Shown here piece by piece: positions 1-41,501 of a stretch of DNA of 41,501 bases. This DNA is from a virus. Location of the stretch: the IMG/VR virus record IMGVR_UViG_3300033463_000341, positions 1 to 41,501 of that record; one strand, written 5' to 3'. The notes under the pieces are model-generated. The model was not told the DNA's origin, did no database searches, and worked only from the letters and a program-made list of their open reading frames with translations. The translations under genes were made by a program, and so were the position numbers. Position 1 is the stretch's first letter. The number at the start of each line of letters is the position of its first letter.

Positions 1-127
1 GATTGTGTTAATATTTACTTGTTTTGCTATTGAAATTGTGTCTTTATCAAATAAGTTCTTACCTGTACTTTTATCAATTTTATCTTGATAAGTATCTATT
101 TTACATAATTCTATTGGTGTAAAATAT
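1..127. repeat. Terminal direct repeat, identical to 41375-41501 (circular-contig overlap)
   Basis: The string gattgtgttaatatttacttg...ggtgtaaaatat occurs at both ends. 127 nt equals a commonly used maximum assembler k-mer, so this is most likely an assembly overlap of a circular or circularly permuted genome. Confidence 0.9.
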
Positions 128-2133
128 GGAGCATAACTACTGGCTGTTGAGCCTCTTTCTATTTGTGGTCTAAAAACATAATTTGTAAATGTTCTTCCAC
201 TTGGTATATAAATCCACATATAATAATAATCATATCGTGCCAAATTTCTTGCAACATAAGGGTCAGCCGTTGTACTAAATAAAGTTACTGCGTTCTCACC
301 TTGATTTTTTCCATACAATATTGTAGTAAATGTGCCTCCTGTTTGTGTACCTGTGTAATTTCTACTAAATGTTATTGCATCAGAAGGTAAGTCATACATA
401 TCATCACTTATTTTTATAGAAACCGTGTCAGATGTTGTTCCATTAAATGTAAATGTTCCATCGCCATTGTTAGTTATTGTAAAATCTCCAAATGTTTGAC
501 TACTTATACTATCAATGCTTAACAAATTCTTACCTAAATTAATCTCATAAGTGTTACCTTGATATGCTTGATATTCGGTTTTACTAGAGCCTTTTTCAAT
601 TTGAATACCATTTAATATTTGTTGTTCGGTTGATGTATCTCCATTTATCCAAAAATAAACTATTAAATATTTCGAATTGCTATCACTAGTGACAGTTAGT
701 GTTTTCCCACTATCATTAGTACTTACATTTTTAACTTGTACTCCACTTGCAGGTAATACATCAGTTGTTCCTGCTCTAAATCTATTAGATGTAATTTGTT
801 TTGATATGGTATATGTTGTATTTGGTTGTATAGGAATATATATACTTCTTACATTATTGTTTACTGTAATACTATCACTAGCACTAAAAGAACCATTTAT
901 AATGTTTGCATTGTCTTTATCAAATAAATTCTTTCCACATACTATTACTTCTTGTCTACCTGTTACTGTTTCAACACTCTGTGGGTAACTAGGATTTGGA
1001 CTTGGTTGTCCACCAACATAAGGTTCATAATCATTATATGTTGCTGTTAAATCAGATGTTATCATTGGTTTTAAAAGTGCATTTGTAAATCTAACACCTT
1101 GTGCTATTGATAACGATAATTTACCAAATGTTGTAAATGTTATTGTTGCACCATTACCTGTATCTCTATTACCCCATACACCATCAAATCTTGTTGCTAA
1201 ATAATATGTATTGTCACTACCACCTGCAGGACAACCTACTACTTTATATGTTCCACTTGGTATTGTATTTATAGGAAAAAAATCTATACTAATACCACTC
1301 GTTGCTTGTCCGTTTAATGTATATGTTCCATCTCCATTATTTGTAAGAGTTACGCCATTTACTGTTGTCGTGGCTGTATTATTATCAAATAAATTCTTTC
1401 CACTATATGTTTGTTGGTATGTATCGCCTAACACTTGTATTTCAGCACTATCACCATCATTATAAGCAATGTATATATTTTTACCTTCTATTTCAATTTC
1501 ACTTATTGTAGTGTCATTAAAATATCTTATTTCTAATTCGTCATTTTCATTTATACAAATTGCACTAGCTGTAACTTGTGCTAATTCATCTAATACATCT
1601 CTATATGTATAGCCATAAGATTTCCCTTCAGAAGATAAGTATAATTCACTAGGTATTGTTTTATTATAATTAGCAAAAACATTATTCTTATCTTTAAAAG
1701 TTAGCCCTAATCGGCTACATATAGCATTTATATAATCTTTAATGCTTATTGGATACTCAACACCTAAACTCTCATATTCTTTCATAGAATATAACATTTT
1801 ATCATAACACAATAAATTAAAATATCCGGTTTCTTTTTCTTCTTCTACTTCATAAACAATAAAATTGCCATAATTTAAATATTCATAGTTATTATTTATT
1901 TTAGCACCAAAATTTAAATTTAAAATAGTGTCTTTAGATATTTTCCTATCAATTTTGATTTCTAATTGTTTCATTATTGATTTTAAAATGTCACCATTAA
2001 CGGAATACTTTAATCTTTTTATATTGTCGCCGTTTAAAGTTATGGTGTTTCCATTATCATTATAAGTAATAATAGCTTCGGTTTCTCTTATATCTTTAAT
2101 TTTATTTTTAAAATCTTGTGTATGTGTTCTCAT
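1..2133 (-). CDS. Large tail-tip / receptor-binding protein, N-terminal part (711 codons). The gene wraps the contig junction and continues at 41374..39068, about 1479 aa in total
   Basis: ATG at 2133 overlaps the upstream stop (TAATG). Hand translation gives MRTHTQDFKNKIKDIRETEAIITYNDNGNTITLNGDNIKRL... The frame stays open wherever sampled (2133-1381, 940-910, 540-510, 240-1) and is in frame with ORF 39068..41368 through the 127-bp repeat. It is absent from the ORF track because it has no in-window stop. Confidence 0.85.
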   Translation of the reverse strand, partial: MRTHTQDFKNKIKDIRETEAIITYNDNGNTITLNGDNIKRLKYSVNGDILKSIMKQLEIKIDRKISKDTILNLNFGAKINNNYEYLNYGNFIVYEVEEEKETGYFNLLCYDKMLYSMKEYESLGVEYPISIKDYINAICSRLGLTFKDKNNVFANYNKTIPSELYLSSEGKSYGYTYRDVLDELAQVTASAICINENDELEIRYFNDTTISEIEIEGKNIYIAYNDGDSAEIQVLGDTYQQTYSGKNLFDNNTATTTVNGVTLTNNGDGTYTLNGQATSGISIDFFPINTIPSGTYKVVGCPAGGSDNTYYLATRFDGVWGNRDTGNGATITFTTFGKLSLSIAQGVRFTNALLKPMITSDLTATYNDYEPYVGGQPSPNPSYPQSVETVTGRQEVIVCGKNLFDKDNANIINGSFSASDSITVNNNVRSIYIPIQPNTTYTISKQITSNRFRAGTTDVLPASGVQVKNVSTNDSGKTLTVTSDSNSKYLIVYFWINGDTSTEQQILNGIQIEKGSSKTEYQAYQGNTYEINLGKNLLSIDSISSQTFGDFTITNNGDGTFTFNGTTSDTVSIKISDDMYDLPSDAITFSRNYTGTQTGGTFTTILYGKNQGENAVTLFSTTADPYVARNLARYDYYYMWIYIPSGRTFTNYVFRPQIERGSTASSYAPYFTPIELCKIDTYQDKIDKSTGKNLFDKDTISIAKQVNINTI

Positions 2134-2504
2134 TACAATTTATCATTCCCTACAAAACTATATTTAAAACCGTTGCTTTTATTTATTTTATAAAAATCCA
2201 AATTCAAATCTCCTTTATGAGTTGTGATTGTTTTTTGAACACCACTAGGGTCATCATAAGTAATAGTTTGAGTTACCGTTCTAAATATTGCATTTGTCAA
2301 TGTTGTTATTACTTCTGGTGACAGTTTCCCAAAAGTTATTGTTATTTTTGGATAAGTTCCTTTAAATGTTCCTACAAATTTTCCACTTAATGTGTTAAAA
2401 CCTGCATCTTCTCCCCATGTATCATAAAATCCATAAGATATTTGAGTTGCATATTGTCCTATTGAAATCCCATTTATTATTACACTATCTTTATTTAAAA
2501 ACAT
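2133..2504 (-). CDS. Small tail protein in the distal-tail (Dit) position
   Basis: 123-aa ORF between the tape measure and tail-tip genes, with a TAATG overlap onto the next gene. Function is by position only. Confidence 0.6.
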   Translation of the reverse strand: MFLNKDSVIINGISIGQYATQISYGFYDTWGEDAGFNTLSGKFVGTFKGTYPKITITFGKLSPEVITTLTNAIFRTVTQTITYDDPSGVQKTITTHKGDLNLDFYKINKSNGFKYSFVGNDKL

Positions 2505-2516
2505 TTTATCACCTCT

Positions 2517-3929
2517 TTATTTATTAGTTGCAAAATTAATATTATTTTGAACTCCAGAAATTTGTCTTTGTATTAATCTACCGTCCAAATAAACATTTAC
2601 AGCATTTGAGTAATTATCGGCATAATTAGTAAATGGTACATGTCTACTATATTCTAAATCAGCAATAGTTTTGGCATAATTTGTTGTACCAGCTATTGTG
2701 CTTTCTGGTTGAGTTTGAGCATTTATAACATAATCAGGTACTCCAACGTCTTTATAAACTCTTTTCAATAATTTATTATAGGCTTCAATTTCTCTTTGTT
2801 GTATAAGAGCAAAATCTGCACTAGCACCTTCTATAGCTCTTTCAGAAACTTCTATCATATTATTAAGGAAAGATACCATTTCATCATAAGTCATATTTTT
2901 ATTTCCACTTAAATAATCTTCAACTATTTTTGTGGTTTCTTCAATATTTTTTTTCGATTGCTTTTGAGCTCTATCTTCTAAATCATCACGCAATGCTTTT
3001 AATTCTTTAGCTTGTTTTAATGCTTCGGCTAAACCTTTTACTGCAATTGTTGCTACCCAAACTGTACCAATAATTGCCAAAATAGTAGCCAATCCATTTA
3101 ATCCTGTTAAAAGCTGTGAACTACCCATTAATGTACTAATTCCTGACAATATTTTAGCAATGGCAACAGCACCAAATGTAACGCCTAATACAATACCAAC
3201 ATCTTTTATTAAATCTTTATTATCTTTTAAAACAGCGGCAAGTTTTTTTAATTTATTAATAATGCCTTGGTCTAATTCAGGAATATCAATTATTCCATTA
3301 TAACTAGATGTTTTTAAAGCACCAGATTGTTTCCTTATAACATCAAAATCATAAGTTTCAATATTTAGTTGTTTTTGTGCTTTTGCTTGTTTTTGTAATG
3401 CTTTAGCATTGTGTTCGGCAATTTTGTCAACTCCAGTTAATGCTTTTATGAATTCATTAAGATATCCAACGCCTTTTAATATTAAATCGGCAACACCATT
3501 AATTACTGGACCTAAAACATCTCCTAACAAAGACCATATACTTTTTAATTTATTAGCAACTTCTTCATTTTCATTTAAATAAGTGCTACTAGCTTTACTA
3601 ACTATTCCATAAACAGAAGCAATGCCTACCATTCTTAAAGCAAACTTTTTCAAACTATTAGCCATTTTTTTCCAACTTTTATTGCTTGTTTCTTCTAGTT
3701 TGGTTTGCTGTTTTCTTAAACTAATAATTTGATTTGATACTTGTTCTATGTTTTTTCTTAATTGCATTGCTTGATTACTTTGTTCATTAAATCCTTTTTT
3801 TTCTGCCATTGTATTATAATCGTTTATCAAATCATTTATTTTTTCTTCTAAATAACTAATTTGCTCATCAAATGTTTTTGTGTTTATCTCGGTATCAAAT
3901 GTTATTTTTCCATCTGCATCTTTAGTCAT
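2517..3929 (-). CDS. Tail tape measure protein
   Basis: Follows the chaperone pair. Coiled-coil N-terminus and central hydrophobic/Gly-rich segments (GIVLGVTFGAVAIAKILSGISTLMGSSQLL...). The ATG at 3929 has GGAGG 8 nt upstream; the track start at 3938 is a GTG. Confidence 0.8.
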   Translation of the reverse strand: MTKDADGKITFDTEINTKTFDEQISYLEEKINDLINDYNTMAEKKGFNEQSNQAMQLRKNIEQVSNQIISLRKQQTKLEETSNKSWKKMANSLKKFALRMVGIASVYGIVSKASSTYLNENEEVANKLKSIWSLLGDVLGPVINGVADLILKGVGYLNEFIKALTGVDKIAEHNAKALQKQAKAQKQLNIETYDFDVIRKQSGALKTSSYNGIIDIPELDQGIINKLKKLAAVLKDNKDLIKDVGIVLGVTFGAVAIAKILSGISTLMGSSQLLTGLNGLATILAIIGTVWVATIAVKGLAEALKQAKELKALRDDLEDRAQKQSKKNIEETTKIVEDYLSGNKNMTYDEMVSFLNNMIEVSERAIEGASADFALIQQREIEAYNKLLKRVYKDVGVPDYVINAQTQPESTIAGTTNYAKTIADLEYSRHVPFTNYADNYSNAVNVYLDGRLIQRQISGVQNNINFATNK

Positions 3930-4491
3930 TATTTTCACCTCCTATAATTTTATCCCAAAACTCATCAAGTTCTTTTTCTTGTTCCGTTTTTTTGTGCTTT
4001 TTCTTTATTGCTATTCTTTTTTGTAATTCAATAAGTTTTGTTCTTTCTTTTTCATCTTGAATTTCTTGCGGGTCTTTATTCCTAATCTCTCTTATTTGAC
4101 TTATTAAACTATCTTCTGTCAACCCACTTATTAATTCATTATATTCATACCAATGTAAATATTTCATTTCATTAAGATTAATATGATAACATTGTCTTAT
4201 GCTCGTCCTAGTGTCTATTTCATCTTGTAAATAATCATAGTCTATTTCTTCCGTAGGCGTATTTTCTTCTCTGCCACATCTTAAATATTTTATGATTTTT
4301 TCTATAACAATTGGCTTTTCTTCCATATTAAAGCAAACATCTTTTCCAAATATAAGTGTTTCTAAAGCATAATATTTTTCTAACTCCGTTATTTCATCAT
4401 CTTGGATTGCTCTAAAACAAGCAAGCGCAACTCTATAATCGGTATTAATATTGTATATCTTACCATTTATTTCCATTTTAGTAGGATACAT
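3922..4491 (-). CDS. Tail assembly protein, Phage_Gp15-like (Listeria A118 gp15 type)
   Basis: The N-terminus MYPTKMEINGKIYNINTDYRVALACFRAIQDD resembles the Gp15 family as I remember it. Lies directly upstream of the tape measure. Same reading frame as 4492..4932, separated by a single TAA. Confidence 0.6.
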   Translation of the reverse strand: MYPTKMEINGKIYNINTDYRVALACFRAIQDDEITELEKYYALETLIFGKDVCFNMEEKPIVIEKIIKYLRCGREENTPTEEIDYDYLQDEIDTRTSIRQCYHINLNEMKYLHWYEYNELISGLTEDSLISQIREIRNKDPQEIQDEKERTKLIELQKRIAIKKKHKKTEQEKELDEFWDKIIGGENND

Positions 4492-4932
4492 TTATATCAC
4501 TTCTTTATCTATTTGCATATATTTATTTGCTAACTTTTGTTTAGCTTTATCGCCCTTGATTTTTATTTTTTCAAAATGTGGTTTTAATGCGTTTATAAGT
4601 GCAATATATTGCCCAAATTGTTCTTTATCACCAAATATCTTTTGACAAGCCCCTTCTCCTAAAAAGCTATCCAAAGTTTTTCTCATTTCTTTTGCATTTT
4701 GTTCATCTAATTCAATTATACCTTCTGCTCTTTTTAATATGTCTTTGTTATTTTCCAATTCTTTTCTTTTGGTTTGATATTCTTGATGCAACTTTAACAT
4801 TTTATCACTTGCGTCCATTATTTTTTTAGGCAACCTCATATCAGTTAAATCAAATTCTATTGTGTCACCCTTATCATTAACTTCCAATATATAATAATCA
4901 TTTTTATTATGGTCTAAAATTAACTTTTCCAT
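4492..4932 (-). CDS. Tail assembly chaperone-position protein
   Basis: 146 aa, first ORF after the major tail protein, RBS AGGAGGAAAATATG. Function is by position. Confidence 0.6.
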   Translation of the reverse strand: MEKLILDHNKNDYYILEVNDKGDTIEFDLTDMRLPKKIMDASDKMLKLHQEYQTKRKELENNKDILKRAEGIIELDEQNAKEMRKTLDSFLGEGACQKIFGDKEQFGQYIALINALKPHFEKIKIKGDKAKQKLANKYMQIDKEVI

Positions 4933-4956
4933 ATTTTCCTCCTAACATACACCTAT

Positions 4957-4967
4957 ATTATATCACA
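4957..4967 (-). promoter_or_regulatory. Extended -10 promoter motif TGTGATATAAT (class II)
   Basis: The minus strand reads TGTGATATAAT about 25 nt upstream of the ATG at 4932. It is one of 8 intergenic copies of (A/G)TGATATAAT, all on the coding strand. Confidence 0.4.
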
Positions 4968-4974
4968 TTATTTC

Positions 4975-5013
4975 AAAAATAAAAAATAGGATTGAGGGTT
5001 AAGCCCTCAACCC
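4975..5013 (-). terminator. Intrinsic terminator after the major tail protein gene
   Basis: The minus strand reads GGTTGAGGG-CTTAA-CCCTCAA followed by TCCTATTTTTTATTTTT. Confidence 0.7.
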
Positions 5014-5024
5014 CTTTATAAGGT

Positions 5025-5522
5025 TTATAGTGACGTATTTGGTGAAAACGTAGGTGTTTCTCCTACAAACGTAACTGTTCCATTAGTTGGTGTTCCATTT
5101 AATCCAATATTAAATGTAATCGTTGGTGTTTCTCCACCATCTCCGCCATAACTTTCAATTGATATTGTTGCTTCAAATACTTGTGCTTTAAACGCATCTC
5201 CAGTTTTGTCATATTTGTCAATTAATAATGCTTTTGTAACGGCATCATTACCAGTTGCTAAATTATATCTTAAACCATTGATGTAATCATATAAAGTATC
5301 CCCAAAATAACATTTCATATTACCATCAACACTTACATTGTAACTATCTAATGTAACTGTTGCATTATCATCTACAATATAAGTTTCACTTGTTGTTGAT
5401 GGATTATATGAATAAGTTGAACTTGTTGTTTTTCTACCATATAAACCCCAAGTCTCATTAATTGCTTTTGGAGTAGTATTTAAATATAACACTATATCTT
5501 TTCTTTTAACTAATTGTGGCAT
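5025..5522 (-). CDS. Major tail protein
   Basis: 165 aa with a strong RBS (AAGGAGGAATTAAAATATG). Precedes the chaperone pair and is followed by a terminator. The C-terminus is Thr/Ser/Pro-rich (NGTPTNGTVTFVGETPTFSPNTSL). Confidence 0.75.
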   Translation of the reverse strand: MPQLVKRKDIVLYLNTTPKAINETWGLYGRKTTSSTYSYNPSTTSETYIVDDNATVTLDSYNVSVDGNMKCYFGDTLYDYINGLRYNLATGNDAVTKALLIDKYDKTGDAFKAQVFEATISIESYGGDGGETPTITFNIGLNGTPTNGTVTFVGETPTFSPNTSL

Positions 5523-5541
5523 ATTTTAATTCCTCCTTTAT

Positions 5542-5997
5542 CTATAAAGATGGGATAATCTTATGACTTCCATCTTTCTCATAAATAATTTGTATTTGAA
5601 TATCGAATGTTGCTTCTGTTCCATCTACTGAATTCAATGTTCCACAATTCAAACATTCAATACTCACTATACCTTCAATATCAGGCAAAACGCCTTCGTC
5701 ATTATTAGAATTGATTATATCTGCAAAATCTTCAAAGAACCCTATGTTTTCCAAATTGTTAATAGTGTCTTGTGAATAAAATTTACGGCTTCTAAATGAA
5801 TAAACATCTTTATATAAACCACCGCCAGTTATATATGGTTCAACACTACTTGCGGTTGGTATTTTATCTAGTGAAAAATCACCTACATTACCTAAAAAAT
5901 CAGCACTAATTTGATAATTTCTATTTGTAGTAAGAGTATTTATAATTTCAAATAGATATTCTCTTGCTTTTGATATTCTATAATCCGTAACTGCCAT
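5542..5997 (-). CDS. Tail terminator / tail-completion-position protein
   Basis: 151 aa, immediately upstream of the major tail protein, with a 1-nt overlap onto the upstream gene. Function is by position. Confidence 0.55.
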   Translation of the reverse strand: MAVTDYRISKAREYLFEIINTLTTNRNYQISADFLGNVGDFSLDKIPTASSVEPYITGGGLYKDVYSFRSRKFYSQDTINNLENIGFFEDFADIINSNNDEGVLPDIEGIVSIECLNCGTLNSVDGTEATFDIQIQIIYEKDGSHKIIPSL

Positions 5998-6347
5998 TAT
6001 TTACCTCCACGATTTACAAAGTTTTGAACTTCTTTTACAATATCATCTATTTCACCACTTACCATTCGTTTGTCCCAATAAGGACCAGTTCCTACGGTAG
6101 TATATTTTTGAACTCTATGTGTTCCATCTTGTCTTATACCATAATATTGATAAGCGGCATAAGGCATTTCGTAGGTTATACTAGTTGGTTGAATATCAAC
6201 CACAGTTCGCAAATTACCTTCGTTTTTAGGAACATATTTATCCATATGTTTATAGAATGTATTTGTAACAAAGCGTTGTACTCGCCCATTGGGGTCAATG
6301 CCAAGTTTAGCTTTAATTGCGCTAGGCATTTTTATTTTGACAGGCAT
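5997..6347 (-). CDS. HK97 gp10-like neck/tail-component protein
   Basis: 116 aa. EGNLRTVVDIQPTSITYEMPYAAYQYYG resembles the HK97 gp10-family signature (G.L..S...........YA.Y.E.G). Confidence 0.6.
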   Translation of the reverse strand: MPVKIKMPSAIKAKLGIDPNGRVQRFVTNTFYKHMDKYVPKNEGNLRTVVDIQPTSITYEMPYAAYQYYGIRQDGTHRVQKYTTVGTGPYWDKRMVSGEIDDIVKEVQNFVNRGGK

Positions 6348-6348
6348 A

Positions 6349-6699
6349 TTACTTGCCCCCTAAATGTATATGTTGATTATTACCAAAATCATTATTATTA
6401 ATGCTTCTTATATTGTAAATAAGATAATTAGATAAATCTTGTTGTGTTGTTATATCAGTTTCAAGTGTGCCTTGAACAAGAATATCACCGATTGCGAAAT
6501 CTTCTATATTCAAACCACTGTTTTGGTCATAAGGTATGCGTACTTCAACGTCATTTGCATCATCATAGCCTTTATTTATTCCAGCACCTTTTCCACCAAA
6601 GAACCACACATTTGAATAATTATGTCTAGTCCATTTTTCCAGCCTAGTATTTTCATCAAAACCTTTATGATAAGTAGTTAAACTTGAATTACAAATCAT
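6349..6699 (-). CDS. Head-closure (head-tail joining) position protein
   Basis: The track ORF starts at 6729 but has no RBS there. The internal ATG at 6699 has AGAGGA 5 nt upstream and lies just past the upstream stop. Confidence 0.55.
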   Translation of the reverse strand: MICNSSLTTYHKGFDENTRLEKWTRHNYSNVWFFGGKGAGINKGYDDANDVEVRIPYDQNSGLNIEDFAIGDILVQGTLETDITTQQDLSNYLIYNIRSINNNDFGNNQHIHLGGK

Positions 6700-6700
6700 A

Positions 6701-7087
6701 TTATCCTCTATACAAGTAAGGTGTGCCATTTTCTAATTTACATTCGCCAAGATATGTTTCAATAATACGCTTTACTTCAGATTTTTGCGTCTTTGTAAGT
6801 TCGGCACTAACACCAGCATAAGTTACAGAGTAACCATCGGTATTTTCACTTAATTTACCTTTATCTCTTGCGTTATTTTCTGCATATCCTTTTAATAAAC
6901 TTATTAGATTATTATCACATAATTTTACTTCTTGTCTTTGGTTTATAATTGTTTTTAATCTACCATAGGTTCTATTATCAATTTCTTTTCTTGCTTCAAA
7001 TTCTAATAGATTAAAAGGCGTTTCGGCAAGTGTTCCACCTAACGCAGTATATTCTCTATAAGTTAGATATTGTCCACTAAACTCCAT
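6701..7087 (-). CDS. Head-tail connector (adaptor) protein, gp6-like position
   Basis: 128 aa, first gene after the major capsid protein, RBS AAAGGAGGGCGTTTATG. Confidence 0.6.
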   Translation of the reverse strand: MEFSGQYLTYREYTALGGTLAETPFNLLEFEARKEIDNRTYGRLKTIINQRQEVKLCDNNLISLLKGYAENNARDKGKLSENTDGYSVTYAGVSAELTKTQKSEVKRIIETYLGECKLENGTPYLYRG

Positions 7088-7103
7088 AAACGCCCTCCTT
7101 TAA

Positions 7104-8072
7104 TTACATTGATGGTGTTGATGCACCAATTTGAATTCCTCTTAAAACGCCAGCTTTATTTGTATTCTTTAATGCTACACCTGCAACTAATTCAACTTCA
7201 CCATCTTTAACTGCTCCTGGAGCATTTAAATCAGGCATAAATGAGTTAATTACTTTTGAACCTGTTGGAGATATACCATGGAATGCGTCTAATCCTATTG
7301 TAACGGCATAAATATCAGTTTTTCCATTTGTAACTGGAACAACATCAATTGTGCTAACGCCATTATAGTATTTTCCTGCGTCCATCATTGGAATATCATT
7401 GTAAGCTTCAACTGTTCTACCGAATTCATCTCTACTTCTTGAATAATATCCAGCACGTCTTGCGGCACTTCTCATTTTAGTCAACATTTTTTCATTCATT
7501 AATAACATTGTTGGTTTACCATCTAATGCTGATAAGAATGCGTCAACTTCATCAAGTAAAGCATTATAACCTGCGTCCATTTTTTCACTTGTAGAAACAT
7601 CTACTTGTGATGTGATTTCAGTTTCAGCACCAGTTAATAGTTTATTTAATCCATCAAATTCAGTGCTTTCAACAGATGAATTACCATTAATTACTAAATT
7701 GTGGAATTCATTTGCAGTAGCTTTAATTTTTTGTTCAGTTTGGAATGCTAATTCGTCAACTGCTCCAGCTGTTCCTATAAGAACACGGTCAATTTGGAAT
7801 TTACCACCCATGATAACTGCTTTAGTTGTCTTTTCTTCTCTTTTTGCTTCACCAGCAGAATATTCACTATTAATTGTTCTTATTGCGGCTGTTGAAGGTG
7901 TTTTTAATTGTACATAACCATAAGTTAATGTAGAACCACCAGTTCCTGGTGAAATTGCGTTATCGAATACTAATTTATCAAGTAATAAACTTGAACGTCT
8001 AAAAGTATCAACAACTTTTTGGTCGACTTTATCAGCCATACCTACTTTTGCTTCAGCTAATGTTATAGCCAT
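7104..8072 (-). CDS. Major capsid protein (HK97-fold class)
   Basis: 322 aa, follows the scaffold gene, strong RBS. The sequence pattern (MAITLAEAKVG..., ...LLMNEKMLTKMRSAARRAGYY...) is typical of Firmicutes siphovirus capsid proteins. Confidence 0.85.
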   Translation of the reverse strand: MAITLAEAKVGMADKVDQKVVDTFRRSSLLLDKLVFDNAISPGTGGSTLTYGYVQLKTPSTAAIRTINSEYSAGEAKREEKTTKAVIMGGKFQIDRVLIGTAGAVDELAFQTEQKIKATANEFHNLVINGNSSVESTEFDGLNKLLTGAETEITSQVDVSTSEKMDAGYNALLDEVDAFLSALDGKPTMLLMNEKMLTKMRSAARRAGYYSRSRDEFGRTVEAYNDIPMMDAGKYYNGVSTIDVVPVTNGKTDIYAVTIGLDAFHGISPTGSKVINSFMPDLNAPGAVKDGEVELVAGVALKNTNKAGVLRGIQIGASTPSM

Positions 8073-8086
8073 AAATCATCTCTCCT

Positions 8087-8617
8087 TTAATTATTATATT
8101 TTTCATGCAACGCATCAAGTAATGATGATGGTTGGTTTGTAGGCTCTGCTTCATGTCCTTCACCTACATCAATTCTTTGTTGTGGTTCTTCTTTACGCTT
8201 TTCTGCTTCAAATAAATAATCATGTGATTTTTTTATTTCGGCGATTTGCTCATCTAAACCACTAATTTCATATTTACCATCTTTTTCCTCATAACTGATT
8301 TTATCATCAGCAATAAGTTTTGATAATAAATCAATGTCTTTTGCTTTAGTGCTTTGTAAAGCTTCTTTTAAAGCATTAGACTTTTTGAAAGTTTCTATTT
8401 CCTTATTACCTTCTGCTTTTCCTAATTCAAATTGTTCTTTTTTTATCGCTTCAATATCAACTTTTTTACTTTCCTCTATTTGGTCTTTTAATGTTTTATT
8501 TTCATCTTTAAGTTTGTCTCTTTCCTCTTTAAGCTCAGTAAAATTTTTTCCATATTCAGCCATAATAGTATTTATTAGCTCAGTATCAAGGTCTAATCCT
8601 TTCAAAAATTCACGCAT
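8087..8617 (-). CDS. Scaffolding protein
   Basis: Acidic, coiled-coil protein immediately upstream of the capsid gene. The start at 8617 (MREFLKGL) has GAAGGAGGAG upstream. The track's 13-codon extension overlaps a 5'-UTR hairpin. Confidence 0.75.
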   Translation of the reverse strand: MREFLKGLDLDTELINTIMAEYGKNFTELKEERDKLKDENKTLKDQIEESKKVDIEAIKKEQFELGKAEGNKEIETFKKSNALKEALQSTKAKDIDLLSKLIADDKISYEEKDGKYEISGLDEQIAEIKKSHDYLFEAEKRKEEPQQRIDVGEGHEAEPTNQPSSLLDALHEKYNN

Positions 8618-8641
8618 ACATTCTCCTCCTTCGCTTTTTTT

Positions 8642-8717
8642 CGTGGTCTCGTCCACGTGTGAATTAAATATATTTTGTAGTTTATCGCACTACTTACGAA
8701 CAAAGTTCTCTCGAACT
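8642..8717 (-). promoter_or_regulatory. Structured 5' leader of the scaffold-capsid operon (three hairpins)
   Basis: Minus-strand hairpins: AGTTC-GAGA-GAACT (8704-8717, GNRA-type loop), GTAGT-GCGATAA-ACTAC (8677-8693) and CGTGG-ACGAGA-CCACG (8642-8657). Confidence 0.35.
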
Positions 8718-8725
8718 CTAATTAC

Positions 8726-8734
8726 ATTATATCA
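8726..8734 (-). promoter_or_regulatory. Extended -10 promoter motif TGATATAAT (class II)
   Basis: The minus strand reads TTTTGTGATATAATGT directly after a terminator and upstream of the scaffold gene. Confidence 0.45.
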
Positions 8735-8762
8735 CAAAATAAAAAAAGTGCCAAATTGCACT
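8735..8762 (-). terminator. Intrinsic terminator after gene 8766..9641
   Basis: The minus strand reads AGTGC-AATTTG-GCACT followed by TTTTTTTATTTT. Confidence 0.7.
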
Positions 8763-8765
8763 ATT

Positions 8766-9641
8766 TTATAAATATTTTTTAACATATTCATATAGATTTT
8801 TTTTACTCATTTTTAGAGAACCAGTTAATCTTGCTTGAATTTGTTTTTCTTTGCTTTCAGGTTTTATAATTCCTCTTTCAATTTGATTTTCTACTAATAA
8901 TGTTGCTAATTGCCTACTATTCATGTTGTATAATTCTTCATTAGTATAATTAGATTTTTTTGAAACAGTTTTATTATTGCTTTTTTCAATTTTATTATTT
9001 TCGGTTTTTACTTTTCTTTCGTATTTATATCCATATTTTTCAGAATTTTCTCTTAACCAATTGTCAATATTTTTCGCTGCATCATCTAATTCTCCAACTG
9101 AACGTCCTTTTGCAAATTCTTCTTTTTTTCTTTGATAATCTGCTGCAAGAAATCCTGGTTTATGTTCATCATCGTATTTTATACTTTTATCTCTTTCTAA
9201 TTTTATAATATCTCCTTTTTGATTTATTGTTGTCATGGATTTTAAGTCATTATCATAAGCAAACATTAAATCTTCTTTTGAAAATGTACTATCATAATCT
9301 GATGTAGTTGGGTGATTATGTGTAAAATTCATATCTTTTAATTGTTCTAGTTCTTTACCTCTAAATTCTACCTTATGTTGTTCGCCATCTTTAAAAATTA
9401 TTTCTTTGCCATTGTCATCAAAAACAATTGCACTTTCTTTGTCTTGCTCCATTATTTTTTTACTAAATTCTTCAGTATTTTTATCAATAATATTTTTATT
9501 TGTTTCTTTTTTATCATCATCTTTGTTTTTTATTTCTTCTTTTTTAAATTTTCCACTATTTTTCATAGCAGTTTCTAAATCTTCACCATTTTTAATAAAT
9601 ATTCTTCTACCACCGACTGTTCTCCAAACACCATCTTCCAT
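8766..9641 (-). CDS. Hypothetical protein with a possible RadC/JAB-like metalloprotease motif
   Basis: 291 aa, RBS AAAGGAGAATAATTATG. The N-terminus is GVWRTVGGRRIFIKNGEDLETAMKNSG. The central FTHNHPTTSDYDSTFSKEDL resembles the HNHP...S..D JAB motif. Lys/Glu-rich linkers. Confidence 0.55.
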   Translation of the reverse strand: MEDGVWRTVGGRRIFIKNGEDLETAMKNSGKFKKEEIKNKDDDKKETNKNIIDKNTEEFSKKIMEQDKESAIVFDDNGKEIIFKDGEQHKVEFRGKELEQLKDMNFTHNHPTTSDYDSTFSKEDLMFAYDNDLKSMTTINQKGDIIKLERDKSIKYDDEHKPGFLAADYQRKKEEFAKGRSVGELDDAAKNIDNWLRENSEKYGYKYERKVKTENNKIEKSNNKTVSKKSNYTNEELYNMNSRQLATLLVENQIERGIIKPESKEKQIQARLTGSLKMSKKNLYEYVKKYL

Positions 9642-9660
9642 AATTATTCTCCTTTCACTT

Positions 9661-9846
9661 TTAAAGTTCTTCTATTTTATCAATACCCATTAACATAACG
9701 GCATTTTTACTTTTTAAAAATTCATATCTTTCTTTATCACAATACCAAATACTTATATTTGCTTGTCTTAACAAATCTTTACCATCTTCGTCCTTTTCAG
9801 TAGTATCGCTAAAATTAATTAATGCTTTTACTAAATAATTTTTCAT
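9661..9846 (-). CDS. Hypothetical protein (61 aa)
   Basis: Strong RBS AAGGAGGAAAATTATG embedded in the 3' end of the methyltransferase gene (32-nt overlap). Confidence 0.6.
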   Translation of the reverse strand: MKNYLVKALINFSDTTEKDEDGKDLLRQANISIWYCDKERYEFLKSKNAVMLMGIDKIEEL

Positions 9847-10351
9847 AATTTTCCTCCTTTATATAATAACCATAGTTTTGGTCCTTATATACGTTTTTTA
9901 AATATGGATACCTTTGTTTCATTAGTTCATCTGTTAAATCGTCTTGTTTGTGTATTTCATATACATTATCTTCTTCTATTCCTTGTGGGTTTAAATAAGG
10001 TACTGCCACTATCATTTCTTTACACCTATTTAAAGCATATTTTAAGACTTCTTGTGCTTCATTTGCTTCCAGATGCTCTACTACATCGCCAAATATAATA
10101 ATGTCATAATAGTCGTATTTAAAGTCCTTTATATTGACATTATAAACTTTATTATATTTACTTTCTAGATTAAAGTTATCAATGTTTGGTTTAAATACTT
10201 CTACTGCTTCTATATTATTAAAATAATCATGCATATAGTTGTAGTAAGTTCCTTCTCCTGCACCAACGTCTAGTACCTTTGCGTTTCTATCAAAGTTTCT
10301 TTTTAAATAATTTGTTATTTCTGTTTTATAAACTGCATATGATGTTGCCAT
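9815..10351 (-). CDS. Class I SAM-dependent methyltransferase
   Basis: Motif I is VLDVGAGEGTY. The downstream acidic motif is IIIFGDVVEHL. 1-nt overlap with the glycosyltransferase stop. Confidence 0.8.
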   Translation of the reverse strand: MATSYAVYKTEITNYLKRNFDRNAKVLDVGAGEGTYYNYMHDYFNNIEAVEVFKPNIDNFNLESKYNKVYNVNIKDFKYDYYDIIIFGDVVEHLEANEAQEVLKYALNRCKEMIVAVPYLNPQGIEEDNVYEIHKQDDLTDELMKQRYPYLKNVYKDQNYGYYIKEENYEKLFSKSIN

Positions 10352-12078
10352 TATATTTGTCTATACCTCCAATCCTTTAATTCGTCCCATTGTTGATTAA
10401 ACTTCTTTTGTACATATTCTTTGTATTGCTCATTCTTTGTTGTTTTGATGAAATAATACATTTCTCCTAAATGTTTATAAATGCTCATTTCCCACATTGC
10501 TTCACGTTTTGTTGTTACGCTTGTGGTATTACTTCTGTTCCATACGTGAGTTGACTCGTTCAAACAAGTAAAACTTTTTGCCTTTTCACATAACCTATAA
10601 TGTTGTACTCTATCTTCGGCAAGCGTACTTTCTGGGAATAGAGTATCTTTCATTAGTTCTGTTTTAACTACTTTTGTCCATATTGCACATACGTTATCGG
10701 TGAACGCTTGATACATATTTTCAAAGTTTGGTCTAAACGGATATAATCCCTCAACGCCGTTGCTTCCTAATTCAAATCCTAAAAACATTATATCTTCATC
10801 TTCTAAATTATCATTTATATCTTTTAATACGTTTTCGTGTTTTAACCAATCATCACTATCAATGCATACTATATAATCTCCTGTGGCTTCCATTATACCT
10901 ATATTTCTTGTTCCACCATTATATTTTTTAAATGGTACTTTTAATACTTTGTGTCCTTTTAGCATTCTATTTGCTATTTCTAAAGAATTATCTTCACTCA
11001 TATCATCAATAAATATAATTTCATAATTTGTATATGTTTGTTTTAAAACGCTACCCAAGCACTTTTCTAGCCATCTAGCATTATTATAGTTTGGAATTAT
11101 AATACTAAATTTGTAATCATGTTTTGTTACTGGCTCTATTACGTTTAACCATTCTTTTGCATAATCAGGATACTCATACTTAAATCCTTTTTTCAAGTTT
11201 TCTATTGCATCTAAATCTAAATTAGATAAATCTTTCTTTACTACATATCCTTTACCATTAGTCAATTCTTTTATTGCATTTGGAAAATCAGTACACACAC
11301 AAGGTGTTCCTAATATTAAACTTTCATACATTACCATACATTGGCTTTCATAATCTGATAATTGCCATAAGCTATCAGCCCACTTCATATATTTATACGG
11401 ATTATCTTGTTTTCCTAACCATATAATATTATAATCTTTTAATTCTTGTTTTAATTGGTTGCCATATCCTGGATATAAAATATTACTTCCAATTACAACA
11501 AATTGGTAGTCTTTGCCATACTTACTTTCACATTTGTCAAGTACGCCTTTTAATCTAGGATAACCTTTTTGAGGGTCAATTCTACTAACAATTAAGAAAT
11601 TATGTTTTTTCTTTGGTATATCAACTTTTTCTTTTGCAAGTTCTCTTATTTCTTCTGCATCAATTATATTTGGTATAACAACGCAGTCTTTACCTTTTCG
11701 TTCTTTGAACTGTTTACTTGCTTCTTCTGATACTGCCACATATTTTTTAAATGGTATAGTTTCTTCATAGTTTTCATTACTATCTATTAAACATCCATTT
11801 ATTACTTGTATGTAATTATTTTTTCTTGCTTTTACTTTCTTTAAATTATAAACCGCATCATATATAACCCAGTCAAATACTTCATCTTTGCATACATCAA
11901 GATGTCTTACATTACCAATAGTAGCCCATTTTTCAAGCATATCCAAAGGACTATCGTTGCTTGCATAAACAAATGTTATTTCATGACCCTGCTTCTTTAA
12001 ATATTTACCACGAGCATACATTGTTTTTTCTACTCCACCAGTTTCAAATGGTCGAGTATAATACATCGCTATCTTCAT
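10351..12078 (-). CDS. Bifunctional glycosyltransferase (N-terminal GT-B/GT4-like, C-terminal GT-A/GT2)
   Basis: The GT4-like half has ETGGVEK and an E-x7-E motif (YESQCMVMYES). The GT2 half has FSIIIPNYNNARWLEKCLGSVLKQTYTNYEIIFIDDMSEDNS and a DSDD (DxD) motif. The start at 12078 (MKIAMYY) has a GGGTGA RBS. The track's 5' extension would include the promoter -10. Confidence 0.85.
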   Translation of the reverse strand: MKIAMYYTRPFETGGVEKTMYARGKYLKKQGHEITFVYASNDSPLDMLEKWATIGNVRHLDVCKDEVFDWVIYDAVYNLKKVKARKNNYIQVINGCLIDSNENYEETIPFKKYVAVSEEASKQFKERKGKDCVVIPNIIDAEEIRELAKEKVDIPKKKHNFLIVSRIDPQKGYPRLKGVLDKCESKYGKDYQFVVIGSNILYPGYGNQLKQELKDYNIIWLGKQDNPYKYMKWADSLWQLSDYESQCMVMYESLILGTPCVCTDFPNAIKELTNGKGYVVKKDLSNLDLDAIENLKKGFKYEYPDYAKEWLNVIEPVTKHDYKFSIIIPNYNNARWLEKCLGSVLKQTYTNYEIIFIDDMSEDNSLEIANRMLKGHKVLKVPFKKYNGGTRNIGIMEATGDYIVCIDSDDWLKHENVLKDINDNLEDEDIMFLGFELGSNGVEGLYPFRPNFENMYQAFTDNVCAIWTKVVKTELMKDTLFPESTLAEDRVQHYRLCEKAKSFTCLNESTHVWNRSNTTSVTTKREAMWEMSIYKHLGEMYYFIKTTKNEQYKEYVQKKFNQQWDELKDWRYRQI

Positions 12079-12094
12079 TTTATCACCCAGAGTA

Positions 12095-12103
12095 ATTATA
12101 TCA
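12095..12103 (-). promoter_or_regulatory. Extended -10 promoter motif TGATATAAT (class II)
   Basis: The minus strand reads TTTTTATGATATAATTAC immediately after a terminator and 17 nt upstream of the ATG at 12078. Confidence 0.45.
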
Positions 12104-12132
12104 TAAAAATAAAAAGGTGTAAAATACACCTT
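12104..12132 (-). terminator. Intrinsic terminator after gene 12131..12487
   Basis: The minus strand reads AAGGTGT-ATTTT-ACACCTT followed by TTTTATTTTT. The stem overlaps the stop codon. Confidence 0.7.
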
Positions 12133-12487
12133 AATTAACTATCCATACATACTCAACTTCTCTATCTCGACAATCAAAAGTATCATATATTACTCCATTT
12201 TTAGAACATACTATATGGCCTCTCATTGTTATCAATAAAGTATTATTTGGGAATAAGCCAGATACATACCCTACACTTCCATTAATTCCTTCTAACCTTT
12301 GATATGTTCTATCTAGGTAGTTTGTAACAAATTCCCTTTTATCAAGTAATGTACCTTCATATTGTGCAATATCACTTAAATAATCATATACATAATCCCA
12401 TGATTTATTAGTAGCACACGAAATTGCTCTAATTACGCAGTCATCTTCATATCTATTTAATGCGTTAGCATTATAATATCGATACAT
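12131..12487 (-). CDS. Hypothetical protein, possible papain-like Cys/His fold
   Basis: 118 aa. EDDCVIRAISCATNKSWDYVY (candidate nucleophile Cys) and a later RGHIVCSKNGVIYDTFD (His then Asp). TAATG overlap with the upstream gene. The functional guess is weak. Confidence 0.5.
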   Translation of the reverse strand: MYRYYNANALNRYEDDCVIRAISCATNKSWDYVYDYLSDIAQYEGTLLDKREFVTNYLDRTYQRLEGINGSVGYVSGLFPNNTLLITMRGHIVCSKNGVIYDTFDCRDREVEYVWIVN

Positions 12488-12957
12488 TATCTCATACTTC
12501 TTTGTAATGCTTCATTTAACATTTGATGATTTTGTGGTGTTTCTGCTTCTTCGTGTAAATATTTAACAAAATCTTCTAATGATTTAACCATATATTCAAA
12601 TGATTTATCTGTTTCAGGACTAGCACCATATCTTTGGCGATTTTCCATATATCTTCCATATTCGCCAGATATTCTGTCTAAATGTTCATCGCCACGATAT
12701 TTCATATCATATCCACGTCTGCCATAAGAACCTTCGCCATAGTTTCCATATTCTCCATAATATCTTCCGTAACTATCATATCCAGGTCGTCTTGCCCCAT
12801 AGTTTCCGTAATTTCCGTAATTCATATTTTTATCCTCCTTTGCCATGTGTTTTATTTTACTTAATTTATATAAAAGTTCTAAATTATTAACATTTATATC
12901 TTCATCAAGTATATTTTTAATTTTTTCATTAGCTTTTTCAATTACTCTATCTTCCAT
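12487..12957 (-). CDS. Gly/Tyr/Arg-rich low-complexity protein
   Basis: 156 aa. The central repeat is NYGNYGNYGARRPGYDSYGRYYGEYGNYGEGSYGRRGYD, flanked by helical ends. RBS AAAGGAGTGAAAGTTAATG. Confidence 0.65.
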   Translation of the reverse strand: MEDRVIEKANEKIKNILDEDINVNNLELLYKLSKIKHMAKEDKNMNYGNYGNYGARRPGYDSYGRYYGEYGNYGEGSYGRRGYDMKYRGDEHLDRISGEYGRYMENRQRYGASPETDKSFEYMVKSLEDFVKYLHEEAETPQNHQMLNEALQRSMR

Positions 12958-12963
12958 TAACTT

Positions 12964-13140
12964 TCACTCCTTTCTTAAAAGGTTTAATATTTTTTCTTGG
13001 TTTTTAAGTATTTGTTTTAAATATTTTTCATCTTGTGTTTGTAATTCTTGCATTAAATCTCTGTTATTATAATCTTGAAATAATATTTGTAAACTTAATG
13101 CTTGTAAAAACAAACTTGTTATATCTAATTTATTATTCAT
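12964..13140 (-). CDS. Small Gln/Leu-rich hypothetical protein (58 aa, found by hand)
   Basis: MNNKLDITSLFLQALSLQILFQDYNNRDLMQELQTQDEKYLKQILKNQEKILNLLRKE. The ATG directly abuts the upstream TAA, with no clear SD, so it may be translationally coupled. Below the track size cutoff. Confidence 0.45.
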   Translation of the reverse strand: MNNKLDITSLFLQALSLQILFQDYNNRDLMQELQTQDEKYLKQILKNQEKILNLLRKE

Positions 13141-13605
13141 TTAGTTTGCTCGGCTAATGCTAAATGTGGCATTAGTAATAATTGCTTGTGTAGTTGCTAT
13201 TGGTGTTGTAGGGTCAGTTGGTGTTGGTACACTTGGCACACTTTGAACACTTATATTAGTAGTTCCTCTAGGGCATACTCTTAATTTCTTATCAAATGAA
13301 ACAGTTTCATAATCATCGGCTGCATCAATTGTTACGGCTCTAACTGTATCAGGTATTAATACGCCATCTTGAAATAAACCTATTGCCACAACTCCTGCTG
13401 TTGCTGTACTTACAGAAGCACTAAATTCTACATCATAATAACCTGTATACCCATTTCCAAATATTTTAAAATTAGGATTACCATTTGAATAATCTAGCCA
13501 ACCACAGCAAGAAGCACATCTAGTCCTAATAGTAGTTTCATCAAAAGTTACTGGACTGGCGTTACTTGGCAATACTAATGGTTCATTTATAATTGTTTCT
13601 ATCAT
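13141..13605 (-). CDS. C1q/TNF-like jelly-roll protein (BclA C-terminal-domain-like)
   Basis: 154 aa. The pattern GYYDVEFSASV....GVVAIGLFQDGVLIPDT....YETVSF...L....TTNISVQS...ITNATFSISR matches my memory of BclA-CTD/C1q-like domains. It contains a Thr/Pro-rich stretch SVPSVPTPTDPTTPIATTQ. Confidence 0.5.
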   Translation of the reverse strand: MIETIINEPLVLPSNASPVTFDETTIRTRCASCCGWLDYSNGNPNFKIFGNGYTGYYDVEFSASVSTATAGVVAIGLFQDGVLIPDTVRAVTIDAADDYETVSFDKKLRVCPRGTTNISVQSVPSVPTPTDPTTPIATTQAIITNATFSISRAN

Positions 13606-13623
13606 ATTTTATCTTTCTCCTTT

Positions 13624-13657
13624 CATAAATAAAAGAGATAGAACTATGCCTATCTCT
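13624..13657 (-). terminator. Intrinsic terminator-like hairpin after gene 13729..14553
   Basis: The minus strand reads AGAGATAG-GCATAGTT-CTATCTCT followed by TTTATTTAT, then the RBS of the next gene. Confidence 0.6.
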
Positions 13658-13728
13658 CGTTTTCCCATTAAAGGGAATTTCGTTAGCAAGTTCTCGTAAT
13701 CGAGCGTGTCGTAATCGACTATATGCTA

Positions 13729-14553
13729 TTAAATAAATTGACTTGATGTACCATATCCACAACCACATCCATTGTTGTTGCAAGTGAATATTGGTGTTCT
13801 ACCATAAACTGGTGTTGATGGTACTGGGCAGTTGCTTAATCTATTGTATAAAGCATCTACTTCTTCAATTTGTCCTTGTCTTAATTGAGCAGTTTGTGCT
13901 AATTGACTTGCTTGTAAATCTTTCATTAAGATTTCTCTTTGAAGGTCTACAATCTTATCGTTTTTAGCATCAATCTTATCTTGGCATAATTGGTCAAGAA
14001 CTCTTTGAACATTAGCAGTTTGGTTAGCAATAATATCTCTTATGCCATTACTTAATGCTTCTCTATCAGCACAGTTTTCACTAATAACAGTTGCTTTTAA
14101 GTCTTGAGTTGCAAGACGATTTTCACAGCAACAGTTCAATAACGAAGTATTTAAACCATAGAAGCCATTAGAAACTGCTGAAGTTATATCTGCTGTACTA
14201 TTGCACAACTGATTAGATAAACCATTTATAGCATCTCTATTGCCTTCTAATTGGTTAGATAAATGTAATGTGTCAAATCCATTGTTAGTGTTATTCATAA
14301 TATCTTTTTGACCATTAGACAACCAAGCAAATCCATTATCGAAACTATTTCCACCAAAGAAACCACCATTACCATTGTTTCCCCAACCACCGAATAATGC
14401 TAATAATAAGATTACCCAAATGAAGTCAGAGCCATAGCCACCAAATCCACCATTACCAAATCCACCCATCATAGGATAAATTGGATAAGCATAACCGGCG
14501 TTGTTGTTAGTTGCTAGGTCAACAGTAGGAACTATTCCTGAATTTCCATTCAT
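13729..14553 (-). CDS. Gly-rich membrane-anchored protein with a Cys-containing coiled-coil ectodomain
   Basis: 274 aa. The N-terminus has GGFGNGGFGGYGSDFIWVILLLALFGGWGNNGNGGFFGG (one TM helix in a Gly-rich context). It then has a CCC triplet (LLNCCCENR), a long Gln-rich helix and a C-terminal CNNNGCGCGYG. Confidence 0.7.
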   Translation of the reverse strand: MNGNSGIVPTVDLATNNNAGYAYPIYPMMGGFGNGGFGGYGSDFIWVILLLALFGGWGNNGNGGFFGGNSFDNGFAWLSNGQKDIMNNTNNGFDTLHLSNQLEGNRDAINGLSNQLCNSTADITSAVSNGFYGLNTSLLNCCCENRLATQDLKATVISENCADREALSNGIRDIIANQTANVQRVLDQLCQDKIDAKNDKIVDLQREILMKDLQASQLAQTAQLRQGQIEEVDALYNRLSNCPVPSTPVYGRTPIFTCNNNGCGCGYGTSSQFI

Positions 14554-14585
14554 TTTTATTCTCCTTTCTATCGGTCGCTAGTAAA

Positions 14586-14626
14586 CTTATGTGAGAATAC
14601 ATAACTAGCATATATTCTCGCATAAG
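14586..14626 (-). promoter_or_regulatory. Long hairpin in the 5' leader of gene 13729..14553
   Basis: 14586-14599 pairs with 14613-14626: 13 of 14 positions are Watson-Crick, with one A-C mismatch on the minus strand and a 13-nt loop. No T-run follows. Confidence 0.4.
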
Positions 14627-14636
14627 GCTACTAACC

Positions 14637-14873
14637 TTATTTTTGTTTATTAAACATAGACATCATATTATCCCAATTTTGTCTTTGTTGTGGGGTAAAG
14701 TTGTTTATTGTTTCATTTAACAAATCTTGTGGATTGTTATTTTTTCTTGCTTCCTGATATTTTTGAAAAGCTTGAGGATTTCTCATCTTTAATTGTTTCT
14801 CCAACTGGCTCATCATATTCTGTGGTATTTGTTGCATTTTGTTTTGTAATAGCATTTGTATTATCCCATTCAT
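14637..14873 (-). CDS. Small Gln/Asn/Met-rich protein
   Basis: 78-aa ORF that reads as a plausible protein (NPQAFQKYQEARKNNNPQDLLNETINNFTPQQRQNWDNMMSMF). Its first 45 codons overlap the 3' end of 14737..15258 in another frame, so the start is uncertain. Confidence 0.5.
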   Translation of the reverse strand: MNGIIQMLLQNKMQQIPQNMMSQLEKQLKMRNPQAFQKYQEARKNNNPQDLLNETINNFTPQQRQNWDNMMSMFNKQK

Positions 14874-15258
14874 TTTGTTTCATCTCTTTCTTTAATTCTT
14901 CAATTTGACCCTTTAAATATTCTATTTGAATGTCTTTTTCGTCTTTTGGTATTATTTCATTTAATTCATAGGTTTTAATTTCACCTTTTAAGTTTTTTAT
15001 CCATACAACAGACATATCTTTACTAAAATATGGTGTATCACCTATAACCATATCTCTTTGCACTTCTTCAAGCGATGTTGCGTATCTTATTACATCTCTA
15101 CTTGTTGGGGCTAATTGAAAGTTTTGCGTTAGATTAGTAGGTTGTGGTTGTGGTTGTTGCATTTGTGCTTTCATTCTTTCCAAATTATTTATTTGCTCAT
15201 TTAATCTATCAATATTTGCTTGTTGATTATATGGGTTAATATAGGGATTATTATACAT
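14737..15258 (-). CDS. Gln/Pro-rich N-terminus protein, unknown function
   Basis: 173 aa (MYNNPYINPYNQQANIDRLNEQINNLERMKAQMQQPQPQP...). The RBS AAGGAGAT is sequestered in a hairpin (see 15266..15291). Confidence 0.65.
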   Translation of the reverse strand: MYNNPYINPYNQQANIDRLNEQINNLERMKAQMQQPQPQPTNLTQNFQLAPTSRDVIRYATSLEEVQRDMVIGDTPYFSKDMSVVWIKNLKGEIKTYELNEIIPKDEKDIQIEYLKGQIEELKKEMKQNEWDNTNAITKQNATNTTEYDEPVGETIKDEKSSSFSKISGSKKK

Positions 15259-15265
15259 TTATTTC

Positions 15266-15291
15266 ATCTCCTTAAATAAATAAAAGGAGAT
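15266..15291 (-). promoter_or_regulatory. RBS-sequestering hairpin upstream of gene 14737..15258
   Basis: The minus strand reads ATCTCCTT-TTATTTATTT-AAGGAGAT. The 3' arm is the SD of the ATG at 15258. The 5' arm lies inside the 17-codon leader ORF. Confidence 0.5.
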
Positions 15292-15325
15292 TATATAACA
15301 AGTGTGTTTTATTACTAAATGTCAT
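15272..15325 (-). CDS. 17-codon leader ORF (MTFSNKTHLLYNLLLFI)
   Basis: Strong SD AAGGAGGTAAAAAAATG. The stop lies in the hairpin loop, and its last codons form the anti-SD arm. Confidence 0.4.
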   Translation of the reverse strand: MTFSNKTHLLYNLLLFI

Positions 15326-15357
15326 TTTTTTACCTCCTTTATACATATTTTATTACA

Positions 15358-15386
15358 AATAAAAAAACATAGTCAGTACGACCATG
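15358..15386 (-). terminator. Intrinsic terminator ending the accessory membrane/regulator operon
   Basis: The minus strand reads CATGGTC-GTACT-GACTATG (one G-U pair) followed by TTTTTTTATTT. Confidence 0.65.
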
Positions 15387-15394
15387 ATATTTTT

Positions 15395-16030
15395 TTAAAT
15401 ATTTAATCTTCCTATTAAAAAATAATAACATTTATCTAGGCATTCCTTTATTCTAGGATTTGGCATATTAAATTCTTCTGCTATTCTTTCATAAGAATAT
15501 CCGTCTATAAATCTTCTTTTATATATTAAATAAGTTTTGGTATCAACTTTTTCTTTTAATAATCTTTCGGCTTCTAGGTATTCATCAGTAATGGCATTAT
15601 ATTTTAAATAATCAATTAAAGGCTGATGCACGCTTTCGTTTTGTGGTTTCCACAATACCAAATCTTTAAAACTTGGACTTATTTCAATTTCAGCTTCTTC
15701 ATCTTCAATATCTGCATTTCCACTTAACAAAAATTTTGTATATACTGTAAAAACACAAGCAACATAAATATTTATATATGTTGAAAGAAATAGAGAACTA
15801 AAAAATAGAACTTGCATCAAAAAACATTTTAACGGTGATTTATAGTGTTTAGCCTTACCCATTATCAATGATAAAGACCAAACCACGATAATCACTAATG
15901 TATTTATTAAAGATTTATTGATAAATAATCCCAAAAGAAAAACCCAAGTTATATTAATCACAACATTGGCAATCAATATAAATATATTATTTGATTTTTC
16001 AAATAAAATACGCTTGAGTTTATCTTTCAT
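15395..16030 (-). CDS. Membrane protein: AgrB-like N-terminal module (H-x2-S-x3-C) fused to a sigma-70 region-4 / ArpU-RinA-like HTH
   Basis: 211 aa with about 4 N-terminal hydrophobic helices. The loop motif KHYKSPLKC (H62, C69) has the spacing of AgrB His77/Cys84. An acidic linker (DIEDEEAEIE) follows, then a C-terminal YLIYKRRFIDGYSYERIAEEFNMPNPRIKECL. Confidence 0.6.
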   Translation of the reverse strand: MKDKLKRILFEKSNNIFILIANVVINITWVFLLGLFINKSLINTLVIIVVWSLSLIMGKAKHYKSPLKCFLMQVLFFSSLFLSTYINIYVACVFTVYTKFLLSGNADIEDEEAEIEISPSFKDLVLWKPQNESVHQPLIDYLKYNAITDEYLEAERLLKEKVDTKTYLIYKRRFIDGYSYERIAEEFNMPNPRIKECLDKCYYFLIGRLNI

Positions 16031-16033
16031 AAA

Positions 16034-16081
16034 TTATTCTCCTTCAACGCTGTCGCAAAGACCCCACATAGTGTTAAACAT
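16034..16081 (-). CDS. 15-codon micro-ORF (MFNTMWGLCDSVEGE)
   Basis: The SD GGAAGGAGG lies 8 nt upstream, inside the last codons of 16087..16641. Its own 3' end (GAAGGAGAA) is the SD of 15395..16030. Found by hand. Confidence 0.4.
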   Translation of the reverse strand: MFNTMWGLCDSVEGE

Positions 16082-16086
16082 TATAA

Positions 16087-16641
16087 CTACCTCCTTCCTA
16101 TAAATACTCCATAAGTTATCCAAAAATGAAGTATTACAAAAGTTATGATAGTTAATGTCGCACTAAAGCCTCGTATAGTGACACTTTTTATAAATTTAAA
16201 ATCATGTTTATTCCAAAATTTATTGTAAAATTTTTCTATGTTATTAAGTTTTTCTTTAATAAATATTATAAATAAAATTAAAACAATATTAGCAATGATA
16301 ATAGTAATTATTTTAATTCCAAATAGTAAAATACATATCATATTTACTATTCCCATCAGCAAAAATGATATTATATATGTTATTAAATCTGTTATTCTTC
16401 CTTTTTTACCATACAAAACTTTTATATTTAAGTAAAATAAAATAATAAAAAGTAAGTCAGCATTAATGTTTAAATCAAATTTTGCTATGTTTTGGATTAT
16501 AAAATATTGCATTATTGTTAAAATAATAAAAATCATTCTTTTTTTACTTAATTTTTTGGTAAAAATAATAAATAAGCATAAATATATTGGCTGTAATATA
16601 CACCCTAAAATATTACCAAGTTGTAAAATTCCACTACTCAT
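16087..16641 (-). CDS. Polytopic membrane protein (about 6 TM helices)
   Basis: 184 aa, almost entirely hydrophobic helices separated by short Lys-rich loops. RBS AAGGTGAAAAAATG. Confidence 0.75.
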   Translation of the reverse strand: MSSGILQLGNILGCILQPIYLCLFIIFTKKLSKKRMIFIILTIMQYFIIQNIAKFDLNINADLLFIILFYLNIKVLYGKKGRITDLITYIISFLLMGIVNMICILLFGIKIITIIIANIVLILFIIFIKEKLNNIEKFYNKFWNKHDFKFIKSVTIRGFSATLTIITFVILHFWITYGVFIGRR

Positions 16642-16650
16642 TTTTTCACC

Positions 16651-16998
16651 TTATTTTTTTAATATGTCAGTTTTTATAACTTTCCATGTTTCTATTTTTT
16701 TGGCAAGTTTATGAATGTAATCATCTCCACCAAGTTTTTCATATATTTTTAATAAATTTAACCAGCCTTTATAAATGTAATCAGGTATTTGCCCTATCTC
16801 ACTATAAACAAAGAAAGTATTTGTTAAATTGCTTTGTAATAGCATTAACAAAGCCATATTTTGAACTTTTTCATTTTCTTCTTTGCTTTCTATTGTTTTT
16901 TTATATTCTTTGGCTTTTCCAGATAAGTAACCAAATAATCCAGTTGTAACCATTCCAACAATTGTTAAAATAGTCTTTAAAATAATTTCCTTTGCCAT
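16651..16998 (-). CDS. Single-pass membrane-anchored protein (115 aa)
   Basis: The start at 16998 (MAKEIILKTILTIVGMVTTGLFGYL) has GAAAGG upstream. The track's 21-codon extension would begin upstream of the TGATATAAT promoter. Confidence 0.6.
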   Translation of the reverse strand: MAKEIILKTILTIVGMVTTGLFGYLSGKAKEYKKTIESKEENEKVQNMALLMLLQSNLTNTFFVYSEIGQIPDYIYKGWLNLLKIYEKLGGDDYIHKLAKKIETWKVIKTDILKK

Positions 16999-17032
16999 AA
17001 TAATTACCTTTCCATTACCCTTACTGATTTTA

Positions 17033-17041
17033 ATTATATCA
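17033..17041 (-). promoter_or_regulatory. Extended -10 promoter motif TGATATAAT (class II)
   Basis: The minus strand reads TTATTTTAATGATATAATTAAAA, 35 nt upstream of the ATG at 16998. Confidence 0.4.
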
Positions 17042-17081
17042 TTAAAATAAAAAAAAGACAAGTTGTGCCTTTTTTATATGA

Positions 17082-17486
17082 TTATTTCATTATATTTTCT
17101 ATTTTTTGCCATTCTTCTTCACTAATAATGCCTCTATCATATTTTTCTTGTAAGTTATAATAACATTGTTTTAGGTATCTATTGTTGTGTTCAAAATAAA
17201 TTGGATTTGTATATTTTGCATAATTATCAAAATCTTCTTCACAAAACTCTAATATTTCATCATAATATTTATTTTGATGTTTTATTCCTCTAATAGTCAT
17301 TTGAGTATCAATTTTAGAAACATAATTCATAAAATATTCTTTACTGTATTTCATAACATAACTAACTAACCTATGTTTCAATGTGCCTTTCTCCCATTGT
17401 CTTTTAATAGCAATGCACTCACGCCATTGACTTACCAACATATCTTTTGGTAATACTGGAATTAATTTATAATGCCACAATCTCAT
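17082..17486 (-). CDS. TIGR02328-type protein related to pyrimidine-dimer DNA glycosylases (T4 DenV-like)
   Basis: The N-terminus MRLWHYKLIPVLPKDMLVSQWRECIAIKRQW matches the MRLWH..LI..LP...L..Q.REC signature as I remember it. 134 aa. Confidence 0.5.
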   Translation of the reverse strand: MRLWHYKLIPVLPKDMLVSQWRECIAIKRQWEKGTLKHRLVSYVMKYSKEYFMNYVSKIDTQMTIRGIKHQNKYYDEILEFCEEDFDNYAKYTNPIYFEHNNRYLKQCYYNLQEKYDRGIISEEEWQKIENIMK

Positions 17487-17498
17487 ATTTTATTCCTC

Positions 17499-17846
17499 CT
17501 AATTATTCTCAATAATAACCCATGGTTCTTTTTTGCCACTTGCTAACCAACCTGTTTGACCTTCATCATATATAACTTTATACCAGTTATAACTATTACC
17601 TTCGTGATATTCAACAGCCTTATATTGTTCACCTTTGTACACTTTTTTAATTACATCACTATCCAAATCAATTTCAGGTCTTAAATTAATAAACTCATTG
17701 TCAATTGTTATAGTATATATAACTTGATTTTCAAGTTTTTTAGCCTTTCTTTTTAAATCATTAGCGTAACTTACACGCCCAATTAAAGCACCAATAAATA
17801 ATGCAATTACTATGAAGCCAAACATTCTTAATTTTTCATTTTTCAT
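17499..17846 (-). CDS. Membrane-anchored bacterial SH3-domain protein
   Basis: N-terminal TM helix (FGFIVIALFIGALIG). The C-terminus YKGEQYKAVEYHEGNSYNWYKVIYDEGQTGWLASG is SH3b-like. Confidence 0.65.
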   Translation of the reverse strand: MKNEKLRMFGFIVIALFIGALIGRVSYANDLKRKAKKLENQVIYTITIDNEFINLRPEIDLDSDVIKKVYKGEQYKAVEYHEGNSYNWYKVIYDEGQTGWLASGKKEPWVIIENN

Positions 17847-17869
17847 TATTTTCTCCTCCTTCTATATAC

Positions 17870-17898
17870 ATATTAGCACTTTATAAAAAATATGTCAA
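17870..17898 (-). promoter_or_regulatory. Sigma-A-type promoter (class I): TTGACA-N17-TAATAT
   Basis: The minus strand reads AAAAAAGTATTGACA TATTTTTTATAAAGTGC TAATAT, about 25 nt upstream of the RBS of 17499..17846. It has the same A-tract/-35 context as the early promoters. Confidence 0.6.
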
Positions 17899-17935
17899 TA
17901 CTTTTTTAATACTTTTTTAATATTTAATATAAAAA

Positions 17936-17963
17936 TACAAAAAAAGAAGCGTGGTGGCGCTTC
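17936..17963 (-). terminator. Strong intrinsic terminator of the ncRNA unit
   Basis: The minus strand reads GAAGCG-CCACCA-CGCTTC followed by TTTTTTTGTATTTTT. Confidence 0.8.
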
Positions 17964-18403
17964 AAAAGGTTTTACATTAGTGCCTATTTTATAAGCACTG
18001 GACTAATGATATATTTACACATTTTAGGCTCGCTAGCCTCCCTACTTTTAGAACCTCTAAACAAGATACACTCTCGAGATAGACCTTATTCTCTTTTCTA
18101 AAGTATTGTAAATAGGTCGATTATTTATATCATCAGTACACTACCTATAAAAGATAGTGCTATATGTAGTTAGCGTCTACATATACACAAAAAAACGATA
18201 TAGACAACCCCTGTAAACTATATCTAAACAGGAGATTGAATAGTGCCTATTATAAGCACCACATAGAATAGATAAAAGATACGAACCATAGGGTTTAAGC
18301 CTACGCCTTTTCTATCAGTTGAGTTTAAATCAACTTGCATTATCTACTCTATGTGCTACCTACAATGGTAACACTCGAAAATGCAATTAGTTTTCGCTAA
18401 TGC
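17936..18403 (-). ncRNA. Candidate large structured non-coding RNA (~470 nt), class unknown
   Basis: ORF-free stretch, relatively G+C-rich, bounded by its own promoter and terminator. Many helices are readable by eye, including a 16-bp long-range stem and an H-type pseudoknot. G-U pairs occur only in the minus-strand reading. Confidence 0.6.
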
Positions 18404-18409
18404 AATTAT

Positions 18410-18418
18410 ATTATATCA
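18410..18418 (-). promoter_or_regulatory. Extended -10 promoter motif TGTGATATAAT (class II) for the ncRNA
   Basis: The minus strand reads GATGTGATATAATATAAT. The motif overlaps the TGA stop of 18416..19636. Confidence 0.5.
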
Positions 18419-19636
18419 CATCAATTTACTTTTTGCAACTTTTTTATATCCACTAACTTTCATTCTTTGTGCTTTAGTAGGTAAACCACTTATTTCACTT
18501 AATTGTTTATACTTATTTGTAAGAATTCTTATATTTTCTTGTGACTTTGCTATAAGTGGCTTATTATCACTTGCTTTGGCAAGTATTTGAATATCTTTTT
18601 GTTCTCTAACGGCACGTTCAATATTTCTTTGCATTTGTGTGCCTTCATAATTAGTATAGTGTTGTCCTTCAAATTCAAAACCATCATCATTTTTTTTAAT
18701 TATTTCTTTAAGTTCTTTATCTGTATATTCAGGTTCACTAACACCTAACACAATGCTAAATATGTAGTGATAACAATTCATTTCACTAATAGGACGATAG
18801 CCATTTTTATGGTCATGGTCTAAAGTATAAGTGTTGCCCTTATAGTCTTTTGCCTCAAGCCCACTATTTAACTTTTTATATTCTTCTATGCTAAATTGTC
18901 TACCTTGTACTTTTTCGTGGTCAATAGCCGGATTAGAGTGAACAGATATTTCATAACCATCAGCACCTATTTCTTCGCCAATAATTTTTTGATTTTCGTT
19001 ATGTAATTCCCTCAAATCACTTTTAAGTTCCATTCTAATAGCACTATCTAATCGCATACTTCTACCACTAGCGTAGTTTATAGTCCTTAAACCACTTCCA
19101 CCGACTTGTTTTAATATACCACTCATAGCTTGGTCAAATGTTTCTTTACCTTGCCCTACATTTAATAATGCAGTATCTAGCAATTCATTGTAAACATCTC
19201 TTAACCCCATAAATTTGCCATTTATAGTATAACCAAGCACATTTGAACGTGTAAAATCATACATTTTATTTTTAACTATATTAGACAATGCCATAGTTTG
19301 CGTTTTTAATGCCATATTTTGCTCGAAAGGTGTAAAAGGTATATCTTTATACTTGTAGAACTTTTCGTAGAATAATTGGTCATTTTTTGCATAATTATAG
19401 AATATATTATCTATATCAGCAATGTCTAAATTAGTATATTTGGCAATTTGTTTAACTATATCTTCGTATTTGCCACCATATTTAAGTATTTGTGCCAGTT
19501 GTTGAGCTTGGCTTGGCGTTAATTCACTTATTTTTTTAATAGAAGAACCAATACTTTCTAAAAACGTGGTATTGGCTTGTTCTATTCTATCAATTAATCT
19601 TTCAATAACTTGTTCTATTTGATTTTCAGTTATCAT
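18416..19636 (-). CDS. Head morphogenesis / minor capsid protein (SPP1 gp7 / Mu F-like)
   Basis: 406 aa, immediately after the portal gene. Size and position are typical of MuF-like proteins. Confidence 0.7.
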   Translation of the reverse strand: MITENQIEQVIERLIDRIEQANTTFLESIGSSIKKISELTPSQAQQLAQILKYGGKYEDIVKQIAKYTNLDIADIDNIFYNYAKNDQLFYEKFYKYKDIPFTPFEQNMALKTQTMALSNIVKNKMYDFTRSNVLGYTINGKFMGLRDVYNELLDTALLNVGQGKETFDQAMSGILKQVGGSGLRTINYASGRSMRLDSAIRMELKSDLRELHNENQKIIGEEIGADGYEISVHSNPAIDHEKVQGRQFSIEEYKKLNSGLEAKDYKGNTYTLDHDHKNGYRPISEMNCYHYIFSIVLGVSEPEYTDKELKEIIKKNDDGFEFEGQHYTNYEGTQMQRNIERAVREQKDIQILAKASDNKPLIAKSQENIRILTNKYKQLSEISGLPTKAQRMKVSGYKKVAKSKLM

Positions 19637-19649
19637 AGGTTATCACCTA

Positions 19650-21113
19650 CTATTCTTCGTTTTTGTTTCCAAACATATCTTTATATTGCGGATTATCATT
19701 GTTTGCCATTTCTATTTCTTTTTTGGCTTGTTCTTCTGTCATTCCTCTTGCTTTCATTAAATAAGTAACTTTACTCATTAATCCTGCTTGAAAATCTTGC
19801 CTATATTGTTCTTGTAATGTTTCGTCATCTACCAAGAAGCCATCTTTATTAGTTAATGCTATTTTATCGTTTTCATCAGTACCAGCATTAAATAATATTC
19901 TACCTAATAACAATATTGCCCTAGCAATTCCAACAGTATAATCATTTAATGCACCACGATGCTTTTTGGCATTAGAAACCAAGTCTTGATTTTCACCAAT
20001 ATATTGAGTTGCAGTTACAACAGCACCATTTTCAAATTTATATCTTGATTTACCTAAACCAATTTCAAATGAGAAAAGGTTTAGTGCAAGGTTAATATTT
20101 TTTTCATTATCATCAACTCTTAAGTTTGGATTATACTCGTGAATTAAAGTATCTTCATTTGCACTGTCTAAATCACCTTCCAAAACTTGGAATTGTTGTT
20201 TTGTAATATCATCAGGATAAACTGGTATTTCTTGAGTAATTGTTTCACCTGTATTTTCATCAGTTATTGTTTTTGTATTATATTTAACAAGTGATTTATT
20301 ATAAAATACTTTTTTGCCTCCTAAAACTGTGTCCATAACATAATTATGATATGCTATATCAGTTCCCATTAACTGGTCTATTGCATTGGCATAAACACTA
20401 ATTCCGAGACCGTTATTATTTTCTAAATTATTAACAATTTTTGGACTTAACAAATAAAACAAAGGTATATTTGAATGTGTATGATATTCAGGAATAATTC
20501 CGTCCTTTTTTGTTTCGTTGCCATCTTCGTCAATATATACGTTTTTTATTGTATATCCATCTTCTTTTAAAAGGTGGATTTCAATATAATAAGTATTTTT
20601 GTTTTCTTTGGTTGTTTTAGATACAAATGCAATATCTATAATTTCGCCATCTTCAATTCTTAATGGAATAATTTTATCAGCAGTTACATTTATTAGTTTT
20701 ATTTTTGTTTTTTCATCGGCTTTTAATTCCTTATTTTCTAAAATAGCATTTTTAACTCTTACAATAGTTCCTAAAGTACCGCTCCAAAAAGAATTTTCAA
20801 TATTTTCAGGGATAACCTCGTCAAATTTTAAATCGCTTAATTGTTTATCAAGATATTCTTGGTTTTTATCGTTATCACAAGTCATACTATCTTTTTCTGT
20901 GTAAAGAATACTAGCCCAATCTTCACAACCATGTTTAGCCATTCCTAGCTTAAACATTTCCCTTTTATCGCCATTTTGGTCATGATATTCATGAAATTTT
21001 TTTACACTATTCTGCCACCATTCTTTCCAATATGAAATATTTGAATAGTAATCAATTTGTGGATTATATCCTAATTTTTTTAAATATTTAATAACAACAC
21101 TATTTTCATTCAT
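19650..21113 (-). CDS. Portal protein (SPP1 gp6-like)
   Basis: 487 aa. The N-terminal region ...FHEYHDQNGDKREMFKLGMAKHGCEDWASILYTEK... resembles SPP1-type portals. Lies between TerL and the MuF-like gene. Confidence 0.85.
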   Translation of the reverse strand: MNENSVVIKYLKKLGYNPQIDYYSNISYWKEWWQNSVKKFHEYHDQNGDKREMFKLGMAKHGCEDWASILYTEKDSMTCDNDKNQEYLDKQLSDLKFDEVIPENIENSFWSGTLGTIVRVKNAILENKELKADEKTKIKLINVTADKIIPLRIEDGEIIDIAFVSKTTKENKNTYYIEIHLLKEDGYTIKNVYIDEDGNETKKDGIIPEYHTHSNIPLFYLLSPKIVNNLENNNGLGISVYANAIDQLMGTDIAYHNYVMDTVLGGKKVFYNKSLVKYNTKTITDENTGETITQEIPVYPDDITKQQFQVLEGDLDSANEDTLIHEYNPNLRVDDNEKNINLALNLFSFEIGLGKSRYKFENGAVVTATQYIGENQDLVSNAKKHRGALNDYTVGIARAILLLGRILFNAGTDENDKIALTNKDGFLVDDETLQEQYRQDFQAGLMSKVTYLMKARGMTEEQAKKEIEMANNDNPQYKDMFGNKNEE

Positions 21114-21336
21114 TTGCCTTTACCTCCTTTTCAACATAAGCTAATTCATAAAACTTACCATCTATTTCAGTTATAGTTTTTTCATCGTCTTTAGTATAAT
21201 CTAAAATGACATTATATTCGTTTTTACATATCACATCATTATCTTTTTGAATTATTGCTAATATTTCTCCAGTGTCAGCATTAACAATTTTAATTGCTTT
21301 CAATTCTTTATCTTTAAACATTTTAATTCCCTCCAT
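21106..21336 (-). CDS. Hypothetical protein (76 aa)
   Basis: ORF between TerL and portal, overlapping both neighbours by a few nt. Confidence 0.6.
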   Translation of the reverse strand: MEGIKMFKDKELKAIKIVNADTGEILAIIQKDNDVICKNEYNVILDYTKDDEKTITEIDGKFYELAYVEKEVKANE

Positions 21337-22648
21337 TTATTAATTTTAATAATTGTTTATACCAATTTTCAACTCCATAATTAAACCCATCTATACTATC
21401 TATATCACTTGTTCCATCATCTAGCCATCTATCATCATCAGCTTCAGGGTCTTGTACGGCTTCTTGCAATGCTTCTACAACGGTTTGAGTATCTCCTTCA
21501 ACAAATCTTAATTTACCAACCATAAGAAGCATATTAATAGCATAAATACGGCTTGATATTGGTGTTTTTAAACTATCTTTAATTGGTATGTGCAAATGTA
21601 ACTCATCAAGTACCTCTTGTAATGCACTAATAAGTATTTGTTCAGCACAGTCTGCCCATATTATATCTATTTTACCATATTTATTTAAAACAAATAAAAT
21701 GTGCTTTTTAAAAGCTTCCTTTAATTGCTTTAATTTTGTATGTATATCATCTACTACTTCAGTTCTGTCACTTCTTAATACATCTATGCCATAATAAGAA
21801 CGTGGTATAGAAGACGTCACAAATGAGTGAGCCGAACCATTTCCACCAAAATCTATTCCTGTTGAAATATACCCTATATTTGGTGTAGTAGTATAAAACT
21901 TTTTTTCGTTTTCTATTATTGGCATAAATAAGAAGCTTTCACTTGCTACTCGTTTACCTAGTATATCTCTTTTATACCATATAGAATTCTTATCATAAGT
22001 TGATAATATTTTTTTTAACTTATCATTGCTTATTGATAGATTATCAAAAATATTAAATTCACAATAATTAAATCCATAATCAGGATTGTTTTTTTGCTGT
22101 TCTTCGTGAAATTTCAAATAATCTTCATAATACCAATGTTTTGGTGATTTAGGGTTCAAATCGTGAAATATTTTTCTGTCATCACTAGAAATGGTTCTAT
22201 CTTCGACTTCTTTTAAAAAGTCTGGGTGGCATTCATTGGCTTCGGTTACATAAGCCATACCATAAGTGTTACCTTTAATTGTTTTATAAGAGTTAGCTTT
22301 ACCACCACCACTTATTAACAAAACCTTTTGACCTGTTGCTGTGTCAACATATAAGCATTCACGATTTTTATATTTGCCTTCATGACATCTACCTGAAAAA
22401 TAATTCAATATACCATAACCATCACAATCAAGTATATTTAATTTTGCAGAAGATGTATCATAACCAGCTATTAAATGCAATTTGTTAGGGTGGTTCTCTA
22501 ACGCTATGCAAAAGGCTAATCCGTTTGTTACGTTCTTACCACCACGTTTTCCACCGTGAGCGATGTTAAGCCAGCTTGTTTGACATTTGTTAATATATTC
22601 AGCTTGTTTTAAGCAAAAATCAGCATACTCATTGTACATCTTCTTCAC
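21323..22648 (-). CDS. terL: Terminase large subunit
   Basis: 441 aa. Walker A-like HGGKRGGKN near the N-terminus and an acidic nuclease-type C-terminal half (WLDDGTSDIDSIDG). Lies between TerS and portal. Confidence 0.85.
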   Translation of the reverse strand: MKKMYNEYADFCLKQAEYINKCQTSWLNIAHGGKRGGKNVTNGLAFCIALENHPNKLHLIAGYDTSSAKLNILDCDGYGILNYFSGRCHEGKYKNRECLYVDTATGQKVLLISGGGKANSYKTIKGNTYGMAYVTEANECHPDFLKEVEDRTISSDDRKIFHDLNPKSPKHWYYEDYLKFHEEQQKNNPDYGFNYCEFNIFDNLSISNDKLKKILSTYDKNSIWYKRDILGKRVASESFLFMPIIENEKKFYTTTPNIGYISTGIDFGGNGSAHSFVTSSIPRSYYGIDVLRSDRTEVVDDIHTKLKQLKEAFKKHILFVLNKYGKIDIIWADCAEQILISALQEVLDELHLHIPIKDSLKTPISSRIYAINMLLMVGKLRFVEGDTQTVVEALQEAVQDPEADDDRWLDDGTSDIDSIDGFNYGVENWYKQLLKLINGGN

Positions 22649-23138
22649 TCCTATTTGGTTTAGGATTATTTAATAAATTAGCAATATTTTGTATTTGATT
22701 ATTTGTTTCACTACTTACATTTGAATATTCAACCTTGTCTCGCCATTGTTCTTTCTTTCGGTTCTTTAACCAAAATATTTGCGCCGTAGTATCAGCAGGA
22801 ATATGAGTTTCTTCATATCCATCGACAAGTTCTTCATATTCTTTTATCTTTTTACCATCTGCACTATATTCGGTTCTTTTTAACTTAAAAGTTTTTTTCA
22901 GTAAAGTGTTATAGCCAAGACATTTTTTATATAAAGCATTTTCTACTTCATAATCGGCAACTTCTTTGCCTTTTTTTATCATGTTCGCTATGTTCGGCTC
23001 TTTTTGTTCCCATTCAAATAAAGTGGTTCTCCCAATTCCTATGTTATGAGCTATTTGTTCCTTTGTTAAGCCATCTCTAGCCCAGCCTTCAAGTAATATA
23101 AGCTTTTCAGGTTCTAACCATTCATCTATTCTTGCCAC
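22629..23138 (-). CDS. terS: Terminase small subunit
   Basis: 169 aa. The N-terminal HTH (LTKEQIAHNIGIGRTTLFEWEQ) is typical of small terminases. Overlaps the TerL start. Confidence 0.75.
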   Translation of the reverse strand: MARIDEWLEPEKLILLEGWARDGLTKEQIAHNIGIGRTTLFEWEQKEPNIANMIKKGKEVADYEVENALYKKCLGYNTLLKKTFKLKRTEYSADGKKIKEYEELVDGYEETHIPADTTAQIFWLKNRKKEQWRDKVEYSNVSSETNNQIQNIANLLNNPKPNRSEEDVQ

Positions 23139-23143
23139 TTATA

Positions 23144-23269
23144 TCACCTACTTCTTTTCTTTTTAGAAATAGCAATTGCTCTACCTTGTTTAACAGCTTT
23201 GGCACGAGATTTATAAATTTTGCCAGTTTTACCATATTTGTATCCACCTTTAACTTTTTTAACAGGCAT
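23144..23269 (-). CDS. Small lysine-rich basic protein (41 aa, found by hand)
   Basis: MPVKKVKGGYKYGKTGKIYKSRAKAVKQGRAIAISKKKRSR. RBS AGGTGATTGTATG. Directly upstream of TerS. Confidence 0.5.
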   Translation of the reverse strand: MPVKKVKGGYKYGKTGKIYKSRAKAVKQGRAIAISKKKRSR

Positions 23270-23333
23270 ACAATCACCTACTTTCCTTTAATTCAATATA
23301 AATTATACCATTAAAAGTGTTTTTTGTCTATTT

Positions 23334-23594
23334 TCAGTTTTTTCTTCTATCAGCCATTCCTTTTAAAACATAGTAATATTCAAAGTGGTTCATGTAATTC
23401 CATATTTTGTCTTTTTCATATTCTTCAATATTCAAAGCATAAAATGAGTTGCGCACATTTCTTTTAAATTCAACTAGTCTTGGAAGTTCAAGATAATAAA
23501 AAGACGATAAGATACCCTCATATTGTTCTCTTAACGTCTTCAAATGTGCAACAGTTTCTTTAAAAGTCCAGCTTGGATTAATTTCTAAATTCAT
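23334..23594 (-). CDS. Hypothetical protein (86 aa)
   Basis: ORF with RBS AAGGTAGGGG, downstream of a class II promoter copy. Confidence 0.65.
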   Translation of the reverse strand: MNLEINPSWTFKETVAHLKTLREQYEGILSSFYYLELPRLVEFKRNVRNSFYALNIEEYEKDKIWNYMNHFEYYYVLKGMADRRKN

Positions 23595-23619
23595 AGTACC
23601 CCTACCTTTTTACAATATA

Positions 23620-23628
23620 ATTATATCA
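23620..23628 (-). promoter_or_regulatory. Extended -10 promoter motif TGATATAAT (class II)
   Basis: Part of the 16-bp direct repeat TATGATATAATTATAT (23615-23630), which recurs at 23734-23749. Confidence 0.45.
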
Positions 23629-23649
23629 TAGTACGACTATAAAATCAAG

Positions 23650-23732
23650 AAAAAAAGAACGAGGAGGTATTAATGAAAGAACTCGTTCCTTTTCTAAAGA
23701 ATAAAAAGGGGTTTGTGACATATTCATATCAC
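23650..23732 (-). ncRNA. Candidate ~80-nt small RNA between two class II promoter copies
   Basis: Promoter at 23739-23747. 5' hairpin GUGAUAU-GAAU-AUGUCAC (23715-23732, one G-U pair). C-rich ACCCC and CCUCCUC stretches. 3' hairpin GAACGAG/CUCGUUC (23657-23688) followed by U7. Confidence 0.35.
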
Positions 23733-23738
23733 GATATA

Positions 23739-23747
23739 ATTATATCA
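23739..23747 (-). promoter_or_regulatory. Extended -10 promoter motif TGATATAAT (class II)
   Basis: The minus strand reads ACTTATGATATAATTATAT, downstream of the stop at 23775. Confidence 0.45.
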
Positions 23748-23774
23748 TAAGTTCTTAAAAAAGGCAAGTGGGAT

Positions 23775-23939
23775 TTATTTATGTTTTTTTAATACATTAA
23801 TATTTTCTTCATATTTGTTAGGGTCTAGAAACTTGTTGATATTAATCATTAATTCTACTTTATCGGTTTCAACTAAATCCATTTTACTTAAAAAGTGTGT
23901 TAAATAATCCCTTACTTTAATTAACGTGTCTTTTTCCAT
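23775..23939 (-). CDS. Hypothetical protein (54 aa)
   Basis: The track ORF starts at 23960 with no SD. The internal ATG at 23939 (MEKDTLIKV) has AGGAAA upstream and reduces the overlap with the upstream gene. Confidence 0.5.
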   Translation of the reverse strand: MEKDTLIKVRDYLTHFLSKMDLVETDKVELMININKFLDPNKYEENINVLKKHK

Positions 23940-24130
23940 TCGTTTTCCTGCTCTTTCCATAATTTGTTTTCTAATTGTTTGTATCTTATTTCTAATGTTC
24001 TTGTTGCACGTTTGTATTGTTCTCTTTCATAAGGTGTTGGATTATTGTCTAATTCGTTGCTAATAAAGTCTAGTTTATTATTAATATCTTCCATTTCTAT
24101 TTGTAACATTAGATTTTCTAATTCAGTCAT
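23921..24130 (-). CDS. Hypothetical coiled-coil protein (69 aa)
   Basis: The ORF abuts the upstream HNH gene stop. Confidence 0.6.
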   Translation of the reverse strand: MTELENLMLQIEMEDINNKLDFISNELDNNPTPYEREQYKRATRTLEIRYKQLENKLWKEQENEWKKTR

Positions 24131-24517
24131 TTAATACCATCTCCTTAAATACTTTTCTTTAATTAAAATCTTACCTTTTGAATTAAGCTCATCTGCATTG
24201 TGATATTCAAAATCTTGTAGCATAAACTCAATGGCTTCCCTTTGTTCTATATCAGGCTCGTGTAATTGTCTATTTATTATCATAAACTCTTTATTTAATA
24301 AATCATAAATATGTTTATCTCTATCTTCAATAATGTGTAAATAATTATGTGCAAAATCCATGAGCAAAGCTCCATTTGATATTTCTTTTCTTCCACCATC
24401 TACTCGTTTTACAATGTGATGAAATGTTAAATCTTTCTTAACTATTTTATAATTTAACCAGTCTAAATCACTATATGGCTTGTATATATGTAACATAGCT
24501 CTTGTTATTTCTTTCAT
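24131..24517 (-). CDS. HNH endonuclease (terminase-associated type)
   Basis: 128 aa. LTFHHIVKRVDGGRKEISNGALLMDFAHNYLH contains the H-N-H core. HNH proteins near terminase genes are common in cos-type phages. Confidence 0.7.
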   Translation of the reverse strand: MKEITRAMLHIYKPYSDLDWLNYKIVKKDLTFHHIVKRVDGGRKEISNGALLMDFAHNYLHIIEDRDKHIYDLLNKEFMIINRQLHEPDIEQREAIEFMLQDFEYHNADELNSKGKILIKEKYLRRWY

Positions 24518-24916
24518 TTATTTACCTCCTATTTTTGTTTTTCTTCTAGGTTTGCATAACCCATTTTTCCATGCATGTATCAAATTTTCACTATAAGTAC
24601 ACCACTCTAAATTATTTACATTGTTATTCAATTTATTTCCATCTTTATGATTAACACAAGGCTTGTTTTCTGAATTTGGTATAAAAGTTTCTGCCACAAG
24701 TCTATTAACTCTATGTAATTTCTTTTTACTATTTTTACATAATGTTGCTTCTAAATAACCACTTTTATTTATAAAGAAAGACATATTTCTGCCTTTAACT
24801 ATTCTTTTTGAATTATGTTTAGCATTTACTATTCTATCTTTACTTTTTATATTTCCATAATTAGATATTTCATATAAACTTTCATAATCTTTTATTGGTT
24901 TCCATTCTTCTTCCAT
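24518..24916 (-). CDS. HNH homing endonuclease (NUMOD4 + HNH_3 type)
   Basis: EWKPIKDYESLYEISNYGNIKS (NUMOD4-like) and VNHKDGNKLNNNVNNLEW (HNH). Paralogous to 29530..30072. Confidence 0.8.
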   Translation of the reverse strand: MEEEWKPIKDYESLYEISNYGNIKSKDRIVNAKHNSKRIVKGRNMSFFINKSGYLEATLCKNSKKKLHRVNRLVAETFIPNSENKPCVNHKDGNKLNNNVNNLEWCTYSENLIHAWKNGLCKPRRKTKIGGK

Positions 24917-24923
24917 ATAACAC

Positions 24924-25487
24924 CTACTTATTTTTCAATTCTTTTATTCTTTTTTCTAACTTTTTCTTTTCTTCTTCTAATTCCTCTAATTCACTCCACA
25001 TTTTCCAAGTATTTCCTTCACGAGATAGTTTACAAATGTGTCCATAGAAATCAGGAACTAAATATATACCTGTTTCCCAAGCACACACTTCTTTACATTT
25101 TGTTTTTATCCAACCATCTTTACCACGATATAACATAATAGGTTTACCAACATATTTTTCTTCTAATTTATCATCTATAATTTGTTGCTTATATTTTTCT
25201 TCAATTTCTTTTTCTTTTGCATATTTTTCTTTTCTTTTATTTTGCTGTTTAATATATTCATTTACTACATTAGTTGCTTTCTTTTTGCTAAAAAACAATT
25301 CATAATTATAATAATAATCTTCATTTGCATTATAATATAATCTATAATAATCATTTATATATAGGGTTGTATCGAATTTTAATGATTTTATAACAATTTC
25401 TTTAAGTTCGTGATGACAAGCATATCTATCCCCTACATCATAAAGAACATCATTTAATGATAATTGATTTAATTTTACTTTTATCAT
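24924..25487 (-). CDS. Hypothetical protein (187 aa)
   Basis: ORF with a Lys/Glu-rich coiled-coil middle and C-terminus. No motif recognised. Confidence 0.65.
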   Translation of the reverse strand: MIKVKLNQLSLNDVLYDVGDRYACHHELKEIVIKSLKFDTTLYINDYYRLYYNANEDYYYNYELFFSKKKATNVVNEYIKQQNKRKEKYAKEKEIEEKYKQQIIDDKLEEKYVGKPIMLYRGKDGWIKTKCKEVCAWETGIYLVPDFYGHICKLSREGNTWKMWSELEELEEEKKKLEKRIKELKNK

Positions 25488-25696
25488 TCTTCATCACCAC
25501 CTATTAAATGTAATATATAAGCCCAATAACCATTTTCTCTCCATATTTCTATATCATCATTTTCTTGTAATTTTAATATATATTCTTCTATATTACATAA
25601 CTTTTCACTCATTTCATATAACCATTCCAATTTAGTTTGTTCATCTAATTTATCAAATACTTCTTCTTTATATTCTTTTAATGTTCTATGTTGCAT
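25484..25696 (-). CDS. Hypothetical protein (70 aa)
   Basis: ORF with a 4-nt overlap onto the next gene. Confidence 0.6.
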   Translation of the reverse strand: MQHRTLKEYKEEVFDKLDEQTKLEWLYEMSEKLCNIEEYILKLQENDDIEIWRENGYWAYILHLIGGDEE

Positions 25697-26275
25697 TTAT
25701 TCATCACCACCTGTTAAGATGTTTAATAAATGTTCATAATCTATATTGTCACTATAACCTAATTCTTCTCCTGTATATTCATTAGTTGTTTTTTCTTTTA
25801 TATATTCTATTGCTTTATCTATTCTTGATTTGTAAAGCATTTCATTCCATCTTGCTTTATCTACTACTTTATCATTATGTATAGCATTTTCTATTAATTT
25901 ATTGTTTTTAATATGATAATTCATTAAACTTTCTTTTAATTCTTTTACATATTCTTTATATTGTTTATTTTCTTGTTCTAGGTTTGTTATTTTTGTTTTT
26001 TGATTTAAACAATGCTTTTGTAAATCATCTATTGTTGACTTATATTCATCGCCTAATTTAACAATTATGTTATTTTTGGCTTTTTCCATTTCATAATCGG
26101 CGACAGCATTTTCATATTTTTTCTCTAGGTTTGTTATGTAATCCATAGTATATTTTAATTTATCTCTATGTATTTCTACCGTTTTATCATTATTTTCATA
26201 ACACCAAGATAAAAATTGTTTCCACTCTTTAAATAATTCTTGCATATCAAATGTTTCTTTTATTTCATTATTCAT
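25697..26275 (-). CDS. Hypothetical coiled-coil protein (192 aa)
   Basis: ORF in the operon context. No motif recognised. Confidence 0.65.
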   Translation of the reverse strand: MNNEIKETFDMQELFKEWKQFLSWCYENNDKTVEIHRDKLKYTMDYITNLEKKYENAVADYEMEKAKNNIIVKLGDEYKSTIDDLQKHCLNQKTKITNLEQENKQYKEYVKELKESLMNYHIKNNKLIENAIHNDKVVDKARWNEMLYKSRIDKAIEYIKEKTTNEYTGEELGYSDNIDYEHLLNILTGGDE

Positions 26276-26504
26276 AAAATTCTATTTCCTTTCCACAACA
26301 TCTACATTTCCAATATGTTTTCCATATTTTATGATTTTCTATTATTTCTTCTTTCACTGTTTTTTTAGTAATTACAGGTATATTTTCTATTTTGTTGTGC
26401 AATTCGTAATTATGTTTATTATGTTTACATAACCATTTACTTTTAAAATGTGAAAAATTACAATTTATTATTTTATGTATATTATATGTTTTATCTATTG
26501 TCAT
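26268..26504 (-). CDS. Cys/His-rich small protein (possible zinc ribbon)
   Basis: 78 aa with C15, H19, C26, H28 and a C-terminal CRCCGKE. Confidence 0.6.
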   Translation of the reverse strand: MTIDKTYNIHKIINCNFSHFKSKWLCKHNKHNYELHNKIENIPVITKKTVKEEIIENHKIWKTYWKCRCCGKEIEFYE

Positions 26505-26741
26505 TTACTCATCACTTACATTTTCTACTAAATCTGCTTGTATTAGGTCATATAATGTATTTTCTCCATCTGCATACAAGTAATAATAGTCCATACTCCA
26601 CCAAGGTCTAGTTGTAATAAATATTTTATTACTATCATCAATATACCCATATATATTGTCCATACTAAACATAGAATAGCCTTTTTTAATATTATATTTT
26701 TCTAATTCTTTTAAATCTACATTATCTTTTATCTTTAACAT
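26505..26741 (-). CDS. Hypothetical protein (78 aa)
   Basis: The ORF abuts its neighbours. Confidence 0.6.
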   Translation of the reverse strand: MLKIKDNVDLKELEKYNIKKGYSMFSMDNIYGYIDDSNKIFITTRPWWSMDYYYLYADGENTLYDLIQADLVENVSDE

Positions 26742-26756
26742 TATTACTCACCTACC

Positions 26757-26903
26757 TTAATCATCAAATGGCATTTTATAATCAGGTTTAACAACTAATG
26801 TGCCATTTTCTAAACTTATGTCAGCATTACACCAACCTTTGCCATCTTTTATAATAACTGGTATATGGTGTTTTAAATATTCTATTATTTCTTCTACATT
26901 CAT
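26757..26903 (-). CDS. Hypothetical protein (48 aa, found by hand)
   Basis: MNVEEIIEYLKHHIPVIIKDGKGWCNADISLENGTLVVKPDYKMPFDD. RBS GGTGAGTAATAATG. It fills an otherwise empty 165-nt gap. Confidence 0.5.
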   Translation of the reverse strand: MNVEEIIEYLKHHIPVIIKDGKGWCNADISLENGTLVVKPDYKMPFDD

Positions 26904-26905
26904 TA

Positions 26906-27355
26906 TTACTCACCTTTGCTTTCTATTTTAGGTTTCTTTCTAGCAATAGGTTTTACTTGCTCTTTAATAGCATTATTTACTTCCTCTTTAGTTTCCTTTA
27001 TTACTTCTTTTTTTAATTCTAAAAGTATTTTACTATTATTTACAATGCTATCACTTATACATTCTTTTAAATCAATACTATCAAATATTTCTTCTAATTG
27101 TTTTAATTCAAGTATTCTTCTTTTTATATCTACTTGTAATTGAGATACAAATATTTCTTTAGCAATTCTATGTGCTTCATCATTAAAATCAAATTCAACA
27201 GCACCCGAATACCAACAATCAGTAAAATATACTTTACCATCATCTATTAAAACATAGTTTCTATCTTGTTTATCTTGGCTTGATTTATCTTTTAAACTAA
27301 TGGCATAAATCATTTTTCCATTTCTTATTATCATTTTTTCATTATATTTTCTCAT
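26906..27355 (-). CDS. Hypothetical protein (149 aa)
   Basis: The start at 27355 (MRKYNEK) has AAAGGAGAATAAAT upstream. The track start at 27382 lacks an SD. Confidence 0.6.
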   Translation of the reverse strand: MRKYNEKMIIRNGKMIYAISLKDKSSQDKQDRNYVLIDDGKVYFTDCWYSGAVEFDFNDEAHRIAKEIFVSQLQVDIKRRILELKQLEEIFDSIDLKECISDSIVNNSKILLELKKEVIKETKEEVNNAIKEQVKPIARKKPKIESKGE

Positions 27356-27596
27356 ATTTATTCTCCTTTTCAAAATCTTCATAATTTTTGTTTAAAGGCT
27401 TTTCACCATATTCCCAGTATTCTTCTTTACTTTCATCATATTTATATATATGTATTTCTGGTTTACATTGATAATCGGCAACTTTATTATTTTCATCACA
27501 AAATCTAATAATAGTTTGTAATTCTTTATCATCTAATTCCATTACAAATTCAGTATGGTCATCACAGCCTACATTTGCTATTAAATATTTATTCAT
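27342..27596 (-). CDS. Hypothetical protein (84 aa)
   Basis: Likely start is MNKYLIANVGCDDHT at 27596 (AGGTG upstream). The start is uncertain; the track start is 27644. Confidence 0.5.
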   Translation of the reverse strand: MNKYLIANVGCDDHTEFVMELDDKELQTIIRFCDENNKVADYQCKPEIHIYKYDESKEEYWEYGEKPLNKNYEDFEKENKYEKI

Positions 27597-27618
27597 AAAT
27601 CTATTTACACCTGACTTT

Positions 27619-27942
27619 CTATTCTTGTGGCATTTCATATACATAAGTTGATAACTGCTCTAATCGTGCATCGGCATTACAATCCATTAATACCATACCA
27701 TTTTCCTCATAAGGCTTACTTAATTTGATAGATTTTGAATTTATTATACATTTAGGCATTAATATACTTTGTATCTCATTTAACACTTCTAATGCTCTTT
27801 CACTTGATTTATATTCGCCTAATGGTCCATCGTGGTCTTCAATAGTAGTCGGTTTTGCATTACATATCCATACATTAGATACTTTAGATAAACTTTGTAT
27901 TATATTTTTATTGCCTTTTTGACTTCTAATCCATAATTCCAT
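27619..27942 (-). CDS. Hypothetical protein (107 aa)
   Basis: ORF directly downstream of rtcB. No motif recognised. Confidence 0.6.
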   Translation of the reverse strand: MELWIRSQKGNKNIIQSLSKVSNVWICNAKPTTIEDHDGPLGEYKSSERALEVLNEIQSILMPKCIINSKSIKLSKPYEENGMVLMDCNADARLEQLSTYVYEMPQE

Positions 27943-27965
27943 ATTATTTCACTTCGCTTTCTAAA

Positions 27966-29165
27966 TTATTCACTTGCTTTAAAGTTGTATATTGGTTTAA
28001 TTATTTTTTCAACCTCAACAGTATCTTTAATGTGTTCAATTATTTCTTCCATTGGTTTATATACCATAGGAGCTTCATCTATTGTTTCTTCATTTACTGA
28101 TGTTGTATAAATACCATTCATAGAATTTTTATAATCTTCCATATTTAAAGTTTGTCTTGCAATGTTTCTTGACATTGTTCTTCCTGCTCCGTGTGGTGCT
28201 GAATAATTCCAATCTTCATTGCCTTTCCCAATTCCTATAATGCAACCATCTCTCATATTCATAGGTATAATTACTTTTTCACCTTTTCTAGCGGATATTG
28301 CGCCTTTGCGAACTATATTATCTTCAAAATTAATATAGTTATGAATACATTGAAAGTATGGAACACTATCTAAGCCACCAAACCCCATATTGTATAAAAT
28401 AATGTTTGCTATACTACTTCTATTTACCACAGCAAAATTTTGACATTTTTTCATATCGTGTAAATATTCTTTTCTATCTTTACCTTCCAAATAACACAAA
28501 TCTTTAGGTAGTTTTGTTTTGCCGTTATATTTATTATTTATATCAATTAATGCTTGTTGTATTTCTTTTTCTTTGCCTTGTTCTTTATATTCTTTAATTA
28601 TTCTATTTTTTTCTTCTTGCATTTCCATTTTATAAGAACAATATTCTATTGCTTTATTTTGATATATTTCAGCAACTTGTTTTCCTAAATTTCTTGAACC
28701 TGTATGAATAACTAAATATTTATTATTTTCATCATCAGCATCAATTTCAATAAAATGATTACCGCCACCTAAAGTTCCTAATGACTTTTCTAACCAATTA
28801 TCTTTATTTTTTAACTCTTTGTAACAATATAAATCTTTAAAATCAACATCATTTTTATTTTCTTGATGTACATTCATTCCACTAGGTATATATTTCCTTA
28901 TGATTTCATCTAATTTATCAAAATCAATATCAATATTACCTAATTCAACACATAACATTCCACAACCAATATCTACACCAACTATATTTGGTATTACTTT
29001 ATCGCCTAAATTACCTGTAAAACCAATTACACAACCTGCTCCTGCGTGAACATCAGGCATAATTCTTACTTTACAATTTTTAAATGCTTCTTGTTCTAAT
29101 AATAAGTCTATTTGTTCTTTAGCACTTTGTTCTATATTGTTTGTAAATATTTTTAAATCTTTCAT
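27966..29165 (-). CDS. rtcB: RtcB-family RNA ligase (3'-phosphate/5'-hydroxyl)
   Basis: 399 aa with the full RtcB motif set: MPDVHAGAGCVIG, GGGNHFIEI, HTGSRNLG, CIHNY and SAPHGAGR. Confidence 0.92.
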   Translation of the reverse strand: MKDLKIFTNNIEQSAKEQIDLLLEQEAFKNCKVRIMPDVHAGAGCVIGFTGNLGDKVIPNIVGVDIGCGMLCVELGNIDIDFDKLDEIIRKYIPSGMNVHQENKNDVDFKDLYCYKELKNKDNWLEKSLGTLGGGNHFIEIDADDENNKYLVIHTGSRNLGKQVAEIYQNKAIEYCSYKMEMQEEKNRIIKEYKEQGKEKEIQQALIDINNKYNGKTKLPKDLCYLEGKDRKEYLHDMKKCQNFAVVNRSSIANIILYNMGFGGLDSVPYFQCIHNYINFEDNIVRKGAISARKGEKVIIPMNMRDGCIIGIGKGNEDWNYSAPHGAGRTMSRNIARQTLNMEDYKNSMNGIYTTSVNEETIDEAPMVYKPMEEIIEHIKDTVEVEKIIKPIYNFKASE

Positions 29166-29168
29166 CTC

Positions 29169-29552
29169 TTATTCATCTCCTTTGCTTTTAAGATAATCTA
29201 TTATTTCATTTTGCTTTAATTCTATTTTTTTAAGCATTTTATGTAAATTATGTTCATCAATATTATTGTCTTTAAGTAACGATTGTAGTTCATCATAAAT
29301 ATCTAATTTTTCAGGTATTTTCTTTTCTTCTTCTAGGATTTCTACTTCATTGTCTAAAATATTAAAAGCTTCATAATCAACACAAGATGATAAATAACCA
29401 TACAATTCAGTTTTTTCATCATAACATCTATAATCTATTACAGTTTCTTGTTCAAAATATTCATAAATAAAATCTTTATATTTAATTTTTTTTGGCACTT
29501 CTTCTCCATTTGCTATTTTATTTAATAAATCAATTACACGAATTGTTTTCAT
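29169..29552 (-). CDS. Hypothetical acidic protein (127 aa)
   Basis: RBS TGGAGGTTTGTAGATG inside the 3' end of the HNH gene. Confidence 0.6.
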   Translation of the reverse strand: MKTIRVIDLLNKIANGEEVPKKIKYKDFIYEYFEQETVIDYRCYDEKTELYGYLSSCVDYEAFNILDNEVEILEEEKKIPEKLDIYDELQSLLKDNNIDEHNLHKMLKKIELKQNEIIDYLKSKGDE

Positions 29553-30072
29553 CTACAAACCTCCATATATAACCATTAGCAGTTTTTCTTTTACCATTAC
29601 AACACATATTTATATTACTAGCACTATAACCTAATTCATAATAAGGTGAATAACTGCTATTCCATATTCTTATTAATTCACCACTATGTTTATCTAATTG
29701 TTTTATCTTTCTAGGTTTTAATCTAGGTCTTTTTAATTTTAATCTATATGCTTCACTTTCGTTATAACCATAATCACACCATTCTAAATTGTCTAATGAA
29801 TTATTTAACTTATTCCCATCTTTGTGATTTATACAAGGTAAATTATTAGGGTTAGGAATAAATGCTTGTGCTAATAACTTATGTATTGTTCTACTATACA
29901 CTTTTCCACAATTCATAAGATTAACTATTTTATAACCTTTATTAGAAATAGAACCTTTTAAAATAATTTCTTTTGTACCTTTAAAAGTATTTGTACTTTT
30001 TACTTCACCATTACGATTTATATAATAACCTTCAAAATTTCTAATAGGTTTCCACTCATCTATTATTTTCAT
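29530..30072 (-). CDS. HNH homing endonuclease (NUMOD4 + HNH_3 type), free-standing with its own promoter
   Basis: The start at 30072 (MKIIDEWKPIRNFEGYYINRNGEVKS) has AGGAGGTATAAAATG. HNH core is INHKDGNKLNNSLDNLEW. The track's 18-codon extension covers the promoter. Confidence 0.8.
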   Translation of the reverse strand: MKIIDEWKPIRNFEGYYINRNGEVKSTNTFKGTKEIILKGSISNKGYKIVNLMNCGKVYSRTIHKLLAQAFIPNPNNLPCINHKDGNKLNNSLDNLEWCDYGYNESEAYRLKLKRPRLKPRKIKQLDKHSGELIRIWNSSYSPYYELGYSASNINMCCNGKRKTANGYIWRFVDENNSCN

Positions 30073-30096
30073 TTTATACCTCCTCTTGTTAATACT

Positions 30097-30126
30097 ATTA
30101 TAATACTTATTTAATACTATTGTCAA
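30097..30126 (-). promoter_or_regulatory. Sigma-A-type promoter (class I): TTGACA-N18-TATAAT
   Basis: The minus strand reads AAAAAAGTATTGACA ATAGTATTAAATAAGTAT TATAAT. The -35 element overlaps the stop of 30123..30575. Confidence 0.6.
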
Positions 30127-30575
30127 TACTTTTTTGATAATAATTCAATTATTTTTTTACCCATGTCTTTTTTAGGGCATACAATAAAACGAATATCATA
30201 TTTTTTCTTCATAGTTACCATTATTTTTAATAAAGTAGAACCTTTAACCTTTGTATGAACTGATGACCAATTTTTAATATCTTCAGCAGATTTTATTTTG
30301 TTATCTTGTATAAGAAATATAAAGTTGCTGCAACCTAATTCTTTGGCTTTTGCTATTTCTCTTTTAATACGCTCATGTTCACTAGTTCTGCAAAGATTAC
30401 CACTTAATTCAAGCAATCCGTCTTTCTTGTCTATAATTGTGTCAAAATTTTTATAAAGCATATAATCACCTGCATCAAGTTTTGAAATGATGTAATCTTG
30501 ATTAACTTTATCAAAATATTCAAGTATTTTCTTATTGCCTTTTTCACGAGTGTCTACAATTATTAAATTGTTCAT
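30123..30575 (-). CDS. ERCC4/XPF-Mus81-type nuclease (possible junction resolvase)
   Basis: 150 aa with IIVDTRE, LDAGDYML and IIDKKDGLLELSGNL, corresponding to the VDxRE / GDY / ERKxxxDL motifs of ERCC4 domains. Confidence 0.6.
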   Translation of the reverse strand: MNNLIIVDTREKGNKKILEYFDKVNQDYIISKLDAGDYMLYKNFDTIIDKKDGLLELSGNLCRTSEHERIKREIAKAKELGCSNFIFLIQDNKIKSAEDIKNWSSVHTKVKGSTLLKIMVTMKKKYDIRFIVCPKKDMGKKIIELLSKKY

Positions 30576-31006
30576 AATAGCTCCTTAAACATTTCATCTG
30601 CATTTGCATATATCTTATCTACTTTATTTCTGAATTCACTAACTTCTATATTTCTAACAAATAATTCATTAGCTAATTCATAAACTTTATCAATTATATA
30701 TTTATTTTTTTTATTTTCATCATATAAATAAATAAGTTGTTGCTCATAAGTATTATATAAACTAGGAAAACCATAATGTTGTGTAATCCATATTATATAC
30801 TCTATTATTCTATATTTATTTTTAGAAATAGAATACATAATATTAATATCTAATGAGCCAAATTTTTTATAAACAGCTTTAAAAAATATAAATATCTTTT
30901 TATGTTTTATAAAATGTTTATCTTCTAATTTAGTAGTATCTAATAATTCGGGTTTTCTTAAAAAACAACCTAAAATAGATAATTCTAAATCATTATACTT
31001 ATCCAT
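30572..31006 (-). CDS. DnaB N-terminal-domain-like protein
   Basis: ELSILGCFLRKPELLDTTKLEDKHFIKHKKIFIFFKAV resembles the DnaB N-domain signature. Only 144 aa, with no ATPase domain. Confidence 0.55.
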   Translation of the reverse strand: MDKYNDLELSILGCFLRKPELLDTTKLEDKHFIKHKKIFIFFKAVYKKFGSLDINIMYSISKNKYRIIEYIIWITQHYGFPSLYNTYEQQLIYLYDENKKNKYIIDKVYELANELFVRNIEVSEFRNKVDKIYANADEMFKELL

Positions 31007-31289
31007 AAATACCTCCTATAATATAAAAACTTACATAAAACTTACATAAAACTTGCATAAAACTTACATATTTTATATAGTTTTACCCTTATATTTATTA
31101 GTGTTCTTACAAAACTTACATTTTTTTCTATATACACAACATATAGAAAATTTATATTTTTATATTTTTTTCTATATATATGTGTATATACCAAAATTAT
31201 GTAAGTTTGTAAGTTTTTGTTATTTTATAAGGGCAAACTCACATTTTTTTGGTAAGTTTTATGTTATTTTGATGTAAGTTAAACTTACA
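31007..31289. other. Candidate replication origin: two iteron sets flanking an AT-rich core
   Basis: At least 11 copies of the core ACTTACA / TGTAAGT. Direct copies lie at 31029, 31040, 31051 (variant), 31062, 31114 and 31283. Inverted copies lie at 31200, 31208, 31251 (variant) and 31273. The AT-rich core at 31122-31198 carries the palindrome TTTCTATAT-ACACAAC-ATATAGAAA. The region begins at the stop codon of the helicase gene. Confidence 0.6.
31026..31069. repeat. Four tandem 11-bp repeats AAAACTT(A/G)CAT
   Basis: Read directly: aaaacttacat aaaacttacat aaaacttgcat aaaacttacat. The 11-bp period is about one helical turn. Confidence 0.9.
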
Positions 31290-33065
31290 TTATTCTAATT
31301 TTTCATCATCTTTATCGCCATTTACAGCACTTAAATTTAATCTAATAAAACTACCTTTTTCTTTTCTAACTGTTGTTTGGTGTATATATCTTCCTTGCGA
31401 ATTTAATTCTAGGAAACCCATATCAACCCAATCTTTTTTTACTGTATTGAATTCATATCCACCTTTTTCAAGCTCTCTAAATAAGATTTGAGCATTTATA
31501 GTACAAGTAAAATCATCTTTAATTCCCCAACATTCCCCAAAACCAAATTCTTCAAATTTTTTATAATTAGCATTCATGATACTAATAATATATTCTTGAG
31601 CTTTAATTGCGGTCTTAATTTCACTTTTATCATTTACATATTCTTTAATATCTTCTACTTGCAAAATATAATCATCGTGGAATATACATTCATTAGCTAA
31701 TTCATTTGCTAATAATATACTAGCTAAAGAACTAGCTTGTTTGTCTGTTGCAGGTGTTTCTTTAAGTATTTGACTTAATATTTTTTTAAATCTTTCAAAT
31801 ATAACGTCAAAACCTATACTTTGAATATATTTAATGTATTCCTTACCAGCAAATCCATAGTTTTCCTTAATTATTTTTGCAATATCTTGACCATTTTCAA
31901 TAATTTTTTCACCAATTTCCAAGTCAATAACTCTATTATAAACTTGTTCACCAGCGTTTTCCTTAACTAATCTATCATTGCTTGTAAATAAGAAGTTATT
32001 AAACCAAACTTTAACTTCTCTTGCTTGGCTGTTTTTATTTAATCTACCTTTTTCAGTTCCATTACATAAATCCATTACTAAACTTTCTAAATCTAGGTAT
32101 TTTGACCTTTTAACAATTTGTAATTCATCAAAATAACAAGTAAAGTTTCTCATAAAACTTGCAACAACCGAATAATAATTTTGCGTGTTGTTACTTGATA
32201 GCCTTAACGCCCCAATGTCTGGATTACCCCAAATTGACATTGCAACCATACAGCTCAAAGTTTTACCATTTCCAGATAAAGAACTCCACAAATTAACCAT
32301 ATATGGCTGTAAATTCAATTTTTCTAGTAGTGGACTAGCCAAAGTTGTAGCCATAAGTAACTTTATTACTTTGTGCTTTCTTAATTCGGCAACGCATTCT
32401 TTCCATTTTTCATAATTTCCTTTGCTTCCAATTGATTTATAAATATTTTTAAAATCATCAGCACCATCAAATATGCCATGACTATCATAAGGAACAAAGT
32501 CATTTTCTTTCCACCCAATGTGTGAAATACTATCTAATTTTTTAATATTATTTATATTCATTATCTCGTTGAAATAATTAATATAATATTTTACATTTTC
32601 ACTTGTAACATCAAGCCCATCATCACTTAATAGCAATAATTTTTGGTTAATTGATAATTGACTTTTATCTACAATCAATTCTTTCCATTGATTTTCTTTG
32701 TAAAATATAATCTTAACCTTTTCTTTGCCAGTATCTTCATTAATATATCTTTCAACTGGTAGAACAGGAATATAACTAAACTTTGTATTATATCTATCAG
32801 TTATTCCATCAATAGTGCAAGTATAATTACCCATTTTATATTTGTTAATATCATACTTACAATATGGTAAATCCAACTCATTGTCTATTGATATTTTTTT
32901 ATTTAGAATTGATTGATATTTTTTTAAACTTTCTTTAAAACGTTTTTCAACTCCAAGTTTTCTAGCTTCAATAAACAATTCATCTTCTCGTTCAGTTCTT
33001 TCAAGTTCGTTTAAATTGAAAAGGTCAATAAATGTATCTTTTGAAAATAGTTCTTTTTCAGTCAT
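31290..33065 (-). CDS. SF3-helicase-type replication initiator (DUF927 / VirE / D5-like)
   Basis: 591 aa. Walker A is SLSGNGKT and Walker B-like is CYFDELQ. No primase motif recognised by eye. The iteron origin lies immediately downstream. Confidence 0.7.
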   Translation of the reverse strand: MTEKELFSKDTFIDLFNLNELERTEREDELFIEARKLGVEKRFKESLKKYQSILNKKISIDNELDLPYCKYDINKYKMGNYTCTIDGITDRYNTKFSYIPVLPVERYINEDTGKEKVKIIFYKENQWKELIVDKSQLSINQKLLLLSDDGLDVTSENVKYYINYFNEIMNINNIKKLDSISHIGWKENDFVPYDSHGIFDGADDFKNIYKSIGSKGNYEKWKECVAELRKHKVIKLLMATTLASPLLEKLNLQPYMVNLWSSLSGNGKTLSCMVAMSIWGNPDIGALRLSSNNTQNYYSVVASFMRNFTCYFDELQIVKRSKYLDLESLVMDLCNGTEKGRLNKNSQAREVKVWFNNFLFTSNDRLVKENAGEQVYNRVIDLEIGEKIIENGQDIAKIIKENYGFAGKEYIKYIQSIGFDVIFERFKKILSQILKETPATDKQASSLASILLANELANECIFHDDYILQVEDIKEYVNDKSEIKTAIKAQEYIISIMNANYKKFEEFGFGECWGIKDDFTCTINAQILFRELEKGGYEFNTVKKDWVDMGFLELNSQGRYIHQTTVRKEKGSFIRLNLSAVNGDKDDEKLE

Positions 33066-33080
33066 ATTATATTTCCCTTT

Positions 33081-33290
33081 CTATTTAACTTTTTTGAAAT
33101 ATTTTTCAATATCTTTTTCTTTGCCGCCATTTAAAATGGTAATATATAACGCAATTGGTTTTGTTGTAGAAACTTTGCCATTAAGAATATTGCTCAATGT
33201 AACTTTATGAATTCCAATTCTTTCGGCGATTTCGTAATCTTTAACAATTCCAAAATCTACGTCAACATCCTGTTTCAATATATATCTCAT
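33081..33290 (-). CDS. Small HTH DNA-binding protein
   Basis: 69 aa. DYEIAERIGIHKVTLSNILNGK is a helix-turn-helix. RBS GGAGGTAAAGGAAATG. It has its own class I promoter. Confidence 0.65.
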   Translation of the reverse strand: MRYILKQDVDVDFGIVKDYEIAERIGIHKVTLSNILNGKVSTTKPIALYITILNGGKEKDIEKYFKKVK

Positions 33291-33315
33291 TTCCTTTACC
33301 TCCTATACTTAAGTT

Positions 33316-33345
33316 AATTATACACTATTTTTTTGTTAGTTGTCA
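33316..33345 (-). promoter_or_regulatory. Sigma-A-type promoter (class I): TTGACA-N18-TATAAT
   Basis: The minus strand reads TTGACA ACTAACAAAAAAATAGTG TATAAT, directly after a terminator. Confidence 0.6.
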
Positions 33346-33353
33346 ACTATTTT

Positions 33354-33386
33354 TACAACAAAAAAGCAACTTTTTTTAGTTGCTTT
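33354..33386 (-). terminator. Intrinsic terminator after the SSB-like gene
   Basis: The minus strand reads AAAGCAACT-AAAAAA-AGTTGCTTT followed by TTTGTTG. Confidence 0.7.
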
Positions 33387-33399
33387 ACATTTTTATAAA

Positions 33400-34005
33400 T
33401 TAATCTAAAATATCGTCAGTAATTTCAACTGTATCGCCAAAATCTTCAAATGGACTTGCAGAACTTTCTTCTTTATTTTCGTTATAGTCATCAATGCTCA
33501 TGTATGTACCACTCAATAATCTAACACTATCTCTTACTTCAATTTCGTTCATTTTATCTAAACTTCTAAATTTACTTAATCTAACCTTAACGGCTTTACT
33601 TCCATCTTGTTTTTCATATTCTTCATATTGGAATACTCCACAAATCTTTTTACCAATTAATGTCTTTTCTTCCCAATTCCATTTGTAACCTGTATTTGAA
33701 TTTTCAACGCAAGTTATAAAACCTTTAAAATAGGCTGTGTTGTCTCCTTGAAAAGCTAAATATCTTGTTGCGTTGTTATCCCATTTTTTATTTGAGTTAT
33801 TATTGTTGTCATATCTTTTTTGATAATAACCTTTATATTCACCACTTGCTATATCAACCGCAACTTTAAATGTTTCTTTCCCATTTTCTTCATTTTTATG
33901 TACTTCTGCTTCTTTAATTACGCATTCATAAGCTCCAATAGGCAATGCTTTAAAATCGTCCATTCCTTTTGCCTCTACTTTTTCCCAATCATTAATTTTT
34001 TCCAT
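33400..34005 (-). CDS. DUF669-like putative single-stranded DNA-binding protein
   Basis: 201 aa. The N-terminal ...FKALPIGAYECVIKEAEV... and the acidic C-terminal tail (FEDFGDTVEITDDILD) fit DUF669/SSB-like proteins found next to Sak4 genes. Confidence 0.55.
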   Translation of the reverse strand: MEKINDWEKVEAKGMDDFKALPIGAYECVIKEAEVHKNEENGKETFKVAVDIASGEYKGYYQKRYDNNNNSNKKWDNNATRYLAFQGDNTAYFKGFITCVENSNTGYKWNWEEKTLIGKKICGVFQYEEYEKQDGSKAVKVRLSKFRSLDKMNEIEVRDSVRLLSGTYMSIDDYNENKEESSASPFEDFGDTVEITDDILD

Positions 34006-34016
34006 TTATTTTCCTC

Positions 34017-34391
34017 CTATATATCTAATAAATTTTCTTCATTATCAACTTTTTCAGTTGGTATATCTTTAATTTTTATTCTAATGCTTGATTTAACTTC
34101 ACTAACTTTAGAACATTCTTTATAAATATCTTCATATTTTTGTTTTAGTAATGCACTATCAATTGTTGTTCTAGTTGTTGGTGCTACGTAAGTAATAGCA
34201 ATATAATCATTTTCATATTTTTTTATTTCATTTTCTTCCATAGCACTTTTTATTTGTTCTCTAATTTCATCATTTTTATTTTGTAATTCTTGTTGTCTAT
34301 TTTGTAATTGTTTAATTGCAATACTAATTTGTTCTTCAATATCATTTAATTCTAATTCATTAGTTGCATATAAATTTAATAATTCTTCCAT
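34017..34391 (-). CDS. Siphovirus Gp157-like coiled-coil protein
   Basis: 124 aa. N-terminal coiled coil and a C-terminal ...YVAPTTRTTIDSALLKQKY...SSIRIKIK pattern. Position is typical of Sak4 modules. Confidence 0.5.
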   Translation of the reverse strand: MEELLNLYATNELELNDIEEQISIAIKQLQNRQQELQNKNDEIREQIKSAMEENEIKKYENDYIAITYVAPTTRTTIDSALLKQKYEDIYKECSKVSEVKSSIRIKIKDIPTEKVDNEENLLDI

Positions 34392-35800
34392 TATTCTTCC
34401 TCCTTCTTATCTTCAATTTTGTCTAATTCATAATATTCTCTAACAACTTTATCAAATGCTTTTAAATCATTTTCCATTGTATCATTTTCAAACATTCCAA
34501 ATGGAGTTTTAACACAATCTTGACCATTTGTTTTTAGTCTAAAAATGTAATTGCCATTATCAAACATTGAACGAATGCAAATTGTAAACATTCCTTGAAT
34601 ATTTACTTTCTCATCTAACAACTTACCAATTGTTTTTGGTTTGATGTTTCCACTTTCATCAGTATCTTCGTGCATTATTAAGTAAACTGTCTTACCACCT
34701 TCAATATTTTTAATTCCATTGATAAGGTTAAAGAAATTATTACCCATTTCATTATATTTATCAAAGCCTTTAACACTTGATTTATTCATAAATTCATTAG
34801 TTATAAGATAATTAGCATCATCTATAACTATTGTTTTCTTTTTAGTTCCTGCAATAGCTTTTAATATTGCATTATAATCATCTAACTTTGGTGCTTTAAT
34901 ATCAGTTTTAAATGGCAATGGTTTGCCTAAAACATTAACAACAGCAACCTCATCACTCTTAAAGTTTCTTAAACTTGTTGATTTTCCACTTCCTGATTGT
35001 CCTATTAATAATACTGGAACGCTATTCATATTCTTTACCCTCCTATTCTCCAATATTAATTTAACTTCTTTTTTTAAATAAGGTATTTCTATAATTTCGT
35101 AATTCTCTATATTTTCACTCATATAAACTATAAAGAAATCTTCAATCTTTAAGTTGGTATATTTTTCTACTAGGTATTTGTAAATTGATAGCTGAATGTA
35201 GTAATGATTTAATGTGAAGTCTTTTAAGTGATTTAATGGTATTTTCATATCTTTAGCATATTTTTCATTTTTGTGAATATCACTATTTGTTTTGTAATCA
35301 ATTAATACAAGTCCACCTGTTAATTTATTTATAAATAAATGGTCGATAGCACTTGCTATATCATATTCATCAGAACCTACAACAAATTCATCTGCAAGGT
35401 GTTCTAATCTATCTTTATAATCTTGATAAAAATTGTTTGCTTGTATTCTTATTTTTTCAACTGCTGTTATAAAATCTCCACTTCTAATAATTCCTGTTGG
35501 TATCCATTGCTTTTTACTCCATAAACTTTGTGCATATTCATGACAATTGCTACCTTTTTCACAAGCAAATTTATTTTTATATTCCCATTCAGCTAATACT
35601 TCTTGAATTGTCTTGTTTTCTTTAGTGGCTACCTTTTCAGCAACCGCTTCAGCATCAAATTCATTTACATAATCTTCAATAAGTCTTGTAACTGATATTC
35701 CAACTTTTTTGCCTTTATATTCATAATGATGGTCACTATCAAAAAATTTAAAATCACCAAATGCCTTATTTAACTCCTTTAGATATTCTTCTTTAGTCAT
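34391..35800 (-). CDS. Fusion protein: PD-(D/E)XK nuclease (RecB/Cas4/YqaJ-like) + Sak4-like P-loop ATPase
   Basis: The N-terminal half has DHLFINKLTGGLVLIDYKTN and YYIQLSIYKYL (D..(D/E)xK and QxxxY motifs). The C-terminal half has Walker A LLIGQSGSGKST and Walker B TIVIDDANYL. Confidence 0.7.
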   Translation of the reverse strand: MTKEEYLKELNKAFGDFKFFDSDHHYEYKGKKVGISVTRLIEDYVNEFDAEAVAEKVATKENKTIQEVLAEWEYKNKFACEKGSNCHEYAQSLWSKKQWIPTGIIRSGDFITAVEKIRIQANNFYQDYKDRLEHLADEFVVGSDEYDIASAIDHLFINKLTGGLVLIDYKTNSDIHKNEKYAKDMKIPLNHLKDFTLNHYYIQLSIYKYLVEKYTNLKIEDFFIVYMSENIENYEIIEIPYLKKEVKLILENRRVKNMNSVPVLLIGQSGSGKSTSLRNFKSDEVAVVNVLGKPLPFKTDIKAPKLDDYNAILKAIAGTKKKTIVIDDANYLITNEFMNKSSVKGFDKYNEMGNNFFNLINGIKNIEGGKTVYLIMHEDTDESGNIKPKTIGKLLDEKVNIQGMFTICIRSMFDNGNYIFRLKTNGQDCVKTPFGMFENDTMENDLKAFDKVVREYYELDKIEDKKEEE

Positions 35801-35928
35801 TATTTGCCTCTCTCTATTAAAAGCATTCTAATATAAGCATTTAATGACAACCCTTTTTGTCTTGCTTCTTCTTCAAGCTGTTTTTTTAATTCTTTTTCAA
35901 CTTGAAAATGAATGTATTGTTTTTCCAT
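35800..35928 (-). CDS. Ribbon-helix-helix (Arc/CopG-like) protein, 42 aa (found by hand)
   Basis: MEKQYIHFQVEKELKKQLEEEARQKGLSLNAYIRMLLIERGK. GGAGG RBS. TAATG overlap with the next gene. Confidence 0.55.
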   Translation of the reverse strand: MEKQYIHFQVEKELKKQLEEEARQKGLSLNAYIRMLLIERGK

Positions 35929-35952
35929 TTCTTCTACCTCCTAACTAATATT

Positions 35953-35981
35953 ATTATACTACAAACAAAATATTTTTTCAA
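35953..35981 (-). promoter_or_regulatory. Sigma-A-type promoter (class I): TTGAAA-N17-TATAAT
   Basis: The minus strand reads AAAAAAGTATTGAAA AAATATTTTGTTTGTAG TATAAT, upstream of the RHH gene. Confidence 0.55.
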
Positions 35982-36004
35982 TACTTTTTTAGTATTTTTT
36001 TGAA

Positions 36005-36160
36005 TTAATCTATATAGTCTTTGTAGTCATTTAATAACATAAGTTTTTTAGAATATTTTAATCTTGCAACAAATTTATCTCGTTCGTATTCAGTTTCAAA
36101 ATGTTTAAAAAATTTTTTATCATTTATTATATCATATAATAATATTTTTATTTTTTGCAT
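36005..36160 (-). CDS. Hypothetical protein (51 aa, found by hand)
   Basis: MQKIKILLYDIINDKKFFKHFETEYERDKFVARLKYSKKLMLLNDYKDYID. 13-nt overlap with the upstream gene. Confidence 0.45.
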   Translation of the reverse strand: MQKIKILLYDIINDKKFFKHFETEYERDKFVARLKYSKKLMLLNDYKDYID

Positions 36161-36387
36161 TTTGTTTTACTCTTTTCTTTTTCGTGTACTTTTTTATACA
36201 ACTCTAAATATTTTTTGTGTTCCTGAATATATCTATTTTTATGGTTGTTATTTTCAAAAATAATAAAATCAATTATTTCCTCATCATCGGCTATTTGCTT
36301 CTTTAAATCTTCGATTTCTTTTTCCATTTTTTCTTTATTTTTAATATATATTTTTATTTTCTTAATAATTTTATTTAATTTTTTCAT
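36148..36387 (-). CDS. Hypothetical Lys/Glu-rich coiled-coil protein (79 aa)
   Basis: ORF in the early operon. Confidence 0.55.
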   Translation of the reverse strand: MKKLNKIIKKIKIYIKNKEKMEKEIEDLKKQIADDEEIIDFIIFENNNHKNRYIQEHKKYLELYKKVHEKEKSKTKCKK

Positions 36388-36577
36388 GATTACCTCCTAG
36401 CATATTACTTAATTTTATTTTGAATTCTAAATTGCTTTTTAAATTCCTTAATTCATATATTTTATCACCCATACTTTTTCTTTTTGCTTCATTTAATGAG
36501 TGAGTTTCAGTATAAATTTCTAGTCTTTCTAATTCTTCTTTAATTCCTTGCAATTTTAAATATTCTTCCCTTTTCAT
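36371..36577 (-). CDS. Hypothetical protein (68 aa)
   Basis: RBS AAAGGGGTAAATATG. Confidence 0.55.
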   Translation of the reverse strand: MKREEYLKLQGIKEELERLEIYTETHSLNEAKRKSMGDKIYELRNLKSNLEFKIKLSNMLGGNHEKIK

Positions 36578-36579
36578 AT

Positions 36580-36729
36580 TTACCCCTTTATTTCTTGATT
36601 ATTTATTCTTTGTAATTTTTCAATGATGCAAATTCTTATAAAATTTGATTTGCTAATATTAGCTTTTTCTAAAAATTTTTCCATTTCCTCTTTTGTAAAA
36701 TTATCAATCCTAAATGTTTCTACTTGCAT
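36580..36729 (-). CDS. Possible ribbon-helix-helix protein, 49 aa (found by hand)
   Basis: MQVETFRIDNFTKEEMEKFLEKANISKSNFIRICIIEKLQRINNQEIKG. RBS GGAGGTTAATTATG. Confidence 0.5.
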   Translation of the reverse strand: MQVETFRIDNFTKEEMEKFLEKANISKSNFIRICIIEKLQRINNQEIKG

Positions 36730-36739
36730 AATTAACCTC

Positions 36740-36883
36740 CTAATTACCTAATTTAACTTCGCAGAATTCTTTGCTGTTTCCTGCATTTACGCATTTCTCT
36801 ATTTGTTTATTTTCCCAATTTTCAAACGCTATTATTACTAATATAACTATTGTTATAATTGCTAATACTTTAATTTTTTTCAT
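36740..36883 (-). CDS. Small membrane-anchored protein, 47 aa (found by hand)
   Basis: MKKIKVLAIITIVILVIIAFENWENKQIEKCVNAGNSKEFCEVKLGN. The start overlaps the upstream ORF by 14 nt. Confidence 0.5.
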   Translation of the reverse strand: MKKIKVLAIITIVILVIIAFENWENKQIEKCVNAGNSKEFCEVKLGN

Positions 36884-36983
36884 TCAAATCCAACCTTTCA
36901 TTTAATTCTTTTATGTCTTGTCTTATATCCTGTAATGCTTTTATTATGTTTTCGTAGTATTGTTTTTCTTGTTCTTCTAACAT
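36870..36983 (-). CDS. Hypothetical protein, 37 aa (found by hand)
   Basis: MLEEQEKQYYENIIKALQDIRQDIKELNERLDLNEKN. Strong RBS AAGGAGGTTTAATATG. Confidence 0.5.
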   Translation of the reverse strand: MLEEQEKQYYENIIKALQDIRQDIKELNERLDLNEKN

Positions 36984-37005
36984 ATTAAACCTCCTTGTTC
37001 AAAAA

Positions 37006-37209
37006 TTATAAGTTAAGTATTATACATAAACCATCTTCGTGCCAAAATTTTATAACTTTTTCTTTGCCACTATAATTATTAAATAATTGGTCAAATGTAA
37101 ATTCCTCAAATTTCCACCATTCATCAGTTGTTTCTTGGCTTTTTAAGTTTATCCAAATATTTTCGTTTTCTCTTAATTCGTTTTTAACTATTGTATATAG
37201 TTGTTTCAT
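37006..37209 (-). CDS. Hypothetical protein (67 aa)
   Basis: The start at 37209 (MKQLYTIVKNEL) has GGGAGAAAGGAGAATAT upstream. The track start at 37257 overlaps the upstream ORF. Confidence 0.55.
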   Translation of the reverse strand: MKQLYTIVKNELRENENIWINLKSQETTDEWWKFEEFTFDQLFNNYSGKEKVIKFWHEDGLCIILNL

Positions 37210-37240
37210 ATATTCTCCTTTCTCCCTTGTGGGAAGGGCT

Positions 37241-37393
37241 TTATTCAGCCCCTTCATACTCTTGTTCTAACATTGCATCTTTGTAACGGTCATACTCGTA
37301 ATCACTTGTATCCTTTTCTTCTTCGTTGCTCATATTATCTAAATAGTCACAATATCTATCCCAATCTCTTACTGGGTCATCACTATAAAACAT
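37241..37393 (-). CDS. First early ORF: acidic 50-aa protein (found by hand)
   Basis: MFYSDDPVRDWDRYCDYLDNMSNEEEKDTSDYEYDRYKDAMLEQEYEGAE. RBS GGAAAGAGAGGTATAAAAAATG. Lies about 35 nt downstream of the early promoter. Confidence 0.5.
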   Translation of the reverse strand: MFYSDDPVRDWDRYCDYLDNMSNEEEKDTSDYEYDRYKDAMLEQEYEGAE

Positions 37394-37426
37394 TTTTTAT
37401 ACCTCTCTTTCCTTTCTTGTAATACT

Positions 37427-37455
37427 ATTGTATCACAATAAAATACCTATGTCAA
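37427..37455 (-). promoter_or_regulatory. Early sigma-A-type promoter (class I): TTGACA-N17-TACAAT with TGTG extension
   Basis: The minus strand reads AAAAAGTGTTGACA TAGGTATTTTATTGTGA TACAAT, at the head of the early operon after the lysis-cassette terminator. Confidence 0.65.
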
Positions 37456-37546
37456 CACTTTTTATTAAAAAATGTAAAGTTTTTAAATTTATTGTACAAG
37501 CACATTAATATAGTCATATTTTTTAATTCTATCGGTCAAATTTCAA

Positions 37547-37580
37547 TGAAAAACAAAAAGTAGTATAATTCTACTACTTT
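37547..37580 (-). terminator. Intrinsic terminator after the endolysin gene
   Basis: The minus strand reads AAAGTAGTA-GAATTA-TACTACTTT followed by TTGTTTTT. Confidence 0.75.
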
Positions 37581-37603
37581 CGTGTTTCGTGTCTTAAATT
37601 GGC

Positions 37604-38383
37604 TTATTTTGTTAAAATATCAGTTGCTGTATAAATACGATTTTTTAATTCTTTATTTATTTCTTCTAATTGTTCAATTTGTAATTTTAAATCTTTATTA
37701 ATTAAAAGTTCTTTTTCATAAAGTTTCTTATAGTCAGTTACTGGTTCTTCTTCTGGAGAAAGTTCATCTTCTGATACCCAACCTATATCTCCACTTGTAT
37801 TGTATGGATAAGGAACTGGTCTATCATCAATTTTTCTAGTAATAATTGTGTGTTTGTCAGTGACTGTTTTACCAGTCTTACCACCATAGCAATTTTCATA
37901 TAGCACACCATTAACAATAACTTTATCGCCAATATTATATTTTAATTCGGCAGGTTGATATTCAACATAATTATATTCTTCTGGGTCAATATAATCATTT
38001 TTAGCATAATCAAATATTCCTAAATGTAAATGAACACCTGTTGCCATACCAGTTTTACCTGTTATACCTATTAATGTGTTGTTATCTACTTTTTGTCCTT
38101 TTTTAACATAAAATTCCTTTAAATGATAATGACACATCTTTAAATTTAATCTTGGATATTCAATCCAAACATAATTACCACATGAATTGTTTGTACTTGC
38201 TTCCAATACTACACCATCTTCAACAGCATATTGATTATATGGTTTTGAATGTGTGCCATAATCTACTCCTTTATGAAATGAACTTGTTGTGCCTGATGGC
38301 GTTTTTATTGGCTCACGAGGTCCAAATTTATCGGTAATATAATAGTCATTATATTCTTTAAATACCTTTTCAATAGCTTTCAT
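37604..38383 (-). CDS. Endolysin: M23 (LytM-type) metallopeptidase + SH3-like domain + C-terminal coiled coil
   Basis: HKGVDY (HxxxD) and GVHLHLG (HxH) motifs. The middle YNIGDKVIVNGVLYENCYGG...GDIGWVSEDEL is SH3-like. 1-nt overlap with the holin stop. Confidence 0.85.
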   Translation of the reverse strand: MKAIEKVFKEYNDYYITDKFGPREPIKTPSGTTSSFHKGVDYGTHSKPYNQYAVEDGVVLEASTNNSCGNYVWIEYPRLNLKMCHYHLKEFYVKKGQKVDNNTLIGITGKTGMATGVHLHLGIFDYAKNDYIDPEEYNYVEYQPAELKYNIGDKVIVNGVLYENCYGGKTGKTVTDKHTIITRKIDDRPVPYPYNTSGDIGWVSEDELSPEEEPVTDYKKLYEKELLINKDLKLQIEQLEEINKELKNRIYTATDILTK

Positions 38384-38721
38384 TATTCTTCCTCCTTTAT
38401 TTCTAGCTTTAACTGTAATAAATCTTTTAATTTAACTAAATCTTGATAACCATAGAAAACAATACCAGCAATAAATATTACTTCCATACCACTTATTAAA
38501 TTAACTTCTTGTCCATTTATATTTGCTACCATAATGTCAGGATTAAGATAACTACATAAATACATTAAGCATATAGCCACAACAATAAACATAAATTTGG
38601 CAAAACCATTCCAAAATTTTTCCCAATTGAATTCTTTTTTTAATGTTGCGTAACTTGCACCTAACAATATATTTGCTAACATAAGGCTTACTAACCCAAC
38701 AACTATTTTCCACATAAGCAT
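38383..38721 (-). CDS. Holin
   Basis: 112 aa, three hydrophobic helices, charged C-terminus (KLEIKEEE). Immediately upstream of the endolysin. Confidence 0.75.
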   Translation of the reverse strand: MLMWKIVVGLVSLMLANILLGASYATLKKEFNWEKFWNGFAKFMFIVVAICLMYLCSYLNPDIMVANINGQEVNLISGMEVIFIAGIVFYGYQDLVKLKDLLQLKLEIKEEE

Positions 38722-38735
38722 ACCTCCTTTATATT

Positions 38736-38744
38736 ATTATATCA
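38736..38744 (-). promoter_or_regulatory. Extended -10 promoter motif TGATATAAT (class II) for the lysis cassette
   Basis: The minus strand reads TTTTTTTATGATATAATAATATAAAGGAGG directly after a terminator. Confidence 0.45.
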
Positions 38745-38775
38745 TAAAAAAAGAAAGTAGTAAAATTACTACTTT
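38745..38775 (-). terminator. Intrinsic terminator upstream of the lysis cassette
   Basis: The minus strand reads AAAGTAGTA-ATTT-TACTACTTT followed by CTTTTTTTAT. The 9-bp stem sequence is the same as in the terminator at 37557-37580. Confidence 0.65.
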
Positions 38776-38852
38776 TCTTCTTTGTTTATTTGGAATATAG
38801 CAAGAATGATAAAGCCCATTATTCCACCGAGCATAAATCCTAATATAAACAT
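38769..38852 (-). CDS. Possible 27-aa hydrophobic peptide (MFILGFMLGGIMGFIILAIFQINKEEK)
   Basis: Found by hand. One TM-like helix, no SD (ATG 3 nt after the upstream stop), and the stop lies inside the terminator stem. Weak. Confidence 0.25.
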   Translation of the reverse strand: MFILGFMLGGIMGFIILAIFQINKEEK

Positions 38853-38854
38853 AG

Positions 38855-39055
38855 TTATTTATTTTCGCTTTCTTTAAATTCTTTTTCTAATTCTTGCTCA
38901 TATTTGCTTATTTCTTCAACATCTGCTCTATGAATATCATCAAAAATATTCTTTATGATTATTTTTGAAATATAAAATGGAAGATTTTCCTCATTTAAAA
39001 TTTCAATAATTTTACTTTCAATATCTTTAATTCTTAATGTAAATGGTTTTTCCAT
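38855..39055 (-). CDS. Hypothetical protein after the tail-tip gene (66 aa)
   Basis: ORF with RBS GGAGGTAATAATTATG. Position is compatible with a fibre-assembly or lysis-associated protein. Confidence 0.6.
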   Translation of the reverse strand: MEKPFTLRIKDIESKIIEILNEENLPFYISKIIIKNIFDDIHRADVEEISKYEQELEKEFKESENK

Positions 39056-39067
39056 AATTATTACCTC

Positions 39068-41501
39068 CTATGTGTATCCTACCAATATACCATTTTCAAA
39101 ATATAAATCTCTATTTTGATTGTTACTATTTCTATATATTATTGTAATTGTGCGTCCTTCTCTGCCATTCATATATAGAGAAGAAACTCTATAATTTAAT
39201 GTCCCATCTACGCAAAACGCCATATTTTGTGTTGTATATATATTCATATTTTGTGCAGACAAAGCCATTAATTCACTTTTAGCACCCAACACTAAACTTC
39301 CATTTGTAGTAATTACACCAGCAGTTCCTGTTTCCGAAATTACTTCTCCATCACTACCTCTTTTAATTGATACCGTTAAGGCACTCGTTATGTTGTTACC
39401 AAAAGAATAATCATCTCCAAGTAACGCCTTATAAGATGTTCCGTTGCCTAATAACCAGTATCCAGTATCTCCTGCATTTAACCAACCATTCTTTTTTAAA
39501 GACATACGTCCATCTTTATATAAAGATATGTTAGTTCCACCAGTAAAGCCATTACTACTGTCTATCGTCCAACCACCAATAGTACCACCGGTTGAAGTTA
39601 TTTGCCCAGTTGAACTTACTTTAAAATATCTACTATCAATACTACCATCGTTTAAATTTATTTTTGTACCTGTTGAGCCTGATACATAGTTAGATGATTT
39701 AATTTCTCCACCTGTCAATGTAACATTTGTTGCTGTCACTTGACCTGTTGCATCTAATTTAAAATTCTTACTATCTATTGTACCATCGCTTAAATCAATT
39801 TTTGTACCACTTGTATTGGCAACATAGTTACTAGATTTTATAACACCTGTTGTTATATTGTCGCCATTTATTATTGTTGTTGTAGGATTGCTTGTACTTA
39901 AGTCCGTAAACGATACTTTACCACTCATTTCGATAGTACCACTTGCTTCACTAATTTTTTCATCATTTTCATTAAAGGCTTGAATTACAATGCCAGCACT
40001 ATTGCCATCATCACTTGTAGTTAATGTTATTTTTTTTGCAACAACCTTAAGTCTTGAGTTTATTTTATCTAATTCTAATGTTGCCTTTGTATCGTCTTTA
40101 CTAGCTTTTTCGTAATCCGAAACACTTGTATCTGGTTTTTGTGTGTATATTGTTTCTGATAAACCACTTTCAATTGTTATTTCGTCATTTAACAATAAAC
40201 ATTTATATTTTTTGTTTTCTATGCTTACGTTATATATATCATAGAATTCATAGTAAAGAATACCATTACTATCAAAATCATTGGCATAATATTTTAAACC
40301 ATTTAATTTTTCTAAAATATCAGGTAGATATTCGCTCCTATCATTAAAATTCATTATTTGATTATCTTTTATTTTTACCTCGCATAAACCATTTGTAGCC
40401 ACACTTGTTTCGTTTCTTAAATATACATTGTCAGTTTCTAAACTTCTACTTAACACTACTGAATTGACTGGACCATATTTTTCTTTAAATGTAACATTAA
40501 TATTTTTTAAATAATCTTCATCAATAGTATCAATTTCATTAATATACTTTATATGTAAATAAGCATTTAAGTTTGGACTATCTACATCAATATTATTCAT
40601 ACCTTCTAGTAATTCAATATCTTCCAATTCCCCAATTAAATCACTATCAGTAATCTCTGTATATGTTGGTGTTGCTAATATTCCATACATAACAGCATTT
40701 TTATTTGATAACCATGTAGGTACATTGTTTGCATCAGTTAGCGTTGCATCGCCTGTTGTAATCCATAAATTACCTGTTGATGTTATTCCAAAATTGCCAC
40801 TACCACTCCATGTACTTTCACTATATGTAAAAATATTTGATAATAAAGTGTCTATGCTTATATTATATGTACTAGCAAAATTTGTTGAATAGAAATTACC
40901 ATCGGTTGCTTTACCCCAAGTTGTAATAGTAGACATATCTATTTTCTTTATTGCTTTCTTTATGTACCAATTTGTTCCATAAGGCTCGTATTCAGTGGCT
41001 TGTGTGTTTTGCTCGATTTGTAAATTATTAAATTCAGTATAATCGCTTGTTGTTACTGCTGTTGTTCCTCGTTTATATAATACCAATACAACTATTTTGC
41101 TTTTTAACGAACTATCATTAAATGTATAATTATCACTTAATGTAAAACTTGTTCCTGTATTATATGTTTCCTTTAATACTGTTAATGGCGATAAGTTAGT
41201 ATCGTCTGCACACCATAAATATAAACCACTTGACCTTGATGTGTTATTTACTACATTTGAACTAAAATTAATTGTTTTACCAAACCATTTGTCGTATGTT
41301 CCTAGATTATATGCTACATAGCAACCACTTGATACATTAGAATAATTTATTTTAATTCCTGAACTCAATTGTGTGATTGTGTTAATATTTACTTGTTTTG
41401 CTATTGAAATTGTGTCTTTATCAAATAAGTTCTTACCTGTACTTTTATCAATTTTATCTTGATAAGTATCTATTTTACATAATTCTATTGGTGTAAAATA
41501 T
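39068..41501 (-). CDS. Large tail-tip / receptor-binding protein, C-terminal part (continuation of 2133..1)
   Basis: The track ORF 39068..41368 begins at an internal TTG. Hand translation upstream to 41501 shows no stop (…YFTPIELCKIDTYQDKIDKSTGKNLFDKDTISIAKQVNINTITQ-LSSGIK…). The C-terminal region carries tandem SSNYV..TSGTKI.L.DG.IDS..FK....GQ.T repeats. Confidence 0.85.
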   Translation of the reverse strand, partial: YFTPIELCKIDTYQDKIDKSTGKNLFDKDTISIAKQVNINTITQLSSGIKINYSNVSSGCYVAYNLGTYDKWFGKTINFSSNVVNNTSRSSGLYLWCADDTNLSPLTVLKETYNTGTSFTLSDNYTFNDSSLKSKIVVLVLYKRGTTAVTTSDYTEFNNLQIEQNTQATEYEPYGTNWYIKKAIKKIDMSTITTWGKATDGNFYSTNFASTYNISIDTLLSNIFTYSESTWSGSGNFGITSTGNLWITTGDATLTDANNVPTWLSNKNAVMYGILATPTYTEITDSDLIGELEDIELLEGMNNIDVDSPNLNAYLHIKYINEIDTIDEDYLKNINVTFKEKYGPVNSVVLSRSLETDNVYLRNETSVATNGLCEVKIKDNQIMNFNDRSEYLPDILEKLNGLKYYANDFDSNGILYYEFYDIYNVSIENKKYKCLLLNDEITIESGLSETIYTQKPDTSVSDYEKASKDDTKATLELDKINSRLKVVAKKITLTTSDDGNSAGIVIQAFNENDEKISEASGTIEMSGKVSFTDLSTSNPTTTIINGDNITTGVIKSSNYVANTSGTKIDLSDGTIDSKNFKLDATGQVTATNVTLTGGEIKSSNYVSGSTGTKINLNDGSIDSRYFKVSSTGQITSTGGTIGGWTIDSSNGFTGGTNISLYKDGRMSLKKNGWLNAGDTGYWLLGNGTSYKALLGDDYSFGNNITSALTVSIKRGSDGEVISETGTAGVITTNGSLVLGAKSELMALSAQNMNIYTTQNMAFCVDGTLNYRVSSLYMNGREGRTITIIYRNSNNQNRDLYFENGILVGYT
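41375..41501. repeat. Terminal direct repeat, identical to 1-127
   Basis: See the feature at 1-127. Confidence 0.9.

Follow-up and report, generated by a model that had tools for sequence, protein, structure and literature searches.

The head module of the rumen-type phage considered here is interrupted by a 9.7-kb block of non-capsid genes, lying between the MuF-like and the scaffold genes, and the question is how this block came to be there and what its genes make. The window, that is, the whole stretch of DNA analysed, comprises 41,501 nucleotides, and all coordinates refer to it. The explanation that we consider best, with a probability of roughly 0.6, is that the site is a hotspot of independently recombining units which also holds a portable, regulated operon making a glycosylated assembly.

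Organisation of the interval

The two anchors and the head genes beyond them are the following:

19650-21113, portal gene
18416-19636, minus strand, gene for MuF-like / minor capsid protein 2, upstream anchor (PF06152, 1.5e-50; phrog_581)
8087-8656, minus strand, scaffold gene with ATG at 8617, downstream anchor (PF06810, 7.5e-25; phrog_194)
7104-8072, MCP gene

The block is real, and both anchors are where the original prediction had put them. The MuF-like protein is 34-76% identical across 68 loci. Between the anchors there are 16 supported minus-strand ORFs, instead of the previously counted "about 19", and a 569-bp ORF-free gap, which is what had been called an ncRNA unit. The accompanying statement that the head genes are normally contiguous is too strong. 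In SPP1, the MuF-like gene 7 and the scaffold gene 11 are separated by ORFs 8-10 and oriR, a segment described by its authors as having transcription signals at its edges, combining a non-coding element with moron genes and breaking an otherwise conserved gene order (PMC6316719). In the C. perfringens phage HMD-PC1 some 3 kb lie at this junction. While the SPP1 segment lies at the same head-module junction as the present block, it has three short ORFs, compared to 16 ORFs over about 9.7 kb here, including a seven-gene operon common to hundreds of contigs, and no evidence was found for the 569-bp gap as a replication origin.

The part of the block adjacent to the MuF-like gene contains:

17847-18415, minus strand, structured non-coding gap, 569 bp (RNA fold z = -5.5)
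17499-17846, minus strand, membrane-anchored SH3_3 protein of 115 aa, variable unit (SH3_3, 1.4e-8)
17082-17486, minus strand, DenV-like pyrimidine-dimer DNA glycosylase of 134 aa (Pyr_excise, 1.4e-11; 45 bits, cut-off 23)
16651-17061, minus strand, p136, single-pass membrane protein, likely ATG at 16998 (phrog_4105, 1.2e-9)
16087-16641, minus strand, p184, polytopic membrane protein with about 6 hydrophobic segments
15395-16030, minus strand, p211, fusion of an AgrB-like membrane domain and a C-terminal sigma70-region-4-like HTH

The gap is without a supported ORF, the only ATG ORF being one of 38 aa at 18224-18340. It has two inverted repeats with 27-nt arms and three conserved blocks of 30-40 nt that are present again in relatives, and no Rfam family was matched. 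The SH3_3 protein has one N-terminal hydrophobic segment and a homologue in 1 locus only, whilst the DenV-like gene follows MuF in 10 loci and in L148. Homologues of p136, which has one TM segment, occur in 26 loci; p184 was found in 5 and gave no family match in profile searches.

The labels previously given to the domains hold for SH3_3, Pyr_excise/DenV, the GT1+GT2 fusion and the SAM methyltransferase, and that of AgrB-like-HTH is supported indirectly. p211 itself gives only a weak match (Sigma70_r4_2, 0.012); PF04647 is, however, present in its homologues at 75-79% identity, AgrB scores of 31-38 bits (cut-off 23) are reached by long-form relatives, and His62 and Cys69 are invariant. To our knowledge, a fusion of this kind has not been described. 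The C. difficile phage phiCDHM1 carries agr genes, including one for an AgrB-family membrane protein (PMC3901668), and the relatives of p211 are similar in exceeding the AgrB Pfam cut-off. Here, however, only the N-terminal part of the profile is covered, about 105 of its 185 positions, this part is joined to a DNA-binding HTH, and no agrD-like or agrC-like gene was found beside p211.

At the scaffold side, the genes are:

10351-12078, minus strand, two-domain glycosyltransferase, GT4-type plus GT2-type (Glycos_transf_2, 3.5e-27; Glycos_transf_1, 2.1e-16)
9815-10351, minus strand, SAM-dependent methyltransferase (Methyltransf_23, Methyltransf_11; 79% identity in L118)
9661-9846, minus strand, p61, small protein (6 loci)
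8766-9641, minus strand, p291, near-orphan just upstream of the scaffold gene (0 loci at at least 50% coverage, one partial match in L135; no family or PDB match)

The predicted transcription signals are:

15368-15386, minus strand, intrinsic terminator at the end of the variable unit
13633-13658, minus strand, terminator-like hairpin after p274, 10-pair stem
12114-12132, minus strand, cassette-closing terminator, overlapped by a promoter-like site at 12095-12123
8747-8762, minus strand, island-end terminator, overlapped by a promoter-like site at 8726-8754
17946-17963, minus strand, fifth terminator, inside the non-coding gap
17870-17898, minus strand, TTGACA-N17-TAATAT ahead of the SH3 gene, a sigma-70-like promoter match
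18410-18438, minus strand, promoter-like site by the MuF/gap border

The first four terminators had all been named before and were recovered by the terminator scan. With the fifth, five intergenic terminators divide the interval into blocks. Between 7 and 19 kb there are 9 terminator-like sites, compared to 3.0 ± 2.0 in shuffles, and at 19-39 kb there are just 2 on the minus strand, one of them intragenic. That predicted terminators subdivide the block is supported.

The sequence at 17870-17898, put forward as an early-type promoter, is present, with 10/12 matches and a TG; it is intergenic, about 50 nt past the terminator at 17946-17963. It is important to point out that a consensus match in DNA of 28% GC carries little weight for the idea that an early-type promoter means decoupled expression, the promoters here being predicted only, and that promoter-like matches overall are at chance level (78 found, 78.5 expected), so that the support is positional only: when the scan is read against the ORF map, the best minus-strand promoter matches tend toward block boundaries beside terminators.

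Recurrence of the block in related phages

The layout of MuF, DenV with membrane proteins, cassette, glycosyltransferase and scaffold/MCP was found in at least six related ruminant-gut phage contigs, on the basis of tblastn maps for five contigs (L115, L117, L118, L119, L135) and of genes called independently in L148. The identities within them are mosaic. In L119 they are 34% for MuF, 76% for p211 and 90% for p118, and in L118 they are 67% for MuF, 80% for the glycosyltransferase and 34% for p118.

These synteny maps largely refute a recent single moron island of about 9 kb, peculiar to this genome, splitting the head module and expressed early from its own sigma-70 promoter, which we regard as very improbable. 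Such an island would be consistent with L005 and the distant L001, in which MuF and scaffold are nearly adjacent, with the enrichment in terminators and with the 10/12 promoter match. Against it, in addition to the recurring multi-unit layout, stand the relatives, which lack uniform identity over the whole island, and the unequal spread of the sub-blocks, with p291 in 0 loci, SH3 in 1 and the individual cassette genes in 98-115. The composition argues in the same direction: GC3 is 0.11-0.20 (the overlapping p78 excepted) and codon adaptation 0.63-0.85, both within the range of the core structural genes, and the island bears no compositional mark of recent foreign origin. What does stand of the original prediction is that the block is non-core cargo, since L005 (72% MuF identity) has a near-empty site of only 1.27 kb from MuF to scaffold, and the central part is found elsewhere in other phages.

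Judged from the sequence comparisons, the MuF-scaffold stretch is an old, recombining, lineage-wide cargo hotspot and not a one-off insertion. Its units would be, in order from MuF onward, the structured non-coding segment, a variable unit (the SH3 protein, the DenV-like glycosylase, p136, p184 and the AgrB-like-HTH fusion), the seven-gene operon, the glycosyltransferase/methyltransferase pair and p291.

The morons of lambdoid phages are autonomous promoter-gene-terminator units. The blocks here are similar in being flanked by predicted terminators and promoter-like sites, in being present or absent between otherwise adjacent genes and in having several alternative genome positions. They differ in that their composition is not deviant and that the central unit is not one or two genes, but a multi-gene one with a structured leader and an adjacent regulator.

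The seven-gene operon travels between phages as one unit

The genes of the cassette, which spans 12131-15258, are in order of transcription:

14737-15258, minus strand, p173, Q/N/P-rich N-terminus, conserved core, coiled coil (115 loci, median identity 59%; no family match in profile searches)
14637-14873, minus strand, p78, Q/N/M-rich, its gene sharing 137 nt with the 3' end of p173 (+1 frame)
13729-14553, minus strand, p274, cassette core, Gly-rich N-terminus, one hydrophobic segment, Cys-rich coiled-coil C-terminal domain (phrog_16490, 1e-30; 489 IMG/VR matches; 881 clusters at 50% identity)
13141-13605, minus strand, p154, cassette core, jelly-roll with Thr/Pro-rich loop (AF2 pLDDT 67; 590 homologues, the best 120 listed being 79-95% identical)
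12964-13140, minus strand, p58, small helical protein (105 loci; no family match)
12487-12957, minus strand, p156YG, Tyr/Gly/Arg-rich low-complexity centre flanked by helical ends (101 loci; also in Dulem virus 35)
12131-12487, minus strand, p118, cassette core, small Cys-His-Asp protein of papain-like topology (phrog_3754, 5e-17; 721 homologues)

The p78/p173 overlap is kept in 68/68 loci examined, with a length of 89-146 nt and a constant frame. In the p274 family CCC and other Cys residues are invariant, as are C17, H91, D102 and D105 in p118, for which a fold search with the AF2 model (pLDDT 80) gave no significant match.

The cassette occurs in more than 100 fetched loci, and it is often far more conserved than the portal or TerL of its own contig. 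Eleven loci have a p154 of 90-97% identity on contigs whose portals are only 23-30% identical, and the MCP type of the window is found in 0/51 loci bearing the cassette. In L020 and L024 the cassette is located upstream of TerL. More distant phages have a reduced core of p118, p274 and p154, which adjoins the lysis genes of Butyrivibrio phage Ceridwen and of Dulem virus 33 and lies between MuF and MCP in Dulem virus 35. The seven-gene operon is thereby shown to travel between phages as one unit. The longer cassette DNA matches mostly begin at about 12065-12140, and the longest stop near 15290; it can be noted that these limits are close to the flanking terminators.

The cassette is usually preceded by a terminator, a -10-like box and the covarying leader hairpin, and followed by the closing terminator. 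In most loci an HTH gene is found immediately upstream, and of eight small upstream proteins tested, six match sigma70_r4, GerE or HTH_38, AgrB being matched in the long membrane forms; the ORFs upstream of the cassette in L020 and L024 are not HTH-like. p211 is directly upstream of p173 wherever both were mapped (L004, L032, L114, L119), and is a candidate regulator of the cassette, which seems to bring a regulator and an RNA leader of its own. We infer that the HTH protein, membrane-tethered in this genome, would turn on a cassette promoter that is without an evident -35. The elements between p211 and p173 are:

15347-15357, minus strand, -10-like box TGTAATAAAAT, read from the sequence and lying a few nt before the leader hairpin
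15280-15342, minus strand, covarying leader hairpin of 63 nt, 5' AAAGGAG ... UAAAACAC ... CUCCUUUU 3', containing a 17-codon micro-ORF

A TAnnnT hexamer is found at the matching place in 37/45 loci, the strict extended -10 pattern in only 5, and a T-run terminator precedes the leader in 37/45. By eye, TGnnAnAAT-like boxes were also seen among these 45 loci. The covariance model R1 finds the leader in one copy per locus, and gives 51.8 bits (E 5.5e-8) for that of the window, the sole copy there. In the alignment 92.8% of cells are paired and 15/23 pairs have double changes, which is reached by 0/500 shuffles, the pair counts being biased since the alignment was fitted to the model. The covariation score is 0.437, compared to at most 0.17 for slid controls, and the duplex energy is -18.4 kcal/mol with the own arms versus -11.6 kcal/mol with arms from other loci. 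All 36 homologues fold as a single hairpin with an invariant apical UAAAAC; the leader of the window, at -10.9 kcal/mol (z = -2.7), is the weakest member.

Another option is that this hairpin is a mere second tandem terminator, the cassette being transcribed by late-operon read-through with no dedicated promoter or regulator. Its anatomy of A-tract, GC-base and U-tract is indeed that of an intrinsic terminator, and the promoter matches are statistically uninformative. For a plain terminator, however, neither the conserved apical motif nor the movement of the hairpin with the cassette to sites upstream of TerL (L020, L024) would be expected, and there is the -10-like box at a fixed short distance in most loci. 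We therefore consider this option unlikely. In the preferred explanation the hairpin would instead be a 5' stabiliser or an attenuator. Gram-positive mRNAs have such 5' stabilisers, as in the cryIIIA STAB-SD and the SP82 polypurine stabiliser, and also leader attenuators. The resemblance lies in the GAAAGGAG-type polypurine tract at or near the predicted 5' end and in a 5'-proximal hairpin before the first gene. In the cassette leader, however, the purine tract pairs with the CUCCUUUU arm and the apex has the conserved UAAAAC; the leader matched no Rfam family.

Nature of the cassette product

Searches of Pfam, NCBIfam, PADLOC and PDB sequences gave nothing significant for any cassette protein, and the functional reading therefore rests on composition, gene neighbourhood and one fold of medium confidence (pLDDT 67; E about 2e-3 in Foldseek). 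This is the p154 model, whose best compact matches are the BclA C-terminal domain and BxpB of the B. anthracis exosporium, TNF and C1q (E 2e-3 to 6e-3; PDB 3twi, 1wck, 8d02 and 1rj7, rmsd 3.1-4.1 Å, TM 0.40-0.45). BclA is a glycoprotein, and there are glycosyltransferase and methyltransferase genes near p154. On the other hand, p154 is without collagen-like repeats, the identities are 12-16%, the E-values are marginal, and many carbohydrate-binding modules and phage fibres have this fold as well.

Our best guess is that the cassette product is a late-made, glycosylated protein assembly. The operon would yield it late in infection, with p274 (membrane-anchored, coiled-coil and rich in Cys) and the jelly-roll p154 as the core, the Tyr/Gly-rich and Gln/Asn-rich proteins as their matrix partners, and p118 (Cys-His-Asp) processing or cross-linking the proteins.

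The assembly could alternatively be an ordinary lineage-specific virion module, that is, a capsid decoration or head fibre built of trimeric p154 on a stalk of p274 and glycosylated by the neighbouring enzymes. The commonest site of the cassette, in the head operon from MuF to scaffold in the same orientation, even in the distant Dulem virus 35, is in line with this, as are the resemblance of the p154 jelly roll to BclA, C1q and TNF-like structures, the Thr/Pro-rich loop in this protein and the adjoining GT genes. For some mycobacteriophages the presence of glycosyltransferase genes has been read as pointing to glycosylated capsids (PMC11256854). However, the cassette is paired with unrelated MCP, portal and TerL types, the portals being 23-31% identical, it also occurs beside lysis or integrase genes or before TerL, p274 has a membrane-type hydrophobic segment, and the backbone relative L005 is without the cassette at this site. 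A virion module is thus possible, but we would not expect it.

We have also considered that the cassette is directed at the host, acting on the infected-cell envelope by superinfection exclusion, receptor masking or surface glycosylation, or perhaps, in hosts that form spores, on the spore surface. In the distant carriers Ceridwen and Dulem virus 33 the three-gene core is at the classic cargo site, from lysis to integrase/early genes; the island has many membrane proteins, several proteins are Tyr/Gly-rich or Cys-rich, the glycosyltransferase also matches PHROGs labelled GtrB-like O-antigen conversion, GerE-type small HTH genes precede the cassette, and the best fold matches of p154 include BclA and BxpB. 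Within the cassette, however, p274 alone has a membrane segment, no obvious N-terminal signal sequence was seen by eye, and no integrase was noticed in the part of the window proteins that was scanned. The spore link comes from weak, generic similarities, and Butyrivibrio, a cultured host, is not known to be a spore former. A host-directed role is accordingly doubtful.

Finally, for the late-made assembly that we prefer, the neighbouring glycosyltransferase would decorate it, probably at the Thr/Pro-rich loop of p154. A GT-like gene is found at most 2.5 kb after p118 in 37/70 loci, that is, in about half of them.

Genome setting and the block between the MuF-like and scaffold genes

The contig carries an exact 127-bp direct repeat at its ends (1-127 and 41375-41501), a typical signature of circular assembly, and the window is therefore probably a complete, circularly closed genome of ca 41.4 kb. 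Its GC content is 27.6%, and the recognised genes are all on the minus strand. In the direction of transcription, a replication/recombination region at ca 24-36 kb, encoding an exonuclease-Sak4 fusion, SSB, primase/helicase, ERCC4-type nuclease, HNH and RtcB, is followed by TerS, TerL, portal and MuF-like genes, then by the block of cargo considered here, and then by scaffold, MCP, connector and tail genes. No minus-strand ORF is listed in 1-2132 because a large tail-region ORF (1-2139, minus strand) spans the contig ends, and this stretch can thus be ruled out as non-coding. Two early-region proteins may be recorded in passing. An RtcB-type RNA ligase (phrog_1075, 3e-132) is encoded in a genome for which a tRNA scan of the window returned no tRNA genes, and a single 469-aa protein combines a Sak4-like annealing domain with an exonuclease domain.

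Features of the window referred to in the text (all minus strand)
7104-8072, MCP gene
8087-8656, scaffold gene
8766-9641, p291
12131-15258, seven-gene cassette
15280-15342, leader hairpin
15395-16030, p211
17847-18415, ORF-free gap of 569 bp
18416-19636, MuF-like gene
19650-21113, portal gene
27966-29165 and 34391-35800, RtcB-type RNA ligase and exonuclease/Sak4-like 469-aa protein (coordinates listed jointly)

The original prediction described the block as a single, moron-like accessory insertion of ca 9 kb that splits the head module and has transcription units of its own. Its anchors, its coordinates and most of its gene labels are correct; for the content, given as about 19 ORFs plus an ncRNA unit, we count 16 supported ORFs and the 569-bp gap. 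All four terminators that it named were recovered by a scan, which found a fifth at 17946-17963. Nine terminator-like sites lie in the 7-19 kb region, compared to 3.0 +/- 2.0 in shuffles, five of these being intergenic on the minus strand; the 19-39 kb region has only two minus-strand sites, one of which is intragenic. Terminators are thus enriched in the block and lie at the boundaries of its sub-blocks. The early-type promoter string at 17870-17898 is indeed present, but promoter-like matches overall occur at chance density (78 vs 78.5 expected), and the promoter is a predicted one. The best minus-strand matches (18410-18438, 17870-17898, 12095-12123 and 8726-8754) tend, by eye, toward the intergenic ca 13% of the block, beside terminators. 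As to the promoter and terminator that a moron would have of its own, the terminators are those just described, the promoters are predicted, and a conserved -10-like box precedes the leader of the cassette.

The layout was compared by tblastn maps of 140-odd loci from other phages, the relatives being IMG/VR contigs and metagenome-assembled genomes from sheep, yak, roe deer and buffalo digestive tracts. Labels on the relatives' bins are Clostridia, Erysipelotrichaceae, Bacilli and similar, although bins are a poor guide to the host of a phage contig. A megablast search of GenBank phages with 6000-24000 found no match. In one locus (L005), whose MuF is 72% identical to that of the window, only 1.27 kb with a few tiny ORFs separates MuF from scaffold, and the site can therefore be nearly empty. 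Another (L001) has one 72-aa ORF at this junction; it carries the nearest MCP and was considered as a close relative, but it is a higher-GC phage with only the capsid gene in common. The flanking genes are thus adjacent in some relatives, as an insertion would require, but the majority carry cargo there, with mosaic identities. The recurrent order, found in many contigs, is MuF, DenV/p136 (with or without p184 and p211), p173 to p118, glycosyltransferase (with or without methyltransferase and p61), scaffold, MCP, and connectors homologous to those of the window. The same gene order was obtained from independent gene calls and Pfam labels for an 82-kb rumen scaffold (L148). The identities to the window are 34% for MuF, 76% for p211 and 90% for p118 in one locus (L119), and 67% for MuF, 80% for the glycosyltransferase and 34% for p118 in another (L118). 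In IMG/VR contig 3300031993_002260 (L030), the TerS, TerL, small ORF and portal segment is 91% DNA-identical to 19614-23332 of the window, but within MuF only 75% identity is left, a fall that marks the portal/MuF junction as a recombination boundary.

Two further observations bear on the insertion reading. Foreign composition is not seen, the island genes having GC3 and codon adaptation values within the core-gene range. Moreover, the head genes had been taken to be normally contiguous in SPP1-like phages, which does not hold for SPP1 itself, where the non-coding oriR and three moron ORFs lie at the same junction in a segment that is, according to its authors, bracketed by transcription signals (PMC6316719). 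Clostridium phage HMD-PC1 (L002, from C. perfringens), which has the MCP type of the window at 51% identity, carries cargo here as well, namely ca 3 kb of extra genes (16232-19434), one of them annotated 'DNA helicase', between the minor capsid protein and the gene preceding MCP. The mosaic recurrent layout, the core-like composition and the cargo in SPP1 and HMD-PC1 argue that the block is a long-standing, recombining cargo hotspot, and the reading as a single accessory insertion is too simple. With the precedent of SPP1, the placement alone is ordinary, and it is the content of the block that matters.

Upstream in the block, the 569-bp gap that follows MuF folds unusually well as RNA (z-score of -5.5) and contains two units closed by 27-nt inverted repeats. 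Three blocks of 30-40 nt, among them GGUGCUUAUAAUAGGCACUA, CACUAUCUUUUAUAGGUAGUGUACUGAUGAUAUA and UAUAUCAUUAGUACAGUGCUUAUAAAAUAGGCACUA, are 88-100% identical in ca 18 other loci, usually after MuF and sometimes elsewhere. The gap is bracketed by the promoter-like site at 18410-18438 and the fifth terminator. Rfam 15 at gathering score has no match in the window, the leader hairpin and this gap included, and at an E-value threshold the gap gives chance-level matches only (E >= 0.2). The 134-aa DenV-like protein matches Pyr_excise with 45 bits (cut-off 23) over profile positions 1-79 of 81, as would be expected of a T4 endonuclease V homologue. At the other end of the block, p291 has no full-length homologue in any locus compared; its HNHP...SKED string resembles a JAB/RadC metal-binding motif, with no support from Pfam or PDB.

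A portable seven-gene cassette

When the window is compared with other loci, most of the longer DNA matches begin at ca 12065-12140, and the longest reach to near 15290. Both limits are near the flanking terminators. Between these limits, the gene order p173, p78, p274, p154, p58, p156YG and p118 is kept in 98-115 loci. For p274 there are 489 IMG/VR matches, and a library of 1.84 billion proteins yields 881 clusters at 50% identity; p154 and p118 have 590 and 721 homologous clusters, respectively, the best 120 of which are in each case 79-95% identical to the window protein. A second p154 subtype, at ca 40% identity, also exists. The overlap of p78 (14637-14873) with the 3' end of p173 (14737-15258), 137 nt in the +1 frame, is likewise kept in 68 of the 68 loci examined (89-146 nt, constant frame). 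Within it, the p78 frame is well conserved and the p173 tail is variable yet open.

If the cassette were a virion module, it should be inherited together with a particular capsid protein. The MCP type of the window is found in none of the 51 cassette loci with enough downstream sequence, and its connector gene in 27. There are 11 loci with a p154 of 90-97% identity on contigs whose portals are only 23-30% identical, and overall the portals are 23-31% identical while p154 reaches 97%. The position in the genome also varies. In two loci (L020 and L024) the cassette is upstream of TerL, and profile searches place the p118, p274 and p154 core between lysis and early genes in Butyrivibrio phage Ceridwen, between lysis genes and the integrase in Dulem virus 33, and between MuF and MCP, together with a p156YG-like gene, in Dulem virus 35. 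These alternative sites and the combination with other capsid types are more in keeping with a self-contained unit than with a component of the assembly line of a single capsid.

Despite the 881 clusters and 489 viral contig matches of p274, the operon is without functional annotation. It passes between phages of ruminant and primate guts, the packaging genes on the same contig are less well conserved than several of its proteins, and it is usually accompanied by a structured RNA leader with clear covariation and by a putative regulator gene. Abundance, exchange, conservation, leader and regulator together point to a strongly selected, unnamed function of gut Firmicutes phages. The cassette, with its leader RNA and putative HTH regulators, including an AgrB-like fusion, deserves follow-up, and with Ceridwen as a cultured carrier of the three-gene core a part of the question is directly testable.

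The leader RNA and the upstream candidate regulator gene

Nearly every locus has a hairpin of 55-80 nt upstream of p173, which starts with (G)AAAGGAG, ends with CUCCUUUU and has an invariant UAAAAC at its apex. Since MAFFT alignments broke the helices, the structure was assessed instead by folding each sequence separately, by comparing duplexes within and between loci, and by a covariance model built from three sequences of equal length. All 36 homologues fold as a single long hairpin (-11 to -26 kcal/mol) ending with CUCC/CUCU and a U run, which is the anatomy of an intrinsic terminator or attenuator, that is, a stable GC-based hairpin followed by a U-tract. The 5' half pairs with its own 3' half with a mean of -18.4 kcal/mol, compared to -11.6 kcal/mol with the halves from other loci, and the own half ranked first or second in 27 of the 36 leaders. 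The covariance model finds one copy per locus, always before p173, and a single copy in the window, with 51.8 bits; it has no match in the two distant carriers Ceridwen (L143) and Dulem virus 35 (L144). In the alignment fitted to the model, and with counts that consequently lean toward it, 92.8% of the cells pair and 15 of the 23 pairs have changes on both sides. None of 500 shuffles reaches the observed covariation, and slid controls are far lower.

In 37 of 45 loci the hairpin follows a T-run terminator. Likewise in 37 of the 45, a -10-like hexamer lies a few nucleotides before the hairpin, although the strict extended -10 pattern is present in only five; by eye, most of these boxes read TGnnAnAAT-like, with no evident -35 element. 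In the window, the hairpin encloses the whole of a 17-codon micro-ORF, MTFSNKTHLLYNLLLFI (15272-15325, minus strand), which has a Shine-Dalgarno sequence at good spacing, and similar micro-ORFs occur in several loci, some of them with the putative AgrB-like regulator. A ribosome translating such an ORF would need to open the hairpin, suggesting attenuation. We also considered the micro-ORF as an AgrD-like peptide, but dropped this since the peptide is not conserved between leader subgroups while the helices are. The micro-ORF of the window is conserved in one subgroup only and the helices throughout, and the element is therefore read as RNA, with a 5' stabiliser, an attenuator and a tandem terminator as its candidate roles.

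The ORF directly upstream of this control region encodes an HTH protein in most loci, and comes in two forms. The small form has 64-87 residues, and six of the eight small proteins tested match sigma70-region-4, GerE or HTH_38 with borderline scores; the upstream gene of the 82-kb rumen scaffold has a weak GerE label. The membrane form is a polytopic protein with an HTH-like C-terminus, and its membrane part matches AgrB with 31.5-37.7 bits (cut-off 23) in six long versions. The window protein, p211, is a short version of the membrane form, with its HTH domain at residues ca 150-211. It has no AgrB match itself, but several homologues of 75-79% identity carry PF04647, and another short version (L004) reaches 22.1 bits against the cut-off of 23. 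H62 and C69 are invariant in 10 sequences, short and long versions included; a His and a Cys seven residues apart are the catalytic pair of AgrB. The label of p211 as an AgrB-like-HTH protein is thus supported indirectly, by PF04647 on close homologues and by the invariant His62/Cys69. A full-length AgrB domain next to an AgrD-type propeptide gene was not found: only profile positions ca 5-109 of 185 are matched, and the ORF downstream of p211 is the 17-codon leader ORF, with no Cys and no charged tail.

From its constant adjacency, the HTH protein is a candidate regulator of the cassette. The upstream ORFs of the two loci with the cassette before TerL are not HTH-like in appearance. A fusion of this AgrB-like/HTH type would represent a membrane-tethered phage regulator of a new kind.

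Cassette proteins and their possible function

The cassette proteins have no significant family, defence-system or PDB sequence match. PADLOC and NCBIfam gave noise only, and no match came from PDB sequence searches, whether with p154, p118, p291 and p173 or with p274 and p118 profiles. The N-terminus of p274 is Gly-rich; the protein also contains a single hydrophobic segment and a coiled-coil domain in which ten cysteines, a CCC motif among them, are conserved. The model of p154, which has a conserved Thr/Pro-rich loop, is a jelly roll (pLDDT 67), and its best compact Foldseek matches are the C-terminal domain of BclA, BxpB, TNF ligands and C1q (E 2e-3 to 6e-3, TM 0.40-0.45). BclA-type N-terminal collagen-like GXY repeats are absent from the p154 and p274 sequences. 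p156YG is rich in Tyr, Gly and Arg at its centre, p173 and p78 are rich in Gln and Asn, and a glycosyltransferase gene follows p118 within 2.5 kb in 37 of 70 loci.

Our best guess from these features, at about one chance in three, is that the cassette makes, late in infection, a protein assembly that may be cross-linked and glycosylated, and that would be either a virion coat or a product of the host envelope or spore surface. One can go further and speculate that the cassette, the adjacent glycosyltransferases, the covarying leader and the dedicated HTH regulator, an AgrB-like fusion in some phages, form a previously undescribed self-regulated operon that builds a glycosylated coat resembling a spore coat or exosporium; we consider this extended proposal unlikely. 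Such a coat, made of the Tyr/Gly-rich, Cys-rich and BclA/BxpB-like proteins, would surround the virion or cover the surface of the host or spore, and membrane-tethered control could couple expression of the operon to a peptide or envelope signal.

In the model of p118 (pLDDT 80), the invariant C17 is at the start of a helix and H91 on a strand, followed by Asp (D102 and D105 are also invariant), a placement as in papain-like enzymes. Foldseek with this model gave nothing significant, the best E being 0.13 and the Josephin/DUB matches having E of 0.3-2.5. Lone homologues with 27-33% identity are found in the early regions of Geobacillus phage GBK2 (L146, 3947-4336) and Bacillus phage KoopaTroopa (L147, 3938-4342); since they stand alone there, they were dismissed as information on the cassette. 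Distant homologues also occur in Lak megaphages, and two of the records of such p118 relatives carry the annotation 'peptidase'. The p118 family is therefore broader than the cassette.

Follow-up and report, generated by a model that had tools for sequence, protein, structure and literature searches.

In a 41,501-nt stretch of viral DNA (IMG/VR record IMGVR_UViG_3300033463_000341, referred to here as the window), an uncultured Clostridia-type phage carries a cassette of three genes, encoding a protein with six transmembrane helices (6-TM protein), a 15-residue Trp-rich peptide, and a 211-aa protein in which an AgrB-like domain is fused to a helix-turn-helix (HTH) domain. Profile and alignment comparisons show that this fusion protein joins a predicted four-helix AgrB peptidase/cyclase core, with its His/Cys dyad intact, to a putative sigma-70 region 4/Ltr-type DNA-binding domain. 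Taken as a whole, the cassette has the look of a kinase-free agr peptide-signaling system of a kind not described before.

The cassette and its fusion protein

The three genes are coupled on the minus strand and, together with their SD sequences, lie exactly where a preliminary description of the window had placed them (Table 1). The SD of the micro-ORF, GGAAGGAGG at 16090-16098, is embedded in the final codons of the 184-aa gene, 8 nt ahead of the micro-ORF ATG, and the final codons of the micro-ORF in turn contain GAAGGAG, 8 nt ahead of the ATG of the fusion gene. Every related locus that comes with sufficient flanking DNA repeats this gene order (23 micro-ORFs); two loci have, in addition, a standalone AgrB-like ORF that follows the micro-ORF and precedes the fusion gene. 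The preliminary description knew of no system with this fused architecture, and in the literature searched, as in INPHARED, PHROGs, and PADLOC, we likewise found no counterpart of the fusion family. A tblastn search of INPHARED with the fusion protein and three distant representatives gave no match, megablast of positions 14500-18500 returned no known phage or plasmid element, and PADLOC reported no defense-system match for the cassette. The family, with at least 144 clusters at 50% identity, is spread widely among uncultured Clostridia phages; it occurs commonly in metagenomes of gut or rumen type, and cultured phage collections lack it.

Table 1. Positions of the cassette genes, protein domains, and neighboring elements in the window.
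Feature	Position	Strand	Basis or remark
184-aa gene (cassette gene 1)	16087..16641	-	ORF list
Micro-ORF MFNTMWGLCDSVEGE, 15 aa (cassette gene 2)	16034..16081	-	ORF list; candidate leaderless AgrD-like precursor
211-aa fusion gene (cassette gene 3)	15395..16030	-	ORF list
Four-helix AgrB-like membrane domain, residues 1-108	15707..16030	-	Pfam, hhalign, alignments, AF2
H62 codon	15845-15847	-	
C69 codon	15824-15826	-	
Linker, residues 103-135	15626..15724	-	Low confidence (AF2 pLDDT <50 at 109-130); acidic in the window's subfamily
Sigma-70 region 4/Ltr-type HTH domain, residues 136-211 plus stop codon	15395..15625	-	HMMs, Foldseek
116-aa protein, one N-terminal TM helix (136 aa from TTG at 17061)	16651..17001	-	phrog_4105, E 7.6e-10; weak Holin_LLH match
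Promoter-like site TTGACA-17-TAATAT with TG extension	17870..17898	-	Consensus scan only
Terminator-like hairpin ahead of the promoter-like site	17946-17963		
Conserved element of 40 nt, immediately 3' of the fusion gene	15347..15386	-	Hairpin CATGGTC-GTACT-GACTATG plus T7, terminator-like
Leader hairpin AAAGGAGG...CTCCTTT, then T-rich run, terminator-like	15274..15340	-	After the downstream promoter, ahead of the next gene (ATG at 15258)
Holin	38383-38721		
M23 endolysin	37604-38383		

The AF2 model of the fusion protein has four N-terminal helices, the number expected from the letters alone (residues 16-39, 41-57, 66-86, and 88-102), followed by a disordered linker and a confidently modeled C-terminal helical domain. 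The AgrB assignment proposed in the preliminary description was reached through the family and not through the window's protein, which has no match to the Pfam AgrB model (PF04647) at an E value of ≤1. Homologues 75-79% identical to it score 24.6-27.4 bits, above the gathering score of 23 bits; 12 of 37 close homologues match the model at an E value of ≤1, and 41 of 86 diverse family representatives do so at ≤0.01 (best, 5e-10). Aligned by hhalign, the family profile matches the annotated AgrB of Clostridioides phage phiCDHM1 with an E value of 1.5e-4 over 82 columns, with HYKxxxxC falling on HARSNRLC, so that His meets His and Cys meets Cys, and with an upstream Arg/Gly aligned too. In Staphylococcus aureus, His77 and Cys84 form the catalytic dyad of AgrB (PMC10482373). 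The corresponding H62 and C69 are the sole invariant columns among the 86 representatives, whose mean column identity is 19%, and both are also invariant in all 37 close homologues; the His-to-Cys spacing is 7 in 78 of the 86. The proposed motif H62-x2-S-x3-C69 thus stands in its outer residues, whereas S65 of KHYKSPLKC varies across the family.

What has been retained is only about the middle half of AgrB. The matches span HMM positions 26/27 to 108-127 of 185, or residues 42-132 of the 197 in phiCDHM1 AgrB, and the fusion protein lacks ∼40 N-terminal and ∼65 C-terminal AgrB residues; a full-length AgrB would have ∼190 aa, six helices, and both ends. The domain closes with a conserved S-G-x-A-D-I motif. 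Neither profile nor sequence searches with S. aureus AgrB as query found a solved AgrB structure in the PDB copy searched, and Foldseek with the whole fusion model returned sigma region 4 matches only. Because the N terminus and the H62 loop are both Lys rich, the positive-inside rule suggests that the H62/C69 dyad and the HTH domain are both cytoplasmic.

The C-terminal domain of ∼75 residues (AF2 pLDDT, 83-91) is supported as sigma-70 region 4-like, in agreement with the first assignment, by HMM scores below threshold and by a fold match with weak E values. The window's protein matches Sigma70_r4_2 with an E value of 0.012, its sigma region 4 scores of 15.7 and 14.5 bits lying under gathering scores of 24-26 bits, and such matches recur in 29 of 37 close homologues. 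In the wider family, where a minority of members match, the best values are 9e-7 for Sigma70_r4 and 1.3e-3 for DUF1492 (two members). Foldseek placed the domain on the region 4 domains of SigD, SigR, and SigL (3vfz_B, TMt 0.81, rmsd 1.8; 5fgm, 0.74; 3hug, 0.6-0.64), with probabilities of up to 1.00 but E values of 0.06-0.4. Among related sequences, the 4-TM AgrB-like part and the HTH part each also occurs as a protein of its own, which lends the fusion Rosetta-stone support. The acidic linker noted earlier is present in the window's subfamily but missing from a subfamily of ∼189-aa proteins, whose linker is 14 residues shorter, and it is therefore not an essential feature. The "sigma factor" encoded beside agrC in phiCDHM1, considered as a relative of the HTH domain, proved unrelated on comparison.

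A conserved micro-peptide and a co-varying membrane partner

The micro-ORF is preceded by a strong SD in all 23 loci having upstream DNA, and it is under purifying selection (pS, 0.78; pN, 0.13; pN/pS, 0.17), its synonymous sites being saturated while the peptide is kept. Across cassettes, the micro-ORFs have 12-23 codons and encode Trp/Phe-rich products with no leader and with tails of 2-12 residues. All of the peptides share one pattern, consisting of a short N-terminal tail, a nucleophile (S, T, C, or K), four hydrophobic or aromatic residues, and a charged tail. With the possible ring in brackets, in a register that was picked after inspection of the sequences, the window's peptide reads MFN[TMWGL]CDSVEGE, and those of three other cassettes read MLW[CFAIF]GNSDSGE (L030), MWD[SWFWY]LDVDDGE (L023), and MPWW[KIIWG]NPLELIKKLK (L028). 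In this register, the conserved Cys of the GE-type peptides lies outside the ring. The window's peptide does contain the Cys first remarked upon, but several distant cassettes have none, and a universal role for this Cys as thiolactone nucleophile is ruled out because six sampled cassettes lack it (L020/L021, L022, L023, L024, L028, and L031). We know of no lactam chemistry in AgrB, which the Lys-type peptides would need. AgrD consists of an N-terminal amphipathic leader of 24-25 aa, the autoinducing peptide (AIP) core, and a charged tail of 14-15 aa, and canonical AgrB needs both leader and tail for recognition (PMC10482373). Compared with this precursor, the micro-peptide has no leader and a shorter tail, and its layout makes it a candidate AgrD minus the leader, with core and tail retained.

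The 184-aa protein is modeled by AF2 (pLDDT, 86.6; pTM, 0.79) with six TM helices, as predicted before, plus one amphipathic helix, and it carries a conserved cytoplasmic motif, W143-N-x7-K152-S-x-T155-x-R157, between TM5 and TM6. It belongs to no family in Pfam, NCBIfam, PHROG, or PADLOC, its model has no fold match in PDB or BFVD, and no transporter relation was detected in Pfam, NCBIfam, or the PDB fold search; as modeled, it is an orphan fold. Candidate identities as an AgrC sensor, an AgrB half, or an MroQ/CPBP protease were rejected, as hhalign gave probabilities of 0.1-1.5 (0.1 for the 6-TM family against phiCDHM1 AgrC) and the Pfam, NCBIfam, and PDB/BFVD searches gave no match.

Of the cassette's proteins, the 6-TM protein evolves fastest. 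Between locus L017 and the window, the HTH domain is 89% identical, the AgrB-like domain 29%, and the 6-TM protein 33%, and the peptides differ. In such comparisons, divergence of the 6-TM protein goes together with that of the peptide and of the AgrB-like domain, while the HTH domain stays conserved.

Flanking DNA and candidate modes of action

Upstream, the promoter-like site at 17870..17898 probably marks the start of an operon that ends with the cassette. Homologues of the 116-aa protein encoded next to the cassette also lie upstream of it in L005, L007, L011, L016, and L017. A role of the cassette as the primary lysis module was discarded, since the holin and endolysin are found elsewhere (Table 1). 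Downstream of terS, terL, and portal, the fusion gene is followed by the conserved 40-nt element and then by a terminated leader. The 3' arm of the element contains CTGACT, a -35-like hexamer 18 nt ahead of TAAAAT, and the element, with TAGTCGTACTGACTA, is a candidate operator plus regulated promoter that may be the target of the HTH domain. Conservation of 15347..15386 could also have a simpler cause, if an essential operon has its terminator and promoter there. The leader, which in the window holds a 17-codon ORF (15272-15325), folds as one long hairpin in 11 of 11 loci (z, -1.7 to -6.9, from per-sequence folds against shuffles); loop lengths vary among the loci, and RNAalifold on the MAFFT alignment therefore gave a poor consensus. 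The window had no match in Rfam and tRNA scans. Beyond the leader, a gene block encoding proteins of 173 aa, 78 aa, and 274 aa and onward is syntenic with the cassette.

We give even chances to the reading of the cassette as a compact relative of agr that is carried by a phage and was rebuilt without kinase or response regulator. The micro-ORF product would then be a leaderless AgrD, made in the cytoplasm and meeting H62 and C69 at the membrane's cytoplasmic face. C69 would attack the bond after the hydrophobic pentad and release the short charged tail (CDSVEGE in one of the registers; a ring beginning at Cys9 would leave GE), and a side-chain nucleophile (Thr, Ser, or Cys; Lys in one subfamily) would close a five-residue ring in the style of an AIP. 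The 6-TM protein may be a third specificity partner, acting as exporter or receptor. The state of the membrane module, whether occupied, acylated, or cut at the linker beside the active site, could set the activity of the tethered HTH domain, the likeliest target of which would be the conserved motif and promoter immediately downstream. Transcription from that promoter would have to pass the terminator hairpin to reach the syntenic gene block, and a likely use would be to tune that block, of late or accessory genes, to infected-cell density or time since infection. In its full form, this reading describes a viral quorum or timing circuit complete in itself: a single polypeptide would serve as autoinducer synthase and transcriptional output, the precursors would be leaderless, with 12-23 residues, and encoded by the shortest AgrD-like genes known, one subfamily would make Lys-lactam rings, an orphan 6-TM protein would replace AgrC, and the output would consist of reading through a terminated leader into a conserved phage gene block. 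We regard this extended version as tentative and rather unlikely.

An intracellular proteolytic switch, with no cell-to-cell signal, would have the AgrB-like domain cut its own linker after helix 4 and free an Ltr-type activator, with the timing of release set by the micro-peptide as cofactor or as competing substrate. The linker does emerge at the membrane face of the dyad in the AF2 model, S-G-x-A-D-I is conserved at the domain boundary with the standalone 4-TM versions stopping a few residues later, split HTH proteins exist, and no receptor kinase was found in the phage ORFs scanned. The sequence after ADI, however, is unconserved, and 14 linker residues are deleted in the ∼189-aa subfamily; AgrB has no known self-cleavage, and the co-variation of the 6-TM protein with the peptide is left unexplained, making this switch an unlikely account. 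That co-variation is in keeping with a membrane-bound one-component peptide sensor like BcrR or CylR1/CylR2, in which the AgrB-like helices only bind the peptide, the 6-TM protein exports it, sensing occurs from outside or within the membrane, and the HTH domain acts while tethered, with His and Cys used for binding. An architecture of four TM helices plus HTH and a very hydrophobic, aromatic peptide would suit such a sensor, but a sole invariant His/Cys pair among 86 sequences of 19% mean column identity is the signature of a catalytic dyad, unlike a pocket for a variable ligand, and we consider this account quite improbable.

It is very unlikely that the cassette is a bacteriocin-like or RiPP toxin module, with an antimicrobial or membrane-active peptide matured by the AgrB-like domain, a 6-TM exporter or immunity protein, and an HTH domain that only autoregulates: short Trp-rich peptides are often membrane active and a fast-evolving polytopic neighbor is typical of immunity proteins, yet there is no autoregulatory copy of the conserved motif upstream of the operon, no ABC or other transporter signature was found, and the HTH domain is the best-conserved part. 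We find it scarcely credible that the micro-ORF is merely a translational-coupling or leader device with a functionless peptide, since even though its stop region doubles as the next gene's SD in the window type and it forms a hairpin in the ∼189-aa subfamily, the peptide is kept despite saturated synonymous sites (pS, 0.78, versus pN, 0.13), the same physicochemical pattern recurs in distant cassettes of unrelated nucleotide sequence, and the micro-ORF also persists in loci with 50-100 nt between it and the next gene.

Relation to known systems

If the extended reading as a viral quorum or timing circuit is right, arbitrium and captured host quorum-sensing receptors would be joined by the cassette as phage communication of a third type. 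Arbitrium (AimP/AimR/AimX) likewise pairs a short phage peptide with a phage DNA-binding receptor, but AimR is a soluble TPR receptor, and AimP is Sec secreted, cut outside, and reimported. Arbitrium controls lysogeny, whereas no integrase was detected in the cassette phage, in which the cassette would then be a new peptide-based decision circuit. BcrR, an HTH plus 4-TM protein that senses bacitracin, and CylR1/CylR2 and SdpI/SdpR are other kinase-free, membrane-bound, peptide-responsive regulators. As in the cassette, a small polytopic module that reads a peptide controls an HTH directly, in split and fused versions; they differ in having no sequence relation to it, no AgrB-type module, and another domain order and HTH class.

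The HTH domain of the fusion protein resembles the Ltr superfamily (RinA/ArpU, LtrA, and LtrB), which has a sigma-70 region 4-related domain of ∼80-100 residues and includes LtrA (Sigma70_r4) and LtrB (DUF1492), phage late activators of ∼100 aa encoded just upstream of their own promoter (PMC3753634). The fusion gene, too, lies immediately upstream of a promoter for a gene block (late genes for Ltr), but Ltr proteins are soluble, stand alone, and are encoded upstream of terS, whereas the fusion HTH domain is tethered to a membrane enzyme. Among phages, phiCDHM1 (HG531805; PMC3901668) also carries agr-type genes in a Clostridia phage, with an AgrB that aligns across the catalytic region. Its genes are separate, as the preliminary description had said of Clostridioides phages, and none is fused to an HTH; agrB is full length (197 aa), AgrD has 37 aa that include both leader and tail, and AgrC is a kinase.

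The cassette shares with staphylococcal and clostridial agr a homologous peptidase core in the membrane, whose invariant His-x6-Cys dyad is predicted to face the cytoplasm, a small precursor gene adjoining the enzyme gene, and a peptide composed of a short N-terminal tail, a five-residue segment ending in hydrophobic residues, and a C-terminal tail that bears charges. As in the agr specificity groups, the synthase, peptide, and polytopic partner co-vary and the output is conserved. The cassette departs from agr in that its AgrB covers only about HMM positions 27-125 of 185, its peptide lacks the amphipathic leader of 24-25 aa and has a tail of 2-12 instead of 14-15 residues, the peptide gene lies upstream and not downstream of the enzyme gene, and Thr, Ser, Cys, or Lys may each serve as nucleophile. 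No AgrC-type kinase or AgrA LytTR domain was found in the window ORFs scanned, and the DNA-binding domain is fused to the enzyme. To our knowledge, agr, the model of peptide quorum sensing in Firmicutes, always acts through a kinase and a response regulator. With the enzyme wired straight to a DNA-binding domain, an AgrB-type module could thus itself act as a signal transducer. The rules by which AgrB recognizes its substrate are still debated, and the four-helix domain with its candidate substrate of 15 residues may offer a natural minimal AgrB.

The fusion protein and its two domains

Scanned against Pfam and PHROGs, the 211-aa fusion protein of the window gave weak Sigma70_r4 matches alone and no AgrB match. 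A search of 5.8 billion proteins retrieved 121 homologues, which split into a ∼211-aa group (69 to 87% identity) and a ∼189-aa group, nearly identical to the window protein in the C-terminal half but very different from it in the N-terminal half. Six homologues carry a precomputed label of the AgrB family PF04647, and a rescan gave homologues 24.6 to 27.4 bits against this model (gathering score, 23), with the match spanning protein residues ∼18 to 108 and HMM positions ∼27 to 125 of 185. Searching 1.84 billion representatives with a profile widened the family to 144 clusters at 50% identity (98 with E ≤ 1e-10), most of them 185 to 220 aa long and matched across both domains. Among 86 aligned representatives (mean column identity, 19%), H62 and C69 are the only invariant columns; their spacing is seven in 78 of the 86, and 41 match AgrB at E ≤ 0.01 (best, 5e-10). 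With hhalign, R..G..HYKxxxxC aligned on R...GG.HARSNRLC of the annotated AgrB of phage phiCDHM1 (E 1.5e-4); the catalytic dyad of AgrB is His77 and Cys84 (PMC10482373). The relation to AgrB claimed in the preliminary description, with the H62/C69 pair that it pointed out, is borne out by these scores and columns at the family level, where the fusion family belongs to the AgrB superfamily as a truncated member.

The AF2 model of the 211-aa protein (pLDDT 72.5) has four helices arranged as two hairpins, matching the roughly four N-terminal TM helices described earlier; the H62 loop links helix 2 to helix 3, and a disordered linker and a confident C-terminal bundle follow. Foldseek fits this bundle onto sigma-70 region 4 domains (TMt, 0.6 to 0.8; rmsd, about 2 Å; E values weak), which together with the weak Sigma70_r4 scores backs the earlier reading of a sigma-region-4 HTH. 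Some family members match Sigma70_r4 (9e-7) or DUF1492, and one has a Cro/C1 HTH instead. The late activators of Gram-positive phages, proteins of ∼100 aa, form four families, among them Sigma70_r4 (LtrA) and DUF1492 (LtrB) (PMC3753634). Both domains also occur alone, as four-TM AgrB-like proteins of 103 to 117 aa with HYKxxxxC (family representatives P0168, P0186, P0210, P0231, and P0233) and as HTH proteins of 83 to 108 aa homologous to the C-terminal domain (P0204, P0215, P0222, and P0243), showing that the two are separable partners.

The micro-ORF peptide and the six-TM protein

The cassette ORFs are arranged head to tail on the minus strand. The SD GGAAGGAGG (16090-16098) lies within the final codons of the 184-aa gene and GAAGGAG within those of the micro-ORF, each 8 nt from the following ATG, confirming the earlier description of three coupled ORFs with embedded SDs. 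An ATG ORF of 12 to 23 codons with a strong SD is present in every related locus having upstream DNA, between the six-TM gene and the AgrB-like gene(s). In nine close loci its pN is 0.13 against a pS of 0.78 (near saturation); M1, F2, T4, W6, G7, C9, D10, G14, and E15 are fixed, while positions 5 and 11 to 13 are free. This conservation and selection support the micro-ORF as a real gene, as had been proposed. In loci L004, L015, L017, and L019 the terminal Gly-Glu is retained despite 50 to 100 nt to the next gene, so that it is not merely that gene's SD; there it forms part of a hairpin, after which comes a new promoter. In the ∼189-aa subfamily and L004, the micro-ORF stop falls within a hairpin (GGAGAATAA-TTGA-TTTATTCTCC) with a T-run, which overlaps the −35 position, and an extended −10 (TGTTATAAT/TGTTATACT) lies between it and the fusion gene. 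In these loci the peptide and the enzyme belong to different transcription units.

The peptide Cys is not universal (peptides of distant cassettes: L020/L021, MNWPGKWFWGIKK; L022, MWWPGKLFWGVR; L024, MKFSFLKMLWGDFDSFFKKISKK; L028, MPWWKIIWGNPLELIKKLK; L023, MWDSWFWYLDVDDGE; L031, MDTWFGLGSADGE; L030, MLWCFAIFGNSDSGE). In a register chosen after the data were seen, 23/23 peptides share a short N-tail, S/T/C/K, four hydrophobic/aromatic residues, and a charged tail. This nucleophile-plus-four-hydrophobic register is a lead suggested by the peptide sequences, and the alternative register is a ring closed from the conserved Cys (CDSVE|GE). AgrD has an AIP (signal peptide) core and a tail, as do the micro-ORF peptides, whereas its N-terminal leader is missing here (PMC10482373).

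The 184-aa protein has 35 detectable homologues, all of 173 to 187 aa and none with a Pfam domain. W143, K152, T155, and R157 are invariant in this family and make up a motif on the cytoplasmic side, between TM5 and TM6. For the confident AF2 model of the 184-aa protein (pLDDT 86.6, pTM 0.79), neither PDB nor BFVD contains a structural neighbour, and with hhalign the protein proved unrelated to AgrC, AgrB, and the fusion family. Its evolution is faster than that of the fusion protein (41 to 60% versus 71 to 91% identity in the same loci). Between L017 and the window, the HTH is 89% identical, the AgrB-like domain 29%, and the six-TM protein 33%, and the peptide is replaced; this co-replacement argues for an interaction among the last three.

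Genomic setting and downstream element

The termini of the window (1-127 and 41375-41501) are a 127-bp direct repeat, which marks it as a complete phage genome, either circularly permuted or with terminal redundancy and about 41.4 kb long. Its GC content is 27.6%. All assigned genes, and almost all ORFs of ≥90 aa, are encoded on the minus strand. The gene order is replication, terminase, portal (best INPHARED identity ≤35%), minor head, ∼9 kb of accessory genes (the cassette among them), and major capsid; a holin and an M23 endolysin are at 37604-38721, and no integrase was found among the ORFs scanned. The pyrimidine-dimer glycosylase, RtcB RNA ligase, and double glycosyltransferase are unusual accessory genes for a small phage.

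Features of the window and of related loci (L numbers)
Feature	Position	Strand	Remark
184-aa protein gene	16087-16641	minus	ORF, first of cassette
Micro-ORF	16034-16081	minus	ORF, second of cassette; product MFNTMWGLCDSVEGE (15 aa)
211-aa protein gene	15395-16030	minus	ORF, third of cassette
Promoter-like site	17898-17870	minus	consensus scan
Terminator-like hairpin after fusion gene	15386-15368	minus	consensus scan
115-aa protein gene	17499-17846		operon gene 1; N-terminal TM helix, bacterial SH3 domain
DenV-type pyrimidine-dimer glycosylase	17082-17486		Pyr_excise, E 1.4e-11
Conserved 40-nt element	15386-15347	minus	hairpin, T7 run, overlapping −35/−10-like promoter
Terminator-like leader hairpin	15274-15340	minus	equivalent site in L001-L017
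Downstream block	13729-15258		equivalents in L017-L024
592-aa double glycosyltransferase gene	10351-12129		GtrB-like
RtcB RNA ligase gene	27966-29165		E 3e-132
HNH/NUMOD-type homing endonuclease gene	29530-30126		matches NUMOD4 and HNH_3
HNH/NUMOD-type homing endonuclease gene	24131-24916		24518-24916 by sequence reading only
Micro-ORF stop-codon hairpin region	L017 4896-4990; L019 340-430; L004 ∼3890-3995		
Standalone four-helix AgrB-like protein	L025 761-1084		beside fused copy
Standalone four-helix AgrB-like protein	L029 2100-2429		beside fused copy

The promoter-like site and the hairpin after the fusion gene make the cassette the end of a six-gene operon, whose other genes encode a TM-SH3 protein, the Pyr_excise glycosylase, and a one-TM phrog_4105 protein. 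The SH3 domain is of the endolysin cell-wall-binding-module kind, without a catalytic domain. A Pyr_excise glycosylase is near the cassette in L017 too. The ∼570 nt (17847-18415) that separate the operon from the minor head protein gene have no convincing ORF and no tRNA or Rfam match, and they hold a terminator-like hairpin (17946-17963) and the promoter-like site (17870-17898).

Directly 3′ of the fusion stop, every close locus and several of the distant loci have cATAGTCGTACTGACTATg + T7 + ATTTGTAATAAAAT, and the 40-nt element is nearly invariant though the proteins of the loci are just 30 to 50% identical. The 3′ arm of its terminator-like hairpin doubles as a −35-like hexamer, which 18 nt separate from a −10. 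The 13-mer AGTCGTACTGACT (window form, GGTCGTACTGACT) occurs once in each of 13 loci, always directly after the fusion gene; the related 14-mer GTCGTACTGACTAT is single copy in the window, and CTGAC-N17-21-TAWAAT occurs once in the genome. L024 and L031 retain ATAGTCGTACTAGA despite a different hairpin context, L024 with a separate terminator-like hairpin upstream. Past the promoter, the leader folds into one long hairpin (AAAGGAGG.../...CCTCCTTT) with a T-rich run behind it in 11/11 loci (z −1.7 to −6.9), variable in sequence between them; the next gene then begins with its SD and ATG. This hairpin is terminator-like, and the downstream block should depend on read-through or antitermination for its expression. 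The hairpin holds a 16-17-codon ORF (M..SKT[HR]L...LLLFI) in the window, L005, L011, L015, and L017, which is absent from L001-L003.

The downstream genes, of 173 aa (window), about 75 aa, and about 240-274 aa (phrog_16490), keep their synteny with the cassette despite other upstream contexts (L020 and L024 have tape measure/XhlA there, L029 a cI-like gene), and the block is a possible regulated target. Its products are a coiled-coil protein rich in Tyr and Asn (∼150-177 aa), a protein of ∼75 aa, and a Gly/Cys-rich TM protein of ∼240-274 aa (phrog_16490). Late regulators have the same layout of regulator gene, conserved site with promoter, terminated leader, and gene block, and from this analogy we infer that the HTH acts at the downstream element.

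Proposed function and known systems

We observed homology to AgrB, an invariant dyad, a fusion to the HTH, a conserved and selected micro-ORF, and modular co-variation. In the general model that we favor, to which we give an even chance, the dyad would process the peptide at the cytoplasmic face, the six-TM protein would export the peptide or act as its receptor, the HTH would be governed by the state of the membrane module, and the output would be the downstream promoter and leader. Self-cleavage of the fusion protein with release of the HTH is unlikely, and a tethered sensor that does not use its invariant dyad for catalysis is more doubtful still. There is little probability that the product is bacteriocin-like. 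That the micro-ORF serves purely for coupling is the least likely of these readings.

The preliminary description knew of no such fused architecture, and we likewise found no prior description in the literature searched (coverage incomplete), no matching family in PHROGs v4 or PADLOC, and 0 members among 50,697 INPHARED genomes; the cassette is an agr-related arrangement for which the sources searched held no earlier description. A canonical agr locus has a full-length AgrB, an AgrD with leader and long tail, AgrC, and AgrA, whereas tests for each of these at the cassette found none. In its variation, the cassette mirrors the agr specificity groups, in which a variable synthase, peptide, and receptor are combined with a conserved output.

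Follow-up and report, generated by a model that had tools for sequence, protein, structure and literature searches.

A probable small RNA gene with two tandem frame-and-cargo units in a phage genome, members of an apparently uncatalogued RNA family

Several described systems surround a structured RNA with a conserved pairing element or place it among viral tRNA genes. In the precursors of rRNA and tRNA and at the RNase III sites of phage T7, the flanks of an embedded RNA pair into a leader-trailer stalk, a continuous duplex of at least 20 bp being the canonical RNase III substrate, and in T7 and lambda the residual hairpin after cleavage stabilises the flanking product. Viral small RNAs that are not tRNAs also lie in, or are fused to, tRNA-like genes and are matured by the tRNA-processing machinery, e.g. 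the stable RNAs (species 1 and 2) of the T4 tRNA cluster and the TMER of MHV68. Type III toxin-antitoxin loci (ToxI-like) are composed of tandem near-identical repeats of approximately 36 nt, followed by a gene for a ToxN/AbiQ-type endoribonuclease. The RNAs ROOL (RF03087) and GOLLD (RF01998) are found in Firmicutes phages and prophages and in metagenomes from gut and rumen, in many cases close to a tRNA island; a tRNA can be present in their variable linker, and conserved complementary or palindromic loops mediate RNA-RNA contacts (bioRxiv 10.1101/2024.12.08.627333). The bacterial Y RNAs (YrlA, YrlB, Yrn1) build a conserved stem from their 5' and 3' parts, carry a variable module and occur as tandem genes; in some of them the module mimics the D and T arms of tRNA, and a link to an RtcB-type RNA repair locus has been described (PMC4201824). 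In Salmonella, rtcB lies in one operon with rsr and the Y RNAs (PMC4201824, PMC7790460).

In the present study, a locus with features of several of these systems was analysed in the window, i.e. the whole stretch of viral DNA considered here (41,501 nt of IMG/VR record IMGVR_UViG_3300033463_000341). The locus is very probably a small non-coding RNA gene of approximately 466 nt on the minus strand, composed of a promoter, a leader, unit 1, a linker, unit 2 and a terminator, the two units being tandem members of an uncatalogued "frame-and-cargo" family in phages of low-G+C gut and rumen Firmicutes. First, the stretch at 17847-18415 contains no minus-strand ORF of 40 aa or more and is, in agreement with the preliminary description, the longest internal gap on the coding strand. 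The single larger gap, at 1-2132, holds coding-like sequence with internal direct repeats of approximately 870 nt and looks like a gene running off the window end and not like a second RNA locus. The G+C content of 17936-18418 (0.333) is higher than that of the whole window (0.276) and of the downstream genes, but the contrast that had been reported does not extend to the upstream gene for the MuF-like minor-capsid protein (0.28-0.355). Second, the minus strand of the region folds at -141.6 kcal/mol (z -6.61 against shuffles), compared with -105.9 kcal/mol (z -3.44) for the plus strand, consistent with the structured minus-strand RNA that had been suggested. Third, both proposed transcription signals were recovered by a signal scan: a sigma-70-type promoter-like site on the minus strand at 18410-18438, with the -35 element TTGCAA (18433-18438), a 17-nt spacer and the extended -10 element TGTGATATAAT (18410-18420), and an intrinsic minus-strand terminator at 17936-17963 (GAAGCG-CCACCA-CGCTTC, then T7), which is also present in the fold. 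The promoter-like site (TTGCAA-17-TATAAT with an upstream TG, 10 of 12 matches) extends over the minor-capsid stop codon; right behind this codon, three homologous loci (L016, L029 and L009) retain the motif TGATATAATTAAATTG. The order in the window is promoter, RNA, terminator and downstream genes, the first of which encodes a 115-aa SH3_3 protein; TerS, TerL and an RtcB RNA ligase are encoded elsewhere in the window. Judged from its sequence, the gap very probably holds a genuine non-coding RNA gene that is transcribed on its own.

The region was found to be an internal duplication, and the single ornate RNA of approximately 470 nt that had been envisaged gives way to two tandem units of 137 and 181 nt. 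In each unit, hairpin A is followed by the 5' strand of a long helix, a cargo, the 3' strand of the helix and hairpin B; in other words, a conserved frame of approximately 60-70 nt surrounds a hypervariable structured insert. Unit 1 (18239-18375, minus strand) has a type-1 frame, with hairpin A at 18353-18374 (GUGUUACC-AUUGUA-GGUAGCAC), the helix strands at 18340-18352 (5') and 18260-18275 (3') and hairpin B at 18243-18259 (GUGCU-UAUAAUA-GGCAC). The 16-bp long-range helix noted previously (18260-18275 with 18340-18355) is present in the minimum free energy (MFE) fold and corresponds to the conserved long helix of this unit. The cargo of unit 1 (18276-18339) forms two hairpins with the 7-nt loops UUUAAAC and CUUAAAC, both of which fit the Y-U-NNN-R-N pattern of an anticodon loop or T-loop, with UAA at positions 34-36. 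No relative of this cargo was observed in the collected loci, and a pattern scan of metagenomes returned eight chance matches and no homologue. Unit 2 (17979-18159, minus strand) has a type-2 frame, with hairpin A at 18139-18159 (CACUAUC-UUUUAUA-GGUAGUG), the helix 5' strand UACUGAUGAUAUA at 18126-18138, a cargo of 112 nt at 18014-18125, the helix 3' strand at 18001-18013 and hairpin B at 17979-17999. The twin hairpins reported at 18243-18259 and 17979-17999 are thus real and represent the conserved hairpin B of the two units. Neither hairpin A of either unit nor the duplication itself figured in the preliminary description.

The remaining parts of the locus are far more variable. The minus-strand leader (18376-18403) carries a lineage-specific hairpin that is present in the fold, and homologous loci have a hairpin of different sequence at the same position. 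The minus-strand linker between the units (18160-18238) contains the complementarities of a possible H-type pseudoknot (18197-18234) and a 9-bp hairpin (18161-18185), and the insert of unit 2 contains a stem with a tetraloop; these elements, like the 5' hairpins, can be found in the sequence as had been proposed, but their sequences are not kept in the homologous loci. Four of these loci (L016, L004, L029 and L008) have linkers of 40-110 nt with no sequence relationship, each with some hairpin just 5' of unit 2. As judged from the homologous loci, all four elements (pseudoknot, 9-bp hairpin, tetraloop stem and 5' hairpins) thus belong to cargo, linker or leader parts that are specific to a lineage.

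The evidence for the frame comes from its pairing. Four strands can be distinguished, of which s1 and s2 form hairpin A and s3 and s4 form hairpin B, both hairpins flanking a helix of 13-15 bp. Loops A and B are complementary to each other, as are s2 and s3, so that the nucleotides of the frame can also extend the helix into a rod of approximately 26 bp, with one G-G mismatch and three conserved G-U pairs. In the long helix, pairing reaches 98.7% across 70 units, with two-sided changes at 8 of 13 pairs. The pairing of loop A with loop B holds in 91.5% of cells, compared with 35-65% in slid registers, and one loop pair is U-A in 175 units and A-U or G-U in 12 and 2 units, respectively (Fisher p = 3.5e-17). 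The entire rod is 94.3% paired in 68 mostly type-1 frames, with compensatory changes, and 97.1% paired in 49 type-2 frames, a set not selected by DNA pattern, in which 19 of 26 pairs change on both sides and no shuffle matches (0/500). Variant strands of the hairpin stems also pair with their own partners, in 42 of 55 cases for hairpin A (cross control, 30%) and in 32 of 41 cases for hairpin B (cross control, 23%). Because both hairpin stems covary as well as the rod, the frame looks bistable, with the rod and the two hairpins as alternative folds. The rod is the predicted MFE form in 94 of 127 frames and the more stable of the two forms in 91 of 127, by a small median margin of 2.9 kcal/mol. 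For unit 1 alone, the MFE structure is the extended rod (-50.9 kcal/mol versus -47.3 kcal/mol for the two-hairpin form), and the preference is reversed in unit 2, where the two-hairpin form is favoured. A directed scan for the B-loop variants UUGYAA and UUACAA yielded few loci and mixed results (compensatory in L272 and L133, wobble pairs in L268 and L271, inconsistent in L267), and the question of loop pairing was settled by the larger tabulation and the type-2 set. The consensus of the 5' strand is CAUAGAGUAGAUAU in type 1 and GUACUGAUGAUAU in type 2; a hammerhead, suggested by CUGAUGA in the type-2 strand, was rejected, as this motif is base-paired in the helix and matches no hammerhead model.

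The strand of the RNA is indicated by the same data. Unit 1 matches the covariance model R1 over its full length on the minus strand (61.2 bits, E 5.8e-12), compared with 28.3 bits on the plus strand, in every locus the gene strand outscores the opposite strand by approximately 25-30 bits, and a conserved wobble pair is G-U in 58 units, A-U in 9 and G-C in 1, which supports the earlier assignment of function to the minus strand. R1 aligns only the 3' half of unit 2 because the insert of this unit is 112 nt long; unit 2 was detected as type 2 alongside approximately 50 other type-2 units. The alignment of the window with four related minor-capsid loci (A1) contains four conserved blocks in the same order, with blocks 1 and 2 resembling blocks 3 and 4; the latter two, which represent unit 2, are nearly invariant. 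The frame sequence is very strongly conserved among phages whose minor-capsid proteins share only 48-74% identity. The homologous regions of the related phages are non-coding and show abundant compensatory changes, as anticipated for a structured RNA.

In other phages, the unit is found alone or in arrays of 2 to 5 copies, in many cases amid tRNA genes. A pattern scan placed the family in at least 119 IMG/VR contigs, a genome scan gave 35 matches, most of which were confirmed by the covariance model, and approximately 30 prophages in gut and rumen MAGs of low-GC Firmicutes carry it; cmsearch with the filters off performed worse on long-insert units and was not used. No family of Rfam 15, ROOL and GOLLD included, matched the window at the gathering thresholds, and 17700-18600 at E<10 gave chance matches only (12-20 bits, compared with gathering scores of 60-100). 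A search of 11 homologous loci against Rfam returned nothing on the units, and BLASTN of the region and the consensus frame against 50,697 GenBank phage records gave no true match, the sole hits being chance 26-nt matches in Klebsiella phages. Full-text searches of the literature with conserved sequence strings revealed nothing relevant; a 2023 catalogue of approximately 10,000 candidate structured RNAs from viruses may contain the motif. Apparently, these units represent a new, previously uncatalogued RNA family, a modular phage RNA unit.

The genomic setting was derived from fragments of 15 kb or less. The flanking genes on both sides are co-oriented with 90 units and opposed to 1, and all 41 tRNAs within 500 nt of units lie on the same strand. 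Of 150 arrays, 36 (24%) have a promoter-like extended -10 element within 150 nt upstream and 44 (29%) a terminator within 150 nt downstream, compared with 7.7% and 3% of control windows, respectively. Some units abut tRNA genes with gaps of 0-12 nt, and approximately 72% of units are in loci without a tRNA inside the stretch fetched. Among the gene clusters that flank the units, those for minor-capsid, portal, scaffold, capsid, terminase, HNH, resolvase and glycosyltransferase proteins are the most common. The most frequent location has the minor-capsid gene on one side and scaffold and major-capsid or accessory genes on the other, and close relatives differ in the presence or absence of the element. 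The inserts are hypervariable, 141 of them falling into 110 clusters, and cargo families are kept between phages and show compensatory changes and tertiary complementarity of their own. The cargo contains an excess of tRNA-like hairpins (22 versus 6.0 +/- 2.4 in shuffles), and ARAGORN calls tRNAs in 3 inserts at default settings and in 8 at relaxed ones. One cargo (L121) encloses a complete tRNA-Trp, two tRNA-like cargoes (L037 and L051) take the inner helix as their acceptor stem, and approximately 13 of 139 inserts (approximately 10%) have a T-arm-like hairpin whose end is 1-3 nt away from the 3' strand. Most units are without a tRNA-like domain of D and T arms, and some are almost cargo-free, with 0-5 nt beyond the helix and the frame retained.

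Herein, we tentatively propose that the unit might serve as a cassette for double-stranded RNA processing, by which small RNAs are excised or presented, a reading that we hold with rather less than even confidence. In this proposal, the rod would be a processing stem comparable to the stalks of rRNA and tRNA precursors or the T7 RNase III sites, and a double-strand-specific nuclease of the host, most plausibly RNase III, would cut it. Cleavage would free the cargo on the conserved basal stem, and the outer strands thus released would refold into hairpin A at the new 3' end of the upstream product and hairpin B at the new 5' end of the downstream product, capping these ends against exonucleases. 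The cargoes, i.e. tRNAs, tRNA-like hairpins and many other compact folds, would then be the effectors. The family, its strand, the two alternative pairings, the cargo diversity and the genomic context are shown by the data described above; the cleavage, the refolding and any role of the cargo are inferred. The 26-pair rod, paired at 94.3% and 97.1% in the two sets of frames, is a near-continuous flanking duplex of at least 20 bp, as expected for an RNase III stem, and the units that abut tRNAs, the nested tRNA-Trp, the use of the inner helix as an acceptor stem and the T-arm-like hairpins are counted as possible links to processing. As in the processing stalks, the 5' and 3' flanks of an embedded structured RNA pair with each other, in sense orientation inside polycistronic transcripts and beside tRNAs. 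In contrast to these stalks, a portable, near-invariant unit is reused here around more than 100 unrelated cargoes, and its two alternative terminal hairpins are in turn maintained by covariation. Five observations temper the processing-cassette proposal. The conservation of the frame, loops included, goes far beyond the needs of RNase III recognition and points instead to a sequence-specific partner; a pure role in cargo delivery fails for the nearly cargo-free units, to which a processing or insulator site would be suited; most units (approximately 72%) come from loci in which the fetched stretch contains no tRNA; kissing between molecules explains the covariation of loops A and B equally well; and the energetic advantage of the rod is small and turns around in unit 2 of the window. 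With regard to the viral RNAs matured by tRNA-processing enzymes, we know of no sequence or structural similarity of T4 species 1 and 2 or TMER to the frame units, and a conserved frame with swappable cargo is without counterpart there.

Among the alternatives, a protein-binding scaffold akin to the Y RNAs is unlikely but deserves the most attention. The frame would bind one conserved protein, of host or phage origin, with high affinity, and the insert would be an effector or adaptor, sometimes a tRNA mimic; the unit as a whole would remain a stable, unprocessed small RNA and act on this protein as a tether, sponge or decoy. The strong conservation of the frame across phages with such diverged minor-capsid proteins and its retention in nearly cargo-less units would fit this model, a free small RNA would gain stability from the hairpins at its 5' and 3' ends, and the architecture, with a conserved stem, a variable module, tandem paralogues and a tRNA-like subset, resembles that of the bacterial Y RNAs (PMC4201824). 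However, bacterial Y RNAs are encoded within approximately 4 kb of an rsr (Ro60/TROVE) gene, and neither such a gene nor another recurrent RNA-binding gene was observed in the most common flanking clusters or in the 39 proteins of the window that were scanned, which represent the majority of its ORFs of at least 70 aa. The Ro-binding motifs GNCGAA(N0-1)G and GGUCCGA are, as read by eye, absent from the stem 5' strand in the type-1 and type-2 consensus. The T arm lies 5' of the D arm in YrlA, whereas the order in the frame family is D then T; only approximately 10% of units are tRNA-like, and the frame hairpins and the alternative rod have no Y RNA counterpart. Membership among the Y RNAs was rejected on the basis of the missing Ro gene, the missing motif and the arm order. 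The RtcB ligase of the window might also speak for a scaffold, but RtcB is unlinked to the units and was dropped as a partner, as only 2 of 80 RtcB-encoding loci in IMG/VR have a unit within 10 kb. Moreover, a scaffold leaves the compensatory upkeep of the rod pairing unexplained.

A more speculative reading, which we consider distinctly improbable, regards the frame as a natural portable RNA "display" scaffold that toggles between the rod and the two-hairpin form. The latter would multimerise via the co-evolving A and B loops and present a fast-evolving library of structured cargo, including mimics of tRNAs or anticodon loops, e.g. the two UAA-type loops of the window, that could decoy tRNA-targeting or RNA-sensing host defences. 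If this were the case, the units would represent a new RNA-based counter-defence or assembly system, which would be more than a processing site.

Self-assembly as such has only a slim likelihood. In this model, loop A of one unit pairs "hand in hand" with loop B of another, forming dimers, rings or filaments from which the cargo helices radiate, similar to the packaging RNA ring of phi29 or the homo-oligomeric cages of ROOL and GOLLD. The two loops are complementary over 5-6 nt and covary, the two stems remaining unrelated, and on geometric grounds an intramolecular kiss of two linkerless 5-6 bp hairpins at one junction is implausible; thus, if both hairpins formed, the loop pairing would have to be intermolecular. 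The units frequently lie beside portal, minor-capsid and scaffold genes or just upstream of terminase, and the niche in phages and prophages, near tRNA islands and with a variable region that sometimes holds a tRNA, is common to ROOL and GOLLD (bioRxiv 10.1101/2024.12.08.627333). On the other hand, the paired loops continue directly into s2:s3 and the long helix, so that a simple intramolecular rod explains the covariation, which was observed within units and does not separate pairing in cis from pairing in trans; the kiss, being all A-U or G-U, would be weak. The phi29-type pRNA (RF00044) shares with the units a phage origin, proximity to portal and head genes on the side of the frame units, and a three-helix layout in which two hairpins with mutually complementary loops accompany a long helix. 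The strand connectivity differs, as the hairpins lie outside the long helix here, and hypervariable cargo and tandem arrays are peculiar to the frame family. No match to RF00044 was found, and the window encodes TerS and TerL, whereas pRNA accompanies a terminal-protein/gp16 packaging system that lacks a small terminase; with both terminase subunits, the phages studied here do not require a packaging RNA.

It is just as doubtful that the units are purely cis-acting elements of the late (head) operon, i.e. intergenic RNA stabilisers, insulators or processive-antitermination signals in which a terminal loop has expanded into an insert that is tolerated and largely neutral. The sense orientation within operons, most commonly between the minor-capsid gene and the scaffold, major-capsid or accessory genes, the variable presence among close relatives and the gene order in the window would all be expected of such an element. 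However, many arrays have their own promoter and terminator or lie inside tRNA arrays and not in mRNAs, the cargo families are conserved with their own compensatory changes and tertiary complementarity, and the enrichment of tRNA-like hairpins argues that the insert is not neutral.

A DNA-level element, i.e. a miniature inverted-repeat or hairpin-end mobile element or a recombination site with arms around variable DNA, is very improbable. The frame is quasi-palindromic with arms of approximately 30 nt, the cargo is variable, presence and position are polymorphic between related phages, and HNH endonuclease genes sometimes adjoin. Against this stand the one-sided orientation (90 to 1 for genes and 41 to 0 for tRNAs), the three G-U pairs and the G-G mismatch, which become A-C and C-C on the other strand, where the model scores approximately 30 bits lower, and the promoters and terminators that flank arrays. 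Copies within one phage differ by compensatory changes and are not near-identical, unlike those of a MITE or an IS200-IS605-type hairpin element, and no transposase, HUH or recombinase gene is associated in the flanking clusters. Likewise, no reverse transcriptase indicative of a retron msr-msd was found in the flanking clusters or the window proteins scanned, and a ToxI-like array is not consistent with units of 90-300 nt, unrelated inserts and the SH3_3 gene downstream in the window. Finally, one autonomous large ornate RNA of the ROOL or GOLLD kind, for which the fold of the whole stretch (z -6.6) and the phage-borne, low-G+C Firmicute setting might be cited, is scarcely credible and, on the present sequence comparison, already contradicted, since there is no Rfam match, a unit of approximately 140-180 nt is duplicated internally and found alone elsewhere, the leader, linker and inserts are not conserved, and, in contrast to the 500-800 nt of ROOL and GOLLD and their single conserved multi-domain structure of more than 500 nt, the units have a simple three-helix or rod architecture, tandemly repeated, with a small conserved part (the duplicated frame), a dominant variable part and no covariance-model match for the frame family.

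Provided that the family is real, which the comparative evidence strongly indicates, it is a frequent RNA element of phages from gut and rumen, present in hundreds of contigs and named in no catalogue. Its design is unusual in that a sequence-invariant frame, with two folds kept by covariation, surrounds more than 100 unrelated structured inserts, tRNAs among them. For genome annotation, the family accounts for "empty" intergenic stretches of 0.3-1 kb in the head-gene modules of these phages. The frame is small enough for direct biochemistry, and, should it prove to be a self-contained cassette for processing or capping, it could serve for the expression of arbitrary small RNAs in Firmicutes. 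Moreover, the family offers a handle on the question of why the tRNA islands of phages carry structured RNAs that are not tRNAs, such as ROOL, GOLLD and the stable RNAs of T4.

The longest internal coding-strand gap of the window (17847-18415) lies between two minus-strand genes, the upstream MuF-like minor-capsid gene (PF06152, 18416-19636) and the downstream SH3_3 gene (115 aa, 17499-17846). As noted in the preliminary description, this stretch contains no minus-strand ORF of at least 40 aa and is relatively rich in G+C (0.333 vs 0.276 for the window), and scanning of the minus strand recovered both proposed signals, a promoter-like site (TTGCAA-17-TATAAT with an upstream TG, 18438 to 18410) and a terminator (GAAGCG-CCACCA-CGCTTC plus T7, 17963 to 17946). 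The predicted fold of 17936-18418 reached -141.6 kcal/mol (z -6.6) on the minus strand and -105.9 kcal/mol (z -3.4) on the plus strand. The motif TGATATAATTAAATTG follows the minor-capsid stop in the window and in L016, L029 and L009, which belong to the loci of other phages and MAG prophages compared with the window (L numbers). Another promoter-like site on the minus strand (17870-17898; TTGACA-17-TAATAT, upstream TG) lies just 3' of the RNA terminator, where it might drive the SH3_3 gene independently of the RNA locus. In several related phages the RNA arrays end in a different terminator from that of the window, the hairpin GAACAUAGAAAUAUGUUC followed by a U-run (L016 7620-7660, L004 5925-5955, L010 8085-8105 and L020 8320-8350).

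Minor-capsid relatives with 48-74% identity are encoded in 32 IMG/VR loci, several of which contain the non-coding region according to nhmmer. When the window was aligned with L016, L008, L004 and L029, four near-invariant blocks were observed, separated by unalignable sequence; blocks 1 and 3 resemble each other, as do blocks 2 and 4, and thus the region is a tandem duplication of one small unit rather than the single large ornate RNA previously envisaged. Each unit comprises, in order, hairpin A, (G)CUACC-UUUAUA-GGUAG(C), the 5' strand of a long helix, CAUAGAGUAGAUAU, a variable insert (the cargo), the 3' strand of the helix, AUAUCUAUUCUAUG, and hairpin B, GGUGC-UUAUAA(n)-GCAC; the two hairpins and the helix form the conserved frame. 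Unit 1 occupies 18239-18375 and unit 2 occupies 17979-18159, both on the minus strand. Unit 2 has a second version of the frame (type 2), which reads CACUAUC-UUUUAUA-GGUAGUG, UACUGAUGAUAUA...UAUAUCAUUAGU, AGUGCU...GGCACU, and its helix differs from that of type 1 by compensatory changes, the G-U wobble and the inner GAUAU/AUAUC being unchanged. All of the local helices described previously are present in the sequence, and two kinds are conserved: the 16-bp helix is the frame helix, and the twin GUGCU...GGCAC hairpins are hairpin B. The sequences of the others are not conserved, namely the pseudoknot and the 9-bp hairpin (both in the linker), the tetraloop stem (in the unit-2 cargo) and the alternative 5' hairpins (in the leader), although a hairpin recurs at the positions of the 9-bp hairpin and the 5' hairpins in homologous loci. 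That account mentioned neither hairpin A nor the repeated make-up of the region.

The locus consists of two small modular units belonging to a family that is widespread and unnamed. Matches to the pattern TATCTATTC-N3-6-GGTGCTTATAA occur in at least 119 IMG/VR contigs and in 35 stretches of a species-representative genome set, most of the latter being MAGs of human gut and rumen origin labelled uncultured Bacilli, Tenericutes, Erysipelotrichaceae, Coprobacillus or Clostridia, in which the ORF layout looks like that of prophages. A covariance model built on the frame (R1) confirmed units in the MAG loci and, on the gene strand every time, in the minor-capsid loci. Of 160 arrays found by regular-expression search, 99 consist of one unit, 52 of two and 9 of three, and among the doubles type 1 followed by type 2, the window's own order, is the most frequent; type-2 units were found at about 50 loci, and L008 carries five consecutive units directly 3' of tRNA-Pro, tRNA-Ser and tRNA-Ser. 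The R1 search found no further full units in the window. At 13613-13681 (minus strand) a weak match (14.8 bits, E 0.24), made up of a hairpin (GAGAGAUAG...CUAUCUCUU) and then a U-rich stretch 3' of the ORF at 13729-14553, is probably an ordinary terminator. No nucleotide match to the region was found in INPHARED, no units in GenBank phage records and, in line with the suspicion of a new class, no matching family in Rfam 15; full-text searches of the literature for the conserved strings returned nothing. The family may be among the ~10,000 uncharacterised viral candidates of PMC10690425.

Several observations concern the strand and the nature of the element. First, the earlier assignment of function to the minus strand held, R1 scoring unit 1 at 61.2 bits (E 6e-12) on that strand and 28.3 bits on the plus strand, and the conserved helix wobble is G-U in 58 units, A-U in 9 and G-C in 1, where the opposite strand would have an A-C mismatch. 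Second, both flanking ORFs are co-stranded with the unit in 90 of 139 units and both are opposed in only 1, while all 41 tRNA genes within 500 nt of units are co-oriented. Third, a terminator occurs within 150 nt downstream in 44/150 arrays (3% of controls), and an extended -10 element occurs upstream in 36/150 (7.7% of controls). Copies in the same phage diverge by compensatory changes and are not near-identical, and no transposase, reverse transcriptase or recombinase was observed among the recurrent neighbours. These features indicate that the units act as RNA and not as a DNA element. A few units (L040, L096, L101 and L125) score well on both strands (69.6 and 61.4 bits in L096) because the frame is nearly palindromic; such units could mislead strand assignment in automated surveys.

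Compensatory changes uphold the frame helix across homologous loci. In 70 units the long helix is 98.7% paired, with changes on both sides in 8 of 13 pairs; none of 500 shuffles did as well, and sliding the register lowered pairing to 33-49% of cells. The hairpin stems also covary: where the A 3' strand departs from GGUAG, it pairs with the 5' strand of its own unit in 42/55 cases (30% with the strands of other units), and for hairpin B own-strand pairing was found in 32/41 (23% with the strands of other units). Unexpectedly, loop A (the six nucleotides before GGUAG) is complementary to loop B (the six after GGUGCU), pairing in 91.5% of cells vs 35-65% when the register is slid. At one loop position the pair was U-A in 175 units, with A-U in 12 and G-U in 2 (Fisher p = 3.5e-17); a different position had A-U in 153, G-U in 37, U-A in 3 and G-C in 1; and a third frame variant (L037, L181) has CUUGAU/AUUAAG in place of UUUAUA/UAUAAA, that is, three compensated positions. 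Pairing is also possible, save for one G-G, between GGUAGC (the A 3' strand) and GGUGCU (the B 5' strand), so that the loop pairing extends the long helix into a 26-pair rod. In 68 frames, mostly of type 1, 94.3% of the rod is paired; in 49 type-2 frames chosen independently of the pattern scan the figure is 97.1%, with 19/26 pairs altered on both sides. Changes that favour the hairpins and weaken the rod also exist (GGUUGC with GCAAUC; GUUAGUG with CACUAAC). Together with the covariation of both pairings, these changes suggest that both folds are maintained, and both appear to be kept by selection. In RNAfold predictions the rod has the lower energy in 91/127 frames (median difference 2.9 kcal/mol); unit 1 of the window favours the rod (-50.9 vs -47.3) and unit 2 the two-hairpin form.

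The cargo ranges from ~0 to 230 nt, and 141 inserts of at least 25 nt fell into 110 sequence clusters, 92 of them singletons. One cargo family can occupy either frame type (L040/L103 and L008 unit 5), and cargo families carry compensatory changes of their own, one of them with a 7-nt loop-loop complementarity. In cluster 2 (L051 8776, L071, L092 and L122), which has two hairpins, a GUUCUAU loop is perfectly complementary to an AUAGAAC stretch in the other hairpin's loop, suggesting a kissing loop or pseudoknot inside the cargo. Hairpins of the T-loop or anticodon-loop type (5-bp stem, 7-nt loop Y-U-NNN-R-N) number 22 vs 6.0 +/- 2.4 in shuffles, and about 10% of units have a T-arm-like hairpin ending 1-3 nt 5' of the 3' strand. 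ARAGORN identified a nested tRNA-Trp(CCA) in L121 and tRNA-like cargoes in L037 (a 'tRNA-Glu' without U33) and L051, the inner helix serving as acceptor stem. Cluster 0 (L053, L118 and L152), conserved across an IMG/VR phage and a MAG prophage, is tRNA-like, with D-arm-like and T-arm-like hairpins and ~70 nt inserted at the anticodon-arm position. The unit-1 cargo of the window has two hairpins of the Y-U-NNN-R-N type (loops UUUAAAC and CUUAAAC), and no relatives of it were found in the collections scanned.

Upstream of units the recurrent neighbours are minor-capsid and portal genes, and downstream they are scaffold (phrog_194, DUF4355) and major-capsid genes; genes for terminase, HNH endonuclease, Holliday-junction resolvase and glycosyltransferase recur as well. 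Among close minor-capsid relatives, either units occupy a gap of 0.3-1 kb or the next gene follows within ~100 nt, and this presence and absence indicates that the module is accessory. In L008 and L030 it stands upstream of the terminase genes instead of after the minor-capsid gene, so that, judged from gene order, it changes position between phages. In tRNA-containing loci 41/66 units lie within 500 nt of a tRNA (18% of controls), some adjoining it with gaps of 0-12 nt; 72% of units have no tRNA in the stretch fetched around them. L017, a related phage, carries two distinct structured RNAs 3' of its minor-capsid gene, a frame unit (2805-2930) and, ~150 nt upstream, a skipping-rope RNA (RF02924, 2582-2654, plus strand) at 36.7 bits, exactly the gathering score. 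The replication/recombination module of the window includes a gene for an RtcB RNA ligase (399 aa, 27966-29165, minus strand; PF01139, E 1e-58), adjoining an HNH/NUMOD4 endonuclease (29530-30126) and an ERCC4 nuclease (30123-30575), which suggests tRNA or RNA repair during infection; a unit lies within 10 kb in only 2 of 80 IMG/VR RtcB loci. The RNA locus is separated from the head genes by accessory genes of 'moron'-like character (17082-17846 and 10351-12129, minus strand). These encode the small SH3_3 protein, a pyrimidine-dimer glycosylase resembling T4 endoV (PF03013) and a 592-aa glycosyltransferase in which GT4 and GT2 are fused; in other phages, too, glycosyltransferase genes are repeatedly found downstream of units. 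The ORF listing has no complete entry at 1-2132 (minus strand), where the sequence is coding-like in appearance and carries 25-36-nt direct repeats spaced ~870 nt apart, such as a repetitive tail or fibre protein would show; a long minus-strand gene probably runs off the window start.

In the present study, a strand-specific, transcribed-looking family of structured RNAs with an apparently bistable frame and hypervariable structured cargo has been revealed. Herein, we tentatively propose that the rod is a double-stranded processing stem that releases the cargo, a portable counterpart of the stalks formed by leader and trailer in precursors of rRNA and tRNA. RNase III canonically acts on duplexes of 20 bp or more, and this host enzyme would be the most plausible double-strand-specific nuclease to cut the rod. 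The cut would free the cargo still on its conserved basal stem, and the outer strands, once free, would refold as hairpins A and B, capping the flanking products. This processing reading would explain selection on both folds, the sense-strand location in operons and tRNA arrays, the nesting of tRNAs and the persistence of nearly cargo-less units; the near invariance of the frame sequence is left unaccounted for. A protein-binding scaffold resembling Y RNA is a less likely alternative. A self-assembling RNA joined hand in hand, as in pRNA or ROOL, is improbable, and a purely cis-acting element of the operon is equally so. An element working at the DNA level is very improbable given the compensatory divergence of the copies, and a single large RNA is the least credible of all.

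The element is a member of none of ROOL, GOLLD, pRNA, Y RNA, retron RNA, ToxI arrays and hairpin-end mobile elements; for each of these a defining feature was looked for and was absent. In mode of working the frame and cargo might come closest to a processing stalk, and the family shares its niche, phage tRNA islands, with ROOL and GOLLD, whose variable region can likewise hold a tRNA (bioRxiv 10.1101/2024.12.08.627333). We rate the element as belonging with phage-borne structured RNAs and processing cassettes; the probability that it represents an entirely new category is modest. The finding is real, its nature differs from that first proposed and is more interesting in kind: what is new is an unnamed family with a conformational alternative supported by covariation.
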